DNA from: Macrostomum lignano
Lineage: Eukaryota
Reading direction: 5' to 3'
DNA: 64,000 nt
Assembly: GCA_002269645.1 (NCBI GenBank)
Contig: NIVC01001231.1
Span: 62,001 to 126,000, forward strand
Part shown: in pieces, positions 1-64,000 of the stretch
Layout: the number at the start of each line of letters is the position of its first letter
Numbering within the stretch: position 1 is the first letter of the stretch
Program-made: the position numbers and the translations under genes
Notes under the pieces: model-generated
What the model was told of the DNA's origin: nothing
The model's input: only the letters and a program-made list of their open reading frames with translations
Databases searched by the model: none

Positions 1-3672
<3,672 letters not shown>

Positions 3673-6285
3673 TTAATTAGAGAGCCAATATTGGTCAGCT
3701 CCAGATGGCTGGAATCCTGGGACAGGCTGGGCTAACTGGCTGAATTCAATTGGCAACAATGTTTTCAGCCGCTGAGTTGAGTCATCATGAATCAAATTGC
3801 AATAAATATTGTATACAAACACAATTAATATGCTGATTATGTATAATTATAAAAATTATATAATCTATTTTGATAACTTTCATTGCCTTGCAATAGAATG
3901 CAAGCAACTCTGAAAACTCATTTGCAAGAGTTCCTAATTATAGACTGTATGATTGACTTTATTTACTCTTTTAACTTAAAGACAATTAGCAGTGCTGAAT
4001 ATAATTGGATTACATATAGTAAACTTTGTGCTCATTCTATTTCAATGTTGTATATTTTAAGTTCCCTTGACATTTTAATATATAACATATGTATCCTAAA
4101 ATAAAATTTTTATTTACCTTGGAAGCTAACCTAAATGAATGGTAATTAAAACTATGCTACTATTGATTAAATAAAAAACATTCATATTATATAACAACTT
4201 TGTTGATTTTAAATGCAAACATATACATTATAAGAAACACTGTTAAATATGGGCCTACCAACAAGGCCAGATTAGCTAGCAATAAATGTCTAACCCATAA
4301 GCCACAATGCCTAGTTTTATTATATGCATAGCCATATTCACAATTAGGAGTCAAACAATATCATATTTTCAAGACTTTTGAGACTTCAGATCTATACTTA
4401 TAAGATAATTGAGATTCAATAAAGATTCAAGATTAAGCCTAATTAGCAACTAGTAGTCTTATTTACATTATTTTATCTATTTAATGCTAATATTATTATT
4501 TGTTAAATGTGTACAATGGTGACAACAAAGGGAAAAATTTTAATTTTTTAGCTTGTTAATAACTTGAAATATCAAATATAGTATATTTGTATAATATTAT
4601 ATTATCATAGTCACAAAGAGTAAAATAGTCACAAATATTGACTTTTCTTGAGATCTCAAAACTAAGATTAAGACTGAGAAAAGTGCCAAAATCTTGATGA
4701 TTGAGACTGAAATTAAGATCTTATCTGACCCCAATTTACAATGCTTACATACAAAAATTAGCCAAGGGTTTCATATAATTCATAATCTATAAAGACCAAC
4801 CCTAAAGCATAAAGTATATATGCCTAAATGACTGAAAAGTTGAAGTCATTATATACTTAGTATATATAATTTAATTATATATGCAATATTTATGCACTTG
4901 CATTTGTTTGAGAATCAGTAGAGTGGGCAAAACCATCTTATTGCTATTTATGGGATAATTTTGCCAAAATTTGTTGTTTTAAGATTTTTGTAATCCTTTT
5001 GTAATTATTAAAAAGTAAATGAAATTGTTATTTTATACATATATTATACATATAACATACTATATTATATATATATATATATATATTTCTTAATTACATA
5101 CTATTACATTACTAATATTATTCTTAGACCTATAGTCTAAACTTAAGCAAAAAAGCTTTTTATATAGTCATAGATTCATTTTATAGATAAAGATCTCAAT
5201 TTTGCAATTGCAATTGATATTTAAGATTTTGACTTTTTTTCAATTGAATCTTGATTTTAAAAAGTGCCAAGAACAAAGAGCTCTAGGTTGAAAAACCATA
5301 TTTTAAATATAGTACACATAATACTAGAAATTAATATAAACACTGAATTCAAACAAACTGGTTTGAAAATTATTGCCAAAAATTCAACTTATTTTAATGT
5401 TATATATTGGGTAAAATAGAAAGTTCTTGGGATTTATGAGGATAACTATAGAATTTCTAGAAGCCAAATATGCAGAGGTATAAAAAGGCCATTGACTGCT
5501 ATAAAGCAACACAAATTCAAGTTTTAGCTTCAGTGCTATAGTACTACCACATTCTAGATCATGTAATATATGCCCAGAAATTCTAGTGTCCATTGGCCTT
5601 GCATGCCAGAAATAAACGTGCATAGTTAACATATATCACTCTTAAAAAATAGTATGCGTGCATATCTAGCATGTATTTTATAGAATCCCACAGAAGAGTT
5701 ACACTGTGTTAAATAGAAAAAAGATAAATAAGTTCATTTTTAAGAATAAATTTCAAGTTTTCTAAGCTTTTAAAGCTTGTAATAAGGCATTTGAACAAAT
5801 CTTTTGCATGTATTGATTTTTTGCTGTAAATAGTGTTGCTGAAAAAGCATAAAAATCAACCAAATTGTTTGCAAAAAAGGTTTCTATACAATTCAAAAAA
5901 GGTCTTTTGTTGTCATAACATAAAAAGGTCATTTACTGTCCCAATAATGGCATAGTTTTAGGAATGGGATGGGTATGCACTCAATTTTTTGGCATGCATT
6001 TGTAATTTTTTAATTTTTTTCAATTTATGTTTAAAAAGGAACTTTTTCATCTTTTTTTATTTCACAATAACTCTTCTATATGATTCTATAAAATGCATAC
6101 CAGGTATACTATGCACACATACTATTTTCTTAGGAGTGATACATGCCAATTTTATAAGCCTACTTTTGGTGTGCAAGGCCAATGCATGCCCTAATTTTTG
6201 GGCATACTATATGATCTAGAGTATAGAGAAAAAGTGATTTTTTTAAAAGTATACCAAGTTTAGTTTTCTAAAATATATAATTTTA

Positions 6286-6500
6286 GATGCTTGCTATCTG
6301 GGGGATGCTTGCTATCTGGGGGATGCTTGCTATCTGGGGGATGCTTGCTATCTTGGGGATGCTTGCTATCTTGGGGATGCTTGCTATCTTGGGGATGCTT
6401 GCTATCTGGGGGATGCTTGCTATCTAGGGGATGCTTGCTATCTAAGGGATGCTTGCAATCTGGGGGATGCTTGCTATCTGGGGGATGCTTGCTGTTTTGG
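6286..6500. repeat. 18-bp minisatellite (GATGCTTGCTATCTGGGG)n
   Basis: About 12 tandem copies. Confidence 0.95.
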
Positions 6501-7579
6501 GATGATTTCTTTTTGCATTGCACTTCATTTGAGTATTTTGTCTCTTTTCTTTGTGAAGGCTTTATTTCGCTATCTTTTTGTTACTTGTAGAGAACAGAGA
6601 TTCTATACAGATGCCCCCCAACGGGGGGCGAAGATTGCTAGTAAATTATCTAATTCTAATTCTTCTTTCTATATATGCATTATGCATAAATTATTTTAAC
6701 CTTAAAACTGCACTAAAAATAATTAGGGCCTAGTGTATGTGTATCACTCTTTTTAGTTATGGCAGGGCCTATAAGTGTGGAAATATAACAGTACAATTAA
6801 AACTATTCTTAGACTGATTTATTTTTCGAAACTAAAACATCCTCTTAGCACTTTGCCTTGTGACTTGAATAAAGGAATAGGAAAAAAGGAAAAAAGGAGC
6901 TATAGGCCTAGCTATCAGGCTAAGGCCAGGGAAGGGCAGTAAGGCTTACACTTAGAAATCTTTGTGATTTATTGCATAAATTCCTTAAAAACTTTCTATT
7001 TGTTTAATAGAGCTTTAACTAGTAAACATAATCTTGATATAGTTAAAAGTGTCGTATGTTCCACTACCAGGTGTGTGTTAATACTGAGTTAAGACCAAAA
7101 AATAAAAGAAATTAGTTTACTAATTATGTTTGATCAATTGAATTTAAATAAAGCAGAAGAATATATTATAGGATCAATTCCATGTGAAGTCGTGAAGATT
7201 GGTTAAAATCGAAATGATTATCTATCTCTATCAGAGGAATCAAATGTATAACACACACAAGGAAACCTAATTCAAGGAAATGAGTAAACTTTCAAGGAAA
7301 TCTTCTCGAAAGGGTGTATTGTTTTAACAAATTGCTTTACTTACATCAGCAAATATGAATATCAGAAGTTAAATATCAGTATGATTTGCATTTGATTTTT
7401 ATAGAAATAAGAAGAACTATATAATTTACAAAATTCTAGGAAGCAAATTAAAATACCGACTATCACCGTTGAACGATGGCTTCGTGGATTTTGGATTCAG
7501 GCTCAATCTCTTATCTTTTTGCTCTTTATAAATTAAATACGTAAGGTCTTAGATTGGCATAAATAGAGCTAGGGACAGA

Positions 7580-7695
7580 GGGCCCGTTCTATAAAGCCAT
7601 CGTAAGATAAGATCGTTCTTAGCTCCTATCTCCGTAGTGTAAAAGTTCCGACGTACGATCGAACTTACGCTACGACAGCTTTATAGTACGACCCC
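7580..7695. mobile_element. 116-bp MITE, PIF/Harbinger-like
   Basis: 18-bp imperfect TIRs GGGCCCGTTCTATAAAGC / (rc) GGGGTCGTACTATAAAGC with a 3-bp duplication AGA on both sides (7577-7579, 7696-7698). Confidence 0.65.
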
Positions 7696-8688
7696 AGAGT
7701 GTACGCGATCACTGACTGAGAAAGATATGCAGTGACGCAATGCTGTACAGAGAGAAGAGAAGGTATGAAAGTAAAGAAGGGGAGAAAGGAGACAAATTAG
7801 TGAAGGGAGAGGACAGGAGTGGAGAGGAAAGGAGAGGCCCAAGGGGGAGCAGAGGAGAAAAAAGTAAAGAGAGAGAAGATTGAGAGAAGGAAGCTGAGAT
7901 CGAAGAGATATAAACTATTTATTTATCAGGCCGGATTGATATTGTGATAATTAAGTTTCAAAAGACCCGAGGGCCGGATAGAGAGGCTTCGCGGCTGCAT
8001 GTGTCACCATGGTGCTGTATACACTGAGATGCTTGGTGGTACTGGCCATGGCTAGATCGAAAAGGGCAATTGCCAACAAGAAAAAAAATGTGTCTAAAAA
8101 TAATTAAATCTTTCCTGACATGAAGTACATCTGTAACATCCGTATTATGGATGAAGCACATCGCTTCAATGTACAATTGTACATGTAGTTGCGTCAAATG
8201 AACTTTACATGTACATGTACGCTCGTAATTCGATAACACCCGTCCCGATATATCAGAGAAGTATTTACCATTGAAATCTGAATTATCATGCATGTCATTG
8301 TTGCAAGAAAAACTTCGCTGAAAAATGATGGACAATTTCCATTAAACAGTTTTTTGAAATGCACATGCACGTACAACATGTACCTTTAATTTTTTCATAG
8401 CTCACATAGAAATGCTTCACGACGTAAGTCACGCAGTCGAGGGCCTGCAGCGCATTGTATTTCGATGGGCAACAGAAAACTGTTTAGCTCCCTGATAGGT
8501 GTTGTTGTTGCCCAGTCAATCCTTCAAACAACACCAATATTGGCCAAGAAGCGTCCCAAAGTCAGGCTTGGGGATTCGCCCAGAGTCGTATCATAGTCGT
8601 TGGTGGTAAAATATAACATGTAGTCAAAGAAGTAGGAAAGAAGTGACTCTAGACGTGACTCTAGCGAGCTTTAACGACAGGATGTCGA

Positions 8689-9108
8689 CACGTTGAAAGT
8701 CGCCAAAAAGTTGTCAAAGGTTCGCTTAAGACTTCAATTTGAAGCGTTTTATTGTCTGCGACTCTGAAGTGACTCTGGGGCCGTAGAGCCGTACCTGAGG
8801 CGTGCCAGAGTCGCTGTAGAACCGCTGCTGAGTTGTGTCTGAAGCGCATCTGCGTCACTTTATGAATCAGAATCGCATTTCGCATTTGTAACAACTCTGT
8901 TCAATCTACTTGAGCTCGTAGAAATCTTACGATTCTGCAACTCACGTGATGAGCTCGTGACTCAACAGGATCGCCTCTCCGTCGCATTGCGGTCGTTTGA
9001 GTCGTTAAAAAGTCGCACGAGTCGCCTTCAGAGTCGCTAAGAGTCACCAGTGAGTTGTTTGAAATAACTCTTTAGCGATTCTGCTGGTCACGGTAACGTT
9101 TCAACGTG
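8689..9108. mobile_element. Non-autonomous dispersed repeat/MITE with 10-bp TIR CACGTTGAAA
   Basis: Perfect 10-bp terminal inverted repeat. The right half is clearly homologous to 15470-15630. No TSD found. Confidence 0.5.
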
Positions 9109-9447
9109 GTAGTTAGCTAATGTAGTTTGTGCTTCGGAGCCGCGAATTCATTATCCTTTAATCCAAGACAGCTGTGCCAGCAGAGTTATTATTTTCTAAT
9201 TTATTGAAACAAAAATTGCACTCTATGTACATGCATGGACACGGGAATGTACGGGGTAACCTTCCTTGCAAATACCTTTTCCCAGCAGAGTATGATTAAA
9301 AAGTTAGTAGACACTGTAATACATGTAAATAAAAATACATGGGATCGCAAATTATACAGCTTAAGAAATGTAAAGTCAATTTAAATTACAGCGAACAACC
9401 AGATTTGTTTTAATAAAAGCAAAGCCAGTCAATGAAAATCGATCGCG

Positions 9448-10158
9448 CTAAGCCGCAGTTTTCCGCAGTCCCGCCATGGCGGCTGCAGTCTTCGGCCTGC
9501 CGCCTCCCGTGCCGACCAGCCCAGGCGCCGAGGCTGCCGCGGCTGCCGAGGTCAAAGACGCGTCGCCACCGCCACTGCCGCCGCTGCTGCCGCCACCAGC
9601 CGCTGCTGCTGCAGCCAGCAGCGAATCTTCCGCGGCGTTGGCGGCGGTCGCGGCCGCCACCCGAGCGGCGGCGGCGGCGGTGGCCGGCCGGGGCAGCAGG
9701 CGGGCGGGCACGGAGGTGGCGCCGATCCAGTCCGTCCGCTTTGCCTCGAGAATTCGCTGCCGGTCCAGCAGCCGCATCGCCGAGTCGCCATCGTCCTCGT
9801 CGTCCTCAACGCCCGCCTCGTCCTCGCCGCCTGGAGCGTCGCCGCCGTTGCGAATCCGGCGCCGGCGCGGCGGCAAGTCCGGCAGGCAGCTCGCCTGTCG
9901 GATTCGGCGTTTGTTGAACCAGTCGTCAACCGAGGGCGTCAGCTTGGTGTCCATCATGTGCGCCAGGTCCACGAGAAGGTCGCGCTCCGTCTTCTCGTTG
10001 TCGCGGGTCCAGGCCGACCAGTCTCGGTTGAACTTGGCGCACTCGCTGCCCAGCTGCAGCTGCATCTTCATGTTCTTGTCGCGGACGCGGATCTCAGCGA
10101 ACGGTCGGGCAGTCTTGCGCCGGCCCCGGCTGCCCCGCTGCTGCTGCTGCTGCTGCAT
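9448..10158 (-). CDS. Hypothetical protein (236 aa from ATG 10158), orphan, Q/R-rich N-terminus and Ala/Gly-rich C-terminus
   Basis: Long GC-rich ORF with a complex core (RPFAEIRVRDKNMKMQLQLGSECAKFNRDWSAWTRDNEKTERDLLVDLAHMMDTK). Acceptor CCCTTGCAG at 10191 and a candidate 55-nt 5'UTR intron (10191-10245). No family recognised. Confidence 0.6.
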   Translation of the reverse strand: MQQQQQQRGSRGRRKTARPFAEIRVRDKNMKMQLQLGSECAKFNRDWSAWTRDNEKTERDLLVDLAHMMDTKLTPSVDDWFNKRRIRQASCLPDLPPRRRRIRNGGDAPGGEDEAGVEDDEDDGDSAMRLLDRQRILEAKRTDWIGATSVPARLLPRPATAAAAARVAAATAANAAEDSLLAAAAAAGGGSSGGSGGGDASLTSAAAAASAPGLVGTGGGRPKTAAAMAGLRKTAA

Positions 10159-11131
10159 GCTGCGCCTGTATTTGCTGCTTGCTCGCGACACTGCAAGGGC
10201 TTGGAACTCAACTATATAGCCTTATTGTATTCAATAAGCTTTCACCTGCCTGTCAGCGCAACCACCAGCGCAGCAGAGAAGGGAAATTGCAAAAAAAGAG
10301 ACGCTGGGTTGGCCTTTTGTTGCCGTTGGCGATCTCCTTCCTATAAATTTTATTCTTCTTTTGCACCGGGAATCCGTGCCTGTGCCTGTGCCGTGCGTCT
10401 GGCCAAGCGCTAAATGCGCAGTCTGAGACGAGCGGAGACACTTGAGAAGAATGGATCGTCTGAGAGGGGAGCTTTTCTATGCACTTGGCCTCCAGGCAGG
10501 TCCGGACTTGCAACCCCCCTCTGTGCCAGGAGTATAAGCTCACTCACCCGCTTTCTCTGTCTCTGAGTTTGCTCTGATGGATACAAAAGAAACACACAAG
10601 GTAAGAGAGAGAGAAGACTCTAAACACTTTTTCGCCGGTGCCTAACTCGCTTACAGACTGAAGCAGTCCTCCTTCTCGTGTCGAAATGTCGCCAACTCAT
10701 GGCAGTTTAACCAGCAAGGGGACATTGCTCAGTGTAGTTAAATGAGTACTGGCGCCACTTGATGCACTGCAGGACCACAAGCAAGCAATCCAAGCTAGTT
10801 ATTTGTGCAAACAGTTTTGCATCGCCCTACTACTGACAGTAATATAAAACACTCCCAGAGCTATACCGCACAATACTCAGGTTGGCATGCCTACGCCAAT
10901 TCAAAATGAATTTAAGGCAAGCACCGGGCTGCAGCTCCAGTATTGAATTTTAAGTGTGTTGGTCACAACTCGTGTGCAGCGGCTATTGAAGAGTCTGCTT
11001 TAATCAAATATACCAACAAATGGCGCAGAGATCCATACAGAGCATCACCAGCATGCTATTGAAATTATCAGACAGCTGAGAACTCGGGCTTCGTGAAAGT
11101 GAGTTGTTGTTAATATTCTACGGTAGAATGC

Positions 11132-11572
11132 TCAGACGGCCTCTTGCTGCGGCCACCAGCGCTTGTGTCCGTGTCCGGAGGCAGCCGCCACTTCGCGCAC
11201 CTGGGCGGGCTCGGACGGCTGGTCCCAGGCCGGCTGCCCGCCGTTGTGATGCCGCTTCACCTCGATGTTGCCGGCATCGTAGTACTTGACTGGCCACCAC
11301 CGCTTGTGCACGCTGCATGCATTGGTTTTGGGGGGTTGTAATTAGGCAAGCGAGTCTGTCAAACTTGACAACTTGAGGAAATCAGCCAGTCAGTCATGAC
11401 TCACCCGCCGGCTGACGGGTGCGCATCGGCTAGGAGGGCGCAGCTGCCGAAAAGGGCTGGAAAAAATTAATAAACCCCGTTATTTTTAGTCAACTCAAAC
11501 AACAAATCCAACGCCAAGTCGGGTGTGCTACTTACCAACGGCTAGAAGTAGTACGGTTGGCAAGAGGCGCAT
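11132..11572 (-). CDS. Secreted neuropeptide prepropeptide, 89 aa (KR-WWP peptides)
   Basis: Exons 11572-11536, 11456-11405, 11312-11132 (37+52+181=270 nt) with GTAAG/GTGAG donors and CAG acceptors. Protein: MRLLPTVLLLAVALFGSCALLADA-HPSAGGVH-KR-WWPVKYYDAGNIEV-KR-HHNGGQPAWDQPSEPAQVREVAAASGHGH-KR-WWPQQEAV*. Confidence 0.85.
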
Positions 11573-11667
11573 TTTGTTTCTGCTGCACTGGGAGCTATAG
11601 GAGCGTGGAGTCGGGTAGGGCGCGGTCAGGCAGGACCATGCAAGAGTTGGCTGGGAGTGGCGGGGCG

Positions 11668-11675
11668 CTTATATA
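11668..11675 (-). promoter_or_regulatory. TATA box of the WWP precursor gene
   Basis: TATATAAG on the minus strand about 95 nt upstream of ATG 11572. Candidate ATTAAA polyA signal at 10999-11004. Confidence 0.55.
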
Positions 11676-12248
11676 TTGTATTGCATCTCAAGCGACTTTG
11701 ACGAGCCAATGACCTATCAGGTCAAGTCAGTGCAGAACCAATTGGATCAATTTGTCTAATCTGTAATCGTATGCGCGATATGACTAAAAATTCGCTTTGA
11801 AAATTTGCCGCACGAGTAATTAATTGAATTGAGCGTCAAGTTCGCCTGGGGCAAAAAACTTCTCGCTGTTTTACAATCCACTGTTGAAAAGGGGGGGGGG
11901 AGAGCGGGGCAGCGCAACGTCCCCTGGTTCGACTCCAGGTTAGATTAGAAAGTCAGGGCCGCTGTACACCCCGAGTGAGCGTGTGTACGAGTGCTGTGCC
12001 TGCGGACATTGTTGGCGCGCTTGCATGTGCTCAGAATATGGAATGCGATCTCAAGACATCATTTTTCCGATGCGAAAGAAAATTAGCGGTTCTCGCTGCA
12101 ACAGGCGGTACGACAAATACAAGTTCTCTACCGACCTGCAGCTGATTTTTACGAAAGTCGAGTGTAGCGTCCATCGCCAAGCGCAGGCGCACCCTGTCAG
12201 GGGGCATCACAAACCCGAAAAATCACAACTCCGAAAGCACTTCCCATC

Positions 12249-12435
12249 ATAAACCCGAAATATCATAAACCCGAAATATCATAAACCTGAAATATCATAA
12301 ACCCGAAATACCACAAACCCGAAATACCACAAACCCGAAATATCACAAACCCGAAATACCACAAACCCGAAATACCACAAACCTGAAATACCACAAACCC
12401 GAAATACCACAAACCCAAAATACCACAAACCCGAA
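12249..12435. repeat. 16-bp minisatellite (CAAACCCGAAATACCA)n
   Basis: About 11 tandem copies. Confidence 0.9.
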
Positions 12436-13965
12436 TTATCAAAACTCCGAAAGTGCTAAAAATATCCAATGATATTTCAGGTTTATGATGGCTTCTTTGG
12501 CTTTATGATGTCAGTCAGAGTTTAGATTAGCAAACCATAAAATAAGAGTACGAAGACTGCGAAACCACATGCCATGTGGGGGTTAAAAGTGAAGTTCAAT
12601 TTAAGTGCAGTTGGAACTTTTATAGTGCTCCTCGTGATAAATTTGAGCTGGAAATTTCTGATGAGGTTTCAAATTTTTAAAACCTACCGCAGAGGACAAG
12701 GTATTTTTACCCAATGACTCAATATAGAAAGTCTAGCAAAATTTCATCAAAGCCAGAATGAAACTGCCATGAGGCTTCATATTTGCTTCATAAATAAGCC
12801 GAAATACTCTGTTTCTGCACAAGATTTACATTCCTACAATACAACGTGATGCAACTCCAATCGAAAGCGCTTAACCTTGACTTGAGCTGATTACATTGAC
12901 TCCACAGTTTTGGATTCAGTTAAAAAACTCAGAGACAGTTGGTGTCCATTCCCGGAGAACATGCCTTCCAGATGGCCCATTGACCAGCTCCCTGATCAGG
13001 CAGGTTCACCAAGAGCAAAGGCAAGTCAGCTTCTATACATTCAGGGGTCATCAGCCAGACCGCCCAGGGACACAACCAGCACCCTCAGGATAATTAGTGG
13101 CACCCACGAGACGTTGGATTGAAAGGCGGCAAGCGTTCCTACACCGCAGAATTTAATTGGAACACAGCAATTTTTCCCCAACGCAATCGATTTCCTGGGA
13201 AAGGAGAAAATACGGGAAAAAGGCTAATAAATCCACATCGCGCCTCGGCGCTCGTTAATGGATGGAAATGGACAGACCGGGCGTGCATTAGGCAGAGACC
13301 ACACCAGACTAATCGAATCAAAATGACCCCAACAGACCCCAGCCGGCTAGCGCAATCATCCCCGATGTGGAACCGAAGCGCAGTCAGTCGGTTTCAATTC
13401 AGAAAAAATGGTTATAGCGATGCAGATGAAATGACAAAATCACATATGCTCCAGAAGAGAGAAATTATCATCGAATTTTACATTTCACGATAGCAATTGA
13501 AAGCAGACAGAAAGCTCGGGAAAGCACTGCAGTTTTGCAAACAAATCAATGAGGCCAGAATCCCTGGTTCGATTCCCTGTGCAAACACATTCATTTTTCT
13601 GTTTGACGATCCTACAGACAATGTATTGTTTGTAGTAATGTATTGTTCTGCATTAAAATGTGAATAATGATCGTCAAATTGCTAAACAATGACGTTGCGC
13701 CAGTGTGCCTCACAGCCCTCTAAAGCCTTTCAGAAAAGCCTCTGTACTGAAAATGGCCTCAGTATAGCTTGGCCATAGACAAAATTCCGCTCCTTTTTCC
13801 ATGGAGTCCTCTTTCTGCTCACAGGGTGTGGAAATTGATTGCCTTAGTTAGAAAACTTATTGCGCCTTCCAGCCATTTTGGTTTGGGCCATAGACTACAC
13901 TTTGACTAGGCTCCGTGTACACTTTTAAAAGCGTCCATCGGAAAATTGACTGAAACAGCGATATT

Positions 13966-14962
13966 ACTGTGCCTTTTGAACTTCGGATTAGTCAAAAGTG
14001 AGTTCAAATTCGTCAGCGTATGCAAAACTATATAGCGCTCAAGGGGAAGAGAATGAGTGTCTATGGTAAATTTTTAGAGAGAGTGACTTCGAATTCGTCT
14101 AAGTAAGTGAAATTCGTCAGTGCAAATACAGCCTGATCAGAAAAAGTGTCTGCTTTGTCCATGGTAAGAAAAGGTGTCTATGGTAAATTTAAGTAAGAAA
14201 GTGGATGAATTTCGTCTGTGGAAAAGTAGCCCAATTGCCTGAAATCTTCATTTCATGCTTTGATTGTTGTCAGAGATGCCCTACATGAGAATTTCGTCTG
14301 TGGATCGCTCTAGACTCGTGCGATGTTTTCAACAAGGATGAGACTGGAGACATCTCACAATTGAACTGGATATCAAGATGACAACTGCCAGTGACATCAT
14401 CAGGAGATATGTTGATGATGAGGGTAGGATCGATCTTAACGCGCGTGGCGATGCAGTGAGACCAAAGTTTTCTGAGGAGATGCTCGGGGCGTTGACGAGG
14501 TATGTGGAAGAGAAGCCGACTGTGACCCTCAAAGAAATGCAGCAAAAAGCTTGTTGCAGATTTTCCCGCTGCTCCTGCTGTGACAACGCAGGCAATCAGT
14601 CGTCGGCTTGATGGGACTTTGTGCGTTACATTGGCTATTTGTTGTCATGTAGGGCATCCCTGACAACAATCAAAGCATGAAATGAAGATTTCAAGACATT
14701 GGGCTACTTTTCCAGACGAAATTCACTCACTCTCTTACTTAAATTTACCATAGACACCTTATTTTCTTACCATGGACAAAGCAGACATTTTTCTGATCAG
14801 GCTGTATTTGCACTGACGAATTTCACTTACTCAGACGAATTCGAGGTCACTTTCTCTAAAAATTTACCATAGACACTCATTCTCTTCCTCTTGAGCGCTA
14901 TATAGTTTTGCATACGCTGACGAATTTGAACTCACTTTTGACGAATCCGAAGTTGAAATGGT
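13966..14962 (+). mobile_element. Internally deleted Tc1/IS630-family transposon with ~320-bp TIRs
   Basis: About 13966-14290 is the inverted copy of about 14645-14962. The centre encodes a transposase N-terminal HTH from ATG 14276: MPYMRISSVDRSRLVRCFQQG*DWRHLTIELDIKMTTASDIIRRY...VEEKPTVTLKEMQQK. There is one stop and no DDE domain. Confidence 0.75.
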
Positions 14963-15469
14963 ATATTAAATATAGGTGTAAAAACTAGAATAAAGATGGT
15001 CTATTCAAAAAATGTGGCGATTTATGCCTGCACAAAAATGCAGAATGTCTAACGATCTTTACATGTATATTATAAAGCTTAATCCAAGGACTGATGAAAT
15101 GATGAACTTTTGGACAAGCTTCCAGTCCAGATACTACAATTGAGAAGTCCCTGGCTATGCTAAGTAAAACAAACAAAAACATTGTACAGAACAATAGGAA
15201 TGAATATAATTGAGTACTAGACAGTAGACACTGCGGATTACTGAATGAGAGCCTAGCAGGGAGTTACTAATTTAATGTAAGTATAACTTTAGAAATTCGA
15301 TGCATACCATAACTATACATTACAGTGCATGCCAAGTTGTTATAGAAATAACAGCCTTCTTATATAATGCATTTCTCATTTTATTCATATAAAAACTTAC
15401 TCTACTTGAGTTCATTAGAAAGTTATGCGCCAACACAAACATCTCTTGGACGACTTTTTTCCGCGAGAT

Positions 15470-15630
15470 TCTGCGGAATCTTACGATTCTGCAAATCACG
15501 TGACGCGCTCGTCACTCAACAGTCGCATTGCAGTCGTTTGAGTCATTAAAAAGTCGCCAAGGGTCACCAGTACAGTGAGTTGTTTGAAATGGCTGTTTAG
15601 CGATTCTTGTCACGGTAACGTTTTCAACGG
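15470..15630 (+). repeat. Second, partial copy of the 8689-9108 dispersed element
   Basis: Shared blocks CTTACGATTCTGCAA...GTCGTTTGAGTC..AAAAAGTCGC...CAGTGAGTTGTTTGAAAT...GTCACGGTAACGTTT. Confidence 0.7.
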
Positions 15631-15804
15631 GAATAATGCGATTATAATGCGTTTGCTTGATTCGAAGTTGAAATTGTGAAGGCAGAATAACAAATCCATC
15701 ACGAACGGCACTAGCGATTATAAGGCATAAAAATAAGGGCTAAAAATTTATTTGTATGTATTTTAAGGTAGATTTTCGATAAAAAGTACAGAGTGCACTA
15801 CTAA

Positions 15805-18800
15805 TCAAGGCATGTACAGCCGCTCGCACTTCCTTTCAGCTGATGACGCAACGTCACCGGCGGGCCGGCAGCTGTCGGTCACCCAGTCGGCCGTGACAAC
15901 GTGGATTCGGCGCCGCTGGTCCCGGCTGGCGGCCTCTCGAATCTGTCGCAGCCGGCTGGCGTCCTCGTCAGGCCGAACCACCGCGTGCGTCACCGACGGA
16001 GTCAACGAGGCGGCGAGGCGGCCGCCGGCCCGACGGACATCGGCGGCAAGTTCGCGCCAGCGGCCGTCCGGATCTCGGCGAGTTGTTGGATCGCCTGGTG
16101 GGGCGGGGAGAATTGAACTGCATTGCTCTACTACTGACAGTAGTAGCACTGGTTACCGATTCAGGCGTCTTTTGGGGAGGTCAGGATCGGCTTGGGGCGA
16201 TTCTTGAGGTGGTTTGATGGCGATTTTTGAGGTGATTTGAGAGCAATTTGGAGGTGCCTTGAGGGCGATTTTAAGGGCCGTTCACCAATGAGGAGGCAGC
16301 AATCCAGATACACAGTGCAGCCGGCCAGCGGCAGTCCCACATCGTCCGGCAGCAGCTCGGTCGGCCATTCAGCCTCGACTTCGTCATCGTCCGCATAGTC
16401 GTCGGCGGCAGCAGTTCCCGAAGTCGACTGGCCGCAGTGAGTTTTGTCCAGCAATTCTCCGAGAGCCTGCGGCGTCACCGGCTTCGTGTAGCTGTCGCCG
16501 AACTCGTCGTGGCTGCCGACCGCCGCCGACGCCGCGCGCTCCTCTTTGGCCAGAGTGGCCGGCCGGGCAAAGTGGACGAACTGGCGGGTGAGCGGCAGCA
16601 GGCGGCCGGCCTCCAGGCTGGCCAGCAGCCAGTCGGCGGTGGCCACATCGTGCCGGCCGCTGGCGATCAGGTTGCGCGCCCTGGCGTTCACCGAGTGCGC
16701 CACCACGCAGCGGGTGGCCCTGCCGGGATTCTGGACGACCCGGCCGCCGGCGGCCAGCACCCGGCGCTCCAGCTCGGCTTTGGGCGCCGCCTCCAGGCCG
16801 TTCAGCACCATCAGCTCGCAGCCGGTCAAGAAGCCGGCCGTATCGGCAGCGGCCGAGACACCGACAAACTGAGAGCCAACCTGGGGCCGGGCTGCCGCCG
16901 CCCTGGCTATCGGAGCCCGACGCTGTCGTTTCCGTCCTGGCGGCGACGTTGTGGATGACGCTGCCGCTCCATCTTCGTTGTCTTCGCAGTCGTTGTCGTC
17001 ACGATTGCCGCCGACGGGCAGCACCGAGCGGGCCAGCTTGCCCTGACTGCGCAGCCGCAGGGCCGTCAGCTGGGCGACGCTGGTCGCCTGCCTGCAGGTT
17101 TTGTCTTCGCGAAAGCCGACAACGCGGGGGAAGCGCAGAGTGTAGCCTGTGGCGTAGGCGTCCGAGGCCACGATCTCGCTGGCCCGGACCTGCAGTGCGG
17201 TCATGAGCAGTGAGCAATCTATGAGCAGTGATGAGCAATCTATGAGCAGTGATGAGCAATCTATGAGCAGTGATGAGCAATCTATGAGCAGTGATGAGCA
17301 CTGCAATCTATGAGCAATGATGAGCACTGCAATCTATGAGCAGTGATGAGCACTGCAATCTATGAGCAGTGATGAGCACTGCAATCTATGAGCAGTGATG
17401 AGCAATCTATGAGCAGTGATGAGCACTGCAATCTATGAGCAATGATGAGCACTGCAATCTATGAGCAGTGATGAGCACTGTAATCTATGAGCAGTGATGA
17501 GCACTGCAATCTATGAGCAATGATGAGCACTGCAATCTATGAGCAGTGATGAGCACTGCAATCTATGAGCAATGATGAGCACTGCAATCTATGAGCAATG
17601 ATGAGCACTGCAATCTATGAGCAGTGATGAGCACTGTAATCTATGAGCAGTGATGAGCACTGCAATCTATGAGCAGTGATGAGCACTGCAATCTATGAGC
17701 AGTGATGAGCACTGCAATCTATGAGCAGTGATGAGCACTGCAATCTATGAGCAGTGATGAGCAATCTATGAGCAGTGATGAGCACTGTAATCTATGAGCA
17801 GTGATGAGCACTGCAATCTATGAGCAGTGATGAGCACTGCAATCTATGAGCAGTGATGAGCACTGCAATCTATGAGCAGTGATGAGCACTGCAATCTATG
17901 AGCAGTGATGAGCACTGCAATCTATGAGCAGTGATGAGCACTGCAATCTATGAGCAGTGATGAGCACTGCAATCTATGAGCAGTGATGAGCACTGCAATC
18001 TATGAGCAGTGATGAGCACTGCAATCTATGAGCAGTGATGAGCACTGCAATCTATGAGCAGTGATGAGCAATCTATGAGCAGTGATGAGCACTGCAATCT
18101 ATGAGCAGTGATGAGCAATCTATGAGCAGTGATGAGCAATCTATGAGCAGTGATGAGCAATCTATGAGCAGTGATGAGCAATCTATAAGCAGTGATGAGC
18201 AATCTATGAGCAGTGATGAGCAATCTATGAGCAGTGATGAGCAATCTATGAGCAGTGATGAGCAATCTATGAGCAGTGATGAGCAATCTATGAGCAGTGA
18301 TGAGCAATCTATGAGCAGTGATGAGCACAGACAGCAATTAGCCGACCTGAACCACAAAGGAGTTGCTGGGATCAATCCACACGTCCGGCCGCTCCCGCTG
18401 CCCATCAGCCAGCCGGAAGGCCTCCGGCGGGCTGCGCTTATCGAACCGCTGCCAATGCTGAGCCATCTTCATGTTGTACTCGAACAGAGTCTGCTTGGAG
18501 TAGCCGCTGCCCACCTTGCAGAAGCTCAGGTACTTCACGCTGGCACCGCCATCTCCATCATCGTCTTCGCCGCCACCCGCTGCGCCAACGTCGTCCTCGC
18601 CGACGTCGGGCAGGGCGCAGAGGAAGTGGCTGCACATGCCGGCCCGGTGGCCACTGCCGAAGTAGCCGCCAACGATGACGCAGTCGACATCGTCAACGAG
18701 GCCGCCGACGAACTCCGGCTTGAGCTTGAACCAGCCGGCCTTGCGGCTCGCCACGCTGTACACCGAGTCAGCCAGCTTGGCCATCAGGCCTTCTTCGCGC

Positions 18801-21800
18801 GATTCAATTGCGGCATTGAATTTCTCCACAGCTTCGGCCTGTGTGGAGGCCAGGCTCCACTCGGAGATGAGCAGCCGGCCCGGCACCGGGGCCAGCACCT
18901 GTTGATGCAGCACCGGCTCTCATTGTAGTGACGCCTGACACCCCACCCCCTGATGTCACTCGCCCTGACACCCCACCCCCTGATGTCACTCGCCCCGACA
19001 CCCCACCCCCTGATGTCCTCGCTTGACACCCCACCCCTGATGTCACTCGCCCTGACACCCCACCCCCTGATGTCACTCGCCCTGACACCCCACCCCCTGA
19101 TGTCACTCGCCCTGACACCCCACCCCCTGATGTCACTCGCCCTGACACCCCACCCCCTGATGTCACTCACTCTGACACCCCACCCCCTGATGTGTCACTC
19201 GCTCTGACACCCCACTCCCTGATGTCACTCACTCTGACACCCCAACCCCTGATGTCACTCGCTCTGACACCCCACTCCCTGATGTCACTCGCCCCGACAC
19301 CCCACTCCCTGATGTCACTCGCCCCGACAACTGAATCAGTCATCATTGTCACTCCCTCCGGCACCTGAATCAGTCATCATTGTCACTCCCTCCGGCACCT
19401 GAATCAGTCATCATTGTCACTCCCTCCGGCACCTGAATCAGTCATCATTGTCACTCCCTCCGGCAACTGAATCAGTCATCATTTTCACTCCCTCCGGCAA
19501 CTGAATCAGTCATCATTTTCACTCCCTCCGGCAACTGAATCAGTCATCATTGTCACTCCCTCCCGCAACTGAATCAGTCATCATTGTCACTCCCTCCGGC
19601 AACTGAATCAGTCATGATTGTCACTCCCCCGGCAACTGAATCAGTCATGATTGTCACTTATTCGGCAACTCAGTCATCTATTGTCACCCCGCAGTCCCCA
19701 GCCAGCTCACCAACCTGATTATCAAGAATTCTTTTCCGCTCAACAAGCGGCCGGTCGGTGAGCACTCGGCCGTTGAGCAGGATGAGGTCGAACACCACAA
19801 AGCAGGGCACGTAGCCCCGCACGGACACTCTCTTAATATCGAAGTCCTGCGCCTTGGAGCCCATGGTGTTGGTCTCCAGGTTGAAGCCCATCATCTCGCC
19901 GTCAAGAATGCAGTTGTCAACGCCGGGCAGGAAGGCGGACGCCAGATGCGGAGTCAGGTTGCCCGGCCCGTCGGGAGCCGCTCCGTAGGTGGCCGTCCAC
20001 TCCAGGCCGCTGCGCGACCAGTACCTGTAGCCGCTGCCCGACTTGTGCAGCTGCATTCGCTCGCCATCAAACTTCACTTCGAGCAGGAATGGCCGGCCGG
20101 CGAACAGTTCGCCCAGCTGCAGGACGCTCGCCGCCTCGCCCAGCATCGGCCGGAACGGCGTGTTCAGGGCGACGCCGATTTCGTGCAGACGGACGCCTGG
20201 ATAGTGCAGGCTGGTGCACACCTGGGACAGGTGGAAGATGGTGATGATAATCCAATTCAAAATCTCACTGAGAGTTATGATAATCCACATCAAAATCTCG
20301 CTGAGAATCATGATAATCCACCACAAAATCTCGCTGAAAGTCATGATAATCCGCTTCAAAATCTCACTGAGAGTCATGATAATCCAATTCAAAATCTCAC
20401 TGAGGATCATGATAATCCAATTCAAAATCTCACTGGAGATCATGATAATCCGCTTCAAAATCTCACTGAGAGTCATGATAATCCAATTTAAAATCTCACT
20501 GAGAGTCATGATAATCCAATTTAAAATCTCACTGGAGATCATGATAATCCAATTAAAAATCTCAGTGGAGATCATGATAATTAATTTAAAATCTCACTGG
20601 AGATCATGATAATCCAATTCAAAATCTCACTGAGAGTCATGATAATCCACCACAAAATCTCGCTGAAAGTCATGATAATCAGCTTCAAAATCTCACTGAG
20701 AGTCATGATAATCCAATTTAAAATCTCACTGAGAATCATGATAATCCAATTCAAAATCTCACTGAGAGTCATGATAATCCAATTCAAAATCTCACTGGAG
20801 ATCATGATAATCCAATTCAAAATCTCACTGAAAGTCATGATAATCCAATTTAAAATCTCACTGAAAGTCATGATAATCCAATTCAAAATCTCACTGGAGA
20901 TCATGATAATCCAATTCAAAATCTCACTGGAGATCATAATAATCCAATTCAAAATCTCACTGAAAGTCATGATAATCCAATTCAAAATCTCACTGAGAAT
21001 CATGATATGATAATCCACCTCAAAATCTCACTGAAAGTCACGATAACCACCTCAAAATCTTACTGGAGATCATGATAATCCGCTTCAAAATCTCACTGAG
21101 AGTCATGATAATCCACCTCAAAATCTCGCTGAAAGTCATGATAATCCGCTTCAAAATCTCACTGAAAGTCATGATAATCCGCTTCAAAATCTCACTGAGA
21201 ATCATGATATGATAATCCACCTCAAAATCTCACTGAAAGTCACGATAATCCACCTCAAAATCTCACTGGAGATCATGATAATCCGCTTCAAAATCTCACT
21301 GAGAGTCATGATAATCCACCTCAAAATCTCGCTGAAAGTCATGATAATCCACCTCAAAATCTCACTGGAGATCATGATAATCCGATTCAAAATCTCACTG
21401 AGAATCATGATAATCCACCTCAAAATCTCGCTGAAAGTCATGATAATCCGCTTCAAAATCTCACTGAGAATCATGATAATCCACCTCAAAATCTCGCTGA
21501 AAGTCATGATAATCCGCTTCAAAATCTCACTGAGAGTCATGATAATCAACCTCAAAATCTCGCTGAAAGTCATGATAATCCGCTTCAAAATCTCACTGAG
21601 AGTCATGATAATCCAATTCAAAATCTCACTGGAGATAATGATAATCTATTCAAAACCTAAAAACTTGAGTCAGGATAATCCGTTTCAAAATCCCAGGTTC
21701 CTATGATAAACATGCGGCGCACCTTCTCCAGACTCTGTGTGACATCGTACAGTGCCTCGGCATCGGGGTGGAAGGCGGACAGCACCGTCTTCTCGCTGAC

Positions 21801-23671
21801 GCCAGCCCGAATGTCGCGCAGCACAATGCGGATGAGCCACTTCTGCTCCAGCGCGGTGGTCTGCTTGATCAGCGCGAACAGCTGGCGCTTCACTTCGTCT
21901 CGTTTGTTGGCCGCATTTGCCGCGCTCATTGCGGTCAGGTGATTGTTCACCTGCGGGCGGGGCGGCTCTGCTGCATGCTCTGCGTGTAAGCACACGCGCC
22001 AGCCATGAGCCATCTAATCTAGATGCCTATCCTACAACTCCTAATGTCTACCCCCCAACTCTCAATGTCTACCCTCCAACTCCTAATGTCTACCCTCCAA
22101 CTCCTAATGTCTACCCTCCAACTCCTAATGTCTACCCTCCAACTCCTAATGTCTACCCCCCAACTCTCAATGTCTACCCTCCAACTCCTAATGTCTACCC
22201 TCCAACTCCTAATGTCTACCCTCCAACTCCTAATGTCTACCCTCCAACTCCTAATGTCTACCCCCCAACTCCTAATGTCTACCCCCCAACTCTCAATGTC
22301 TACCCTCCAACTCCTAATGTCTACCCCCCAACTCCTAATGTCTACCCTCCAACTCCTAATGTCTACCCCCCAACTCTCAATGTCTACCCTCCAACTCTCA
22401 ATGTCTACCCTCCAACTCCTAATGTCTACCCCCCAACTCCTAATGTCTACCCTCCAACTCCTAATGTCTACCCTCCAACTCTCAATGTCTACCCTCCAAC
22501 TCCTAATGTCTACCCCCCAACTCCTAATGTCTACCCTCCAACTCCTAATGTCTACCCCCCAACTCTAAATGTCTACCCTCCAACTCCTAATGTCTACCCT
22601 CCAACTCCTAATGTCTACCCCCCAACTCTCAATGTCTACCCTCCAACTCCTAATGTCTACCCTCCAACTCCTAATGTCTACCCTCCAACTCCTAATGTCT
22701 ACCCCCCAACTCTCAATGTCTACCCTCCAACTCCTAATGTCTACCCCCCAACTCCTAATGTCTACCCCCCCCAACTCTCAATGTCTACCCTCCACCTCTC
22801 AATGTCTACCCTCCACCTCTCAATGTCTACCCTCCAACTCTAAATGTCTACCCTCCAATTCTCAATATCCACCCTCCAACTCTGAATGTCTACCCTCCAC
22901 CTCTCAATGTCTACCCTCCAACTCTCAAGGTCTACCCTCCAATTCTCAATGTCCACCCTCCAACTCTTAATGTCTACCCTCCAACTCCTAATGTTTAACG
23001 TCTAACTCTTAATGTCTATCCTTCAAATCTCATTTCTATCCTTCAAATCTCATTTCTATCCTTAAATCTCAATGTCTAGCCATCAAATCCTTGTCTACCA
23101 CCCAACCAAACGTAAGAACAGCCAGTCTCCGGCCAGATGCAGCTCTCACCTGCTGCACAGTCAGCGCGCCCTGCCGCGGGCACCGGTGCTGCAATATGAA
23201 ATAAGCGGTAGCCGCGAAATCCCCAGTGGTGGCGGCCGACTGTCCGGGATTTTTATAATTCAGCAGCTTCTTCGCCTCCGGACTGTCCCGGCCGAGGCAG
23301 AGAATCTCTATGTAGATCTTGGCCAGCATGAACTCCTTGATGCCGTAGGCTGGCCGGGCGCGGTCGCTCAATGGCAACAGCAGACGCATGGCTGGATAAA
23401 ATGAGTCTTGCTGCTGCTGTTGAGACTGTGTCTGCTGCTGGGGCTGCTGGGGCAGCGGCTCTGGACCGTGCAGCTCAGTGTGCAGCTGTCTCCAGGTAGC
23501 CATGAACTCCTTGATTGGCCCGAGCTTCTCCTTGTGCCCACGGAGCCGGCTGACCCGTTCGAGCAGGCCCGCCAGCTGGTTGAAGGGCACTCGGGAGGCC
23601 ACGGTTGGCGAGCCGGCCGAGGCCTCAGCTGACTGCGAGTTGCCGCTGCCTGCCGCCGACATGGCCGCCAT
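15805..23671 (-). CDS. LIG4: DNA ligase IV (~1000 aa, 6 coding exons, tandem C-terminal BRCT domains)
   Basis: Exons 23671-23150, 21950-21723, 20221-19715, 18898-18347, 17189-16286, 16094-15805, all GT-AG and phase-compatible. Motifs: DSFYPAMRLLLP, EQKWLIRIVLRD, catalytic EVKFDGERMQLH, EEGLMAK, WFKLKPEF, TLRFPRV; BRCT motifs GGRVVQNP..WLL and VTADWVTDS. Confidence 0.95.
17203..18327. repeat. 21/26-bp minisatellite (ATCTATGAGCAGTGATGAGC[ACTGC]A) filling LIG4 intron 4
   Basis: More than 40 tandem copies. Confidence 0.95.
18934..19672. repeat. Two adjacent minisatellites (30-bp CCCTGACACCCCACCCCCTGATGTCACTCG; 34-bp CTGAATCAGTCATCATTGTCACTCCCTCCGGCAC) in LIG4 intron 3
   Basis: About 13 and about 10 copies, switching near 19325. 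Confidence 0.95.
20243..21650. repeat. 33-bp minisatellite (GAGAGTCATGATAATCCAATTCAAAATCTCACT) filling LIG4 intron 2
   Basis: About 42 copies. Confidence 0.95.
22024..23000. repeat. 21-bp minisatellite (TGTCTACCCTCCAACTCCTAA) filling LIG4 intron 1
   Basis: About 45 copies. Confidence 0.95.
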
Positions 23672-23694
23672 TCAACTGGAGAAGAAGACGAAAG

Positions 23695-24420
23695 ACCTTT
23701 GCCTCACCGACCAATCAGAGAGTAGCTAACCTTTGCCTCACCGACCAATCAGAGTCGCTAACCTTTGCCTGACCGACCAATAAGAGGGTCGCTAACCTTT
23801 GCCTCACCGACCAATCAGAGAGTAGCTAACCTTTGCCTCACCGACCAATCAGAGTCGCTAACCTTTGCCTCACCGACCAATCAGAGAGCCGCTAACCTTT
23901 GCCTCACCGACCAATCAGAGGGTCGCTAACCTTTGCCTCACCGACCAATCAGAGAGTAGCTAACCTTTGCCTTACCGACCAATCAGAGGGTCGCTAACCT
24001 TTGCCTCACCGACCAATCAGAGAGTCGCTAACCTTTGCCTCACCGACTAATCAGAAAGTCGCTAACCATTGCCTCACCGACTAATCAGAAAGTCGCTAAC
24101 CTTTGCCTCACCGACTAATCAGAAAGTCGCTAACCTTTGCCTCACCGACCAATCAGAGGGTCGCTAACCTTTGCCTCACCGACCAATCAGAGAGTAGCTA
24201 ACCTTTGCCTTACCGACCAATCAGAGGGTCGCTAACCTTTGCCTCACCGACCAATCAGAGAGTCGCTAACCTTTGCCTCACCGACTAATCAGAAAAGTCG
24301 CTAACCTTTGCCTCACCGACTAATCCGAAAGTCGCTAACCTTTGCCTCACCGACTAATCAGAAAGTCGCTAACCTTTGCCTCACCGACTAATCGGAAAGT
24401 CGCTAACCTTTGCCTCACCG
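23695..24420. repeat. 32-34-bp minisatellite carrying CCAAT boxes immediately upstream of LIG4
   Basis: About 21 copies of GCTAACCTTTGCCTCACCGACCAATCAGAGAGTC; distal copies have ACTAATC. Confidence 0.95.
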
Positions 24421-24595
24421 ACCTGACAGCCACAGAGTGCATGAAGGTTTCTCTCTGACCAGCCACAGAGTGCATGAAGGTTTCTACCTGACCAGCCACA
24501 GAGTGCATGAAGGTTTCTACCTGACCAGCCACAGAGTGCATGAAGGTTTCTACCTGACCAGCCACAGAGTGCTTAAAGGTTTCTACCTGACCAAC
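24421..24595. repeat. 33-bp tandem repeat (ACCTGACCAGCCACAGAGTGCATGAAGGTTTCT) x5
   Basis: Five copies abutting the CCAAT array. Confidence 0.9.
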
Positions 24596-24949
24596 CAAAG
24601 TCCCTGAAATTTTCGCCCTTAATCAATGATAAACACTGTTTGGAAACTCAAATTGAAATTAGAACACAAGTCAAACAGACAGAATTTCCAGTCCAATAAA
24701 TGCGATCCACATCTAACAGCATGGTCGCCACTCAATCCTTTTTTATTTGCGATTCATTTTCAATAAAGAGTTGATTTTTTCTTAACATTCAATGGAATAA
24801 ACCAATAACAGCTGGCAGCATCTTGAAGCGAATTGATGGAGCAACCTGACAAAGGAACGCTGGCGAAAACAGGTCACTGCTAAGCCGGCCAAACACAATG
24901 TCACTAACAAGACACCCAATATCCGTCAGGCCATCGCAATCAAAAAAGT

Positions 24950-25873
24950 TTATTCAGCACCCGCCTTCAAGAGAAAGTCCAGAGCCTGCGAGGCCTGGGA
25001 GGAGCCCAGATCCTGCAATGTAGAAAAATAGTTATAAGATGCAATGCGTGCTACCTATAAACCAAATATATAAGTAGTTTTTGAGAATAACAGGAGAAAA
25101 ATTAAGAGCGTACACGAGAAAAGTGATGAACGAAAAACGTTTGAAAATAAATAAGAGGCATGCAATGTCTACTAATGAGTCACGAGGGCCAGGTCTGCAC
25201 TTTTGGTAAAGTCAAAGCTAACCTAATTTCCAATTAGATGGTATTTTTATACTATGGGTATATTAATATGCGCAGTTGCATATGTAATTGTATGTAATAT
25301 TATATGTAATAATTGATTACACCTGCCCCAATGCCAGATGTGCAACCGACAGCTCAGCCGCAGCTATTGCGCGGCGTAAAAACCCCTCCTTGTTTGTATT
25401 GTGGGATGTGTAAGATGCATTTGGGTGATACCTAATTTACACACTACTTTCCATAATGCGATAAGTAGCAATATTGGAGTATTCAAATGGATTTTTTTGA
25501 ACCCTCACAAAATAAGTTTAACAGCGCTCACCCGAACGACAACGCAGGAGCACTTGACGACCTTGCGCGGCTTGCCCTCCTTGTCAATCTTGCACAGGCC
25601 GGCCCACTCGCCCAGCTGCTTGGCCTGGTCCACCTTCACCAGGCGGATGCCGTGCTCGGTGCACAGCGCCTCGACCAGCTTGCTGTAGTTGGCCTCGTCG
25701 CAGTCGCTGGCCAGAATGCACAGGTGAGCGGCTCGCTTCTCCAAGGCTTTGGTGGCCTCGTGCAGGCCCTTGGCCAGGCCGTCGTGCGCCATGGACGTCT
25801 TGAGCACCTCCTGGACAGCTGTCTCAATGGTCATGGGGCCGCCGGCGGCAACATCTCCTTCCGTGTCGCTCAT
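24950..25873 (-). CDS. RPS12: 40S ribosomal protein S12 (eS12), 134 aa
   Basis: Exons 25873-25532 and 25012-24950 (342+63 nt, phase 0). Sequence includes [63 protein letters not shown]|DLG. AATAAA overlaps the stop and also occurs at 24742-24747. Confidence 0.97.
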
Positions 25874-27721
25874 AGTGCTGGTGAATGCGAAATTAAATGT
25901 TCACAACACGGACGTCCTCCTGCGGGCGCGCGGGAGACAAGACGACAAAATTTGAGCTTGACGTTTTGGTTTTGTTAAAGAAACCCAGCTGAGAGCAACT
26001 CTGATATTAGTTATATTTTTTTATCAAATAGCTTATTAATGCTAGGCTTAGGTATATCTATAGCTCCATGCAGTGTATTAATACAAAGAACACAAATTAC
26101 ACACTAAATCAAACCAACTTATAATATAATAACAGTAAATGATTTTTTATAACAATATAAATGAGCCATAAAATCAGCATGGCCACATAATAAGTCTATG
26201 AAAATATATCTATTTATTAGTCTTATGGATAAAACTGATATAAATATTATGGGAAAAAATACTGCTTGCACTAATTGACTAATTCTAAATTAAAAAATGT
26301 TGTACTATATACTCATACTCATTTATAGCATTAATCTGTATGTATCATCTAATTTATGAAATGCAAATGTTTAAAACTATAGTTGGAATGCTAATACAAT
26401 ATAGCATTAGTATCAATAAAGAAATTGTGGATTTAAAAGAAGCAAAGAAAGAAGCAGAGTCTATAGAAGCTTCTACGGATACAATAGTTCCAAATATGTC
26501 TCATTTTACTTAGTAGCAGATATAACTAAATATATTGATATCCATGTTTCCTAATAGAAAAAAAGGCAGTTCATGTTATTAAGTCTCCTAAGTAGCCCTA
26601 TTAGTAAGGATAGGAGAAGGGTTTTAAAGAGAAAGGATACAATTTTATGCAAAAACTTTAGACTTGATGGCTTCTCAATAAGTACAAATATTTTTAGGTT
26701 GCCTATAGACTAGTCTGACTTGCCTATTAGCACTTTTTTACACTTGCAATTGATGGGCTTAAAAAATAACCCACCTATGCTCTGCATGCCCACTTGCAAG
26801 GTTGCTAGCAAATAAATAGTTTTAGAAGAGAAAGATGTTTTGTCTACTTAGCTAACAAACTATAAGCAGACAAATGAAATTATTAATTTTTAACAAATTA
26901 AATACAGAATACAAAGGCTACAATATTATATTTTTTGTCCTCATGATAAGTGTAACTTAGCTTCATAGCAAAAATTTACAAGTCCTATTATGAACATTTC
27001 TGATTTGCAAAAAAAGTTTCTCTTAAGACAAACAAACTATCATCAAGTTCTAGGTGCACATAAAAATGGCCACATGCAAAATGGCCTCACAATGGAACGG
27101 CCACACTATCAAAATAGCCACATGTCAAAATGGCCACAAATAACAAATTTTTATAAGTTGCGTATGTGTGAGTTAGTTTAGTCGAGTTGAGTTAGTTTAA
27201 TATTAGTTTATTTCGCCATACAATATGCAAATATGTTTCTAAAGTTATTTAATTAAGTCTTTATGCTAATGTATCAAGTTATTTGAGTTATTAGATACTT
27301 GTATACAGTCCAATGTTTATAGACTTTATAAGAAATTGCAGATCAGATTTGAAATTCAACTTGATAAGAAATGCTTAGGACAATTTTGAATAAGTATGCA
27401 AACAAATGTACATGTATTTAAATAAATATAGCCACAAAGTACAATTAAAATTAGTAAAATTTAAATCAGTAAAATTAGGTTGATGTCCTAATTTCAAATG
27501 TCCGCAACCTCCTGCTTGAGCAGCTGCCACTGCTTGGGGCTTTCAAATTCAGCATAGTTGTGAGCAGACAAAGTGGCAAAAGAGCAAATATTTAAATATA
27601 TTTGGACATATATAAATATATTTGCATATTATATGACAAAATAAACTAACATTGTGTCATACCTCATAAAAATTTGTTATGTATGGCTGTTTTGATGGTG
27701 TGGCCATCCAAATTTGGTATA

Positions 27722-29023
27722 CCGGGTGTCCGGATTGAACGGAAACGCTGCTTAAAACGTCGTTAATTACGTAATCTTTCGCAAAATTCAAAATTTTGCA
27801 CGGGTGTCAGAACCAGCAGAAATCACAGAATTTAATACTTCCACTCTTGCAGCTTTATTCCTAACCATGGCTGAGCACGAGGCTCAAAGACGAGCAATCG
27901 CTGAATTACTTTGTGCTGGAAAGTCAACTAGCGACATCAGAGAAGTGCTCAATGTGAGCAGAAAGAGGATTTTCACTGTGAGGAAGCTGCTGAATGACAC
28001 AGGAGATGTCACCAAAAGACATGGGGGTGGTCATCCGAGGACAAAAAGGACAAAGAAGACCGTCGCAGCCGTTCGGGCGAAGGTCAACCGAAATCCCCGA
28101 AGGTCGATTTGCCAACTGGCACGTGAGCACGACATGAGCAAGACAACAATGTCGGAGCTCGTCAAAGAAGACCTTGGCATGGTGTCCAGGGCGGTGGTGC
28201 CGAAGAACCTCATCACTTCGAAGCAGAAGGTGTCGCGTCTCAAGCGGTGCAGGCAGTTGCTCACGTGGGTGAAGAACCACGGCTCGCTGGTGCGCGTGTT
28301 CAGCGACGAGAAACTGTTCACCTGTGACCAAGCCGTGAACAGGCGCAACACTCGCTACATCAACGCCGCCAGCAGCGCAGACACACCTGCCCACGTGAAG
28401 TACAGTATGAAGTCTAAGCACCCGGCCTCCATCATGATGCTGGGCGTCATTGCGAGCAATGGACGGAGGTGTCCCCCCATTTTCATCAACCCAGGCACCA
28501 AAGTGAATGCTGCATGCTACCAGCAGCTGCTGCAGCAGCACGTGCTGCCTTGGCTGCGTCAGCAGTACCCTGATGGACAGTACGTGTGGCAGCAGGATGG
28601 TGCTCCGGCTCACATAGCGGCCACAACCCAGCAGTTCTTGGCGGACAACATGGCGAACTTCTGGCCGAAGACGATGTGGCCGCCCTCCAGTCTGGACCTG
28701 AATCCGCTGGACTTCTCAATCTGGCAGCGTGTGGAGAGCGAGGCCTGCAGATCCTGCCACAGCAGTGTGGAAGCGCTGCAGGCTGCTGTTCGGCTGGCCT
28801 GGGAGAGAATGGACACCAACTATGTGAGGAAGGTGTGCCAGCAGTTCAGGAAGAGGCTGGAGCGCGTGATCGCGGCCAATGGCGGCCATTTTGAATGAGA
28901 ACAATGCTGACACCTTCCTATTTACTATTGTCAAAAATAAATGGTACAGCTGCTTGTCTTGCTGAGAAATTGCAAAAAATATTCAAAAAATCAGCAGCAT
29001 TTCCATTCAATCTGGACACCCAG
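27722..29023 (+). mobile_element. Tc1/mariner superfamily DD37D (maT) DNA transposon, 1302 bp, full-length
   Basis: 31-bp TIRs CCGGGTGTCCGGATTGAACGGAAACGCTGCT (27/31 identical) and TA target duplication (27720-21, 29024-25). Confidence 0.92.
27867..28898 (+). CDS. DD37D/maT transposase, 343 aa
   Basis: Uninterrupted ORF with N-terminal HTH and catalytic motifs FSDEK, QQDGAPAH, SLDLNPLD; 37 residues between the second and third Asp (counted). The canonical SPDLNP is changed to SLDLNP. Confidence 0.92.
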   Translation: MAEHEAQRRAIAELLCAGKSTSDIREVLNVSRKRIFTVRKLLNDTGDVTKRHGGGHPRTKRTKKTVAAVRAKVNRNPRRSICQLAREHDMSKTTMSELVKEDLGMVSRAVVPKNLITSKQKVSRLKRCRQLLTWVKNHGSLVRVFSDEKLFTCDQAVNRRNTRYINAASSADTPAHVKYSMKSKHPASIMMLGVIASNGRRCPPIFINPGTKVNAACYQQLLQQHVLPWLRQQYPDGQYVWQQDGAPAHIAATTQQFLADNMANFWPKTMWPPSSLDLNPLDFSIWQRVESEACRSCHSSVEALQAAVRLAWERMDTNYVRKVCQQFRKRLERVIAANGGHFE

Positions 29024-30309
29024 TATGTGGCCATTTTGATAGTGTGGCCATTTTGATAGTGTGGCCATTCTGTCGTGAGGCCGTTTTGCATATAGCTATT
29101 TTGACGTGGATTACAAGTTCTATACCTTGCTTAGGCTATCTCTAATAGAGATACACACAATTATGCATCAAGCCATGGCAGACTCTTGCCTATCATATGA
29201 TACTGTTTGCTGCTAGATTGCAAATGTTTTTGATGGCAATAAGGACATTCAAGATTAACCTCAAAGTAGAAAGCCTTGATAGCGCAAACAATACAATTGG
29301 TGCAGAAGACAAAAGTTGTTTTGCAAAAGGATTGAAACCATCTTCTCATGGGTCTAGGAAATTCTTCCACACATGCCTTATTTGCTAGATCTTAGCATGC
29401 GACTTTTTTCTTTTCCCAGGATCAAGGAGACAATATGAGGGCGAGGCTAACATTTTAGCAGCAAGGAGGAAGTCAATGTCCAATGAGGCTTATCACGAAG
29501 GAATGATAGCCATAACAAGGAGCAGCATAAGTGCCAGCATTGATGGACTTGTGCGATAGTGGGAAATGCCTTGAGGCTGGCAGCAAATATTTTGAGAGAT
29601 GAGATATAGAGGTCAGACGGGATCCCAATCCCAATCCTGAAATCTTGGGATCCCGAGGAAAATTGAATTCCTGCGGGACCAGAATCCCGACCCTAAAAAA
29701 CTCGAGGTTCGGGAACAGGTCTTTTGATTAATAATTTATATAGAATTAGTGATTACTTGAAAGTATTTTGCTTTAACTTATACTCGTTACATTATTTACT
29801 TTGTTGGTTACAAAACTTCATATCAATTTTGTTGTGTTTTACTTCTTGATATTGACAATCTTTTCTCAATTTTGTTTAACTTTATAGAGTTTTATCTTTT
29901 AATATCGCTTAGTTTTATGTTTATGTTTATAATTATAGTCTAAAAGAGGCTAGACTAAGCCTCTAAAAGAGGTATAAGCATGCGAGGTTTATCTTTAGTT
30001 GTTTGCTTCTCATTCGGAAGTGTATTTGAAGAATCTGTACTATATTATAATAGGCGTAGCTAAGCAAATATCTTAATAGGCTTAAAATAAAACTTAAAAC
30101 TTAAACTTAAAAAAAATTAAAAATATTTTGCTAACAAACTAGTACAAAAATAATACTTACGATGTAGCTTCACCCAAAAAGTACTGGCTGGATTACACTT
30201 TCAGATTGTTACACGATCGTCTTTTTCTCCACAAAAACCCTGCAGCTGAGTAAGTAATTAATACGAATTAGCGTCCGACGCACCTTTGTTTAAAAAAGTG
30301 GGACTTTTA

Positions 30310-30970
30310 AAATACTATAACAATAAAGTAAACTATAAGAAAGTTTGATAAAAACTCTTTAATACTAAAATCAGTCGAACTAAATAGGTTTGTGTTACAA
30401 TCAGATATTGCGAGTTTTTTAATAGAAATACTAAGCATTGCCCACGTAGTTTTTACTCCCCCACCAGAACCAGAACAAAGCAAGCCATGCACTAAATTTA
30501 AGAACGTACTACTAATATAAGTTTTTTGTGCACCTTCTTAAAGAAAAACCGAGTCGGCCGCCCTCAGGACCATTAAGATATTCAACGATTCTACCAGAAG
30601 TCATTGAAACTTTCCATAAGTGCTAGTACAGTTTACATGTATTATCACACAATCAGCACAGTTCACACGTTCGGCCAGCTTGGGAAGCCTCCAAGTTTAA
30701 ATAGCACGTCGACCGCATATGTATGCATCAGCTTTGACTTTGTTGGTCCAGTTTGCAAGTGGTTGTCCATCGATCACATGGTGTCACTCATTGAAGAAGG
30801 CGCGACGGCGTTTGAATGACAATTCAGAATACATGTATTTGATGGGTTCGGCCTTTTTCAGCCTACAGCTTCGGGCCTCAGAACTCAGAAATGAATCACT
30901 TAGAACTCTGGCCTCTCACTCTTGTCAGATGGTCAGCCCTATGGTAGCTAGACTGTGGGCGAGCAGCTAG
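30310..30970 (-). mobile_element. Degenerate CR1/L2/Crack-like LINE fragment (ORF1 end and endonuclease start)
   Basis: Stop-interrupted minus frame reading KYMYSELSFKRRRAFFNE...WTNKVK then IIHVNCTSTYGKFQ*LLVESL, resembling ORF1 C-termini and APE motif I of these clades. Similarity judged from memory. Confidence 0.35.
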
Positions 30971-32185
30971 GTCCTAATAGCTAAGAGAAGACAGCGAGAG
31001 ACAAGCAGGGAGAATTTGAAAGGTAGAGATTAGCTAATCCGCAGATTAACTAACCCGCTGCCACCCGTCCGTGCGCCCCGGCTCACCATACCGGAGCTAT
31101 CGAAATCGGACTTCCAACGTATTAGAGGGGCACTGCATTTACCTGTCATCTAGTGCCTTTTAGCTGTCTAAATCTCGAAGTCATAGCCGAATAGAAGGGA
31201 CGCTGCTGGGACTAAGATCGCATTGGCCATGCAGGGACAGAGAGGACTTCTGCAGGGGGTTCTTGCGCTGGCGAGCCTCTATACACTACTAAATGTACTA
31301 TTTCATTACCAAATTCCCAGCTAAGTACATGTATAAGTACACGCAACTACACGCTTTTGGCACTAAATGTGTTAACGCGTCGACAGATAGCGATGATGTA
31401 GATGTAATGTTACTTTTGGAGACCTTCTGACTAATATTTATCTCGTTTTAGCCGCTTAGCTGCCTGAGACCGCGCGAAAGCGCCAGTCTGGCACTAATAA
31501 TTCGCATGCTTATCATGATTTCTGAGAACGACTGATTGACTGGGAACTGCGCCGCTTCTGGTCCACTGTGACCTCTGCCCCTAGATCTAACCACTCATCT
31601 CAGCTGGCATTGCGAAAAAAGAAAGAAAACATTAAGCCTTTAACTTCCAGATTTAACTTTCTCGCTTAATCCGCAATCCTAGACACTTTAGATTGAGTTA
31701 GAGCGAATGGCTACTTTTAATATTAACTGACATGACACTTCTGCCTCGAGTTTGGCACACAAAAGCAAGTAAGCAAAAGTGCAAATCCTATCAGACTACC
31801 TAGGAAGGGGTCAGACAAAGGGCGCACCCAGTTAAGCAGGTCAAGAAAGCCTCTCACCAAACCAATCAGAGGACCTATCTGCCGGTAGCCAAGGAATCCA
31901 CAGAGACCGCAGCGCTCGGATGGGATGCTGCTGCTGATCTTAACTGACGAGTGCCGCCGGTACTCTTCACCTGCCAGTTGTCGTTGCTGCTCTTAGATCA
32001 CTGCCGGGAAATATCGATGATGCTTCTCAGGGGGAACTTAGCTGCTGAAGCTGCTGCTGCCGGGGGAAGGGGGACCAGACGTCGAAGACGCAGCAGATGC
32101 CGAAGGGGCCGTCTAAGACGGGGTTAGGACCGTGCAAGAAGGGAGGTCCAAGCAGGCCTTTTCGAGCGCGGGTCGAGTTGCCGCC

Positions 32186-32317
32186 TTTTATAGCTCTCAT
32201 GCGGCCGATTTGTTATAACGTGCGCCGAATTTTCTGATTGGCTGAGAGCTTTTGTTAAAATAGGCGCCGAATTTTCTGATTGGTCGAGCCGGGGGCAGTC
32301 AGGTCGACTCTGATTGG
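32186..32317 (-). promoter_or_regulatory. Pol II-type promoter: three CCAAT boxes plus TATAAAA
   Basis: (A/G)CCAATCAG at 32313-17, 32279-83 and 32237-41; TATAAAA at 32186-92; candidate donor CAG|GTGAAG near 31970. Confidence 0.4.
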
Positions 32318-33842
32318 CTGAGCTCAAGACCACAATACCCACCCCACCAGGTGGCCTTCAGACCCCAGGGAAGATGACAGGTGCGGTCATAAATCATGCG
32401 CAAAACATAATCAAAGCCACTTGTCTAGACATCCTGGCGCCAAAAGTGACAGCAAAACACCCATAAATTAAAAGAGAAAGCAACAGAGCGAGTGGGGAGA
32501 AAGCTGGAAAGACCTCTTTGACCCAGACAGGCTGGAGTCAAAAGTGACAGCTAGACGGCCATAAATCACTGAAAACAGTGAAAAAGCCGCAAATCTGGGG
32601 GTCAGAATGGGGTTGAAAACGCCCCTCCCAGACTTAGTGTCGCCTGTCTAGACTGCTAGAGGTCAATCCGTCTCAAACCCAGTCAGTCTGACCTTCAAAG
32701 ATGCGTAAACAATCCAAAATTAGAATCCTAAGAGAAGTACATTGAGTATTTATCATAATTAATAGTGATGGCATAAATTAGTGTAGAACTTAGCCTGGAT
32801 GAGAGAATGGAGAGAGATTCCTAAGCTAGCCTACTGACAGTAGGGGAAAAGCGCATCGAAGCGAAATGTGCGGTTTAAGGTTGCAAAAAGATGCGTCCTC
32901 ATCATATTTGCTTGAGACTGTAATTGAAGATACATTACCTGTACATGTACATATGTTGAAGCTTGCATCGAGGCTTGATCAGCCTAACTAGATAAATTCA
33001 CGATAGGGTGTCCATAGTCATCTGGTGCCATCTGTCGAATGTTCAAAAAGCCTCTCATAACTTCGATTACTGAACTTTCCAGAAAGTGTCAATTCAGCAG
33101 CTGAACTTTCCCGGACGCCTGTATATCATTGCAAATCGTTTCACTACCAATTACCTACGAGTAGGTAGTACGCCGGTGGAATTTGTGTTACTCGTATTGC
33201 ATTTCTATAGTTTTCATTCTTTTTATTACGGGCGGTCTAACTACGTGGCGCTTTCATCTCGGCAAGGTTTGAAGAGGCGACTGCTGCGTGCCATTCTACA
33301 CAACATTTCATACTCGGGTTTGCATGTTTATTTTCTGAAATAGTTTGTGAATAATTCAACATGATGGTCGGTTTTTCACCAATGTATCTTGTCAGACGCT
33401 TTCAGCAAATAAGACACAATTTATGCCGACTTGCTCCTCGACCCTTGTTCGATCGTGAAGCTCAAAGCGAGCATTATGGACAAACCGCTGCAGCTTTGTG
33501 CATAGTATTTGCTTACAGATCCAACCATACCGTTTTGATTCTAGTCGGAGCTGACTTTGTCCTAGAGCAGGGGTTGGCAAACAATTTTTTACCTCAAGGG
33601 TCAGATAGAGAAACAGGGACTACTCAAACACGAGTAGTTTGAGTAGTCCCTGTAGAGAATCTAGTGACATGACTGCGGGCCAGAGGAGGGGAGAGAGGAA
33701 AGGGTCTAGGGGGGAATACAGAAGAGACGAGAGAAATAGGAGGAAGGAGAGGCGAACCAATAATGAAGAGGAAAGGAGAGAAAAGAAAGAGGAGATCAGG
33801 AGAGAAGAAGAGAGGGGAGAAGAGAAGAGAAAATATTATTAC

Positions 33843-34270
<428 letters not shown>

Positions 34271-34303
34271 TCACGGCGTATTAAAATATTATTTTAGAAA
34301 ATA

Positions 34304-34341
34304 GGCTACCGGTTTCAAGCCTCTGGGCTCTTCGTCAGGCC
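34304..34341 (-). ncRNA. Minimal hammerhead ribozyme in the Penelope 3' terminus
   Basis: GGC-CUGACGA-A-GAGCC(CAGA)GGCUU-GAAA-C(CG)G-UA^GCC. Catalytic core boxes, 5-bp stem II, palindromic minimal stem III (ACCGGU), GUA triplet and 3-bp stem I. Confidence 0.75.
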
Positions 34342-34683
34342 AAAAATCTGTGGTGCAAAGCAAGTTGGTCTTTTAAGTATTATTTTTCTTAGTCTGATAA
34401 AATTGATGAGTAGTTGTACATATGAAGGATGTACATTTAAAACCCTGTTTTGTCTGGCTCTAACTTGACCCAGAGGCTTTTCACCATTCATTTCAATCGA
34501 CGGTATATTTAGTATATTAAAAAATTGTTTTTTCGAAGTACGATTAAATAAAATGCGGTATTGAGGGTGGGAGCATAAAAATCGATATTTGTGCGTACAA
34601 TTAAGCAGTTTGAATAAAATACACGACAAAGTGAATAAATATTGTAGTTCAATAGGTAAAAAGAGCGCATTGGTTAAAACGAT

Positions 34684-36870
34684 TCAATGGTTTCCTGGCT
34701 GAGACTTAAACTTATTGGGAGCCAGGAGGCTCTGTAAATTTCGTTGCCGTGTAAATGCGGGCAGTATGCGGGAGCCTGGTTTATTTTGTAGCTTCTCAAA
34801 GTTTTTAGCTATCTCGTTGGCAAGCCAGACCGTAGATGGGTGAAAAGGAAGGACCAGTGGGATGGGTCGGAGATGATTGTCAACCCTGATGTTCGTACCT
34901 GGCGGTTTGCCAGTCCCCAGTTTTTTAATCCAGATTGGTTCCCTTAGTTCGATTTTGTAGTTATTAAGAACTTGTTCGATAGCAATGGAGACAAAGTTTG
35001 CAATCGAGTGATTGGGGGTGAGAAAGTGCTCTGACCCCGAAGTCACGACCCTCCTGTTAATATTTGACCTGTGTTGGTTCATTCTATCTCTCTTTGTTCT
35101 TCTAGTCATCCCTACATAGAAGATTTTCCCAGGGTGGCACTGGTTGAAGGAGATGCCAAAGATGATGCTCTTGGAGCCACAGGACAGGCTCTGAGAGATT
35201 AAAAAACCAGAAGCCGGTTTCAGCCCCTGGGCGGAGAGAGCAGGCGGTGAGTGAGTGCAGCATTTGCAGCGGGATGACCCACAGGGATGGAACCCTTTGG
35301 GAAGCAGACCCAGATTGGTCGTTGGTCCCGCAGTCCAGTTCATAAGTTTGAGGACCTCCTTTTTGCAGTTTCTAATAAAAATCTTCAAGTAGCCTAATTG
35401 CTTGAGTTCCGATTTTAAAGAATTGAAAGCATCGTTGAAAGACTTGTAGTCATCACAGATACAGGCGTACCGAAGGACTTGGGATTTTACTACCCCCTTG
35501 AAGGTGTGTGACGGATGGAAGGACTGTCGGTGCAACAATCTATGAGTGTCTGTTTCTTTTGAAAACAGTTGTGTAGTGAAGCGGTTTTCAGCTTTCTTGA
35601 TGGTCCTGTCAAGGAAACTGACCTCAGTTGATGAGGAGCTGACGGTGAGTTTGATGTTGGGGTTGATTGAATTTAGGTGTCGAACAAATTCTGTCAGAGC
35701 TTCAGCCGGGTGGTTCCAGTGAATGAATATATTATCTATGTACCTAAAGTAAATTTTCGGCTTATAAAGAGCTGTTCTCAGGGCAGTTTCCTCCCAGAGG
35801 CTCATGAACAGACAGGCATAGCTGGGCGCAAATTTGCGCCCCATGGCTGTACCTCTAAGTTGTAGGAAGATCATTTTGTCAAATTCAAAGTCATTCCTGT
35901 ACAAACACAGTTCCAGTAGCTTTATTATTTTAGCATCCGGTCTAATGGGATCCGGGTATCGGTTAAAGAATTCCTGGATCGCTGCAATGCCCTGGTCTAT
36001 GGGGATCATGGAGTATAGACTCTGGGCATCACAGGTTGCCAGAGTCGAACCTTCCGTGCAGCTTTTATCCATAAGGTGTGCCTTGAAGTCATACGAGTCC
36101 TTAACGAAAGTGGGTTGCGCTTGGGCAATCGGTTTAAGAAAGAAGTCTATGTACTTTTCTGCCCCAATTGCTTCAGAACTGCATCCGCTAACAATAGGTC
36201 TGCCTGCTGGGACCCGAAAGGGGATCAGCCAGGTGGCCGGGTCCTTGTGAATTTTGGGGAGCAGGTAGAAATGCCGGGGACGGAAGTTCTCTCCGGGACA
36301 AAGAAAAGAAAACTGTTTCTTAGATATGAACTTTCTGTTACATAAATCGAGGAAGATCCTCCTGATAAGTTCCGCAGTCTCGGGTTGCAGTGGCTGGTCC
36401 AGCTGTTGATAGGCATTAGTGTCCAGCAATTGGTTGTAGGCTGCGAATTCGTAATCCTTGGGGTGCATGATGACCACTGCGTTACCTTTGTCCGCCTTTT
36501 TTATTAGGACGGAGCTGTTTCGCTTGAGCCCCTAAATCGCTCTGGTCTCTGGTACCTCTAGGTTGCCTTTGATCTGTACCGTTGTCAAATTATCTACCAG
36601 TTTTTTGTTCTCAAGCACAAACAAGTTGCACTCATCCCTTCTAAGTCTGCGGGGGACCTCCTTCCCTGATTTCCCGGTGAAAGGGGGCGGGCTGGTATTG
36701 GCGAGACCCCTCTTTTTGAAAAAGTCTTTCCAGAAAAGTTTACGATGAAATTCCGTCACGCAGTTCCTCAGATCCTCGAAATCAAGGGCTTGGGTTGGGA
36801 TAAAATTGAGTCCCCTATCTAGCAGCCTCGTCTCAGATTCAGAGAGTTTGAAGGTGGGGTGTAGATTCAA
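34684..36870 (-). pseudogene. Penelope RT-GIY-YIG polyprotein, inactivated
   Basis: LLDRGLNFIP, KKADKGNAVVIM, FYLLPKIHK, GRPIVS, GTAMGRKFAPSYA; YIDN in place of YxDD; Cys linker PCGSSRCKCC; IIFGI..FYVGMT..R..QH. One in-frame TAG at 36532-36534 splits the two ORF-track ORFs, which are in the same frame. Confidence 0.9.
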
Positions 36871-37286
36871 AATGCTGCCTTCCAGGTTGGGAAGCCTACA
36901 GTAGTCAGCTAGTTTAAAGTTCTCAGCCAGGAAGCCAGCGCCAGTATAAAGTCAGGCGCTGAGAAGGATACAATTGGTTTAAGAGGAGGAGAGGCAATAA
37001 AAGTAACAGGTGAGAGTTTCTTACTCAGAATTTGAGTCGAATCTTCACCGCTGGCAAAGGGCGGAACCAGAAGGATCTTACGTGCCAGACTGTCCGCTCT
37101 TAGTAGATCGATGGCCTCAGAGAGCCACTCTAGCCAGTGGTCTGTGCTGAGCAGCTCGTCCGGCAGGACCAGCACCGTTGACCGAGCGCATTGCCGGTTC
37201 CGCAGGGCGGCCGACCTCAGTAGGGATGGTAAGGTTGACAGTGAGTACACATGCACCTCTGTGATTGCCGGCAGTTTGAGGCCCTC

Positions 37287-37289
37287 GAA

Positions 37290-37342
<53 letters not shown>

Positions 37343-37347
37343 AAGAG

Positions 37348-37378
<31 letters not shown>

Positions 37379-37403
37379 GAGTGAGAAAGAGAGAAAGAGA
37401 GAA

Positions 37404-37443
<40 letters not shown>

Positions 37444-37444
37444 C

Positions 37445-37475
<31 letters not shown>

Positions 37476-37501
37476 CGAGAGAGAGAGAGAGAGAGAGAAA
37501 G
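37287..37501. repeat. (GA)n/(GAAA) microsatellite, 5' flank of the Penelope element
   Basis: About 215 bp of AG repeat. Confidence 0.98.
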
Positions 37502-38156
37502 CTGAGCCACAAGCCTTGAGCGGGCCGAATTCAAAGGACCCGAGGGCCGGAGTTTGCCGACCCCTGTCCTACAGATACATGTCACTATAATTGTGCTCAA
37601 GGTCACTCACCTTTGTCAAATTCGAAAAGCAAGCGCAAGTTTTTCCATGGATGAAGGAATCATATTATTCATGCCAAAAGAGTATGGATATTGCTTAGAG
37701 ATACATGTAGAGTGCCAATAAAACCGAAAAGTTAAAGCCAATTTTCGAGCTTCCACCCACACCGTCCGGTAACCGAGGATGTACGAGGCCCAATATGTCT
37801 GTGGCTCAATACTCGCCCAATTCAAAGTCTCTTTTGTTACATTTCACGCTTGAAACGTACACGAGCTCATATATTCACCAAAAATCACCTCACGAAAAAC
37901 GTCATTGATGAGAAACTGCTACTTTATTAGGATCAGCGTGTTATAGATTGAATAGAGATGAAACTCTAGGAATGATAGAGCAGTTCAGAGCCGAATTTCG
38001 ATTGGTCGACCAGTGTTTGGTGGTATGTTTCACTTTTTTAAATGAATGTAGAATGCATGCAGCCAAATTTTGGCATGGACCGAGCATACTGCAGACGAAA
38101 CTCCACTTTAATGATCAATTAGCCGATATCAAAAGCTCATTGAAGGTATTTTGAAA

Positions 38157-41100
38157 ATGAAGTTTCTGTCGGGAATACTCGTCAATATTTTTGCGATTGC
38201 GATAGCGATGGTCGCTGTCGAGCCGCTTGAATTCGAGGAGGCGTCCAGCAGTGACGAAATGATCTGGAATCTGCTGCAGCTAGGCAGAAAATACAATAAA
38301 GCTGTTCGGCCGCCGCCAGATTACAACACAACCAATGTGGTCTACATCAACTTTATTGTTGTCAAGCTGCTAGGAATTGTGAGTTATAATGAACTATTAA
38401 ATACCTTTGAATTTACACAAAGTGAAACAAGTCCTTTTCCTGATTTCTCGCTTGATTTTGCCTTACAAAAATTCTTTAGATGTAGTTTTATTACTTTGTC
38501 TATCAGAATTACATGCTCCACCCACTCGTCGCAACCGGGCCCTCACGCCTACGCACTAAATTTTGACGGCTTTGCGATTCTACGCAAAGATTAATGTAAA
38601 GATTAATGCTTAGATTAATGTAAGATCGTATTATAGGCAAAGATTTAGAGTGAAAGAGCTGTCTGTGTGCAGAGCGGCGTTGGTACCACTTGACCAAATT
38701 AGACTGACGAGACGTCTATGGGAGAACTTCCAAATTTTGGACTAAATAAAGTTCTTTCCATTCATACCCTTTTACGCACTGGTTGATTAATTACCAACGC
38801 TGACTCAGTTTTCATCATGGCTTTATAAAATAGGATTTCAATCGATTGATAACTGGTGGGCCATCTGCGATTTTTAACCATAGATTTTTTACCAAGGCGT
38901 TATAAAATTGGCCCCAGTGGACACGCAACGTTCAAAGTTATATTTTTGCACAAAATATAGGACTGTTCATAAGACAACGATTCAGCTTTGGAGCCGTCAC
39001 CAGACGTTTGTCTGATGTCCTAAAAAGTCTATGGTGAATGGGCATTTCTCAACTTACGTCAACTAATGCCGACGTACCGAAAACTTAATATATAGATTTT
39101 GCAAATTCCAAAAAAATTGTTTTCTCGTCGTCTTTGGTGCTTTTTCATGACGTCTGCTGTACGTCGGCTTAACGTATAACTACTCATTTCTATAACGAGA
39201 GTCCGTTGCAGGACGTCAGAAACGTCTGGAGCTGACGTCGCTTTATAGACGAGCACGAGCTGAAAGATCGCTTTACAAAGCCGAATCTCTTATCAATATT
39301 TAGTTCAAAAATATAACTTTGAACGTGTGTATCCACAGGTGAGGTGGTCGTGGCTACGTGTCTACAGCAGATAAATATTTGTTTGTAGATTGCGTGGCTT
39401 CTGCTCCGTAGAGCATTCTGGCGTTCGTCCGATGTTTCAGATGTCTATTGTCTGTTGTATAACGTCGGATGCGTCGGTGGAATCCGGATAGAGGAAATAT
39501 TTTATTGGCACCAATTTAGACCATAAATTATAAGAAGCCAACTGATAAAGTCAGTAAATGGCACTACAGATGCAAGGCAACCCATAGCAATTCTCTCAGA
39601 AACTTCGAGCTCGAAATTGCATGTAAAACAATTGGTATACAATTTCGATACCACAATTATTTTAATTGCTTTTCCCCAATAGCTAAAATGGTTATACCGC
39701 TCTATTTCAGAACGAAGTTGCTCAGCACATGTCGCTGGAAGGCTTTACCGAAATGGTAAGTGGAACAATTTATTGCGCCCAGCTCGACTAATAGCCTGCA
39801 CAAACACGCAGAGCTTCCACCATGCTTCAGATTTCAAATTGCTCACATCCGTGCGCCGAACTTTAACCAGCGTCACCGAACTATGCTGCCTATTTGGGTG
39901 GATTAGGGATTGTCTGAAGCTCATGAAAGCTGCACCCCTTCGATAAACATTACCGCAGGAATGGAACGACTACCGTCTAGCCTGGTACGACAGATACAAT
40001 GGAACGTTCAACCACATAACGGTCATCTATTTGCCGCGATCTTCCATCTGGATACCCGATGTGATCACGATAAACACGTGAGATGGGCTCTAGAATCTAC
40101 TTTAATAATAACAATTATAACACTTCTTTAGTTTCGTCGAGTGAGCAGTTAATTGAAGACATCGGAATTGACCGAGCAAGTATTTGTTTTGGTCCGAGGT
40201 TGACTCACAGGTGAAGGATAACTAATTTTTGAAAAATATGTCCTCAAAAAGGAATTAGCAATCATTATCAGCCATTTGCGCATTAATTCCGTGAACCGGG
40301 TTTTCGTGAATTCGGTTTTGCCTTGCTTGACACTCAGAAGTCCTGTAGCCAGTAGGTGAGCTATCGGAATTTTAGCATTTGAAAGCAATCAGAGAACTGT
40401 GTATCCAACTTTACCTGTAATCCGATTTGCAGCGAAAACAGGCATTTAATACGTGAAAATCGTGATTTACGAGTGTAGCTAGCATACTTTTACTTTGATT
40501 GCCCATTGCGCCATCGTATAATGCAATAATTACAGTTGATGCTCAACCAATAACCAATAACTTCGATTCAAGAGTCGAGCACAAAGAGTCAACTCAGCCG
40601 TTGTCCGCCATTGTGCTGGCCGACGGTCGCGTTTTCACCAGTTCGCCGTTCAATACGCGAACCCTGTGCGACATCAACATGCTGTACTTCCCGTTCGACA
40701 CCCAGGTCTGCAGAGTGGTGTTCGGCAGCTGGCTGATGGTCAGGGCGGACCTGGAGCTCCGGGTGCTCAACAAGAACGCATCATCGGTTCTGGCACCGGA
40801 CACTCTTCGTCAGCAGAACATCGAGAGTGATGAATACTGCATAACAAAGAGCGACTTCTGGGTGACACCAGTAACCGATCTCGGCGCATGCCAGGAGGCA
40901 GTTTTCACAATCGTCATTCAGGTAGGGCATCAGTCAGCACCAATTCTAATGATACTTATGAGCTCGGATTTGCTCAGATGAACATGGACTCGGAGCAGTT
41001 CCAACAGATATCGGCATGAATCTCATTTTAGCGAAAGCCGCTCTTCTACGTGATGAACCTCATCATGCCGAGCTTCCTGATCCTCATCATCTGCGCGTTC

Positions 41101-42003
41101 AGCTTCTTCCTGCCGCCAGACACTGGCGACCGGCTGTCGTTAAACATCACCTTGATGCTCACGCTCATGGTGTTCATGCAGATTGTGGCTGGATACACGC
41201 CCGCTCAGAGCGACAGTGTGCCAATGCTCAGTGAGTACCAGAAACTGTGGATTAAGGGTCAAAACTTTGAGAAACGTTTGCCGAGATCCTTCAAAATTAT
41301 TCGACGTTAAGCAGATTCGAAACTGCATTATCGACCTCACTACTTCCGACCGTTTTAGTAGTACCATGTAATAATTGCTTTCTTTCCCTTTGCAGCCAGA
41401 TTCTTTGCCATAGTTGTCGCCATTTCGGCCGTGTCAACGCTGGGCAGCGTGTTCCAGCTGTACTGCTGCTACAGGGGCCACGAGGCGAGGTCGTCATCCG
41501 GCCCGATGCGAACTGCTCAAGCCGCGTGCTGCTCCTGCCGAGCCGGACGAGACAGAAAAAATAACACTGATTCGGCCAGAGGGACTGAAGAAGAAGTAAT
41601 TGTGAGTTCAGAATGGACGAATGACTTAATTAATATGTTTCTTGGTGTACCTGTTGTGCACACTGATTGAAAGTGCTAGAAACCAGAAAATCTCTCACCT
41701 CGGGCCTCTAGTAGATTTGTTGCATTTGTTAGATTTTTTAGTTCTGTAGCGTCCCGTTATTTAGTTGCTCACAGGGACACAAGTAGAAGTTTTTTAGTAG
41801 CCAGAGAGGTCACCACAGCTACACTCTCCCCGCACTCTCTACAGCAGCCACACGCCGACGCTTCACAGGCTGCGGGCGAAAACCTTTGGCTGGTCATTGG
41901 ACGCAGACTCGACTGGATTCTATTCGTTGCCATGGTAACAGCAATATCGTCGCTAGTCGTGTTCATCTGCCATTTTCGAAATCCAGACTATCTGGCCTGT
42001 TAA
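38157..42003 (+). CDS. Cys-loop ligand-gated ion channel subunit (nAChR-like, non-alpha, predicted cation-selective), ~450 aa
   Basis: Exons 38157-38378, 39711-39755, 39959-40077, candidate microexon 40433-40452, 40536-40921, 41032-41230, 41396-41601, 41845-42003. Signal peptide, VRP, WNDYRLAW, WIPD, Cys-loop CDINMLYFPFDTQVC, RKPLFY, M2 PPDTGDRLSLNITLMLT, M4 WLVIGRRLDW. Confidence 0.88.
38913..39339. mobile_element. MITE-like element in channel intron 1
   Basis: About 35-bp imperfect TIRs sharing ACGTTCAAAGTTATATTTTTG. Confidence 0.55.
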
Positions 42004-42846
42004 ATATTTGGGCTTTGAGGCTGCTCGTTTCTATGGAAGCACCTAACTTCTATTCGACAAAAGCACTTCCTTGTAACATCTTTAATCGAATTGAAATAAC
42101 GTTTAAATAAAACTGACTCGCCTATAATTACTATATGAGATAGAAACGGTTTATGCTTCATTTTCAATGCCTAAACTACAGGTCTGTGACCTAAACTCTA
42201 ACCAAAGCCCCAAACCTAATGCCTTTAACGTATTTTTAGTCAAGCAAATTTCATTTCTTTTGAATTTCTTTGGAAACAAGGCTCGGTTAATCGGGGGTCT
42301 GGATGTCTTTCTTGCTCTGCATCCCAGCTTCTCTTCCCGTATCCTGTATCTCCCATGTCTTTCTATCTCTCAGGAACATAAGAATAAACTCTACACCAAA
42401 TGATAAGATGTCACTTATTCCCATCTCAAAGCTAAACTCCCTGCTTTGCTCCTGTAGTTTTTTGTCGATTTGATGTCGCGAAAGAATCGTCTGGGAAACA
42501 ACTTCACGAATCTGGTGAGCTGGTGCTGAGCTGGTGCTAAGCTGCACCCACGAATACCGCTGAAATGGGAAACAACGGAAGTGAAGCCGCTCTCCACGAA
42601 GAATAGCTTTTTTTAAAGACAATGCCGTCAATACAGAAAGTAGCAGAAAGCATCAAAACAGTGACTCCGGGTCACCCGCGTGGCATTCCCGGCTCAGCGT
42701 ATCCTGACTGACATCCTGCCTGCGGAATTTTCTATTTTTTCGATTATCGATTTCTGCCGTATATATCAGGAAGAGTTTCAGTCTCTGGGAGTCGATGCGC
42801 GAGAGTCAATGTCATTGTGAAAGCAGAAAGTCTGTTCGGCCAAAAA

Positions 42847-43876
42847 ATGAAGCTCGATTTCGGCAAGATTTTCTACCTACTCTGTCAACTCGCTCTCGCA
42901 TCTGCCGACAAGTCGCAGAACCTCACCGGCTGCGGCCCGGACCCGAGCTACAAGCTGGCCGTCAACACGACGTACTGCGTGGGGCCCGAGTCTACAACTG
43001 CGGTGTCCGCCTGCGCCGCCATGGCCGCCTGCGCCAAGCTGGGGGAGAGTCTGCTCGGTCCAGCCGCTTACAATTCGTTGCGGAACTCCAAGATGACCAA
43101 GGACGCCTGGCTGGGCATCACGGATGCCGCTGTGGAGCGCGGCTCGAGTCCATCCGGTTGGCAACTTGTACCGGGATTGGAGCAGCTGGAGAACTTGGAG
43201 CTCTGGTCGGTTGAACAGCCGAATGGCGAGGGCGAGGATCTGGATTGCGTGATCCACGTCGCCAAGGAGAACGGCCTGCACAACTACGAATGCAACGGAA
43301 CCAAGCACTACCGATGCCAGAGGCCTGCTGGAGTCGATGCGGCTACTTTGACACCAAAAAGGTGGGAGCTACTTACGAATGACTAATTTTGGAAGTCATA
43401 AAACATTCGCACCAACCCGCTATGCACTGCAAGGTAAAATTAGGGAAGCAATCGTAGCAACAGGTAAACATAGACCATGGGCTAACGGTACAATGCATTT
43501 GGTAGAAATTTTGTAGTCCCAAAAGTCCTCGGAAAATACACAGTATGATTTGATGCAATCTATGCAAACTACCGAGACCATTGCAAACTGCCACTTATAC
43601 TGCAACAGCTACCAGCGGTTTTTCGACGCCCCAGTGCTGACTTTCGCCCAAGACGCTCCCGGTTGCAACATCAAATCTGCAACGGCAGCCACCGCCATGC
43701 TCTGCGGTCTGAGCTGCTCAGAGAAGTTCGGATGTGTCGGCTTCTACCACAACGCTATTAGACAAGAGTGCCGTCTCCTGCTGTTCTTCGACGCGGCTCT
43801 GAAGCTGGACTATGATTCGGAGGCTGAAGAAGTCGCCTGGACGAAGATGCTGGCTTTTCCTCGGCCAAGCAATTGA
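42847..43876 (+). CDS. Secreted C-type lectin + PAN/Apple-like domain protein (260 aa), paralog 1
   Basis: Exons 42847-43361 and 43609-43876 (phase 2). Signal peptide; CTL motifs AWLGITD, WSVEQPNG, DCV, LHNYEC; PAN-like CGLSCSEKFGCVGF...ECRL. Confidence 0.85.
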
Positions 43877-44006
43877 TTGATGAAGCCTTAGATGAAGCTG
43901 ATCTTCAAAACGAACTTGAGTAACTTAGAGAGTTGAAATATTAACTAAAACATAGATTTAACAGCTGCTGTCATAGTGTTAGGCATGGACAACTGAATTG
44001 GATCAG

Positions 44007-44257
44007 GGACGCTACACTAGATTTTCCTAGAAATCAGCTGGGGCGGGAAGGAGCGTACATTTTTCGCATTGCTAGTGCATTTGCGCTCGTAGAAAGCGCC
44101 CGTTAAATCAGATTTTCCACAGCGGATTTTTTCGACTGTATTTGACCATGGCAAACCCCCATTCAGCAGTATGCGCCTTTCAGAGCAAATTAAATGTACT
44201 AGCAATGCGAAAAATATGCGTCCAAGCTCATTTCTAGGAAAATCGTGAGTAGCATCC
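44007..44257. mobile_element. ~250-bp MITE between the convergent lectin genes
   Basis: Imperfect ~60-bp inverted termini (GATTTTCCTAGAAAT...TTTTTCGCATTGCTAGT). No TSD seen. Confidence 0.55.
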
Positions 44258-44650
44258 TACCTTCCACTTCAGTAGCAGAAATATGTATTAGTTTTTATTT
44301 TATTAGTAAAAACTGTCGGTTCGAAATGACCTTCTGCCCTGAAATATACGCTTCGTTGGTAATAAAATTTCAATGATTAATTGATAACTGTGGATATAGG
44401 ACACTAAGACGCGGTTTAATCTCAACCGAATAGCAGAAAAGACAGAACAGAACTATGAGTCAGTCCTTCTATAGTAACAAACTTGCGAACAAAGCATCAC
44501 CATCACCACCCAGTGCTAAGAAATTATTAGGATTGAGTTTATCTGTCAAACTCAGTTTAGCTATAAGAGTGATTTTATTTGCCAATTGAGATTTGCACGA
44601 GTTCTTAATTTAGCTGTTCAGATTTCGTCCATTCACCAATGCCGGCTGTG

Positions 44651-45851
44651 TCACATATGGACGGCAATTTTCTTAATCCAAGCAGCCTGCTCAGCCGGCG
44701 AGCTGTAACTGAGGCTGACAGCCGCGTCCATGTACAGCAGCAGCACGCACTCCCTGCGGGTTGCGGCAGAGTGCAGGAATTATGCATGATGCATGTAAAA
44801 GCTTCTGAGATGAGATTCAGACCCCGGTGAGATGGAAAACTAAGGTTGAAGGGCTCCATACTCGATTTTCCCAGAATCAGTCCCTAGGAACCACAGCCAA
44901 TAGCGTTGTTTATCGTACCGGCGCAGCGGGTTGAAGTAGAAGCCAACGCAGCCGAGCTTCTCCCGGCACTCGCCAGCGCAAAGCAGCTCAATCGGCAGCT
45001 CCAGTGCGATCTTTTCTGTGCACCCGACGGCTCCCTGCGTGAAGTCGACGACTGGACTTTCTACGAACAGCTCGTAGTGAGCCGGCACGGGTCGCTCGTC
45101 TCCCATCGGGTGCTCGCACCTGCAGGCGATTGTAGCAGTGCATCCAGCGTCGTGCAGCTTCTTTGTGGTCGGGTTGTGATTTACGCAGTCCTCGATGGAG
45201 GTGCCGTCCGGCTGGCCAGTGTTCCAGAGATCCGTCAGGGTGAGCAGCGAGCCGGCACGGTTGGGTACGACCTGATAGAAGCATTGAGTAGGTTGCGAGT
45301 TCTGTTGGATATAGCGAGAAAATTAAACATCCTAAGTGATTCTTGGGAACGGAAATATTAGCTTAGGCAAAACTCATATTGAATTCTCACACAGTTCCAT
45401 AGGGTTAACAGGAGAAAACCAAGACGTAGAGAGGTGGCAAGTTTGATCATTACCCGCTTTCGAACCGCCCTTTTTTATTATCCGCTTTTGCCCTATGAAC
45501 ATCTTTTTATGATTAATTTATAGACGTACTTGTGAACTGCTGTGTAATCTTTAGCTATCCAAAAAGCCACACCTGCCATCCGGTGGGACTCGAGCCTCGC
45601 TCGACCAGCTGGTCGTTGATGCCGGTCCAAACTTCTCCGAGGCTGAGCCGAACTGCCGCGTACGTGTCGGGCTGCAGAATTCGCTGGCCCAGCTGGGCGC
45701 AGGTTTTCAGGCACTGGCAATAGTTGACGTCGGTAGCCACTGAGCCGCTGAGGCAGGTGGTCAGGTTCGGAGCGGCCGTGTAGCCCGACGGGCAGGATGG
45801 CTGGACCGGCTGCAGCAGAGACAGAGAGCAAAGTGCCAGGAGCAGCAGCAT
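44651..45851 (-). CDS. Secreted C-type lectin + PAN/Apple-like domain protein (244 aa), paralog 2
   Basis: Exons 45851-45573, 45271-44919, 44753-44651 in frame. Signal peptide MLLLLALCSLSLL; VWTGIND, shared VERGSSP.GWQ, GQPDG, EDCV, LHDAGC; PAN-like CAGECREKLGCVGFYFN..RECVL. Confidence 0.87.
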
Positions 45852-46015
45852 GGTTTGGCTGGGAATTGCTTCACTGCAGGATTGTTGCGCGCAAAGTAGT
45901 CTGGCTGGGCTAAGCTCTGGGCTCGGGAAGACTTAATATAGGCAAAGCCTGGCTGGTGCAGCGGAAAAACAGCAGGGAGGCGCAGCGTCATTATTTTTCA
46001 AACAAAGGGCTCCTC

Positions 46016-46656
46016 TTGACTTACTTGACTTAGCTGCAGGGCTGTCCCGAAGGGGACACAGCGGGAAGGCGCGGGCGCCCATTCCGCTAGTCCCTGAACG
46101 GCCGACGCGTCGCTATGGACGGAGGGTTGGCGCCGCCCAGGGAGGTCCCCCAGTGTCGCCAGCAGCTATGGTGCTCTCTGGAAAGGAGAGTTCAGCCCTG
46201 CGGGTGGCCCGAAGGTAGCGCATGAGCTGATTAAAGTTTTCGGGTTTGCACGCTTCAGTAATAGATGTGTGTGGCCCGAGGTAAGTGAGTCTGGCCCGCG
46301 TGAAGGCGGGACAGATGCTGACGAAATGCTCAGCGGTTTCGTCACCTGAGTTGCAGAAGCTACAGGTGGCGTTGGTGGCGTTGCCCTGCAGGTACTGGTG
46401 CCTGGAGAAGCAGCCGTGACCAGAGAGGGTCATGGTGGCAGCCCGGATGTCTCTGCGCGAGAGGCGCAAGAGGAGCTTCCGGAGCTGGTGAGAGGGCTGA
46501 GGGACAGCGTCTCTGGATTGCCTGCAGTTCGTGCGGTTCGCCCAAGTCGAGCGGTGCTGAGTCCTGATCCACGCTTTGATGCGCGAGTCGATGACACAGC
46601 CAGGAATCGGGACAAGAGGTTCGGGGCCGAGAGAGGAGCCGGAGGCACCAACTTCA
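46016..46656 (-). mobile_element. 5'-truncated non-LTR retrotransposon (I/R1-Loa-like) 3' end, 641 bp
   Basis: GPEP..., TLSGHG, CX2CX8HX4C knuckle (CSFC..ETAEHFVSIC), AAGTC-type tail and 7-bp TSD GCTCCTC at 46009-15 and 46657-63. Confidence 0.8.
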
Positions 46657-47479
46657 GCTCCTCAGCTCCTCAGGCTAATTTTACATGATCGATTGCTAAA
46701 ACTTTGGATTCCCATTTTCAGATGCAGCTTCCAATTTTCTCAGGCAGCTTACAGAAGAGAACAATAGGTGCAAACCACTGAGAGGGTTCTGAGTTATGCT
46801 GTTGAGAATTCACAACTGAATGCACACGGCAACCACGCAGGCAAGCCAAGGCATCCTGGTGGCAAAAAAGGAATGCGACAAAACACAGCAGCAGCTGCAA
46901 GGCGCACTGCAAGCATCGCAGGCAGCTCCAGATCCTTTTGGGATGAAACAAAAATTCTGAGCTTAATTTTTCATGCTCTCCATTTTCTTACTCTAACTCG
47001 CTGGCACTGTAAAACACAAATGCCAAGCTTTCAGCCACCCTTAAGCCATACTGAGCCTAGTACTCGTATCTATGCGCTGGAAGTTCATCTAATTTTCATT
47101 TTGAAGTTTCTCATTTTGAAGCAGCTTCAGACAAAAACTTAGCAATATTCTTTCCTTGCTACTTTAAGTAATCGGCGATTTAATTTTGAAATACAGTTAG
47201 TTTGTGCCTATTTTAGCCTTGCGTATACAGTGATGCTGCTTAAGCTGAAGACATCAAGTTGGTTTTCAAGTTCGAGTGTATTAAAAACTTACAAGGAGCT
47301 GCAAAGACTCGATTAAAGAAAATTGAAAATTCTAACGATAAAAATGTCAGGGCCGCTTTACACTCCCGTGTGAGTGTGCACCTGTGCGTATGACTGCGTA
47401 CGTATACGCGCGCTGGTGTGCCTGCTCAGGGGAGTCGGTGGAATGGGCAGCAATGCCTCCCGCCGGTGGTGTGACAATG

Positions 47480-47775
47480 TCGCATCAACTTGCGCCAGGG
47501 TGCACGCAGCCCCTGCTTCTAATACTCGTAAAACAAGTGTGAGAGCCTTCCGGCAGTCGGTGATCTGGACCGTCCTGCTGTACAACGTCGAGGAAGCAGA
47601 CGCTGACCTGCTGCGCGCCGCATTCAAGATCGGCTACGAGCGAGTCACCAACGCGACACTCGATCGCTGCGCCGACCTGGTTCATCTAAGCGACCTGTTG
47701 TGCCGTCGGCGACACCAGCTAAGCAGGCCACGTCATCGTGTCGCACTGCCCATGAGCCGGTGCACCAGAATTTGA
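47480..47775 (+). mobile_element. Degenerate RTE-type LINE RT C-terminal remnant
   Basis: AFRQSVIWTVLLYNVE...LLRAAFKIGYERVTNATL...SDLLCRRRHQL resembles the RTE post-RT region. Confidence 0.55.
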
Positions 47776-48161
47776 CGGTGGAGCTTTGAGTTCTTACGCA
47801 CAGTGCTAATTTTGTCTCCTATGATTGCTTCTTTGCTAGAATTCGATGTCTTCCTTTTTTTCCGTTGCATCTTGAGCGCCTTGCACACCCCACAGCCCAC
47901 CTGGTAAAAATTAATTATAAAACAAGGAATATCACACTAAGCGCTTCTCCGTTACACGGGTTAGGGTTATGGTTTGGGTTGAGGTAAACTTTCACTATAT
48001 TTATCTGATGTAATAGAAAGTTTTCTGCATGACATAAGAACTTACGACTAGCTCACTTTTGCTATTCTCACAATGCAAGTGCCAATCCCTGTAAGTACCA
48101 AATATTACGATATTATAAAACGTTGTATCATTGTGACAGTCATTAAAAATCCAAAGATTTC

Positions 48162-48505
48162 TCAGAGATTCGAGGCAATTTTCTTAATCGAAGCCATCTC
48201 AGCATCCGACTTGTACGGAAGCTCTACTGCAGCATCAAAGCACGCAGCGGGTTGAAGTAGAAGCCAACGCAGTCGAGCTTCTCCCGGCACTCGCGAGCGC
48301 AAAGCAGCTCCATCGGCAGCTCCAGCGCGATCTTTTCTGTGCACCCGACGGCTCCCTGCGTGAAGTCGACGACTGGACTTTCTACGAACACTTCAGGCAG
48401 GTGGTCAGATACGGAGCGGCGTGTAGCCCGACGGCAGGATGGCTGCAGCAGAGACAGAGAGCAAAGTGCCAGGAGCAGCAAGGCTTGGCTGGGAATTGCT
48501 TGCAG
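48162..48505 (-). pseudogene. Deleted copy of lectin-PAN paralog 2
   Basis: Near-identical signal-peptide and PAN sequence (FVESPVVDFTQGAVGCTEKIALELP). ATG is lost, the CTL domain and both introns are missing, and the 3' end is frameshifted. Confidence 0.8.
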
Positions 48506-49929
48506 GTGCCTGCTCAGTCAGCCTCGGACACGCATTTTGCTTTTACATTCATTACTCAAAGCCAACCTGTGGTTCCCAGGCAACCAACTGGGTTGGTAAA
48601 TTGGTAAATTGAAAACAAAAAGTTAGGAGAAATTCAAGTGTCGCTCATTCAGTCAACGATCCAAGGGCATAAGTTAGAGTGCAGAAGAGCTCCTAAGTGT
48701 ATTGAAGATCTTCACTGTTCTTGGATTTTTCAGAAGCTCTTGTTAAATATTTCAGAACCACTTAAAGAAGAAAAGTAATGCAGGTAGGGCTGATGAGAAT
48801 TTCTAATTCTACGAAGTATGCTTCAGATTCACCTTTGGAGCAATTTTCATTGAAATATTCTCTAAGAAATCCATTCTCACTCAGTTTTGTTGTCCATTGA
48901 TTGCATTCAAACGCGGTGTTGGGTTGCAGACACAAACGCTTCTATTTCTGAATGCAAGTTTAGCATTATCGGCATGAGATGTGAGGACACGACGATATCT
49001 CAGCTGCGAGAGGTGGTGTGGAGCTCAAAAACATCTGTCCTACTCAACGGTGCCAAGGCCGGCTCAATGGTTGCACATGTATTCCATGCTCCATGAGTGG
49101 TGCAATGGGAACTCAGCCAGTGAACTAACTAGTCCAGGCCGCGTGATTCTGATATGGCTGTTAATTTATAAAAGTGACCTGATGCGGTTGGAAGGCATTC
49201 GAGTCTTCGCGGATTTGACGCACGTCTTTTGCAATTTGGTTAGTACTGCATGACGACTGTTAAAAACTTGGTTGGCCAAAATTCAAGCAATGCATCATAT
49301 CAAACCCTTCTTACTATCCATAAGTAGTAATATACGCTTGATAAAAATGTAACAGCTTTGACTGCATTTCAACGCATCATTCTTAGCAAATAAACTCCGG
49401 CACTCTTGATCCTGCGGTTGCTACTCAAGGATTAATCTCGCAGTTGAATTCTTGATCCATGCGTCTCAAGGGTCACAGCAGTCCCCAAGCCAATTTTGCT
49501 GGTGTTTTCATTCATTTGTTGTCCCTTCTGGCTTTCTGATGCCCAGGGGCATTGAGGGGGCAGAGAAATTCGAATAGGACCAAAGTTTCTGGTGCTCCAT
49601 TTGAAATTTTCTAACCTTGTAAGAATAAATTTTCCAATGCGTATGACTTGCGGTCGGATTAATTAAACCCGTGGCATGTATCGGACTTGCGCCGTATTTC
49701 TGCGGAAATATACTTTACAAAACGTGAGTAAACTGAGACGGAGAAGCACTAGGTTTCTCAATGGCGTAGTCTTCCTTCACTCGAGACATTGGGATATGTA
49801 TATTTCGGGCGCGTCATTTCGAATCTTCTTGACTTTAATGTTCTTTCTTTGGGTCTAGTAGTGTTCAGAGTTATCATTTGAGTGCGCTGTTTCTCATGAA
49901 CATTTTGGGTTATTTAGAAATGCTCATTT

Positions 49930-50811
49930 CTAAAACAGCAGCGGGTCGTATCGCTTCCGGAAAAGAAGCGGGTCGTATCGCTTCCGGAAAAGCAACGGGT
50001 CGTATCGCTTCATAGACAGCAGTGGGTCGAACCTCTTCATGGACAGCAGTGGGTCGAACCTCTTCATGGACAGCAGTGGGTCGAACCTCTTCATGGAAAG
50101 CAGTGGGTCGAACCTCTTCATGGACAGCAGTGGGTCGAACCTCTTCATGGACAGCAGTGGGTCGAACCTCTTCATGGACAGCAGTGGGTCGAACCTCTTC
50201 ATAGACAGCAGTGGGTCGAACCTCTTCGTGGATAGCAGTGGGTCAAACTTCTTTGTCTTTGATAAACTGGACTTATCGGAGTGGTGTCGAGCACCATATT
50301 CTTTCGGAGCCTGCGGTGTGCAAGAAAAAAAACAGTCCATTAATATTTATTATGAGAAGTAGTAAATAAAAGCTACTGAGGGAAGAGCACATCGGTGCTC
50401 AGACCCGATCTCATGCGAAATCCGAGTCCAATCAATCCGCCGAGAAGCAGATCGATGGTCAAACTGAATGGAGCTGCAACAGCGGCAGCTGAGCCGTGAC
50501 TACTGATAAGCCGATGGAAGGAAATTTAAACCCTACCGTCGCTCCCCAACGCCCAACGGACCACGCAGTGGGAGCTAGCTGGGGAGCGCTCTTCAGAATA
50601 TCGACCCTTCGGGGGATCCCATCGACCCTCGAGATGAGTCCCCAAGACGCTCCACTATAATCACTACCAACCGAAGCAATTAATTTTTTCGCTCTGACGG
50701 TTCAGGGTCGCAGAGTAAAATTGAGCAATGAAAATTGAAGCGCCGTACCGCGAAGGCTTCACTGGCAGCCAGGCTGCCGATCAGAAGGCACCAAAGTAGC
50801 GATCTGCCCAT
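49930..50811 (-). CDS. Neuropeptide precursor, 147 aa, 12 (F/Y)DPLL peptides
   Basis: Exon 50811-50749 (GCCATGG context; MGRSLLWCLLIGSLAASEAFA|GTACGG) joins in phase 0 to exon 50310-49930 (TTTTTTCTTGCACACCGCAG acceptor). It encodes KK-FDPLLST, 8x KR-FDPLLSM, 2x KR-YDPLLFR and KR-YDPLLF*. Repeat units differ at synonymous sites. Confidence 0.9.
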
Positions 50812-53769
50812 GGCGAGCTCGGCGTCAGGAGTACCCAGCTAGTCGGTGCGAGACGCAGCGCTTCTAATTAGGCTCTGAAAAAAATGATGCAGCGAGGTTG
50901 GCTGTGTTGGAATATTTCTCTGGAACACTGCAGCTGCCGACTAAGAAGGCTTAAAAGGAAAGGATGGGTTTGAGAGAGACGCCAGGAGCAGACGATCCAT
51001 CAACCTCTGAAAGAACCTTGCTGAGCCAGCCGCAGCTGCTAGAGATTAGAAAAACAGTTTCCATTCGTTCCATAATCTTTATTTTCCTTGTGCACACGCT
51101 GTGCTCACGTGCGCCATCTGATTGAGCCATGAGCTTGAGCTTTAATTAATTTGGACGAAAAAAGCAGAACAAAGATTTACAAATCAAACATGATATGGCA
51201 ATATTGATCTTGTATGAGCAAATCTTCAACCCTGCGATTGCATGAAGACTGAGAAGGGCCTTTGATGCTGCAGTGATGAGTATAAATTCTGAGCCAGGCT
51301 AAATTAATTTACTCACCAAAGGGCTTGGCAGCAGGGACCTTCAAGCTACGAGCAAAAGCTTTTCGGGGATGAGTCGTGAGTATAGGGGACCAAAGCACCG
51401 CAAGCCTTCCCTGCCGTCAAAGACGAAGCTTAAATGATGGGTCTTCGCCGCCAGTGAGAGGCGTCCCCGCCCCGGAAAGGGTGAAAGAGAGCCTCGTGTC
51501 TCTGAATAGTGGGAGCGCAGAGCCAATCGGGGGGATCGTGAATGGAAGACGGTCGACAAACGGACGAAGCCTCTGCCGTGTTTGAGTTGGCGAGACTCAG
51601 CCAACAATCTTGACCCGTCTGCTCCCATTAGGGAGAATCCAGAAAGTGGAAGTTGGCAGGGAAGAAAGCAATGCGAAAGAGGAACCAGAGAGTCGAACGT
51701 CGATTCGGCATTCGAAAAGTAAAGCAGCAGGGAGAGCAGGCTGCTGCCTCCGCCACTCCACGAGTTCTTTTCAAGCCCTCCGTCAAGCCTCTTGTGACTT
51801 TCTAATAGCGGAACAAGCATTAGCTGTCAGGGGAAAGCCAACTGGGAAGCAAATTGTTGACTTGCCGCTCCGAAAGAAAAAGATCGGTCGAATTTTTTTG
51901 TTTTGGTTCGATTCCCCTGAGTCGCTTTGAGCCAACTGGCAACAGCCAAGGCTGATCGCAGTTGCCCTTAATTCTCTCCGATGAGTTCCAACATGAGTTG
52001 GAAGCCTTCTGCAGTCATCGAGGCACTGAAAGTGTGTCATTGTTAGGAGCTAGTTTCAGCGTTGCAACCATATAATGCTTGGAAAAATATAGCAAACAAT
52101 GTCTAGCTACCAGCCAATTTAACTCCATTGATGGACAGAATCAATGCTGGCAACAATAGCACAGTCATCCTTGAAAACTAACTGAAATTGCCTGTGCCCA
52201 TTGTGATAAGAGCTTTTTGACTGTTTTTCATGCTGCTATGAGAGTAGTGCCTCAAAAAGTCTTCCAAATAATAGACAGAAAAATGGACAAAACCTATGGA
52301 CTAGCTTTCCCAAATATAGCTCGCTTTTAGAAGCAAGCATTTTAACAAACAATGAGACCAATGACAGTCTTAGTGAAGCACAGCAAGCATTTTTCAGTAG
52401 AATGGTTATTTGTTTTGCAAAATTAGAAACTCTAAGCAATGCATTTTGAAGTGTTTGTGAAGTGAATTTTTAGATGTTTCATGCTCACTAGATACTGTAC
52501 CGCATCGACTCGGGATTAACGCTGGATAAGTCTCTTTCCAAAATCCGAAGGTTTTCCCCTAGCTACCTACATATACCTGTGAGGCCGCACTCAAATGTGA
52601 GTTCGTATATGTAGGACTTCATTAACTCTGGCATCTGCCAACTCCAGCCTTAATGCTCAGTTCAGTCATCATACATCACGGGCCTCTCGGCGTGTCCGCC
52701 CTTGTAAATTATTCATGTTGATGCAGTGAATGAAGCCAGATACTTTGCTGCTCGAAGTTAATAAGCAGGGATTTTTCCTCTGTGGATGCTTGCTTGGGGG
52801 TAAAGCACGAGGGGTTAACTGCATCAACATAAGACTTTTAAAAGTAGCATTGAACGTTCTTTGCAGATGGATATTTTCAGGTGGTGCTAAAATCAAAAAG
52901 TTTTGCAACGGGCCTTACATAAAGCGACGTGCTGCGGTATTCCTGTACATGGATCTAAGTGAGTTTGCTTAAGACCGATGATTGTTGTACTTCTAAAAAT
53001 TTGTTCTGAAACAGTTTAAACGCTATAGTTGAGAGAAAGCGCACGATTTCAACCGCTCGAGTTGAGTATATTGGTGTCAAAGATCAATTTGTTGCTTATT
53101 GCTATTTACAGCAATATCAAGCCTGGAACTTGTCCAGACGACTTTCAGTTGCTATTGCATGATTGCGGGGTCGCGTGCGTTTGGTTTGAATCGCGTCGCA
53201 ATAAAGCACAGTTTGTTTAATTGTAAAATCCTCGCGATAGAGACGTCGCGGCAGAATTCAATTGCTTCAAAGGGATTATTGAGTCTGCCTCAGGCCTCGG
53301 TGGTTAAGCTCTGGAGCCGGCCGACCCATTTCAAAATACGTTTTTTATGGTAGAGGAAAATTCTCAATCTTATATTGATTGCGTGTCTGATTGAGGGCTG
53401 ATTCTGGGCCCTGGGGAGTAACAGACTGACTGGGTGAGACTGAATGCCCAGGTAAGTATCCTTGAACGAAAATAGGATACATGCTAATAGGGTCAGAGCA
53501 GCTCATAGGTAAAACGCTTCTGATTGATTCCGTGCGCAGGCACATTCATTTGGAGCTTAGGTGCACGAAATTTGACGAGCCACCCTGTGCGAGCGTGTTT
53601 ATGAGTGCTGTGCCTGTGTACAGTATTGGCGCGCGTGTAATGTGTTCAGGAGTCAGCGGATGGCAAAATTGCCTCAGCGCTGGTTTTGGGACGATGTTGC
53701 CAGAGGCGTAGCGCCAGTGTGTCTACAATAATCCTCCTGAATATGGCGGCGGTCGATTGATTCGGATGC

Positions 53770-53930
53770 TACTTTTACATGTAGGACAGATTATCGCAGG
53801 TCAAATTGCAGTGGTTCCGAACTGTACTTTAACATGTAGGACACATTATCGCAGGTAAAATTGCAGTGGTTCCGAACTGTACTTTTACATGTAGGACACA
53901 TTATTGCAGGTAAAATTGCAGTGATTCCGA
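53770..53930. repeat. 55-bp tandem repeat x3
   Basis: TACTTTTACATGTAGGACACATTATCGCAGGTAAAATTGCAGTGGTTCCGAACTG starting at 53770, 53825 and 53880. Confidence 0.9.
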
Positions 53931-55839
53931 GCTATATGTTTATAGAGGCTGGAAATTTAATTTGCCTAAAGCGTAAAAATTAATTACAAGGCCAAATCTC
54001 TTTAAAACTGCAGATGAGTTTGTCGCATCAAGTAAAACAAGCCTTCAGTGTAGCCTGTGAAGCACATTAGACAAAGTCGCGGTAACTTTATCCCATTATA
54101 AAAGCTGTAATAACAACGCGAGACAGCTAGGCATCCAACATCTGCCTGGCTCGATGCCTTAAATAATAAATCTTTAATAATGCCAAGATTCCGAATGCAA
54201 AGCAACGGAGAGGGAAAACTGATCCGAGTTTGATCATGACTAGAAAATAGATTTTCCCACGCCTGCATTAAGGCTTCTTGCTTGATGAAAGAATTTGAGC
54301 TTGAGAACTAAAGACTTGTTGAGGCCTTCTTCGACACAGACCAAATGAAATTCAAGTCAATGGGAAATGCATAATCCAACCTCAATTTTTGTGTTCTACA
54401 CTGTTTAGTGATCGATTTTTAAATTGAATCTCGCTTCCAGTTTTCCTGTTATTAGGATAGCGGGAATAAAAGCAACTGCATAGGAAACTTTGCCAACATT
54501 TCTCATCAAAGTTTCATGCCACAAACGATGATCCGGTTTCATTCTTCGTATGAGGGAGCACGGAAACAGAAGACCGTCAACTCGGCTGTTACACTTCATG
54601 GCCACCCTGCTAAATAAAACAAGGCAAACTATTTCTCTGTAAGGTAGTTCTGCCACGCTAGAGTGCCGAACTATATACTTTGTTCATGACCCGGTAATAT
54701 TTACTGCTCCTGCAATATTATGCAGGGCGACTTTATTGCTGTACTGCACACTGCGGCTTCATGACGCCTCTCCTGTCTGCCTTCATCTGTTCTACCGCGC
54801 TTTTATGTTCATACAATTTACGAGTTAATAACCTAATTGCCGCCGAATATACACTCAACAACATTGAAAAGTCGCCCCTCTATGAGCAATTCTAAAATAA
54901 AAGATACGAGAAAATTGAGGGGCAGCTTCAATCCGTCCAACCCTCGCACACCGCTCCCCCAACTTCATTCCTCAACTTAAGTCTGTCGCGCGGCGTAGCT
55001 AAGTTGCGTCCCTCGCAAGATTGAGAGACTTCACCTGCACTCACAAAAGTGGCGACCACAGACGGAATCTGCTGTGATGGCGACTTTTCGATGTTGCTGA
55101 GTATACACTTCAGCTCGTATAGACACTGCGTGGCCAATCCTTGACGGTTTTAGACCCCTATTTATTAGCCGAACTCAAAGAACCAAACCTTTAATAAATA
55201 CGCTGGTATTTCCTATTAGCAGAAATCAACACCACTTGTGTGTACTATTTCATTATCTGAAATAAATGAGCTACTTGAGCCGTACTACTTGACTATCTGA
55301 CAATCGCTCAACAATCTAACCCCCTTCCCCCCAACAATTCCCCCAGCCATCCCCCATGAGCCTTGATATCTCAACAATTTCCCCAGTAGGCCTTGATGGG
55401 ATCAGTTATACTCGAAGCAGTTTTTACAAATCAGTTTTTACAAGGGATTTGAGGGTCACGGCGTCAGTTTTCTTGTAAAATAACTAAGTCAGTTAAGAAC
55501 TAAGACTTAATTTTTTTCTGTTACAAAAATTCAGCTAATTTGGATCCAGCTTTTTTAAAGGATCGTCTTTTTACCTGCCGATTTACGTGATTTACGTGAT
55601 TACGTAACGGAGCCAGCCGACCATGGATGGGGTGCGAAGCTGGTGCAGAAGTGGACTGCGAGTCCGCTCGCAGTTAAAAATCGCAGCAGTTTCTTGTAAC
55701 GCAGTTATTGCGAAATCGCAGTTTCGCAGTTAAACCGCTCGCAGTTTCCCTTCGAAACAGCAGCATACAGTACTACTGTACACACTCTGTAGCCAGTGAG
55801 TACTTGCGGTCTGAGCTGTTACTAGAGACCGCAACAAAG

Positions 55840-56758
55840 GGGATGTCAACTTAAGCACCAGAATGGAGCCCGAAGTTCAGCTCCGGACCAAACCGACTAC
55901 AATCGATAACTTGTCGGCCCAGACGACTAGAATCGCCGAGACATCCCATCCGGCTCCCTTCCTTGGGGTCCCAGGGGATAAAGGGGATAAAATGGGGATC
56001 TCATGTCAACTTAAGGCTCTGGAATGGAGCCCGAAGTTCAGCTCCGGACCAAACCGACTGCAATCGATAACTTGTCGGCCCAGACGACTAGAATCGCCGA
56101 GACATCCCATCCGGCTCCCTTCCTTGGGGTCCCAGGGGATAAAGGGGATAAAATGCAGATCTCATGTCAACTTAAGGCTCTGGAATGGAGCCCGAAGTTC
56201 AGCTCCGGACCAAACCGACTGCAATCGATAACTTGTCGGCCCAGACGACTAGAATCGCCGAGACATCCCATCCGGCTCCCTTCCTTGGGGTCCCAGGGGA
56301 TAAAGGGGATAAAATGGGGATCTCATGTCAACTTAAGGCTCTGGAATGGAGCCCGAAGTTCAGCTCCGGACCAAACCGACTGCAATCGATAACTTGTCGG
56401 CCCAGACGACTAGAATCGCCGAGACATCCCATCCGGCTCCCTTCCTTGGGGTCCCAGGGGATAAAGGGGATAAAATGGGGATCTCATGTCAACTTAAGGC
56501 TCTGGAATGGAGCCCGAAGTTCAGCTCCGGACCAAACCGACTGCAATCGATAACTTGTCGGCCCAGACGACTAGAATCGCCGAGACATCCCATCCGGCTC
56601 CCTTCCTTGGGGTCCCAGGGGATAAAGGGGATAAAATGGGGATCTCATGTCAACTTAAGGCTCTGGAATGGAGCCCGAAGTTCAGCTCCGGACCAAACCG
56701 ACTGCAATCGATAACTTGTCGGCCCAGACGACTAGAATCACCGAGACATCCCATCCGG
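55840..56758 (+). repeat. 161-bp tandem array, left arm
   Basis: ORF-track starts spaced exactly 161 bp apart (55863, 56024, 56185, 56346, 56507). Confidence 0.97.
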
Positions 56759-57334
56759 GTCCGTCTCTTGCCGAAACTTCCAACACCCCCGGCGGCTCGG
56801 ATGTGTAACTCAAAGTCTCTCCAGGAGTCACCTTCGTAGCTACCGAGAACCTCCTTGACACGAATGTTTTGAATGTAATAATCGGCTTGATTTAGTTGAT
56901 ACGGACCCACCGAAACCTCTGACAAATTCACTGTATGAATTCGGGGGAACCCCGAGCTTTTTGGATCCAGCGGGTTGACAGCAATCCATGCCCTTGTGTT
57001 AGCAGGGGGGCACGCTTCAGATCACAGTTGAAGTGCAGCTGCTCAATTTCGTCCAGTTCGTTGGACAAGAGCACTCGGCGCATGAAATTCTGCCCGAATT
57101 CGAACAACGATAGCCCTGTCCATGACGGTGGCAGCTGTTTAAATGATTCAAAACCTGGATGCGCCCGGTTGTACTTTGCCATCGAGGTCTCGATAACAAC
57201 GTCTAATCGGCTGGGCTCACTGAAGCCGGCTGACGGCAGCCACTGATACGGTTTGTGCCTCTCGATAACACATTTGTCCTGCTTAATGGCAGCAAAGCAG
57301 CACTCAACGACAGAGCGGAACATAGTGGCACAGC
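56759..57334 (-). pseudogene. Fragment of a DDE_Tnp_4-type (Harbinger/ISL2EU-like) transposase C-terminal region
   Basis: RSVVECCFAAIKQ resembles the R..VE..F..LK motif carrying the catalytic Glu. After a 1-nt frameshift near 56930 comes SVGPYQLNQADYY. Family assignment is from memory. Confidence 0.5.
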
Positions 57335-59534
57335 GGATGTCTCGGCGATTCTAGTCGTCTGGGCCGACAAGTTATCGATTGCAGTCGGTTTGGTCCGGAG
57401 CTGAACTTCGGGCTCCATTCCAGAGCCTTAAGTTGACATGAGATCCCCATTTTATCCCCTTTATCCCCTGGGACCCCAAGGAAGGGAGCCGGATGGGATG
57501 TCTCGGCGATTCTAGTCGTCTGGGCCGACAAGTTATCGATTGCAGTCGGTTTGGTCCGGAGCTGAACTTCGGGCTCCATTCCAGAGCCTTAAGTTGACAT
57601 GAGATCCCCATTTTATCCCCTTTATCCCCTGGGACCCCAAGGAAGGGAGCCGGATGGGATGTCTCGGCGATTCTAGTCGTCTGGGCCGACAAGTTATCGA
57701 TTGCAGTCGGTTTGGTCCGGAGCTGAACTTCGGGCTCCATTCCAGAGCCTTAAGTTGACATGAGATCCCCATTTTATCCCCTTTATCCCCTGGGACCCCA
57801 AGGAAGGGAGCCGGATGGGATGTCTCGGCGATTCTAGTCGTCTGGGCCGACAAGTTATCGATTGCAGTCGGTTTGGTCCGGAGCTGAACTTCGGGCTCCA
57901 TTCCAGAGCCTTAAGTTGACATGAGATCCCCATTTTATCCCCTTTATCCCCTGGGACCCCAAGGAAGGGAGCCGGATGGGATGTCTCGGCGATTCTAGTC
58001 GTCTGGGCCGACAAGTTATCGATTGCAGTCGGTTTGGTCCGGAGCTGAACTTCGGGCTCCATTCCAGAGCCTTAAGTTGACATGAGATCTGCATTTTATC
58101 CCCTTTATCCCCTGGGACCCCAAGGAAGGGAGCCGGATGGGATGTCTCGGCGATTTTAGTCGTCTGGGCCGACAAGTTATCGATTGCAGTCGGTTTGGTC
58201 CGGAGCTGAACTTCGGGCTCCATTCCAGAGCCTTAAGTTGACATGAGATCCCCATTTTATCCCCTTTATCCCCTGGGACCCCAAGGAAGGGAGCCGGATG
58301 GGATGTCTCGGCGATTCTAGTCGTCTGGGCCGACAAGTTATCGATTGCAGTCGGTTTGGTCCGGAGCTGAACTTCGGGCTCCATTCCAGAGCCTTAAGTT
58401 GACATGAGATCCCCATTTTATCCCCTTTATCCCCTGGGACCCCAAGGAAGGGAGCCGGATGGGATGTCTCGGCGATTCTAGTCGTCTGGGCCGACAAGTT
58501 ATCGATTGCAGTCGGTTTGGTCCGGAGCTGAACTTCGGGCTCCATTCCAGAGCCTTAAGTTGACATGAGATCCCCATTTTATCCCCTTTATCCCCTGGGA
58601 CCCCAAGGAAGGGAGCCGGATGGGATGTCTCGGCGATTCTAGTCGTCTGGGCCGACAAGTTATCGATTGCAGTCGGTTTGGTCCGGAGCTGAACTTCGGG
58701 CTCCATTCCAGAGCCTTAAGTTGACATGAGATCCCCATTTTATCCCCTTTATCCCCTGGGACCCCAAGGAAGGGAGCCGGATGGGATGTCTCGGCGATTC
58801 TAGTCGTCTGGGCCGACAAGTTATCGATTGCAGTCGGTTTGGTCCGGAGCTGAACTTCGGGCTCCATTCCAGAGCCTTAAGTTGACATGAGATCTGCATT
58901 TTATCCCCTTTATCCCCTGGGACCCCAAGGAAGGGAGCCGGATGGGATGTCTCGGCGATTTTAGTCGTCTGGGCCGACAAGTTATCGATTGCAGTCGGTT
59001 TGGTCCGGAGCTGAACTTCGGGCTCCATTCCAGAGCCTTAAGTTGACATGAGATCCCCATTTTATCCCCTTTATCCCCTGGGACCCCAAGGAAGGGAGCC
59101 GGATGGGATGTCTCGGCGATTCTAGTCGTCTGGGCCGACAAGTTATCGATTGCAGTCGGTTTGGTCCGGAGCTGAACTTCGGGCTCCATTCCAGAGCCTT
59201 AAGTTGACATGAGATCCCCATTTTATCCCCTTTATCCCCTGGGACCCCAAGGAAGGGAGCCGGATGGGATGTCTCGGCGATTCTAGTCGTCTGGGCCGAC
59301 AAGTTATCGATTGCAGTCGGTTTGGTCCGGAGCTGAACTTCGGGCTCCATTCCAGAGCCTTAAGTTGACATGAGATCCCCATTTTATCCCCTTTATCCCC
59401 TGGGACCCCAAGGAAGGGAGCCGGATGGGATGTCTCGGCGATTCTAGTCGTCTGGGCCGACAAGTTATCGATTGCAGTCGGTTTGGTCCGGAGCTGAACT
59501 TCGGGCTCCATTCTGGTGCTTAAGTTGACATCCC
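57335..59534 (-). repeat. 161-bp tandem array, right arm (inverted), with 5-unit higher-order period
   Basis: 14 unit starts from 57418 to 59511; the variant pair recurs 805 bp apart. Confidence 0.97.
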
Positions 59535-61579
59535 GTTAAATAACATAATATGCAATCACTGAATCAGTCAATTCACTGCGTCCACCATCCATCACCATCA
59601 CCATTCAACAATCGCATTAGAAGTACAAATTTACGATTTACAACTTCACAACATAATCGCAGTTCGCAACAATAATAAGACGCCTTACATTTCATACAAA
59701 ACAGTTTGCAAAAACTACAAAAAACTACAAAAATTACAAAACAGAATGAGCAACGACGTACTCAGAGTAAGCAAACCCTCAAACAAATAACCCACCCCAA
59801 GCACTGACCCCAGAGCCCACAGTCCATAAACGATCAGAGTCAGTCAGAGTCCAACAAATTCATTCCTAGAAAACGATTTTACGATTCACACATTTCATTA
59901 TTTGGATAACTAAACGATAGTCTAAAAAATTGCATTGTGAAGTGAAGTGGAACTGAAAAATACATGATGAAAATTGAAAGTTGAAAATGTCTATATGTTC
60001 CATCTTATCAATCCCGAAAAATCCCTGGATTCACAGATTTTAATCCTGGGATCCCGTATCCCGGCCATGGATAATCCCGGGATTATCAATCCTGGTAAAT
60101 CCTGACAAATTTTAATCCTGGGATTCAAATCCCGGAATTTGGCCCCTTAATCCCACGATCCCGGGATTGCAAACCCTACGCGGAATATAAAATATTTGAA
60201 ATTTTAAAAAAGATAAAAATGATGTATTTAACGTTTGATATTGTACAACGTTGTCAAGCTAATTGATACTGACAAATTGCAAACCATAGTGGAGAAAACA
60301 CCTCACCCCATGATTTCGGAGTTAATATATCAATCAGAGGCAGTAATCCGTCCAAAGGTTTCAAGATCAACCTGTGCGACAGTTTCAAAGACAAAATACA
60401 GGGGGGATATGCGAGTGAAAGCCAAATTCCACAAGAAAGAACACTGTCATGATTTTTGGCAGTACGCAATTAATGCATTTCGTTCAGAAAATCTTCAAGC
60501 CGTCATCCCCAACCAAGATTGGCGCGATTCCTGGTAAAAAAATCAGAAGTGCAGGACTTGAACAAGTCTACTGAATACGTTGTTCATCGATAGCTCAAAT
60601 ATTTCATACAAATGCAAAAATGACTCACTTCAGGAACTTATTGAATAGTAGTTTGCGTAAATTGTTTTGCATTTTTATCACTAGCTATTCATCCCGTTAC
60701 TAACCGCACAAAAACTTACGTCATATTAAATTATTCCCAAACAAAAATTTTAACCTATTATTGTAGCAAGTTACGAAAAAGTGATCTTTTGTATCTTCTA
60801 GAGAGTTGTTTATTTGCGTTATAACTCACGACACATAGTGTTTTAATTTTTTTCTTTCGTCGAAATAGGGCACACTGCGTGCGTGCGCACAATTTGTCCT
60901 AGGTAATGTCTTACATTTAACGCCGGTTAGCCAACTGTTGTCTTGTGTTTTTTACTGTGTTTTGAAATTATGTTTTTCGTTTGTCATTTTTTTGCCAATA
61001 AAACAAGGGCTACTGGTAAAACAGCCCTATGCAAATATGCCTTTCTTGATTTTCTAGGCCTACTGTGTGGTGTGGGTTTTCTGAAAGATATTCAGGTACA
61101 GGTACATTCAAACCGATTGTCTTTAACTTTTAACAAAAATGACCTGCTTCAATCATCTTTTTAACAAATATCCACGCAATTATTTGGCGTCAAATGAGCT
61201 TTCATTTATCTACTAAACTGGGTTTTTTGTCAATCTTGATGACTTTATCCTCATCAATTACAATTACCCTAAAAATTCCTGGAAAAAAAGTTTTACAATG
61301 GTTGTTATAATTGTTGTAATATACTATAGAAAGAACAAAAAGCTTAAGCCTCTTCACATTACCAATTCCAGAACCAGAATCGGTTTGGATCTTCCAAGAA
61401 AAATAGCAGTAAAACTATTTGGCATAACTATGGTTTCGTTCGTTATATTATTTCTTGTTTTGAATTTGTTCCAGCGCATGTAGAAATGGCTCGTTAAATT
61501 ATTTTAAGTTCAAAAAAGATGACCCACCACCAAAAAAGTTCAAATTAGAGTTCGAAGTCACGAGAAAGATAATTAGACG

Positions 61580-62207
61580 GGATAATAATGTGGCACCCAG
61601 TAGAGAAAGTTGAAAAAACTTGGACTCATCTACTTTGACTTCTTGGCCAGGGCCGCCTAGCTCAACAGGGTGATCTAGAAGGTACTGGGCACAAATTTCT
61701 CGACAGAAGTTACCCCAGTCAGCAACAGTATTGGGTGTCAGGATACGACACACATTGGATTTTGTCGAACTAGAGTCTCACAGACCACTAGTAGATATAG
61801 TTGACAATCTGCTGCAGGGTCAAAATCAAATGGCTGGCTTTAAAAAAAGATCCCTTCCTTATAGAAACTTGGGCATAACAGTCTTTATAGGCCCAGGCCA
61901 AGTTATCAATAAACCAGGCACCTTCTCGGCATTGCAAATGCATTTGAGCACCCGGCTGGCATCCACACTGCTGTTCATTGGCAAGCAGCCTGTAGGTGGC
62001 CAACCAACAAATAGTAGCCAGCGTATCTATTGTCACGGCTGCCAGGTCCCTCATCGTGAGGTCCAGTTGGCACAGCTCTGCAGGCGGACGCAAATTGCCT
62101 ACTGGAATGATCGTCGTAGGAGCCGATGGTTGTCCAGCTATTTTTACATGCATTGGAACAAATTTGAAACAAGAAATGATATAACAAACAAAACCATAGT
62201 TATGCAA
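61580..62207 (-). mobile_element. Merlin (IS1595/ISXO2-like) transposase remnant, disrupted and truncated
   Basis: VSIRKGSFFKASHL..., NTVADWGNFCREIC...VELGGPGQEVKVDESKFF in two frames with stops. The sequence ends after the first catalytic Asp. Confidence 0.75.
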
Positions 62208-63304
62208 ACTATTTGACTCTATTAATATTTAACTGCCTTAATAGTCTCACTTTGCACAAGTTTTCACTTTCTTCTTGGCAATTTTCATTCAATAATTAAA
62301 ATTTTATAGCAAGTATATCCTTCTAGTTAAGGAGACAAAAAGTTATACTTCACAAATTTTTTCTGGTTCTAGAACCAAAACAAGCAATATATAAAGAGCC
62401 TCCTTGATTATAAACCATGCTGGATCCAAAACTGTTGTAAATTTTCTAAAGATAAATATATCAAGAAATTGTTTTTCTTATTTAACAATTCTTAGATATA
62501 AGATAGGCCCTAGGCCTATCTGTGTTGTTTCAAATCTAGAGTTGTTGCATATCATGTCTCTCTCTAAACCCTTCTTCCTAATGGTATGTCTATAGGTCTA
62601 ATCTAGTATAGACTATCTTAATGAAGATATTGTTAAACTGGTCCAAGTCTTTTCTTACTACCACTATGAATTCCCATATTTCCTAGCAGACAAACAGTTT
62701 TAGAAAAAAAACTTTTTGTCTGCTTAGTAGACAACCTAGGCCCTATTAGTAGAGGAAACAACTTGTACCCTTATTAATAGCATAGGCAATATCCTAAAAA
62801 TCTAATATAAATATATATATATATATCAAACAGTGACTAAATTGATGATAAAGTAATGGTTATATACTAATTAATATATAGTTTTTTTTGACAAAAGAAA
62901 AAAGTTTTTTGACAAAAGTTATATAAACTAGCAATCTTTGCCTTCTTCCTATTGGAAAAGCAAAAAAAGGAATAGAAATGTTTGAATAAACTATATGTAT
63001 ATTATGACCTTGTGTGTCACTATTATTACTTTCTTATAAAAATGAATCTTAAAACAAAAATCTAGCTATCTAGCCCATACATGCCTAACACCTATCCAAC
63101 CCATCCAAACCAGACAGGTGAAATGGCTGCCAGCCAAGGTAAGTTGCAAAATTGAAAATGCAAAAAGTGAAAAAATTAGGGGAAGAAAAAAAGGAAATAA
63201 AAGAAAATGAAAAGAAAGAAAAGAAAGAAAAGAGAGAAAGAAAAGAGAAGAAAAGAAAAAAAGCAAGAAAAGTCATATACAAAGTGAAAATTAAGTCACA
63301 ATCA

Positions 63305-63400
63305 AGAGAAACTAAGTTGCAATTGGGAGAAACTAAGTCGCAATTGGGAGAAACTAAGTCGCAATTGGGAGAAACTAAGTCGCAAATCTGGACAAAACTA
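63305..63400. repeat. 21-bp tandem repeat (GAGAAACTAAGTCGCAATTGG) x4-5
   Basis: Directly visible tandem copies; preceded by an A/G-rich low-complexity tract at 63180-63270. Confidence 0.85.
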
Positions 63401-64000
63401 AATCGCACTAGATAGGTGAAATTTTGAGGTTGGGCATATATGATCTAGCCTAAGACCATAGTCAGGAAAGTGGCCTTTGCCATGGAAAATTCTGGCGCAC
63501 ACAAGGGGTCCTTGACGCACACTGAGGTCCCTGGCGCATGTGGTGTACAATCATGGCACACACTGAGGTCCCTAGCGCATGCGGCGCATAAGGTCCCTGA
63601 CATATGCGGTGCTGTGCGCAACTTTGGTGCATAAGGAATCAAAATAGAATCTTTATTAGCATAAAACTGGCATAGCATATTGAGTCTGCATGAATTCTAA
63701 GAATTTTGTAAATTTGTTGTAAAATATGTAATTTATGTAAAATACATAAAATGAAGGCACAGATGGTACACAAATGGCACATAGACAGTGCATAGATTGT
63801 CCTAAAAAAATTATTCCGGTGCACACTATGCCACCTTCCTGACTATAGGCCTAAGATATCAAATCTTTTATAAACTTTGTCTCAAAGCAATTTTCCATAT
63901 AAGCCCTATCATCTTAGCAATATCCCCTATAGACCTTGATATCTCAGCAATTCTCTTATAAGGTCTTTATTATCTTAGAAATCCTGCTATAAGTCTTTTC

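Follow-up and report, generated by a model that had tools for sequence, protein, structure and literature searches.

A small gene of three exons on the minus strand of the window (the whole 64,000-nt stretch of Macrostomum lignano DNA that was analysed) encodes an 89-aa protein. With a probability that we put at roughly 65%, this protein is a preproprotein of prohormone type, i.e. a secreted precursor of signalling peptides cleaved at Lys-Arg (KR) pairs. The gene, called here the WWP gene after the Trp-Trp-Pro start of its predicted peptides, forms a two-gene family together with its paralogue Mlig007078; it is real and expressed according to its transcript-based annotation. Secretion, cleavage and bioactivity of the precursor are predicted from its sequence, and its production by neurons is the weakest element of this reading, being drawn from a base rate in another flatworm.

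The exon-intron structure of the gene is given in Table 1. The original prediction proposed three exons with canonical splice sites and an 89-aa product, and this model coincides exactly with the deposited transcript-derived CDS, which supports both junctions (11536/11456 and 11405/11312). The spliced CDS is 270 nt long and yields 89 aa followed by TGA at 11134-11132. The CTAAT branch point that had been proposed for intron 2 is seen there, with the branch A located 29 nt from the acceptor. The accompanying statement that the six-frame track shows nothing meaningful in this region was overstated, because exon 3 is an open stretch of 60 codons in one frame. In the whole 64-kb window, the DNA motif encoding KR-WWP is found at two places, which are both in exon 3, versus 0.01 occurrences expected, and none of 100 shuffles reached two.

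Table 1. Positions of the features of the WWP gene in the window, and predicted peptides of the paralogue.
Feature	Position	Strand	Remarks
TATA box TATATAAG	11668..11675	-	identical in 3/3 duplicated copies; putative, assigned by position alone
5' UTR, minimal extent in this copy	11573..11635	-	translates to the 21-aa N-terminal extension of PAA70515.1 (SCLTAPYPTPRSYSSQCSRNK)
Exon 1, coding part	11536..11572	-	37 nt from the ATG (11572), with phase 1 at its end; holds the first 12 codons of the predicted signal peptide
Intron 1	11457..11535	-	79 nt; GTAAGT donor (11535)...TTTTTTCCAG, CAG acceptor at 11457; junction as in the deposited CDS
Exon 2	11405..11456	-	52 nt; remainder of the predicted signal peptide (...LLADA, to 11422), then HPSAGG, with which the N-propeptide starts
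Intron 2	11313..11404	-	92 nt; GTGAGT donor (11404)...CAG acceptor (11313)
Exon 3, coding part	11132..11312	-	181 nt; (G)VH-KR-peptide 1-KR-linker-KR-peptide 2-stop
Peptide 1, WWPVKYYDAGNIEV	11258..11299	-	predicted 14-mer between KR (11305-11300) and KR (11257-11252)
Linker, HHNGGQPAWDQPSEPAQVREVAAASGHGH	11165..11251	-	29 aa
Peptide 2, WWPQQEAV	11135..11158	-	predicted; after KR (11164-11159), before the stop TGA (11134-11132)
Candidate poly(A) signal ATTAAA	10999..11004	-	its use would imply a 3' UTR of ~150 nt
Mlig007078 peptide 1, WWPVKYYDADNIQV			predicted, KR-flanked
Mlig007078 peptide 2, WWPVNPHEGSGN-RRRR			predicted; only KR-WWP in common with peptide 2 of the window gene

The TATA box and the downstream ATTAAA, both expected from the original prediction, are present, the latter as the only hexamer of the AATAAA/ATTAAA type within 280 nt past the stop codon. 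The N-terminal extensions of the deposited proteins labelled as partial are exactly what the window sequence upstream of the ATG gives when translated, and in the protein of a sibling copy the extension runs to the equivalent of 11650. Therefore, the transcripts of this copy start at 11635 or farther upstream, and those of the sibling one at the equivalent of 11650 or farther upstream. The TATA box precedes these minimal 5' ends by 25-40 nt, as in the canonical geometry.

The gene was initially described as hidden. This is wrong, because it is annotated in GenBank as BOX15_Mlig013973g1, hypothetical protein, and three of its products (PAA70515.1, PAA74368.1 and PAA70533.1) are already deposited. 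The spliced protein is 100% identical to Macrostomum lignano database entries, and the flatworm origin guessed in the original prediction is correct. PAA74368.1 (Mlig013973g2) is exactly the 89-aa product, PAA70515.1 (BOX15_Mlig013973g1) is labelled 'partial' because its ORF was allowed to run on past the ATG into the 5' UTR, and PAA70533.1 (Mlig028624g1) carries one difference, V70L. This substitution falls in the linker and is the sole amino-acid difference among the duplicated copies. The UniProt/UniRef entry A0A1I8ISX4 bears the name 'WW domain-containing protein'. The annotation of GCA_002269645.1 was built on RNA-seq-based transcript assemblies only (StringTie/TACO together with a mapped de novo transcriptome), with gene boundaries taken from trans-splicing and poly(A) reads and ORFs called by TransDecoder (PMC5730564). 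The deposited CDS thus amounts to transcript support for the two splice junctions of the gene.

A comparison of 2 kb around the gene shows 100% identity of the window with NIVC01001231.1 (GCA_002269645.1) and ~97% identity with the other two loci. At all three loci the WWP gene lies between a DNA ligase III-like gene encoding a BRCT domain and a gene for a low-complexity protein of 236/237 aa; at two of the three, a MELK/MARK-like kinase gene is also found within the stretches compared. The three near-identical loci are the copies expected from the recent duplication of the M. lignano genome. When the duplicated copies are compared with each other, the CDSs of the WWP gene and its paralogue together contain 4 substitutions in 543 nt (3 synonymous and 1 V-to-L), and the introns contain 8 substitutions in ~343 nt as well as indels. 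The lower divergence of the coding part agrees with coding selection, though the absolute numbers are small and the argument is weak on its own. A transposable-element origin of the gene was considered and ruled out: the six loci of the two genes are two syntenic sets of three duplication copies with ordinary flanking genes.

The precursor consists of MRLLPTVLLLAVALFGSCALLADA, HPSAGGVH, KR, WWPVKYYDAGNIEV, KR, HHNGGQPAWDQPSEPAQVREVAAASGHGH, KR and WWPQQEAV, in this order. All three proposed KR sites are found in it, and WWPQQEAV follows the third of them as had been claimed. The linker, described earlier as His/Gly-rich, proved to be so at both ends. The ~24-residue N-terminus MRLLPTVLLLAVALFGSCALLADA is signal-like, in agreement with the claim of a hydrophobic signal peptide ending in A-D-A. 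Signal-peptide properties are apparent in both paralogues, namely a basic second residue, then a hydrophobic core, for which the maximum Kyte-Doolittle 12-residue means are 2.7 and 3.2, and small residues at -3/-1 (ADA|H and CSA|R). These physical features are kept though the signal-peptide sequences differ between the paralogues. The AlphaFold model, which was computed from a single sequence and has low power, contains one helix at residues 4-20 followed by coil, with low confidence past residue 20 and no beta-sheet.

The predicted monoisotopic masses of the two peptides are ~1738.84 Da for WWPVKYYDAGNIEV and ~1042.49 Da for WWPQQEAV, those of the Mlig007078 peptides are ~1795.86 Da for WWPVKYYDADNIQV and ~1378.61 Da for WWPVNPHEGSGN, and the net charge of the predicted peptides is ~ -1.2. 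The original prediction that the amidation Gly is lacking is correct for both paralogues, in which Gly stands neither before a basic site nor before the stop codon; therefore, the products should be non-amidated. Among invertebrate neuropeptides, acidic and non-amidated ones are less typical, but they are not rare.

An exhaustive phmmer search of 1.84e9 representative proteins revealed one relative besides the self cluster, M. lignano Mlig007078 (E = 1.7e-07). Its protein has 90 aa (MKLITVLLVALIAAAAICSARPLEVRRFGGKRWWPVKYYDADNIQVKRVGHGRPSLELPASAWDNYPDSYISKRWWPVNPHEGSGNRRRR) and is encoded at three loci (PAA58252.1, PAA83139.1 and PAA88489.1), which are flanked by a C2H2 zinc-finger gene on one side and by a tetraspanin gene on the other. 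Exon 1 of Mlig007078 is exactly 37 nt long and ends in phase 1, as in the window gene, and exon 2 has 49 nt versus 52 nt. Intron 2 is of phase 2 in both genes and directly follows a conserved Gly-Gly. No sequence relationship exists between the introns of the paralogue, which measure 91-98 and 81 nt, and the introns of the window gene.

The similarity between the two proteins is concentrated in peptide 1. In the block KR-WWPVKYYDA(G/D)NI(E/Q)V-KR, 16 of the 18 residues are identical, and its 18 codons differ by 7 synonymous and 2 non-synonymous changes (G to D and E to Q). The nucleotide identity between the paralogues is 81% in this block versus 41% in exon 1. The similarity of peptide 1 to its counterpart exceeded that of all shuffles (0/2000 reached it), and for peptide 2 the observed value was reached by 61/2000 shuffles, because WWP alone is shared there. 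For the signal peptide (170/2000), the N-propeptide (498/2000) and the linker (432/2000) the similarity is at the chance level. The tripeptide AWD, which occurs in both linkers, was tried as a third conserved element and rejected in view of this linker value. All three KR pairs are kept in Mlig007078 relative to the peptides, with synonymous differences in the R codons (CGG/CGC and CGG/AGA). The doubled KR-WWP is found exactly twice per locus at 6/6 loci, and all four predicted peptides of the two genes start with WWP. Their C-terminal residues are Val in the window gene, and Val and Asn in Mlig007078.

Conserved KR sites and peptide, drifting spacers and a signal peptide conserved in its properties only are the signature of a convertase-processed precursor. 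The pattern of substitutions indicates that selection is focused on peptide 1 and its cleavage sites, an argument consisting of one comparison between two paralogues within one species. Since all four peptides begin with WWP, we infer that this motif is either part of the active determinant or a signal for processing or protection. The tail of peptide 2 is not conserved, therefore only its WWP start is supported as functional.

No known family matches the WWP precursor, as the original prediction had supposed: Pfam, the PDB sequences, the protein databases and the planarian prohormone catalogue all gave no match. Among 5.8e9 proteins, a word-indexed search with the single sequence found the self cluster only, and with a profile of the paralogue alignment it found only two M. 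lignano clusters. The exhaustive phmmer search of the 1.84e9 representatives returned nothing outside M. lignano, neither from another flatworm nor from a mollusc. JGI metagenomes gave 175 pattern matches, 0 of which were confirmed by tblastn. Pfam contained no matching family, WW included, at E<=0.01 or at E<=10 (three proteins were searched at the latter threshold), and no PDB sequence matched at E<=10.

The motif strings of the WWP peptides had no relevant match in the literature, and WWP, RWW, KRWW and RRWW are absent from the text and supplements of the planarian catalogue (PMC2953531). The IDs Mlig013973, Mlig028624 and Mlig007078 are absent from the main texts of the literature searched and from the supplements of Grudniewska 2018, Wudarski 2017 and Mouton 2018, and these sources yielded no expression data for them. 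The supplement of Brand 2020 evidently uses another ID scheme, as neighbouring Mlig IDs are absent from it too; a multiome atlas of M. lignano also exists, under other identifiers. A comparative catalogue of flatworm neuropeptides, Koziol et al. 2016, reportedly includes M. lignano. According to the databases and literature searched, the family would be previously undescribed, though its precursor may stand in that catalogue under an npp number.

The following course of events can be proposed for the WWP precursor. Its ~24 N-terminal residues would direct it co-translationally into the ER and the secretory pathway and would be removed, probably after A-D-A. A subtilisin-like proprotein convertase of PC2 type would then cut after the three Lys-Arg pairs, and a carboxypeptidase would trim the basic residues. 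The expected products are the 14-mer WWPVKYYDAGNIEV, a spacer of 29 aa and the C-terminal 8-mer WWPQQEAV, all with free C-termini. The 14-mer, which is conserved along its whole length, may be the main bioactive product and is probably an intercellular signal; the invariant N-terminal Trp-Trp-Pro would serve as a recognition element common to both peptides. There is nothing unexpected about such a mechanism. Flatworms possess pc2, and their peptide profiles are pc2-dependent (PMC2953531). In Schmidtea mediterranea, 44 of the 51 validated prohormone genes show expression in the CNS, and 19 of the 51 are unnamed 'secreted peptide prohormones' (PMC2953531).

The evidence for secretion and KR-processing fits equally well with a processed peptide whose source is not neurons but other secretory cells, such as those of glands, epidermis, gut or reproductive accessory tissue. 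Its action would then be external to the animal or directed at a mate: it could be a pheromone, serve in defence or in mucus, or belong to the seminal fluid. In planarians, the pharynx, adhesive glands, intestine and sub-epidermal cells are sites of expression of some prohormone genes (PMC2953531). Confinement of the family to M. lignano in the databases searched suits fast-evolving exocrine or reproductive proteins, and non-amidated peptides are compatible with such a role as well. However, peptide 1 is strongly conserved despite synonymous divergence, unlike rapidly evolving reproductive proteins, and the acidity of the predicted peptides (~ -1.2) argues against the role of a typical cationic antimicrobial peptide. 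We regard a non-neuronal origin as the less likely reading, though the strongest of the alternatives.

A different proposal is that the secreted protein of ~65 residues is never cleaved and acts whole, for example as a WW-domain-like or other Trp-mediated binding module. Such a role is suggested by the name of A0A1I8ISX4, by the recurrence of AWD in the linkers of both paralogues and by the positions of W35/W36 and W59-x-x-P62, which lie 23-24 residues apart in the window protein, loosely resembling the two Trp residues and the Pro of a WW domain. WW domains are normally intracellular and have two Trp residues ~20-22 residues apart with a Pro two residues past the second one. Mlig007078 has W-x-x-x-P instead, with its Trp residues 29-30 positions apart, thus the WW-like geometry is not conserved, and the linkers, as noted, resemble each other no more than shuffled sequences do (432/2000). 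The lack of Pfam and PDB sequence matches at E<=10, the AlphaFold model without beta-sheet and with low confidence past residue 20 (a single-sequence prediction of low power) and the presence of a predicted signal peptide all speak against the whole-protein reading; moreover, a fold of 65 residues would not limit conservation to one KR-to-KR stretch. Identity with the WW domain (PF00397) was rejected on the same grounds of profile, Trp spacing and structure, and we consider any uncleaved module improbable. Least credible of all is that the gene is non-functional, either a transcribed meaningless ORF or an annotation artefact copied across the duplicated loci. It is true that all the database entries are 'hypothetical', the ORF is short and the homologues found in the searches belong to one species only. 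But a diverged paralogue at an unrelated locus keeps the frame, the exon structure and the intron phases, the core block has 7 synonymous versus 2 non-synonymous changes, and the doubled KR-WWP, present exactly twice at 6/6 loci, is far beyond chance.

The reading of the gene as a precursor of signalling peptides may be taken one step further, though with slightly less than even confidence. The WWP peptides may represent an undescribed, Macrostomum-restricted family of non-amidated signalling peptides, recognized by their receptor through the invariant N-terminal Trp-Trp-Pro. Invertebrate neuropeptides are mostly defined by amidated C-termini, and a layout with a conserved N-terminus and a variable tail would be unusual among them. 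If the peptides are real signals, they would provide a lineage-specific ligand family in the only flatworm model with stable transgenesis. Since transgenesis works in M. lignano, the compact promoter, presumably driven by the TATA box, and the small size of the gene would be handy for marking the producing cells or for driving transgenes in them. The two genes are also a natural experiment that shows which residues matter. In addition, the present analysis corrects the misleading automatic name 'WW domain-containing protein' and offers a functional hypothesis for six loci annotated as 'hypothetical protein'. The general understanding of flatworm peptides is unchanged, because orphan prohormones are frequent in this group (19/51 had no family name in the planarian survey), and the WWP gene looks like one more orphan, lineage-restricted precursor of dibasic-processed secreted peptides.

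Members of the W-amide/MIP family and the WWP peptides are both Trp-containing invertebrate peptides. In MIPs the C-terminal Trp is amidated, and another Trp usually stands several residues before it. In contrast, the WWP peptides carry adjacent Trp residues at the N-terminus and have neither a C-terminal Trp nor a Gly amidation signal. The original statement that they are unlike W-amide/MIP is thus justified, as no C-terminal Trp-Gly occurs in either paralogue. A functional analogy, and nothing beyond it, can be drawn with the proenkephalin family, in which several KR-flanked non-amidated peptides likewise combine an invariant N-terminal aromatic motif (YGGF versus WWP) with variable C-terminal tails. 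Proenkephalins differ in their larger size, their Cys-rich N-terminal domain and their higher number of peptide copies, and the WWP precursor has no sequence or evolutionary relationship to them.

Allowing for one extra residue, the core of peptide 1 (P-V-K-Y-Y-D-A) looks similar to P-K-Y-M-D-T, a likeness of ~4-5 residues noticed post hoc. PKYMDT is a proposed orthologue of proctolin known from molluscs only (PMC8557429), and it is also short, non-amidated and derived from a small precursor. A flatworm relative would be of interest, since no PKYMDT orthologue is known outside molluscs. However, PKYMDT is a free hexapeptide, whereas PVKYYDA lies inside a KR-flanked 14-mer and has no flanking cleavage sites of its own. 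The relationship to PKYMDT/proctolin was rejected on account of this internal position of the motif and of the phmmer and profile searches, which returned no molluscan precursor. The resemblance is most likely a coincidence, and there is only a very slim chance that the molluscan PKYMDT/proctolin-like peptide has a divergent relative in peptide 1.

The closest parallel is offered by the spp and npp genes of S. mediterranea. The WWP gene has no sequence relationship to them, and their products are PC2-processed and mostly CNS-expressed (PMC2953531), whereas the WWP peptides are predictions from sequence. The general design is the one predicted for the WWP gene: the spp/npp products are small preproproteins in which dibasic sites accompany a signal peptide (Collins et al. 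2010, PMC2953531). Many of them have no relatives outside flatworms, and spp-1 to spp-19 bear no family name (PMC2953531). Most plausibly, flatworm lineage-restricted prohormones of the spp/npp type are the kind to which the WWP gene would belong.

The region of the WWP gene (which codes for a probable secreted-peptide precursor with two KR-WWP peptides) is present in three near-identical copies resulting from genome duplication. According to BLAST, these copies diverge most in the region of the tandem repeat with the unit AAACCCGAAATACCAC (about 12206-12940), and the repeat is situated ~600-900 bp upstream of the TATA box of the gene. About 10% of the alignment columns are substituted upstream, as compared with 1-4% in and around the WWP gene itself. 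Therefore the well-conserved promoter region of the gene is only a few hundred bp long. The coordinates of this repeat and of the other features are collected in the table.

Features of the window surrounding the WWP gene
Feature	Window	Strand	Remark
Low-complexity protein gene, 236 aa	9449-10159	-	downstream neighbour of the WWP gene
16-bp tandem repeat AAACCCGAAATACCAC, x12.6	12251-12452		tandem-repeat listing
ORF fragments	16161-20575	-	ATP-dependent DNA ligase and BRCT domains (Pfam)
Minisatellite, 26 bp x46	17214-18328
Minisatellite, 30 bp x13	18934-19329
Minisatellite, 34 bp x10	19313-19658
Minisatellite, 33 bp x43	20244-21655
Minisatellite, 21 bp x48	22023-23026
Minisatellite, 34 bp x21	23695-24423
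364-aa ORF	27804-28898	+	weak helix-turn-helix and DDE_3 transposase matches (Pfam)
161-bp satellite, 5.7 copies, 98%	55843-56762
161-bp satellite, 13.7 copies, 99%	57335-59531

The genes flanking the WWP gene are annotated in all three duplicated copies. On the downstream side, about 1 kb past the WWP gene and on the same strand, lies the low-complexity gene, whose product contains poly-Gln, an acidic stretch and long Ala/Gly runs; the precomputed Pfam column of this annotated gene is empty. On the upstream side a DNA ligase gene of roughly 1000 aa is annotated, and the ligase-like ORF fragments of the window are parts of it (E = 2.3e-24 for the match to the ATP-dependent DNA ligase domain in Pfam). 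Minisatellites are densely packed within and around this DNA ligase III-like gene (17214-24597). Judging from the laddered BLAST matches, their copy numbers vary between the three duplicated loci. A Pfam match to the herpesvirus Gp350 C-terminal domain is spurious and is produced by the 21-bp array.

The protein of a sibling copy of the WWP gene (UniRef100_A0A1I8ISX4, 115 aa) bears the automatic name “WW domain-containing protein”, which appears to be a false positive. Pfam gave zero matches for this protein at E<=10, and the distance that happens to separate W35/36 and W59-x-x-P62 is probably what gave rise to the name.

The GC content of the window averages about 45-50%, whereas it falls to 26% (4001-6000) and 36% (6001-8000) in an AT-rich block at 4001-8000. 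The two arrays of the 161-bp satellite are separated by about 570 bp and have opposite orientation, the consensus of the second being the reverse complement of the first; the staggered 122-aa “ORFs” running over them are an effect of this periodicity. The 364-aa ORF is probably a remnant of a Tc1/mariner-type transposon; every one of its weak helix-turn-helix and DDE_3 matches falls below the cut-offs of Pfam.

Follow-up and report, generated by a model that had tools for sequence, protein, structure and literature searches.

The closest described systems to the locus considered here are the Schistosoma gene npp-26 and the planarian genes spp-15 and spp-16. Sm-npp-26 yields the peptides NFDPILF, SYFDPILF, SYFDPIIY, and EHFDPIIY, which are non-amidated and have been detected by mass spectrometry (MS) as -OH forms in cercariae (PMC9495596), and the Sma- and Sja-npp-26 peptides (EHFDPIIY, SYFDPILF, NFDPILF, and others) were named as counterparts of planarian spp-15 by Collins et al. 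in 2010 (PMC2953531). Smed-spp-15 encodes eight copies of FDPIQFamide and one FDPIMFamide and is expressed in the cephalic ganglia and ventral nerve cords; spp-16 encodes the non-amidated QFDPIMY and was classed among the "miscellaneous non-amidated peptides"; the Smed SPP-15/16 peptides were confirmed by MS (PMC2953531). In the miracidium, NPP-26 labels a cluster of neurons, with weak expression in the apical gland as well (PMC11349301). Smnpp26 shows punctate neuronal staining by WISH, its repression by RNAi leads to curling and reduced motility, NFDPILF activates SmGPCR9 at 1 uM in a Gq BRET assay, and NPP-26 is under investigation as a potential candidate drug target in schistosomes (PMC13367911).

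Analysis of a 64,000-nt stretch of DNA (here called the window) points to a small two-exon Macrostomum lignano gene for a 147-aa prepropeptide in the FDP[I/L] family (NPP-26, SPP-15/SPP-16), a reading to which we give a probability of roughly 0.78. Window positions 14950-35873 are 100.000% identical over 20,924 nt to contig NIVC01001231.1 of the M. lignano assembly GCA_002269645.1 (record coordinate = window + 62,000), and the window's RPS12 exon matches M. lignano BOX15_Mlig011213g1 at 100% identity, so that the flatworm setting suggested for the FDP peptides by a first-pass annotation of the DNA is the right one; a search with the DNA ligase exon gave no close match. The locus is judged to be a real and probably functional gene. 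Judged by motif, architecture, and similarity, it is most likely a new gene of an already known peptide family, and the "neuro" in its designation as a predicted neuropeptide gene comes purely from homology.

Gene model and comparison with flatworm precursors

Read from the sequence, the predicted gene (here the FDPLLSM gene, after its most frequent peptide) consists of two exons on the minus strand of the window, with an intact open reading frame (ORF). The coding part of exon 1 (50749-50811) has 63 nt, or 21 codons, encodes MGRSLLWCLLIGSLAASEAFA, and ends in phase 0. It is followed by a predicted GT..AG intron of 438 nt (50311-50748) with the donor GCG/GTACGG, which is of moderate strength only, a polypyrimidine tract, and the acceptor CTGTTTTTTTTCTTGCACACCGCAG; a similar acceptor, TTTTTCTACATTGCAG, is found in the RPS12 intron on the same contig. 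Exon 2 (49930-50310; 381 nt, phase 0) begins with an N-terminal spacer propeptide of 19 aa, APKEYGARHHSDKSSLSKT (50254-50310), and continues through 12 repeat units, all of which (12/12) follow the dibasic pattern [KR][KR]-[FY]DPLL. Unit 1 is KK-FDPLLST (50227-50253; 27 nt), units 2 to 9 are eight copies of KR-FDPLLSM in almost identical 27-nt units (50011-50226), and units 10 to 12 are KR-YDPLLFR, KR-YDPLLFR, and KR-YDPLLF (49930-50010), with the stop codon TAG at 49932-49930. A candidate polyadenylation signal, a motif match to ATTAAA at 49834-49839, begins 91 nt past the final base of the TAG. Upon rereading of the minus strand, the two-exon model, phase, coordinates, and peptide list of the first-pass annotation proved exact, and the unit list matches the translation for its products (eight FDPLLSM, FDPLLST, and three YDPLLF(R)). 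Its description of each unit as KR plus a heptapeptide holds for units 2 to 9 and needs amending elsewhere: unit 1 carries KK, and the last three units are hexapeptides plus R, giving an RKR site.

The 21-aa N terminus of this short 147-aa precursor, whose length lies within the range of about 100 to 190 aa typical of the FDP[I/L] family, is signal-peptide-like and is a predicted signal peptide. By heuristic criteria, MGRSLLWCLLIGSLAASEAFA/AP (with the slash marking the predicted cleavage position) has R3 in the n-region, the h-region LLWCLLIGSLAA as an uninterrupted hydrophobic core, and alanine at -3 and -1. A lax criterion for a signal-peptide mini-exon is non-discriminating, as 47% of shuffled 1-kb sequences pass it by chance; a stricter, post hoc test was therefore substituted, which asks for a basic n-region, an unbroken hydrophobic core, small residues at -1 and -3, and a GTR donor. 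Exon 1 is the sole phase-0 mini-exon within 1 kb upstream of exon 2 that passes this strict test, compared with 1.6% of shuffled 1-kb sequences and 0.1% when Kozak context is added; its own ATG, at 50811, stands in the context GCCATGG. The 63-nt GCCATGG exon that had been proposed to supply a 21-aa signal peptide in phase 0 was found as described and satisfies these strict classical criteria. In BLASTP, exon 1, as MGRSLLWCLLIGSLAAS, also aligns with the Schistosoma turkestanicum CAH8441873.1 signal peptide (IGR-LFYCLL-GSLAIS); in a tblastn comparison of the Schistosoma signal peptide with the whole window, exon 1 was the second-best match at a non-significant E value of 0.67, so the likeness is supportive but not independent proof.

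Secretion of the product needs an upstream exon, since the exon 2 frame is closed by two stops immediately upstream of its sole in-ORF Met, at 50340 (MDCFFSC...), and the sequence from this Met has no hydrophobic core and no signal peptide. For the latter reason, a single-exon model starting from Met 50340 was rejected as the functional form. M. lignano uses spliced-leader trans-splicing, and a trans-spliced leader giving an ATG at the 50311/50310 acceptor was also considered; its product would likewise be non-secreted.

In the proposed mechanism, the 21-aa signal peptide would steer the product to the secretory pathway and be removed cotranslationally, a prohormone-convertase-type enzyme would cut after each KK or KR site, and a carboxypeptidase would trim off the basic residues (at the RKR sites, the preceding Arg as well). 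The predicted outcome is the release of eight FDPLLSM peptides, one FDPLLST, and three YDPLLF peptides (YDPLLFR if the extra Arg stays), together with one spacer peptide. No unit (0/12) has a Gly before the cleavage site, so free C termini are predicted, as in Sm-NPP-26 and Smed-SPP-16. By analogy with NPP-26, the peptides may be released by neurons, or by other cells of a peptidergic or glandular type, and work through a rhodopsin-type G protein-coupled receptor (GPCR).

The predicted precursor resembles Schistosoma NPP-26 (Smp_071050; CAH8441873.1) in being short and secreted, with tandem KR-flanked 6- to 8-mers around the core [F/Y]DP[I/L]x[F/Y], and in its non-amidated, free C termini, which for the FDPLLSM gene are predicted from the lack of Gly. 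YDPLLF matches (N)FDPILF of NPP-26 at 4 of 6 positions, with conservative replacements at the other two; the likeness of YDPLLF to flatworm FDPI(L/M)F peptides, which the first-pass annotation had put forward, is confirmed by the published Sm-npp-26 and Smed-spp-15 peptides (PMC9495596, PMC2953531). NPP-26 differs in having Ile, not Leu, at position 4, and most of its peptides carry one or two extra N-terminal residues (N, SY, or EH). Its units are diverse, whereas the FDPLLSM gene is a near-identical 27-nt array. The NPP-26 peptides, like those of all published family members, end in F or Y; in the FDPLLSM gene, by contrast, only 3 of the 12 peptides (YDPLLF) have a C-terminal aromatic residue, and the other nine, FDPLLS[M/T], end in Ser-Met or Ser-Thr. 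We treat these non-aromatic endings as a probable lineage variant; the M. lignano paralogues described below also end in Met. It is uncertain whether the peptides ending in Ser-Met or Ser-Thr are active on an NPP-26-type receptor; receptor pharmacology has been reported for S. mansoni NFDPILF only. Neuronal expression, MS detection, an RNAi phenotype, and a candidate receptor, SmGPCR9, have been shown for NPP-26, whereas the FDPLLSM gene is predicted from sequence.

Planarian SPP-15 is close to the FDPLLSM gene in overall architecture and copy number, with a signal peptide, a short spacer, about nine tandem KR-flanked FDPIxF hexapeptides, and a variant last copy. It differs in having Gly before KR, and thus amidated peptides, whereas the product of the FDPLLSM gene, which lacks this Gly, is predicted to be without amidation; positions 4 and 5 are Ile plus Gln or Met in SPP-15 and Leu-Leu here. 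SPP-16 (QFDPIMY, pQFDPIMYGKLRQFY) shares non-amidated FDPIxY peptides freed at KR sites and differs in its four copies, long spacers, N-terminal Gln (pyroGlu), and C-terminal Tyr.

Relatives and annotation status

Sequence searches with the 147-aa product linked it to relatives of flatworm type. When 5.8 billion protein clusters were queried by a word-indexed search, only three proteins were found, all from M. lignano: A0A1I8FZM5, with repeats of the heptapeptide FDPLYGM; A0A1I8HH48, with FDPLIM/FDPLIMR repeats; and PAA57848.1 (BOX15_Mlig023240g1), with FDPLMM repeats. An exhaustive HMMER search, run against 1.84 billion representatives, gave 213 matches; the best 150 of the 213 were screened, and only short secreted precursors with dibasically spaced FDP[LIMV] motifs were kept. 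Five of these 150 survived, namely, the same three M. lignano proteins, S. turkestanicum CAH8441873.1, and an environmental YFDPIMY precursor (186 aa, from an intronless, metagenomic JGI contig of 904 nt); most of the 150 were translated 9-aa tandem repeats outside the family, which were rejected by inspection. The S. turkestanicum protein contains NFDPILF, SYFDPIIY, and SYFDPILF, which match or nearly match published NPP-26 peptides. It was found by HMMER in the library of 1.84 billion proteins at an E value of 3.3e-7, a score that its repeats inflate, and by pairwise BLASTP over its full length, signal peptide included, at an E value of 5e-15, inflated in the same way. For Smed-SPP-16, the BLASTP E value was 7e-5, again raised by the repeats. 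The inflation of the HMMER and BLAST values follows from the repeat structure, which also brings many unrelated translated 9-aa repeats among the top matches. Among the best 150 of 213 matches, only flatworm-type FDP[IL] precursors, one of them the Schistosoma NPP-26-type protein, are linked to the gene. A scan of metagenomes for close relatives gave 122 pattern matches, none of which was confirmed.

The three M. lignano paralogues share the species, the FDPL core, and the C-terminal Met with the FDPLLSM gene; they are only 47 to 64% identical to it and have other signal peptides, other spacers, and other genomic locations (the neighbor of BOX15_Mlig023240g1, for example, is CNOT1). Next to these three, the FDPLLSM gene makes a fourth M. 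lignano FDPL locus, one that was absent from the protein sets searched. Since YDPLLF-type units occur in none of the three paralogues, it alone combines the Met-ending and aromatic-ending types. The Met-ending peptides (FDPLYGM, FDPLIM, and FDPLMM) were seen only in the M. lignano paralogues, which is consistent with the suggestion that FDPLLSM could be lineage-specific. BOX15_Mlig023240g1 has a signal-peptide exon of 27 codons, a phase-0 donor (GAG/GTGCGT), an intron of ~370 nt with the acceptor CTCTCCAG, and one repeat exon; it thus has in common with the FDPLLSM gene a signal-peptide exon, a phase-0 GT..AG intron, and a single repeat exon built from K[KR]-FDPLx(x)M units. The predicted 50749/50310 splice finds its strongest support in this matching architecture. 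The repeat units are also similar at the DNA level (AAGAGGTTCGACCCGCTG...), with AAGAAGTTCGACCCGCTGATGATG as the 24-nt unit of BOX15_Mlig023240g1 and AAGAGGTTCGACCCACTGCTGTCCATG as the 27-nt unit of the FDPLLSM gene.

The product itself had no self-match among the 5.8 billion clusters of the word-indexed search, and an identical or near-identical protein was absent from the HMMER search of the 1.84 billion representatives; the collections searched include two M. lignano sets that were seen among the matches, the NCBI BOX15_ proteins and the UniProt A0A1I8... entries. The absence could reflect low or no expression instead of a masking artifact. The prediction that repeat masking would erase the gene is nevertheless plausible, given that Tandem Repeats Finder (TRF) covers 49940-50253 of the exon at 49930-50310, in two period-27 rows (49940-50011 and 49997-50253), and that no near-identical protein was found. 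Missing annotation is weak evidence against the gene because the repeat-rich genes of this family are demonstrably misannotated: the annotated product of BOX15_Mlig023240g1 has 5 units, compared with 16 in the genome. That sequencing-run assemblies lack the product probably says little, as short-k-mer assemblies are unlikely to cross a near-identical 27-nt array. In the literature searched, we found none of FDPLLSM, FDPLLST, and YDPLLF(R), although an earlier description of M. lignano FDPL peptides may exist, and none of FDPLIM, FDPLMM, and FDPLYGM; two text matches to YDPLL were in unrelated papers.

Coding signal and alternative readings

The window contains many minisatellites. The plus strand, too, carries an ORF across the array (107 aa; 50039-50362), so that the openness of a frame is by itself no evidence for a gene. 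For this plus-strand ORF and for a lectin-like ORF, no record was found on look-up, and Rfam and tRNA scans of the window gave no match. What sets the array apart is the combination of an open frame and regular cleavage sites: it is the only one of the 17 tandem arrays in the window in which a frame free of stops carries a dibasic site per unit (12 sites in 11.6 copies). The stop-free frames of the remaining arrays all have 0 such sites, which bears out the view that the array is unlike its neighbors. The codon differences point the same way. Relative to the majority unit, 15 differences are synonymous and 11 non-synonymous in the gene frame, whereas the five remaining frames have 0 to 7 synonymous and 19 to 27 non-synonymous ones. 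Of the 9 distinct variant codons found in the KRxDPLL core, 7 are synonymous (AGG/CGA, TTC/TTT, CCA/CCG, and CTG/TTG/CTT/CTA), versus ~25% expected (binomial P ~0.0015), the remaining two being R>K and F>Y. Units 10 to 12 differ in their codons from units 2 to 9 (CGA for Arg, CCG for Pro, and TTG or CTT for Leu) and retain K-R-x-D-P-L-L. This synonymous bias in one frame, found also between the YDPLLF and FDPLLSM units, indicates constraint on the protein. The synonymous-only differences among the KR-FDPLLSM units, to which the first-pass annotation had drawn attention (TCT/TCC and CTG/CTT), were verified as well: the eight units show three differences (TCT twice and CTT once), all synonymous at the third position. 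Taken alone, these have a P value of 0.013 to 0.055 and are weak evidence, because units 2 to 9 are near-identical and were probably recently amplified or homogenized.

These observations bear on the reading of the array as a non-coding minisatellite in which the frame, the spacing of the dibasic sites, and the ATG exon farther upstream arose by chance. The abundance of minisatellites in the window, the second open frame on the plus strand, and the ease with which the lax signal-peptide test is passed by chance would fit such a reading, but it leaves the dibasic site in every unit of just this one array and the confinement of the synonymous bias to a single frame to coincidence. Because the FDP[LI] motif is, moreover, common to four other flatworm precursors and to published peptides, and a paralogue has the identical gene architecture, we regard a chance minisatellite as very unlikely. 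There is evidence, too, against an intact-looking but silent or decaying FDPL duplicate, that is, a young unexpressed paralogue derived from the genome duplications of M. lignano: the ORF is intact over two exons with canonical splice sites, there are no frameshifts in 12 units, and the synonymous bias, which includes that between the old (YDPLLF) and young units, suggests constraint. In favor of a silent copy are at least one ~94%-identical duplicate of the region elsewhere in the assembly (a second copy lies on NIVC01001230.1, with ~94% identity over the RPS12/ligase part) and the lack of a near-identical protein in collections holding two M. lignano annotations, though a 95-aa paralogue is annotated there; the truncated annotation of BOX15_Mlig023240g1 weakens the latter point, and we consider a silent duplicate quite improbable.

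An active gene may still have a role outside the nervous system, with a secreted, convertase-processed precursor giving rise, in gland, epidermal, or reproductive cells, to a peptide that would work externally or locally (for instance, as an antimicrobial, as a pheromone, or in a seminal or adhesive-gland secretion). Neither dibasic processing nor a signal peptide is specific to neurons, and the nine FDPLLSM/T peptides are without the C-terminal aromatic residue of the characterized neuropeptides. We nonetheless judge a non-neural product to be unlikely, as the characterized relatives are all mainly neuronal (spp-15 in ganglia and nerve cords; Smnpp26 in neurons by WISH and in neuron clusters) and short, uncharged, hydrophobic 6- to 7-mers are typical of GPCR ligands, not of antimicrobial or structural peptides. 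A small gene for an FDP[I/L]-family prepropeptide is thus the reading that we prefer.

Significance and evolution of the repeat array

In M. lignano, a flatworm used as a laboratory model, the inventory of peptide signaling relies on gene sets that evidently miss or truncate tandem-repeat genes; the locus is an example of how repeat masking ahead of gene finding can remove multicopy neuropeptide genes. The current understanding of the FDP[I/L] family is unchanged by the predicted FDPLLSM gene, which links the FDPL...M peptides of Macrostomum with the schistosome and planarian peptides of the NPP-26/SPP-15/16 group. A free-living relative that is amenable to transgenesis and has both ligand types could aid receptor deorphanization and structure-activity work.

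Tentatively, M. lignano may have an expanded and largely misannotated FDPL family of at least four loci, in which the FDPLLSM locus would represent ligand diversification within one precursor, with YDPLLF units beside recently amplified FDPLLSM units; FDPLLSM might then use a different, lineage-specific receptor, and copy number might vary among individuals and among duplicated genome copies. The YDPLLF units, whose codons differ throughout and which are closest to the peptide form of other flatworms, are the older ones. The near-identity of units 2 to 9 indicates a recent expansion, or homogenization by unequal exchange, as judged from the unit sequences. The TCT variants sit at both ends of this block of eight FDPLLSM units, which fits a recent expansion by unequal exchange.

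Relatives of the FDPL precursor gene

At the paralogous locus BOX15_Mlig023240g1 (positions 10001 to 10872 of our extract from M. lignano contig NIVC01002440.1), the genomic exon holds 16 FDPLMM units, compared with 5 in the annotated 95-aa product (PAA57848.1), and that product is not matched by translation of its locus; evidently the FDPLMM array underwent collapse, either at the transcript stage or during annotation. A further relative is encoded by a 904-nt environmental contig (JGI 3300030603, Ga0210253_10362022), which is intronless and is probably a transcript. Its 186-aa precursor has a signal peptide as well as 10 units of KR-YFDPIMY or KR-YFDPILY, and it is likely a free-living-flatworm member of the FDP[I/L] precursor family, near planarian SPP-16.

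The DNA ligase gene and the duplicated region

The DNA ligase gene occupies 16161-24600 of the window, and the annotated product at two other loci, one of them on NIVC01001230.1, contains the Pfam domains DNA_ligase_A_N/M/C. Almost every pair of its coding ORFs is separated by a long minisatellite, a different one each time: 26 bp in 46 copies (17214-18328), 30 and 34 bp (18934-19658), 33 bp in 43 copies (20244-21655), 21 bp in 48 copies (22023-23026), and 34 and 33 bp (23695-24597). Unrelated tandem arrays appear to fill the introns of this gene. The surrounding RPS12 and DNA ligase region (14950-35873) is ~94% identical to a second copy on NIVC01001230.1 in the same assembly, with unequal minisatellite copy numbers between the two, and an identical RPS12 is encoded on a third contig as well. 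The second copy and the third RPS12 contig fit the duplicated state of the M. lignano genome.

Other coding exons and transposable-element-like ORFs

Minus-strand exons of a MARK/Par-1-type protein kinase lie at 74-625 and 3331-3669, and the 10/20-bp tandem array at 2556-3306, in which all three minus-strand frames are open, presumably sits in the intron between them. On the plus strand, the interval 38151-43386 includes a Cys-loop receptor ligand-binding-domain exon (40499-40981; Neur_chan_LBD, E=1e-14) and a secreted C-type-lectin-like ORF (42817-43386; Lectin_C, E=0.009, under the cut-off); no counterpart among recorded proteins was found for either. An intact plus-strand ORF of 364 aa (27804-28898), absent as a gene call from the public annotation, looks like a Tc1/mariner-type element; its HTH and DDE_3 matches all fall under the Pfam curated cut-offs. 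The minus-strand ORF of 597 aa at 34684-36477 was judged retroelement-like by eye and gave no Pfam match at E<=0.01. A YIDNIF stretch resembling reverse transcriptase and an FYVGMT...R..H motif resembling GIY-YIG, both recognized by eye, suggest a Penelope-like element. (AG)n and AG-rich arrays lie on either side of the ORF (33843-34269 and 37290-37498).

A palindrome of 161-bp satellite arrays

Two arrays of a 161-bp satellite, with 5.7 copies at 55837-56770 and 13.7 copies at 57335-59537, show 98-99% matches across both. They are mutually inverted around a spacer of ~565 nt and make up a large, near-perfect palindrome with 99% complementarity between its arms. The satellite units are traversed by mechanical 122-aa ORFs.
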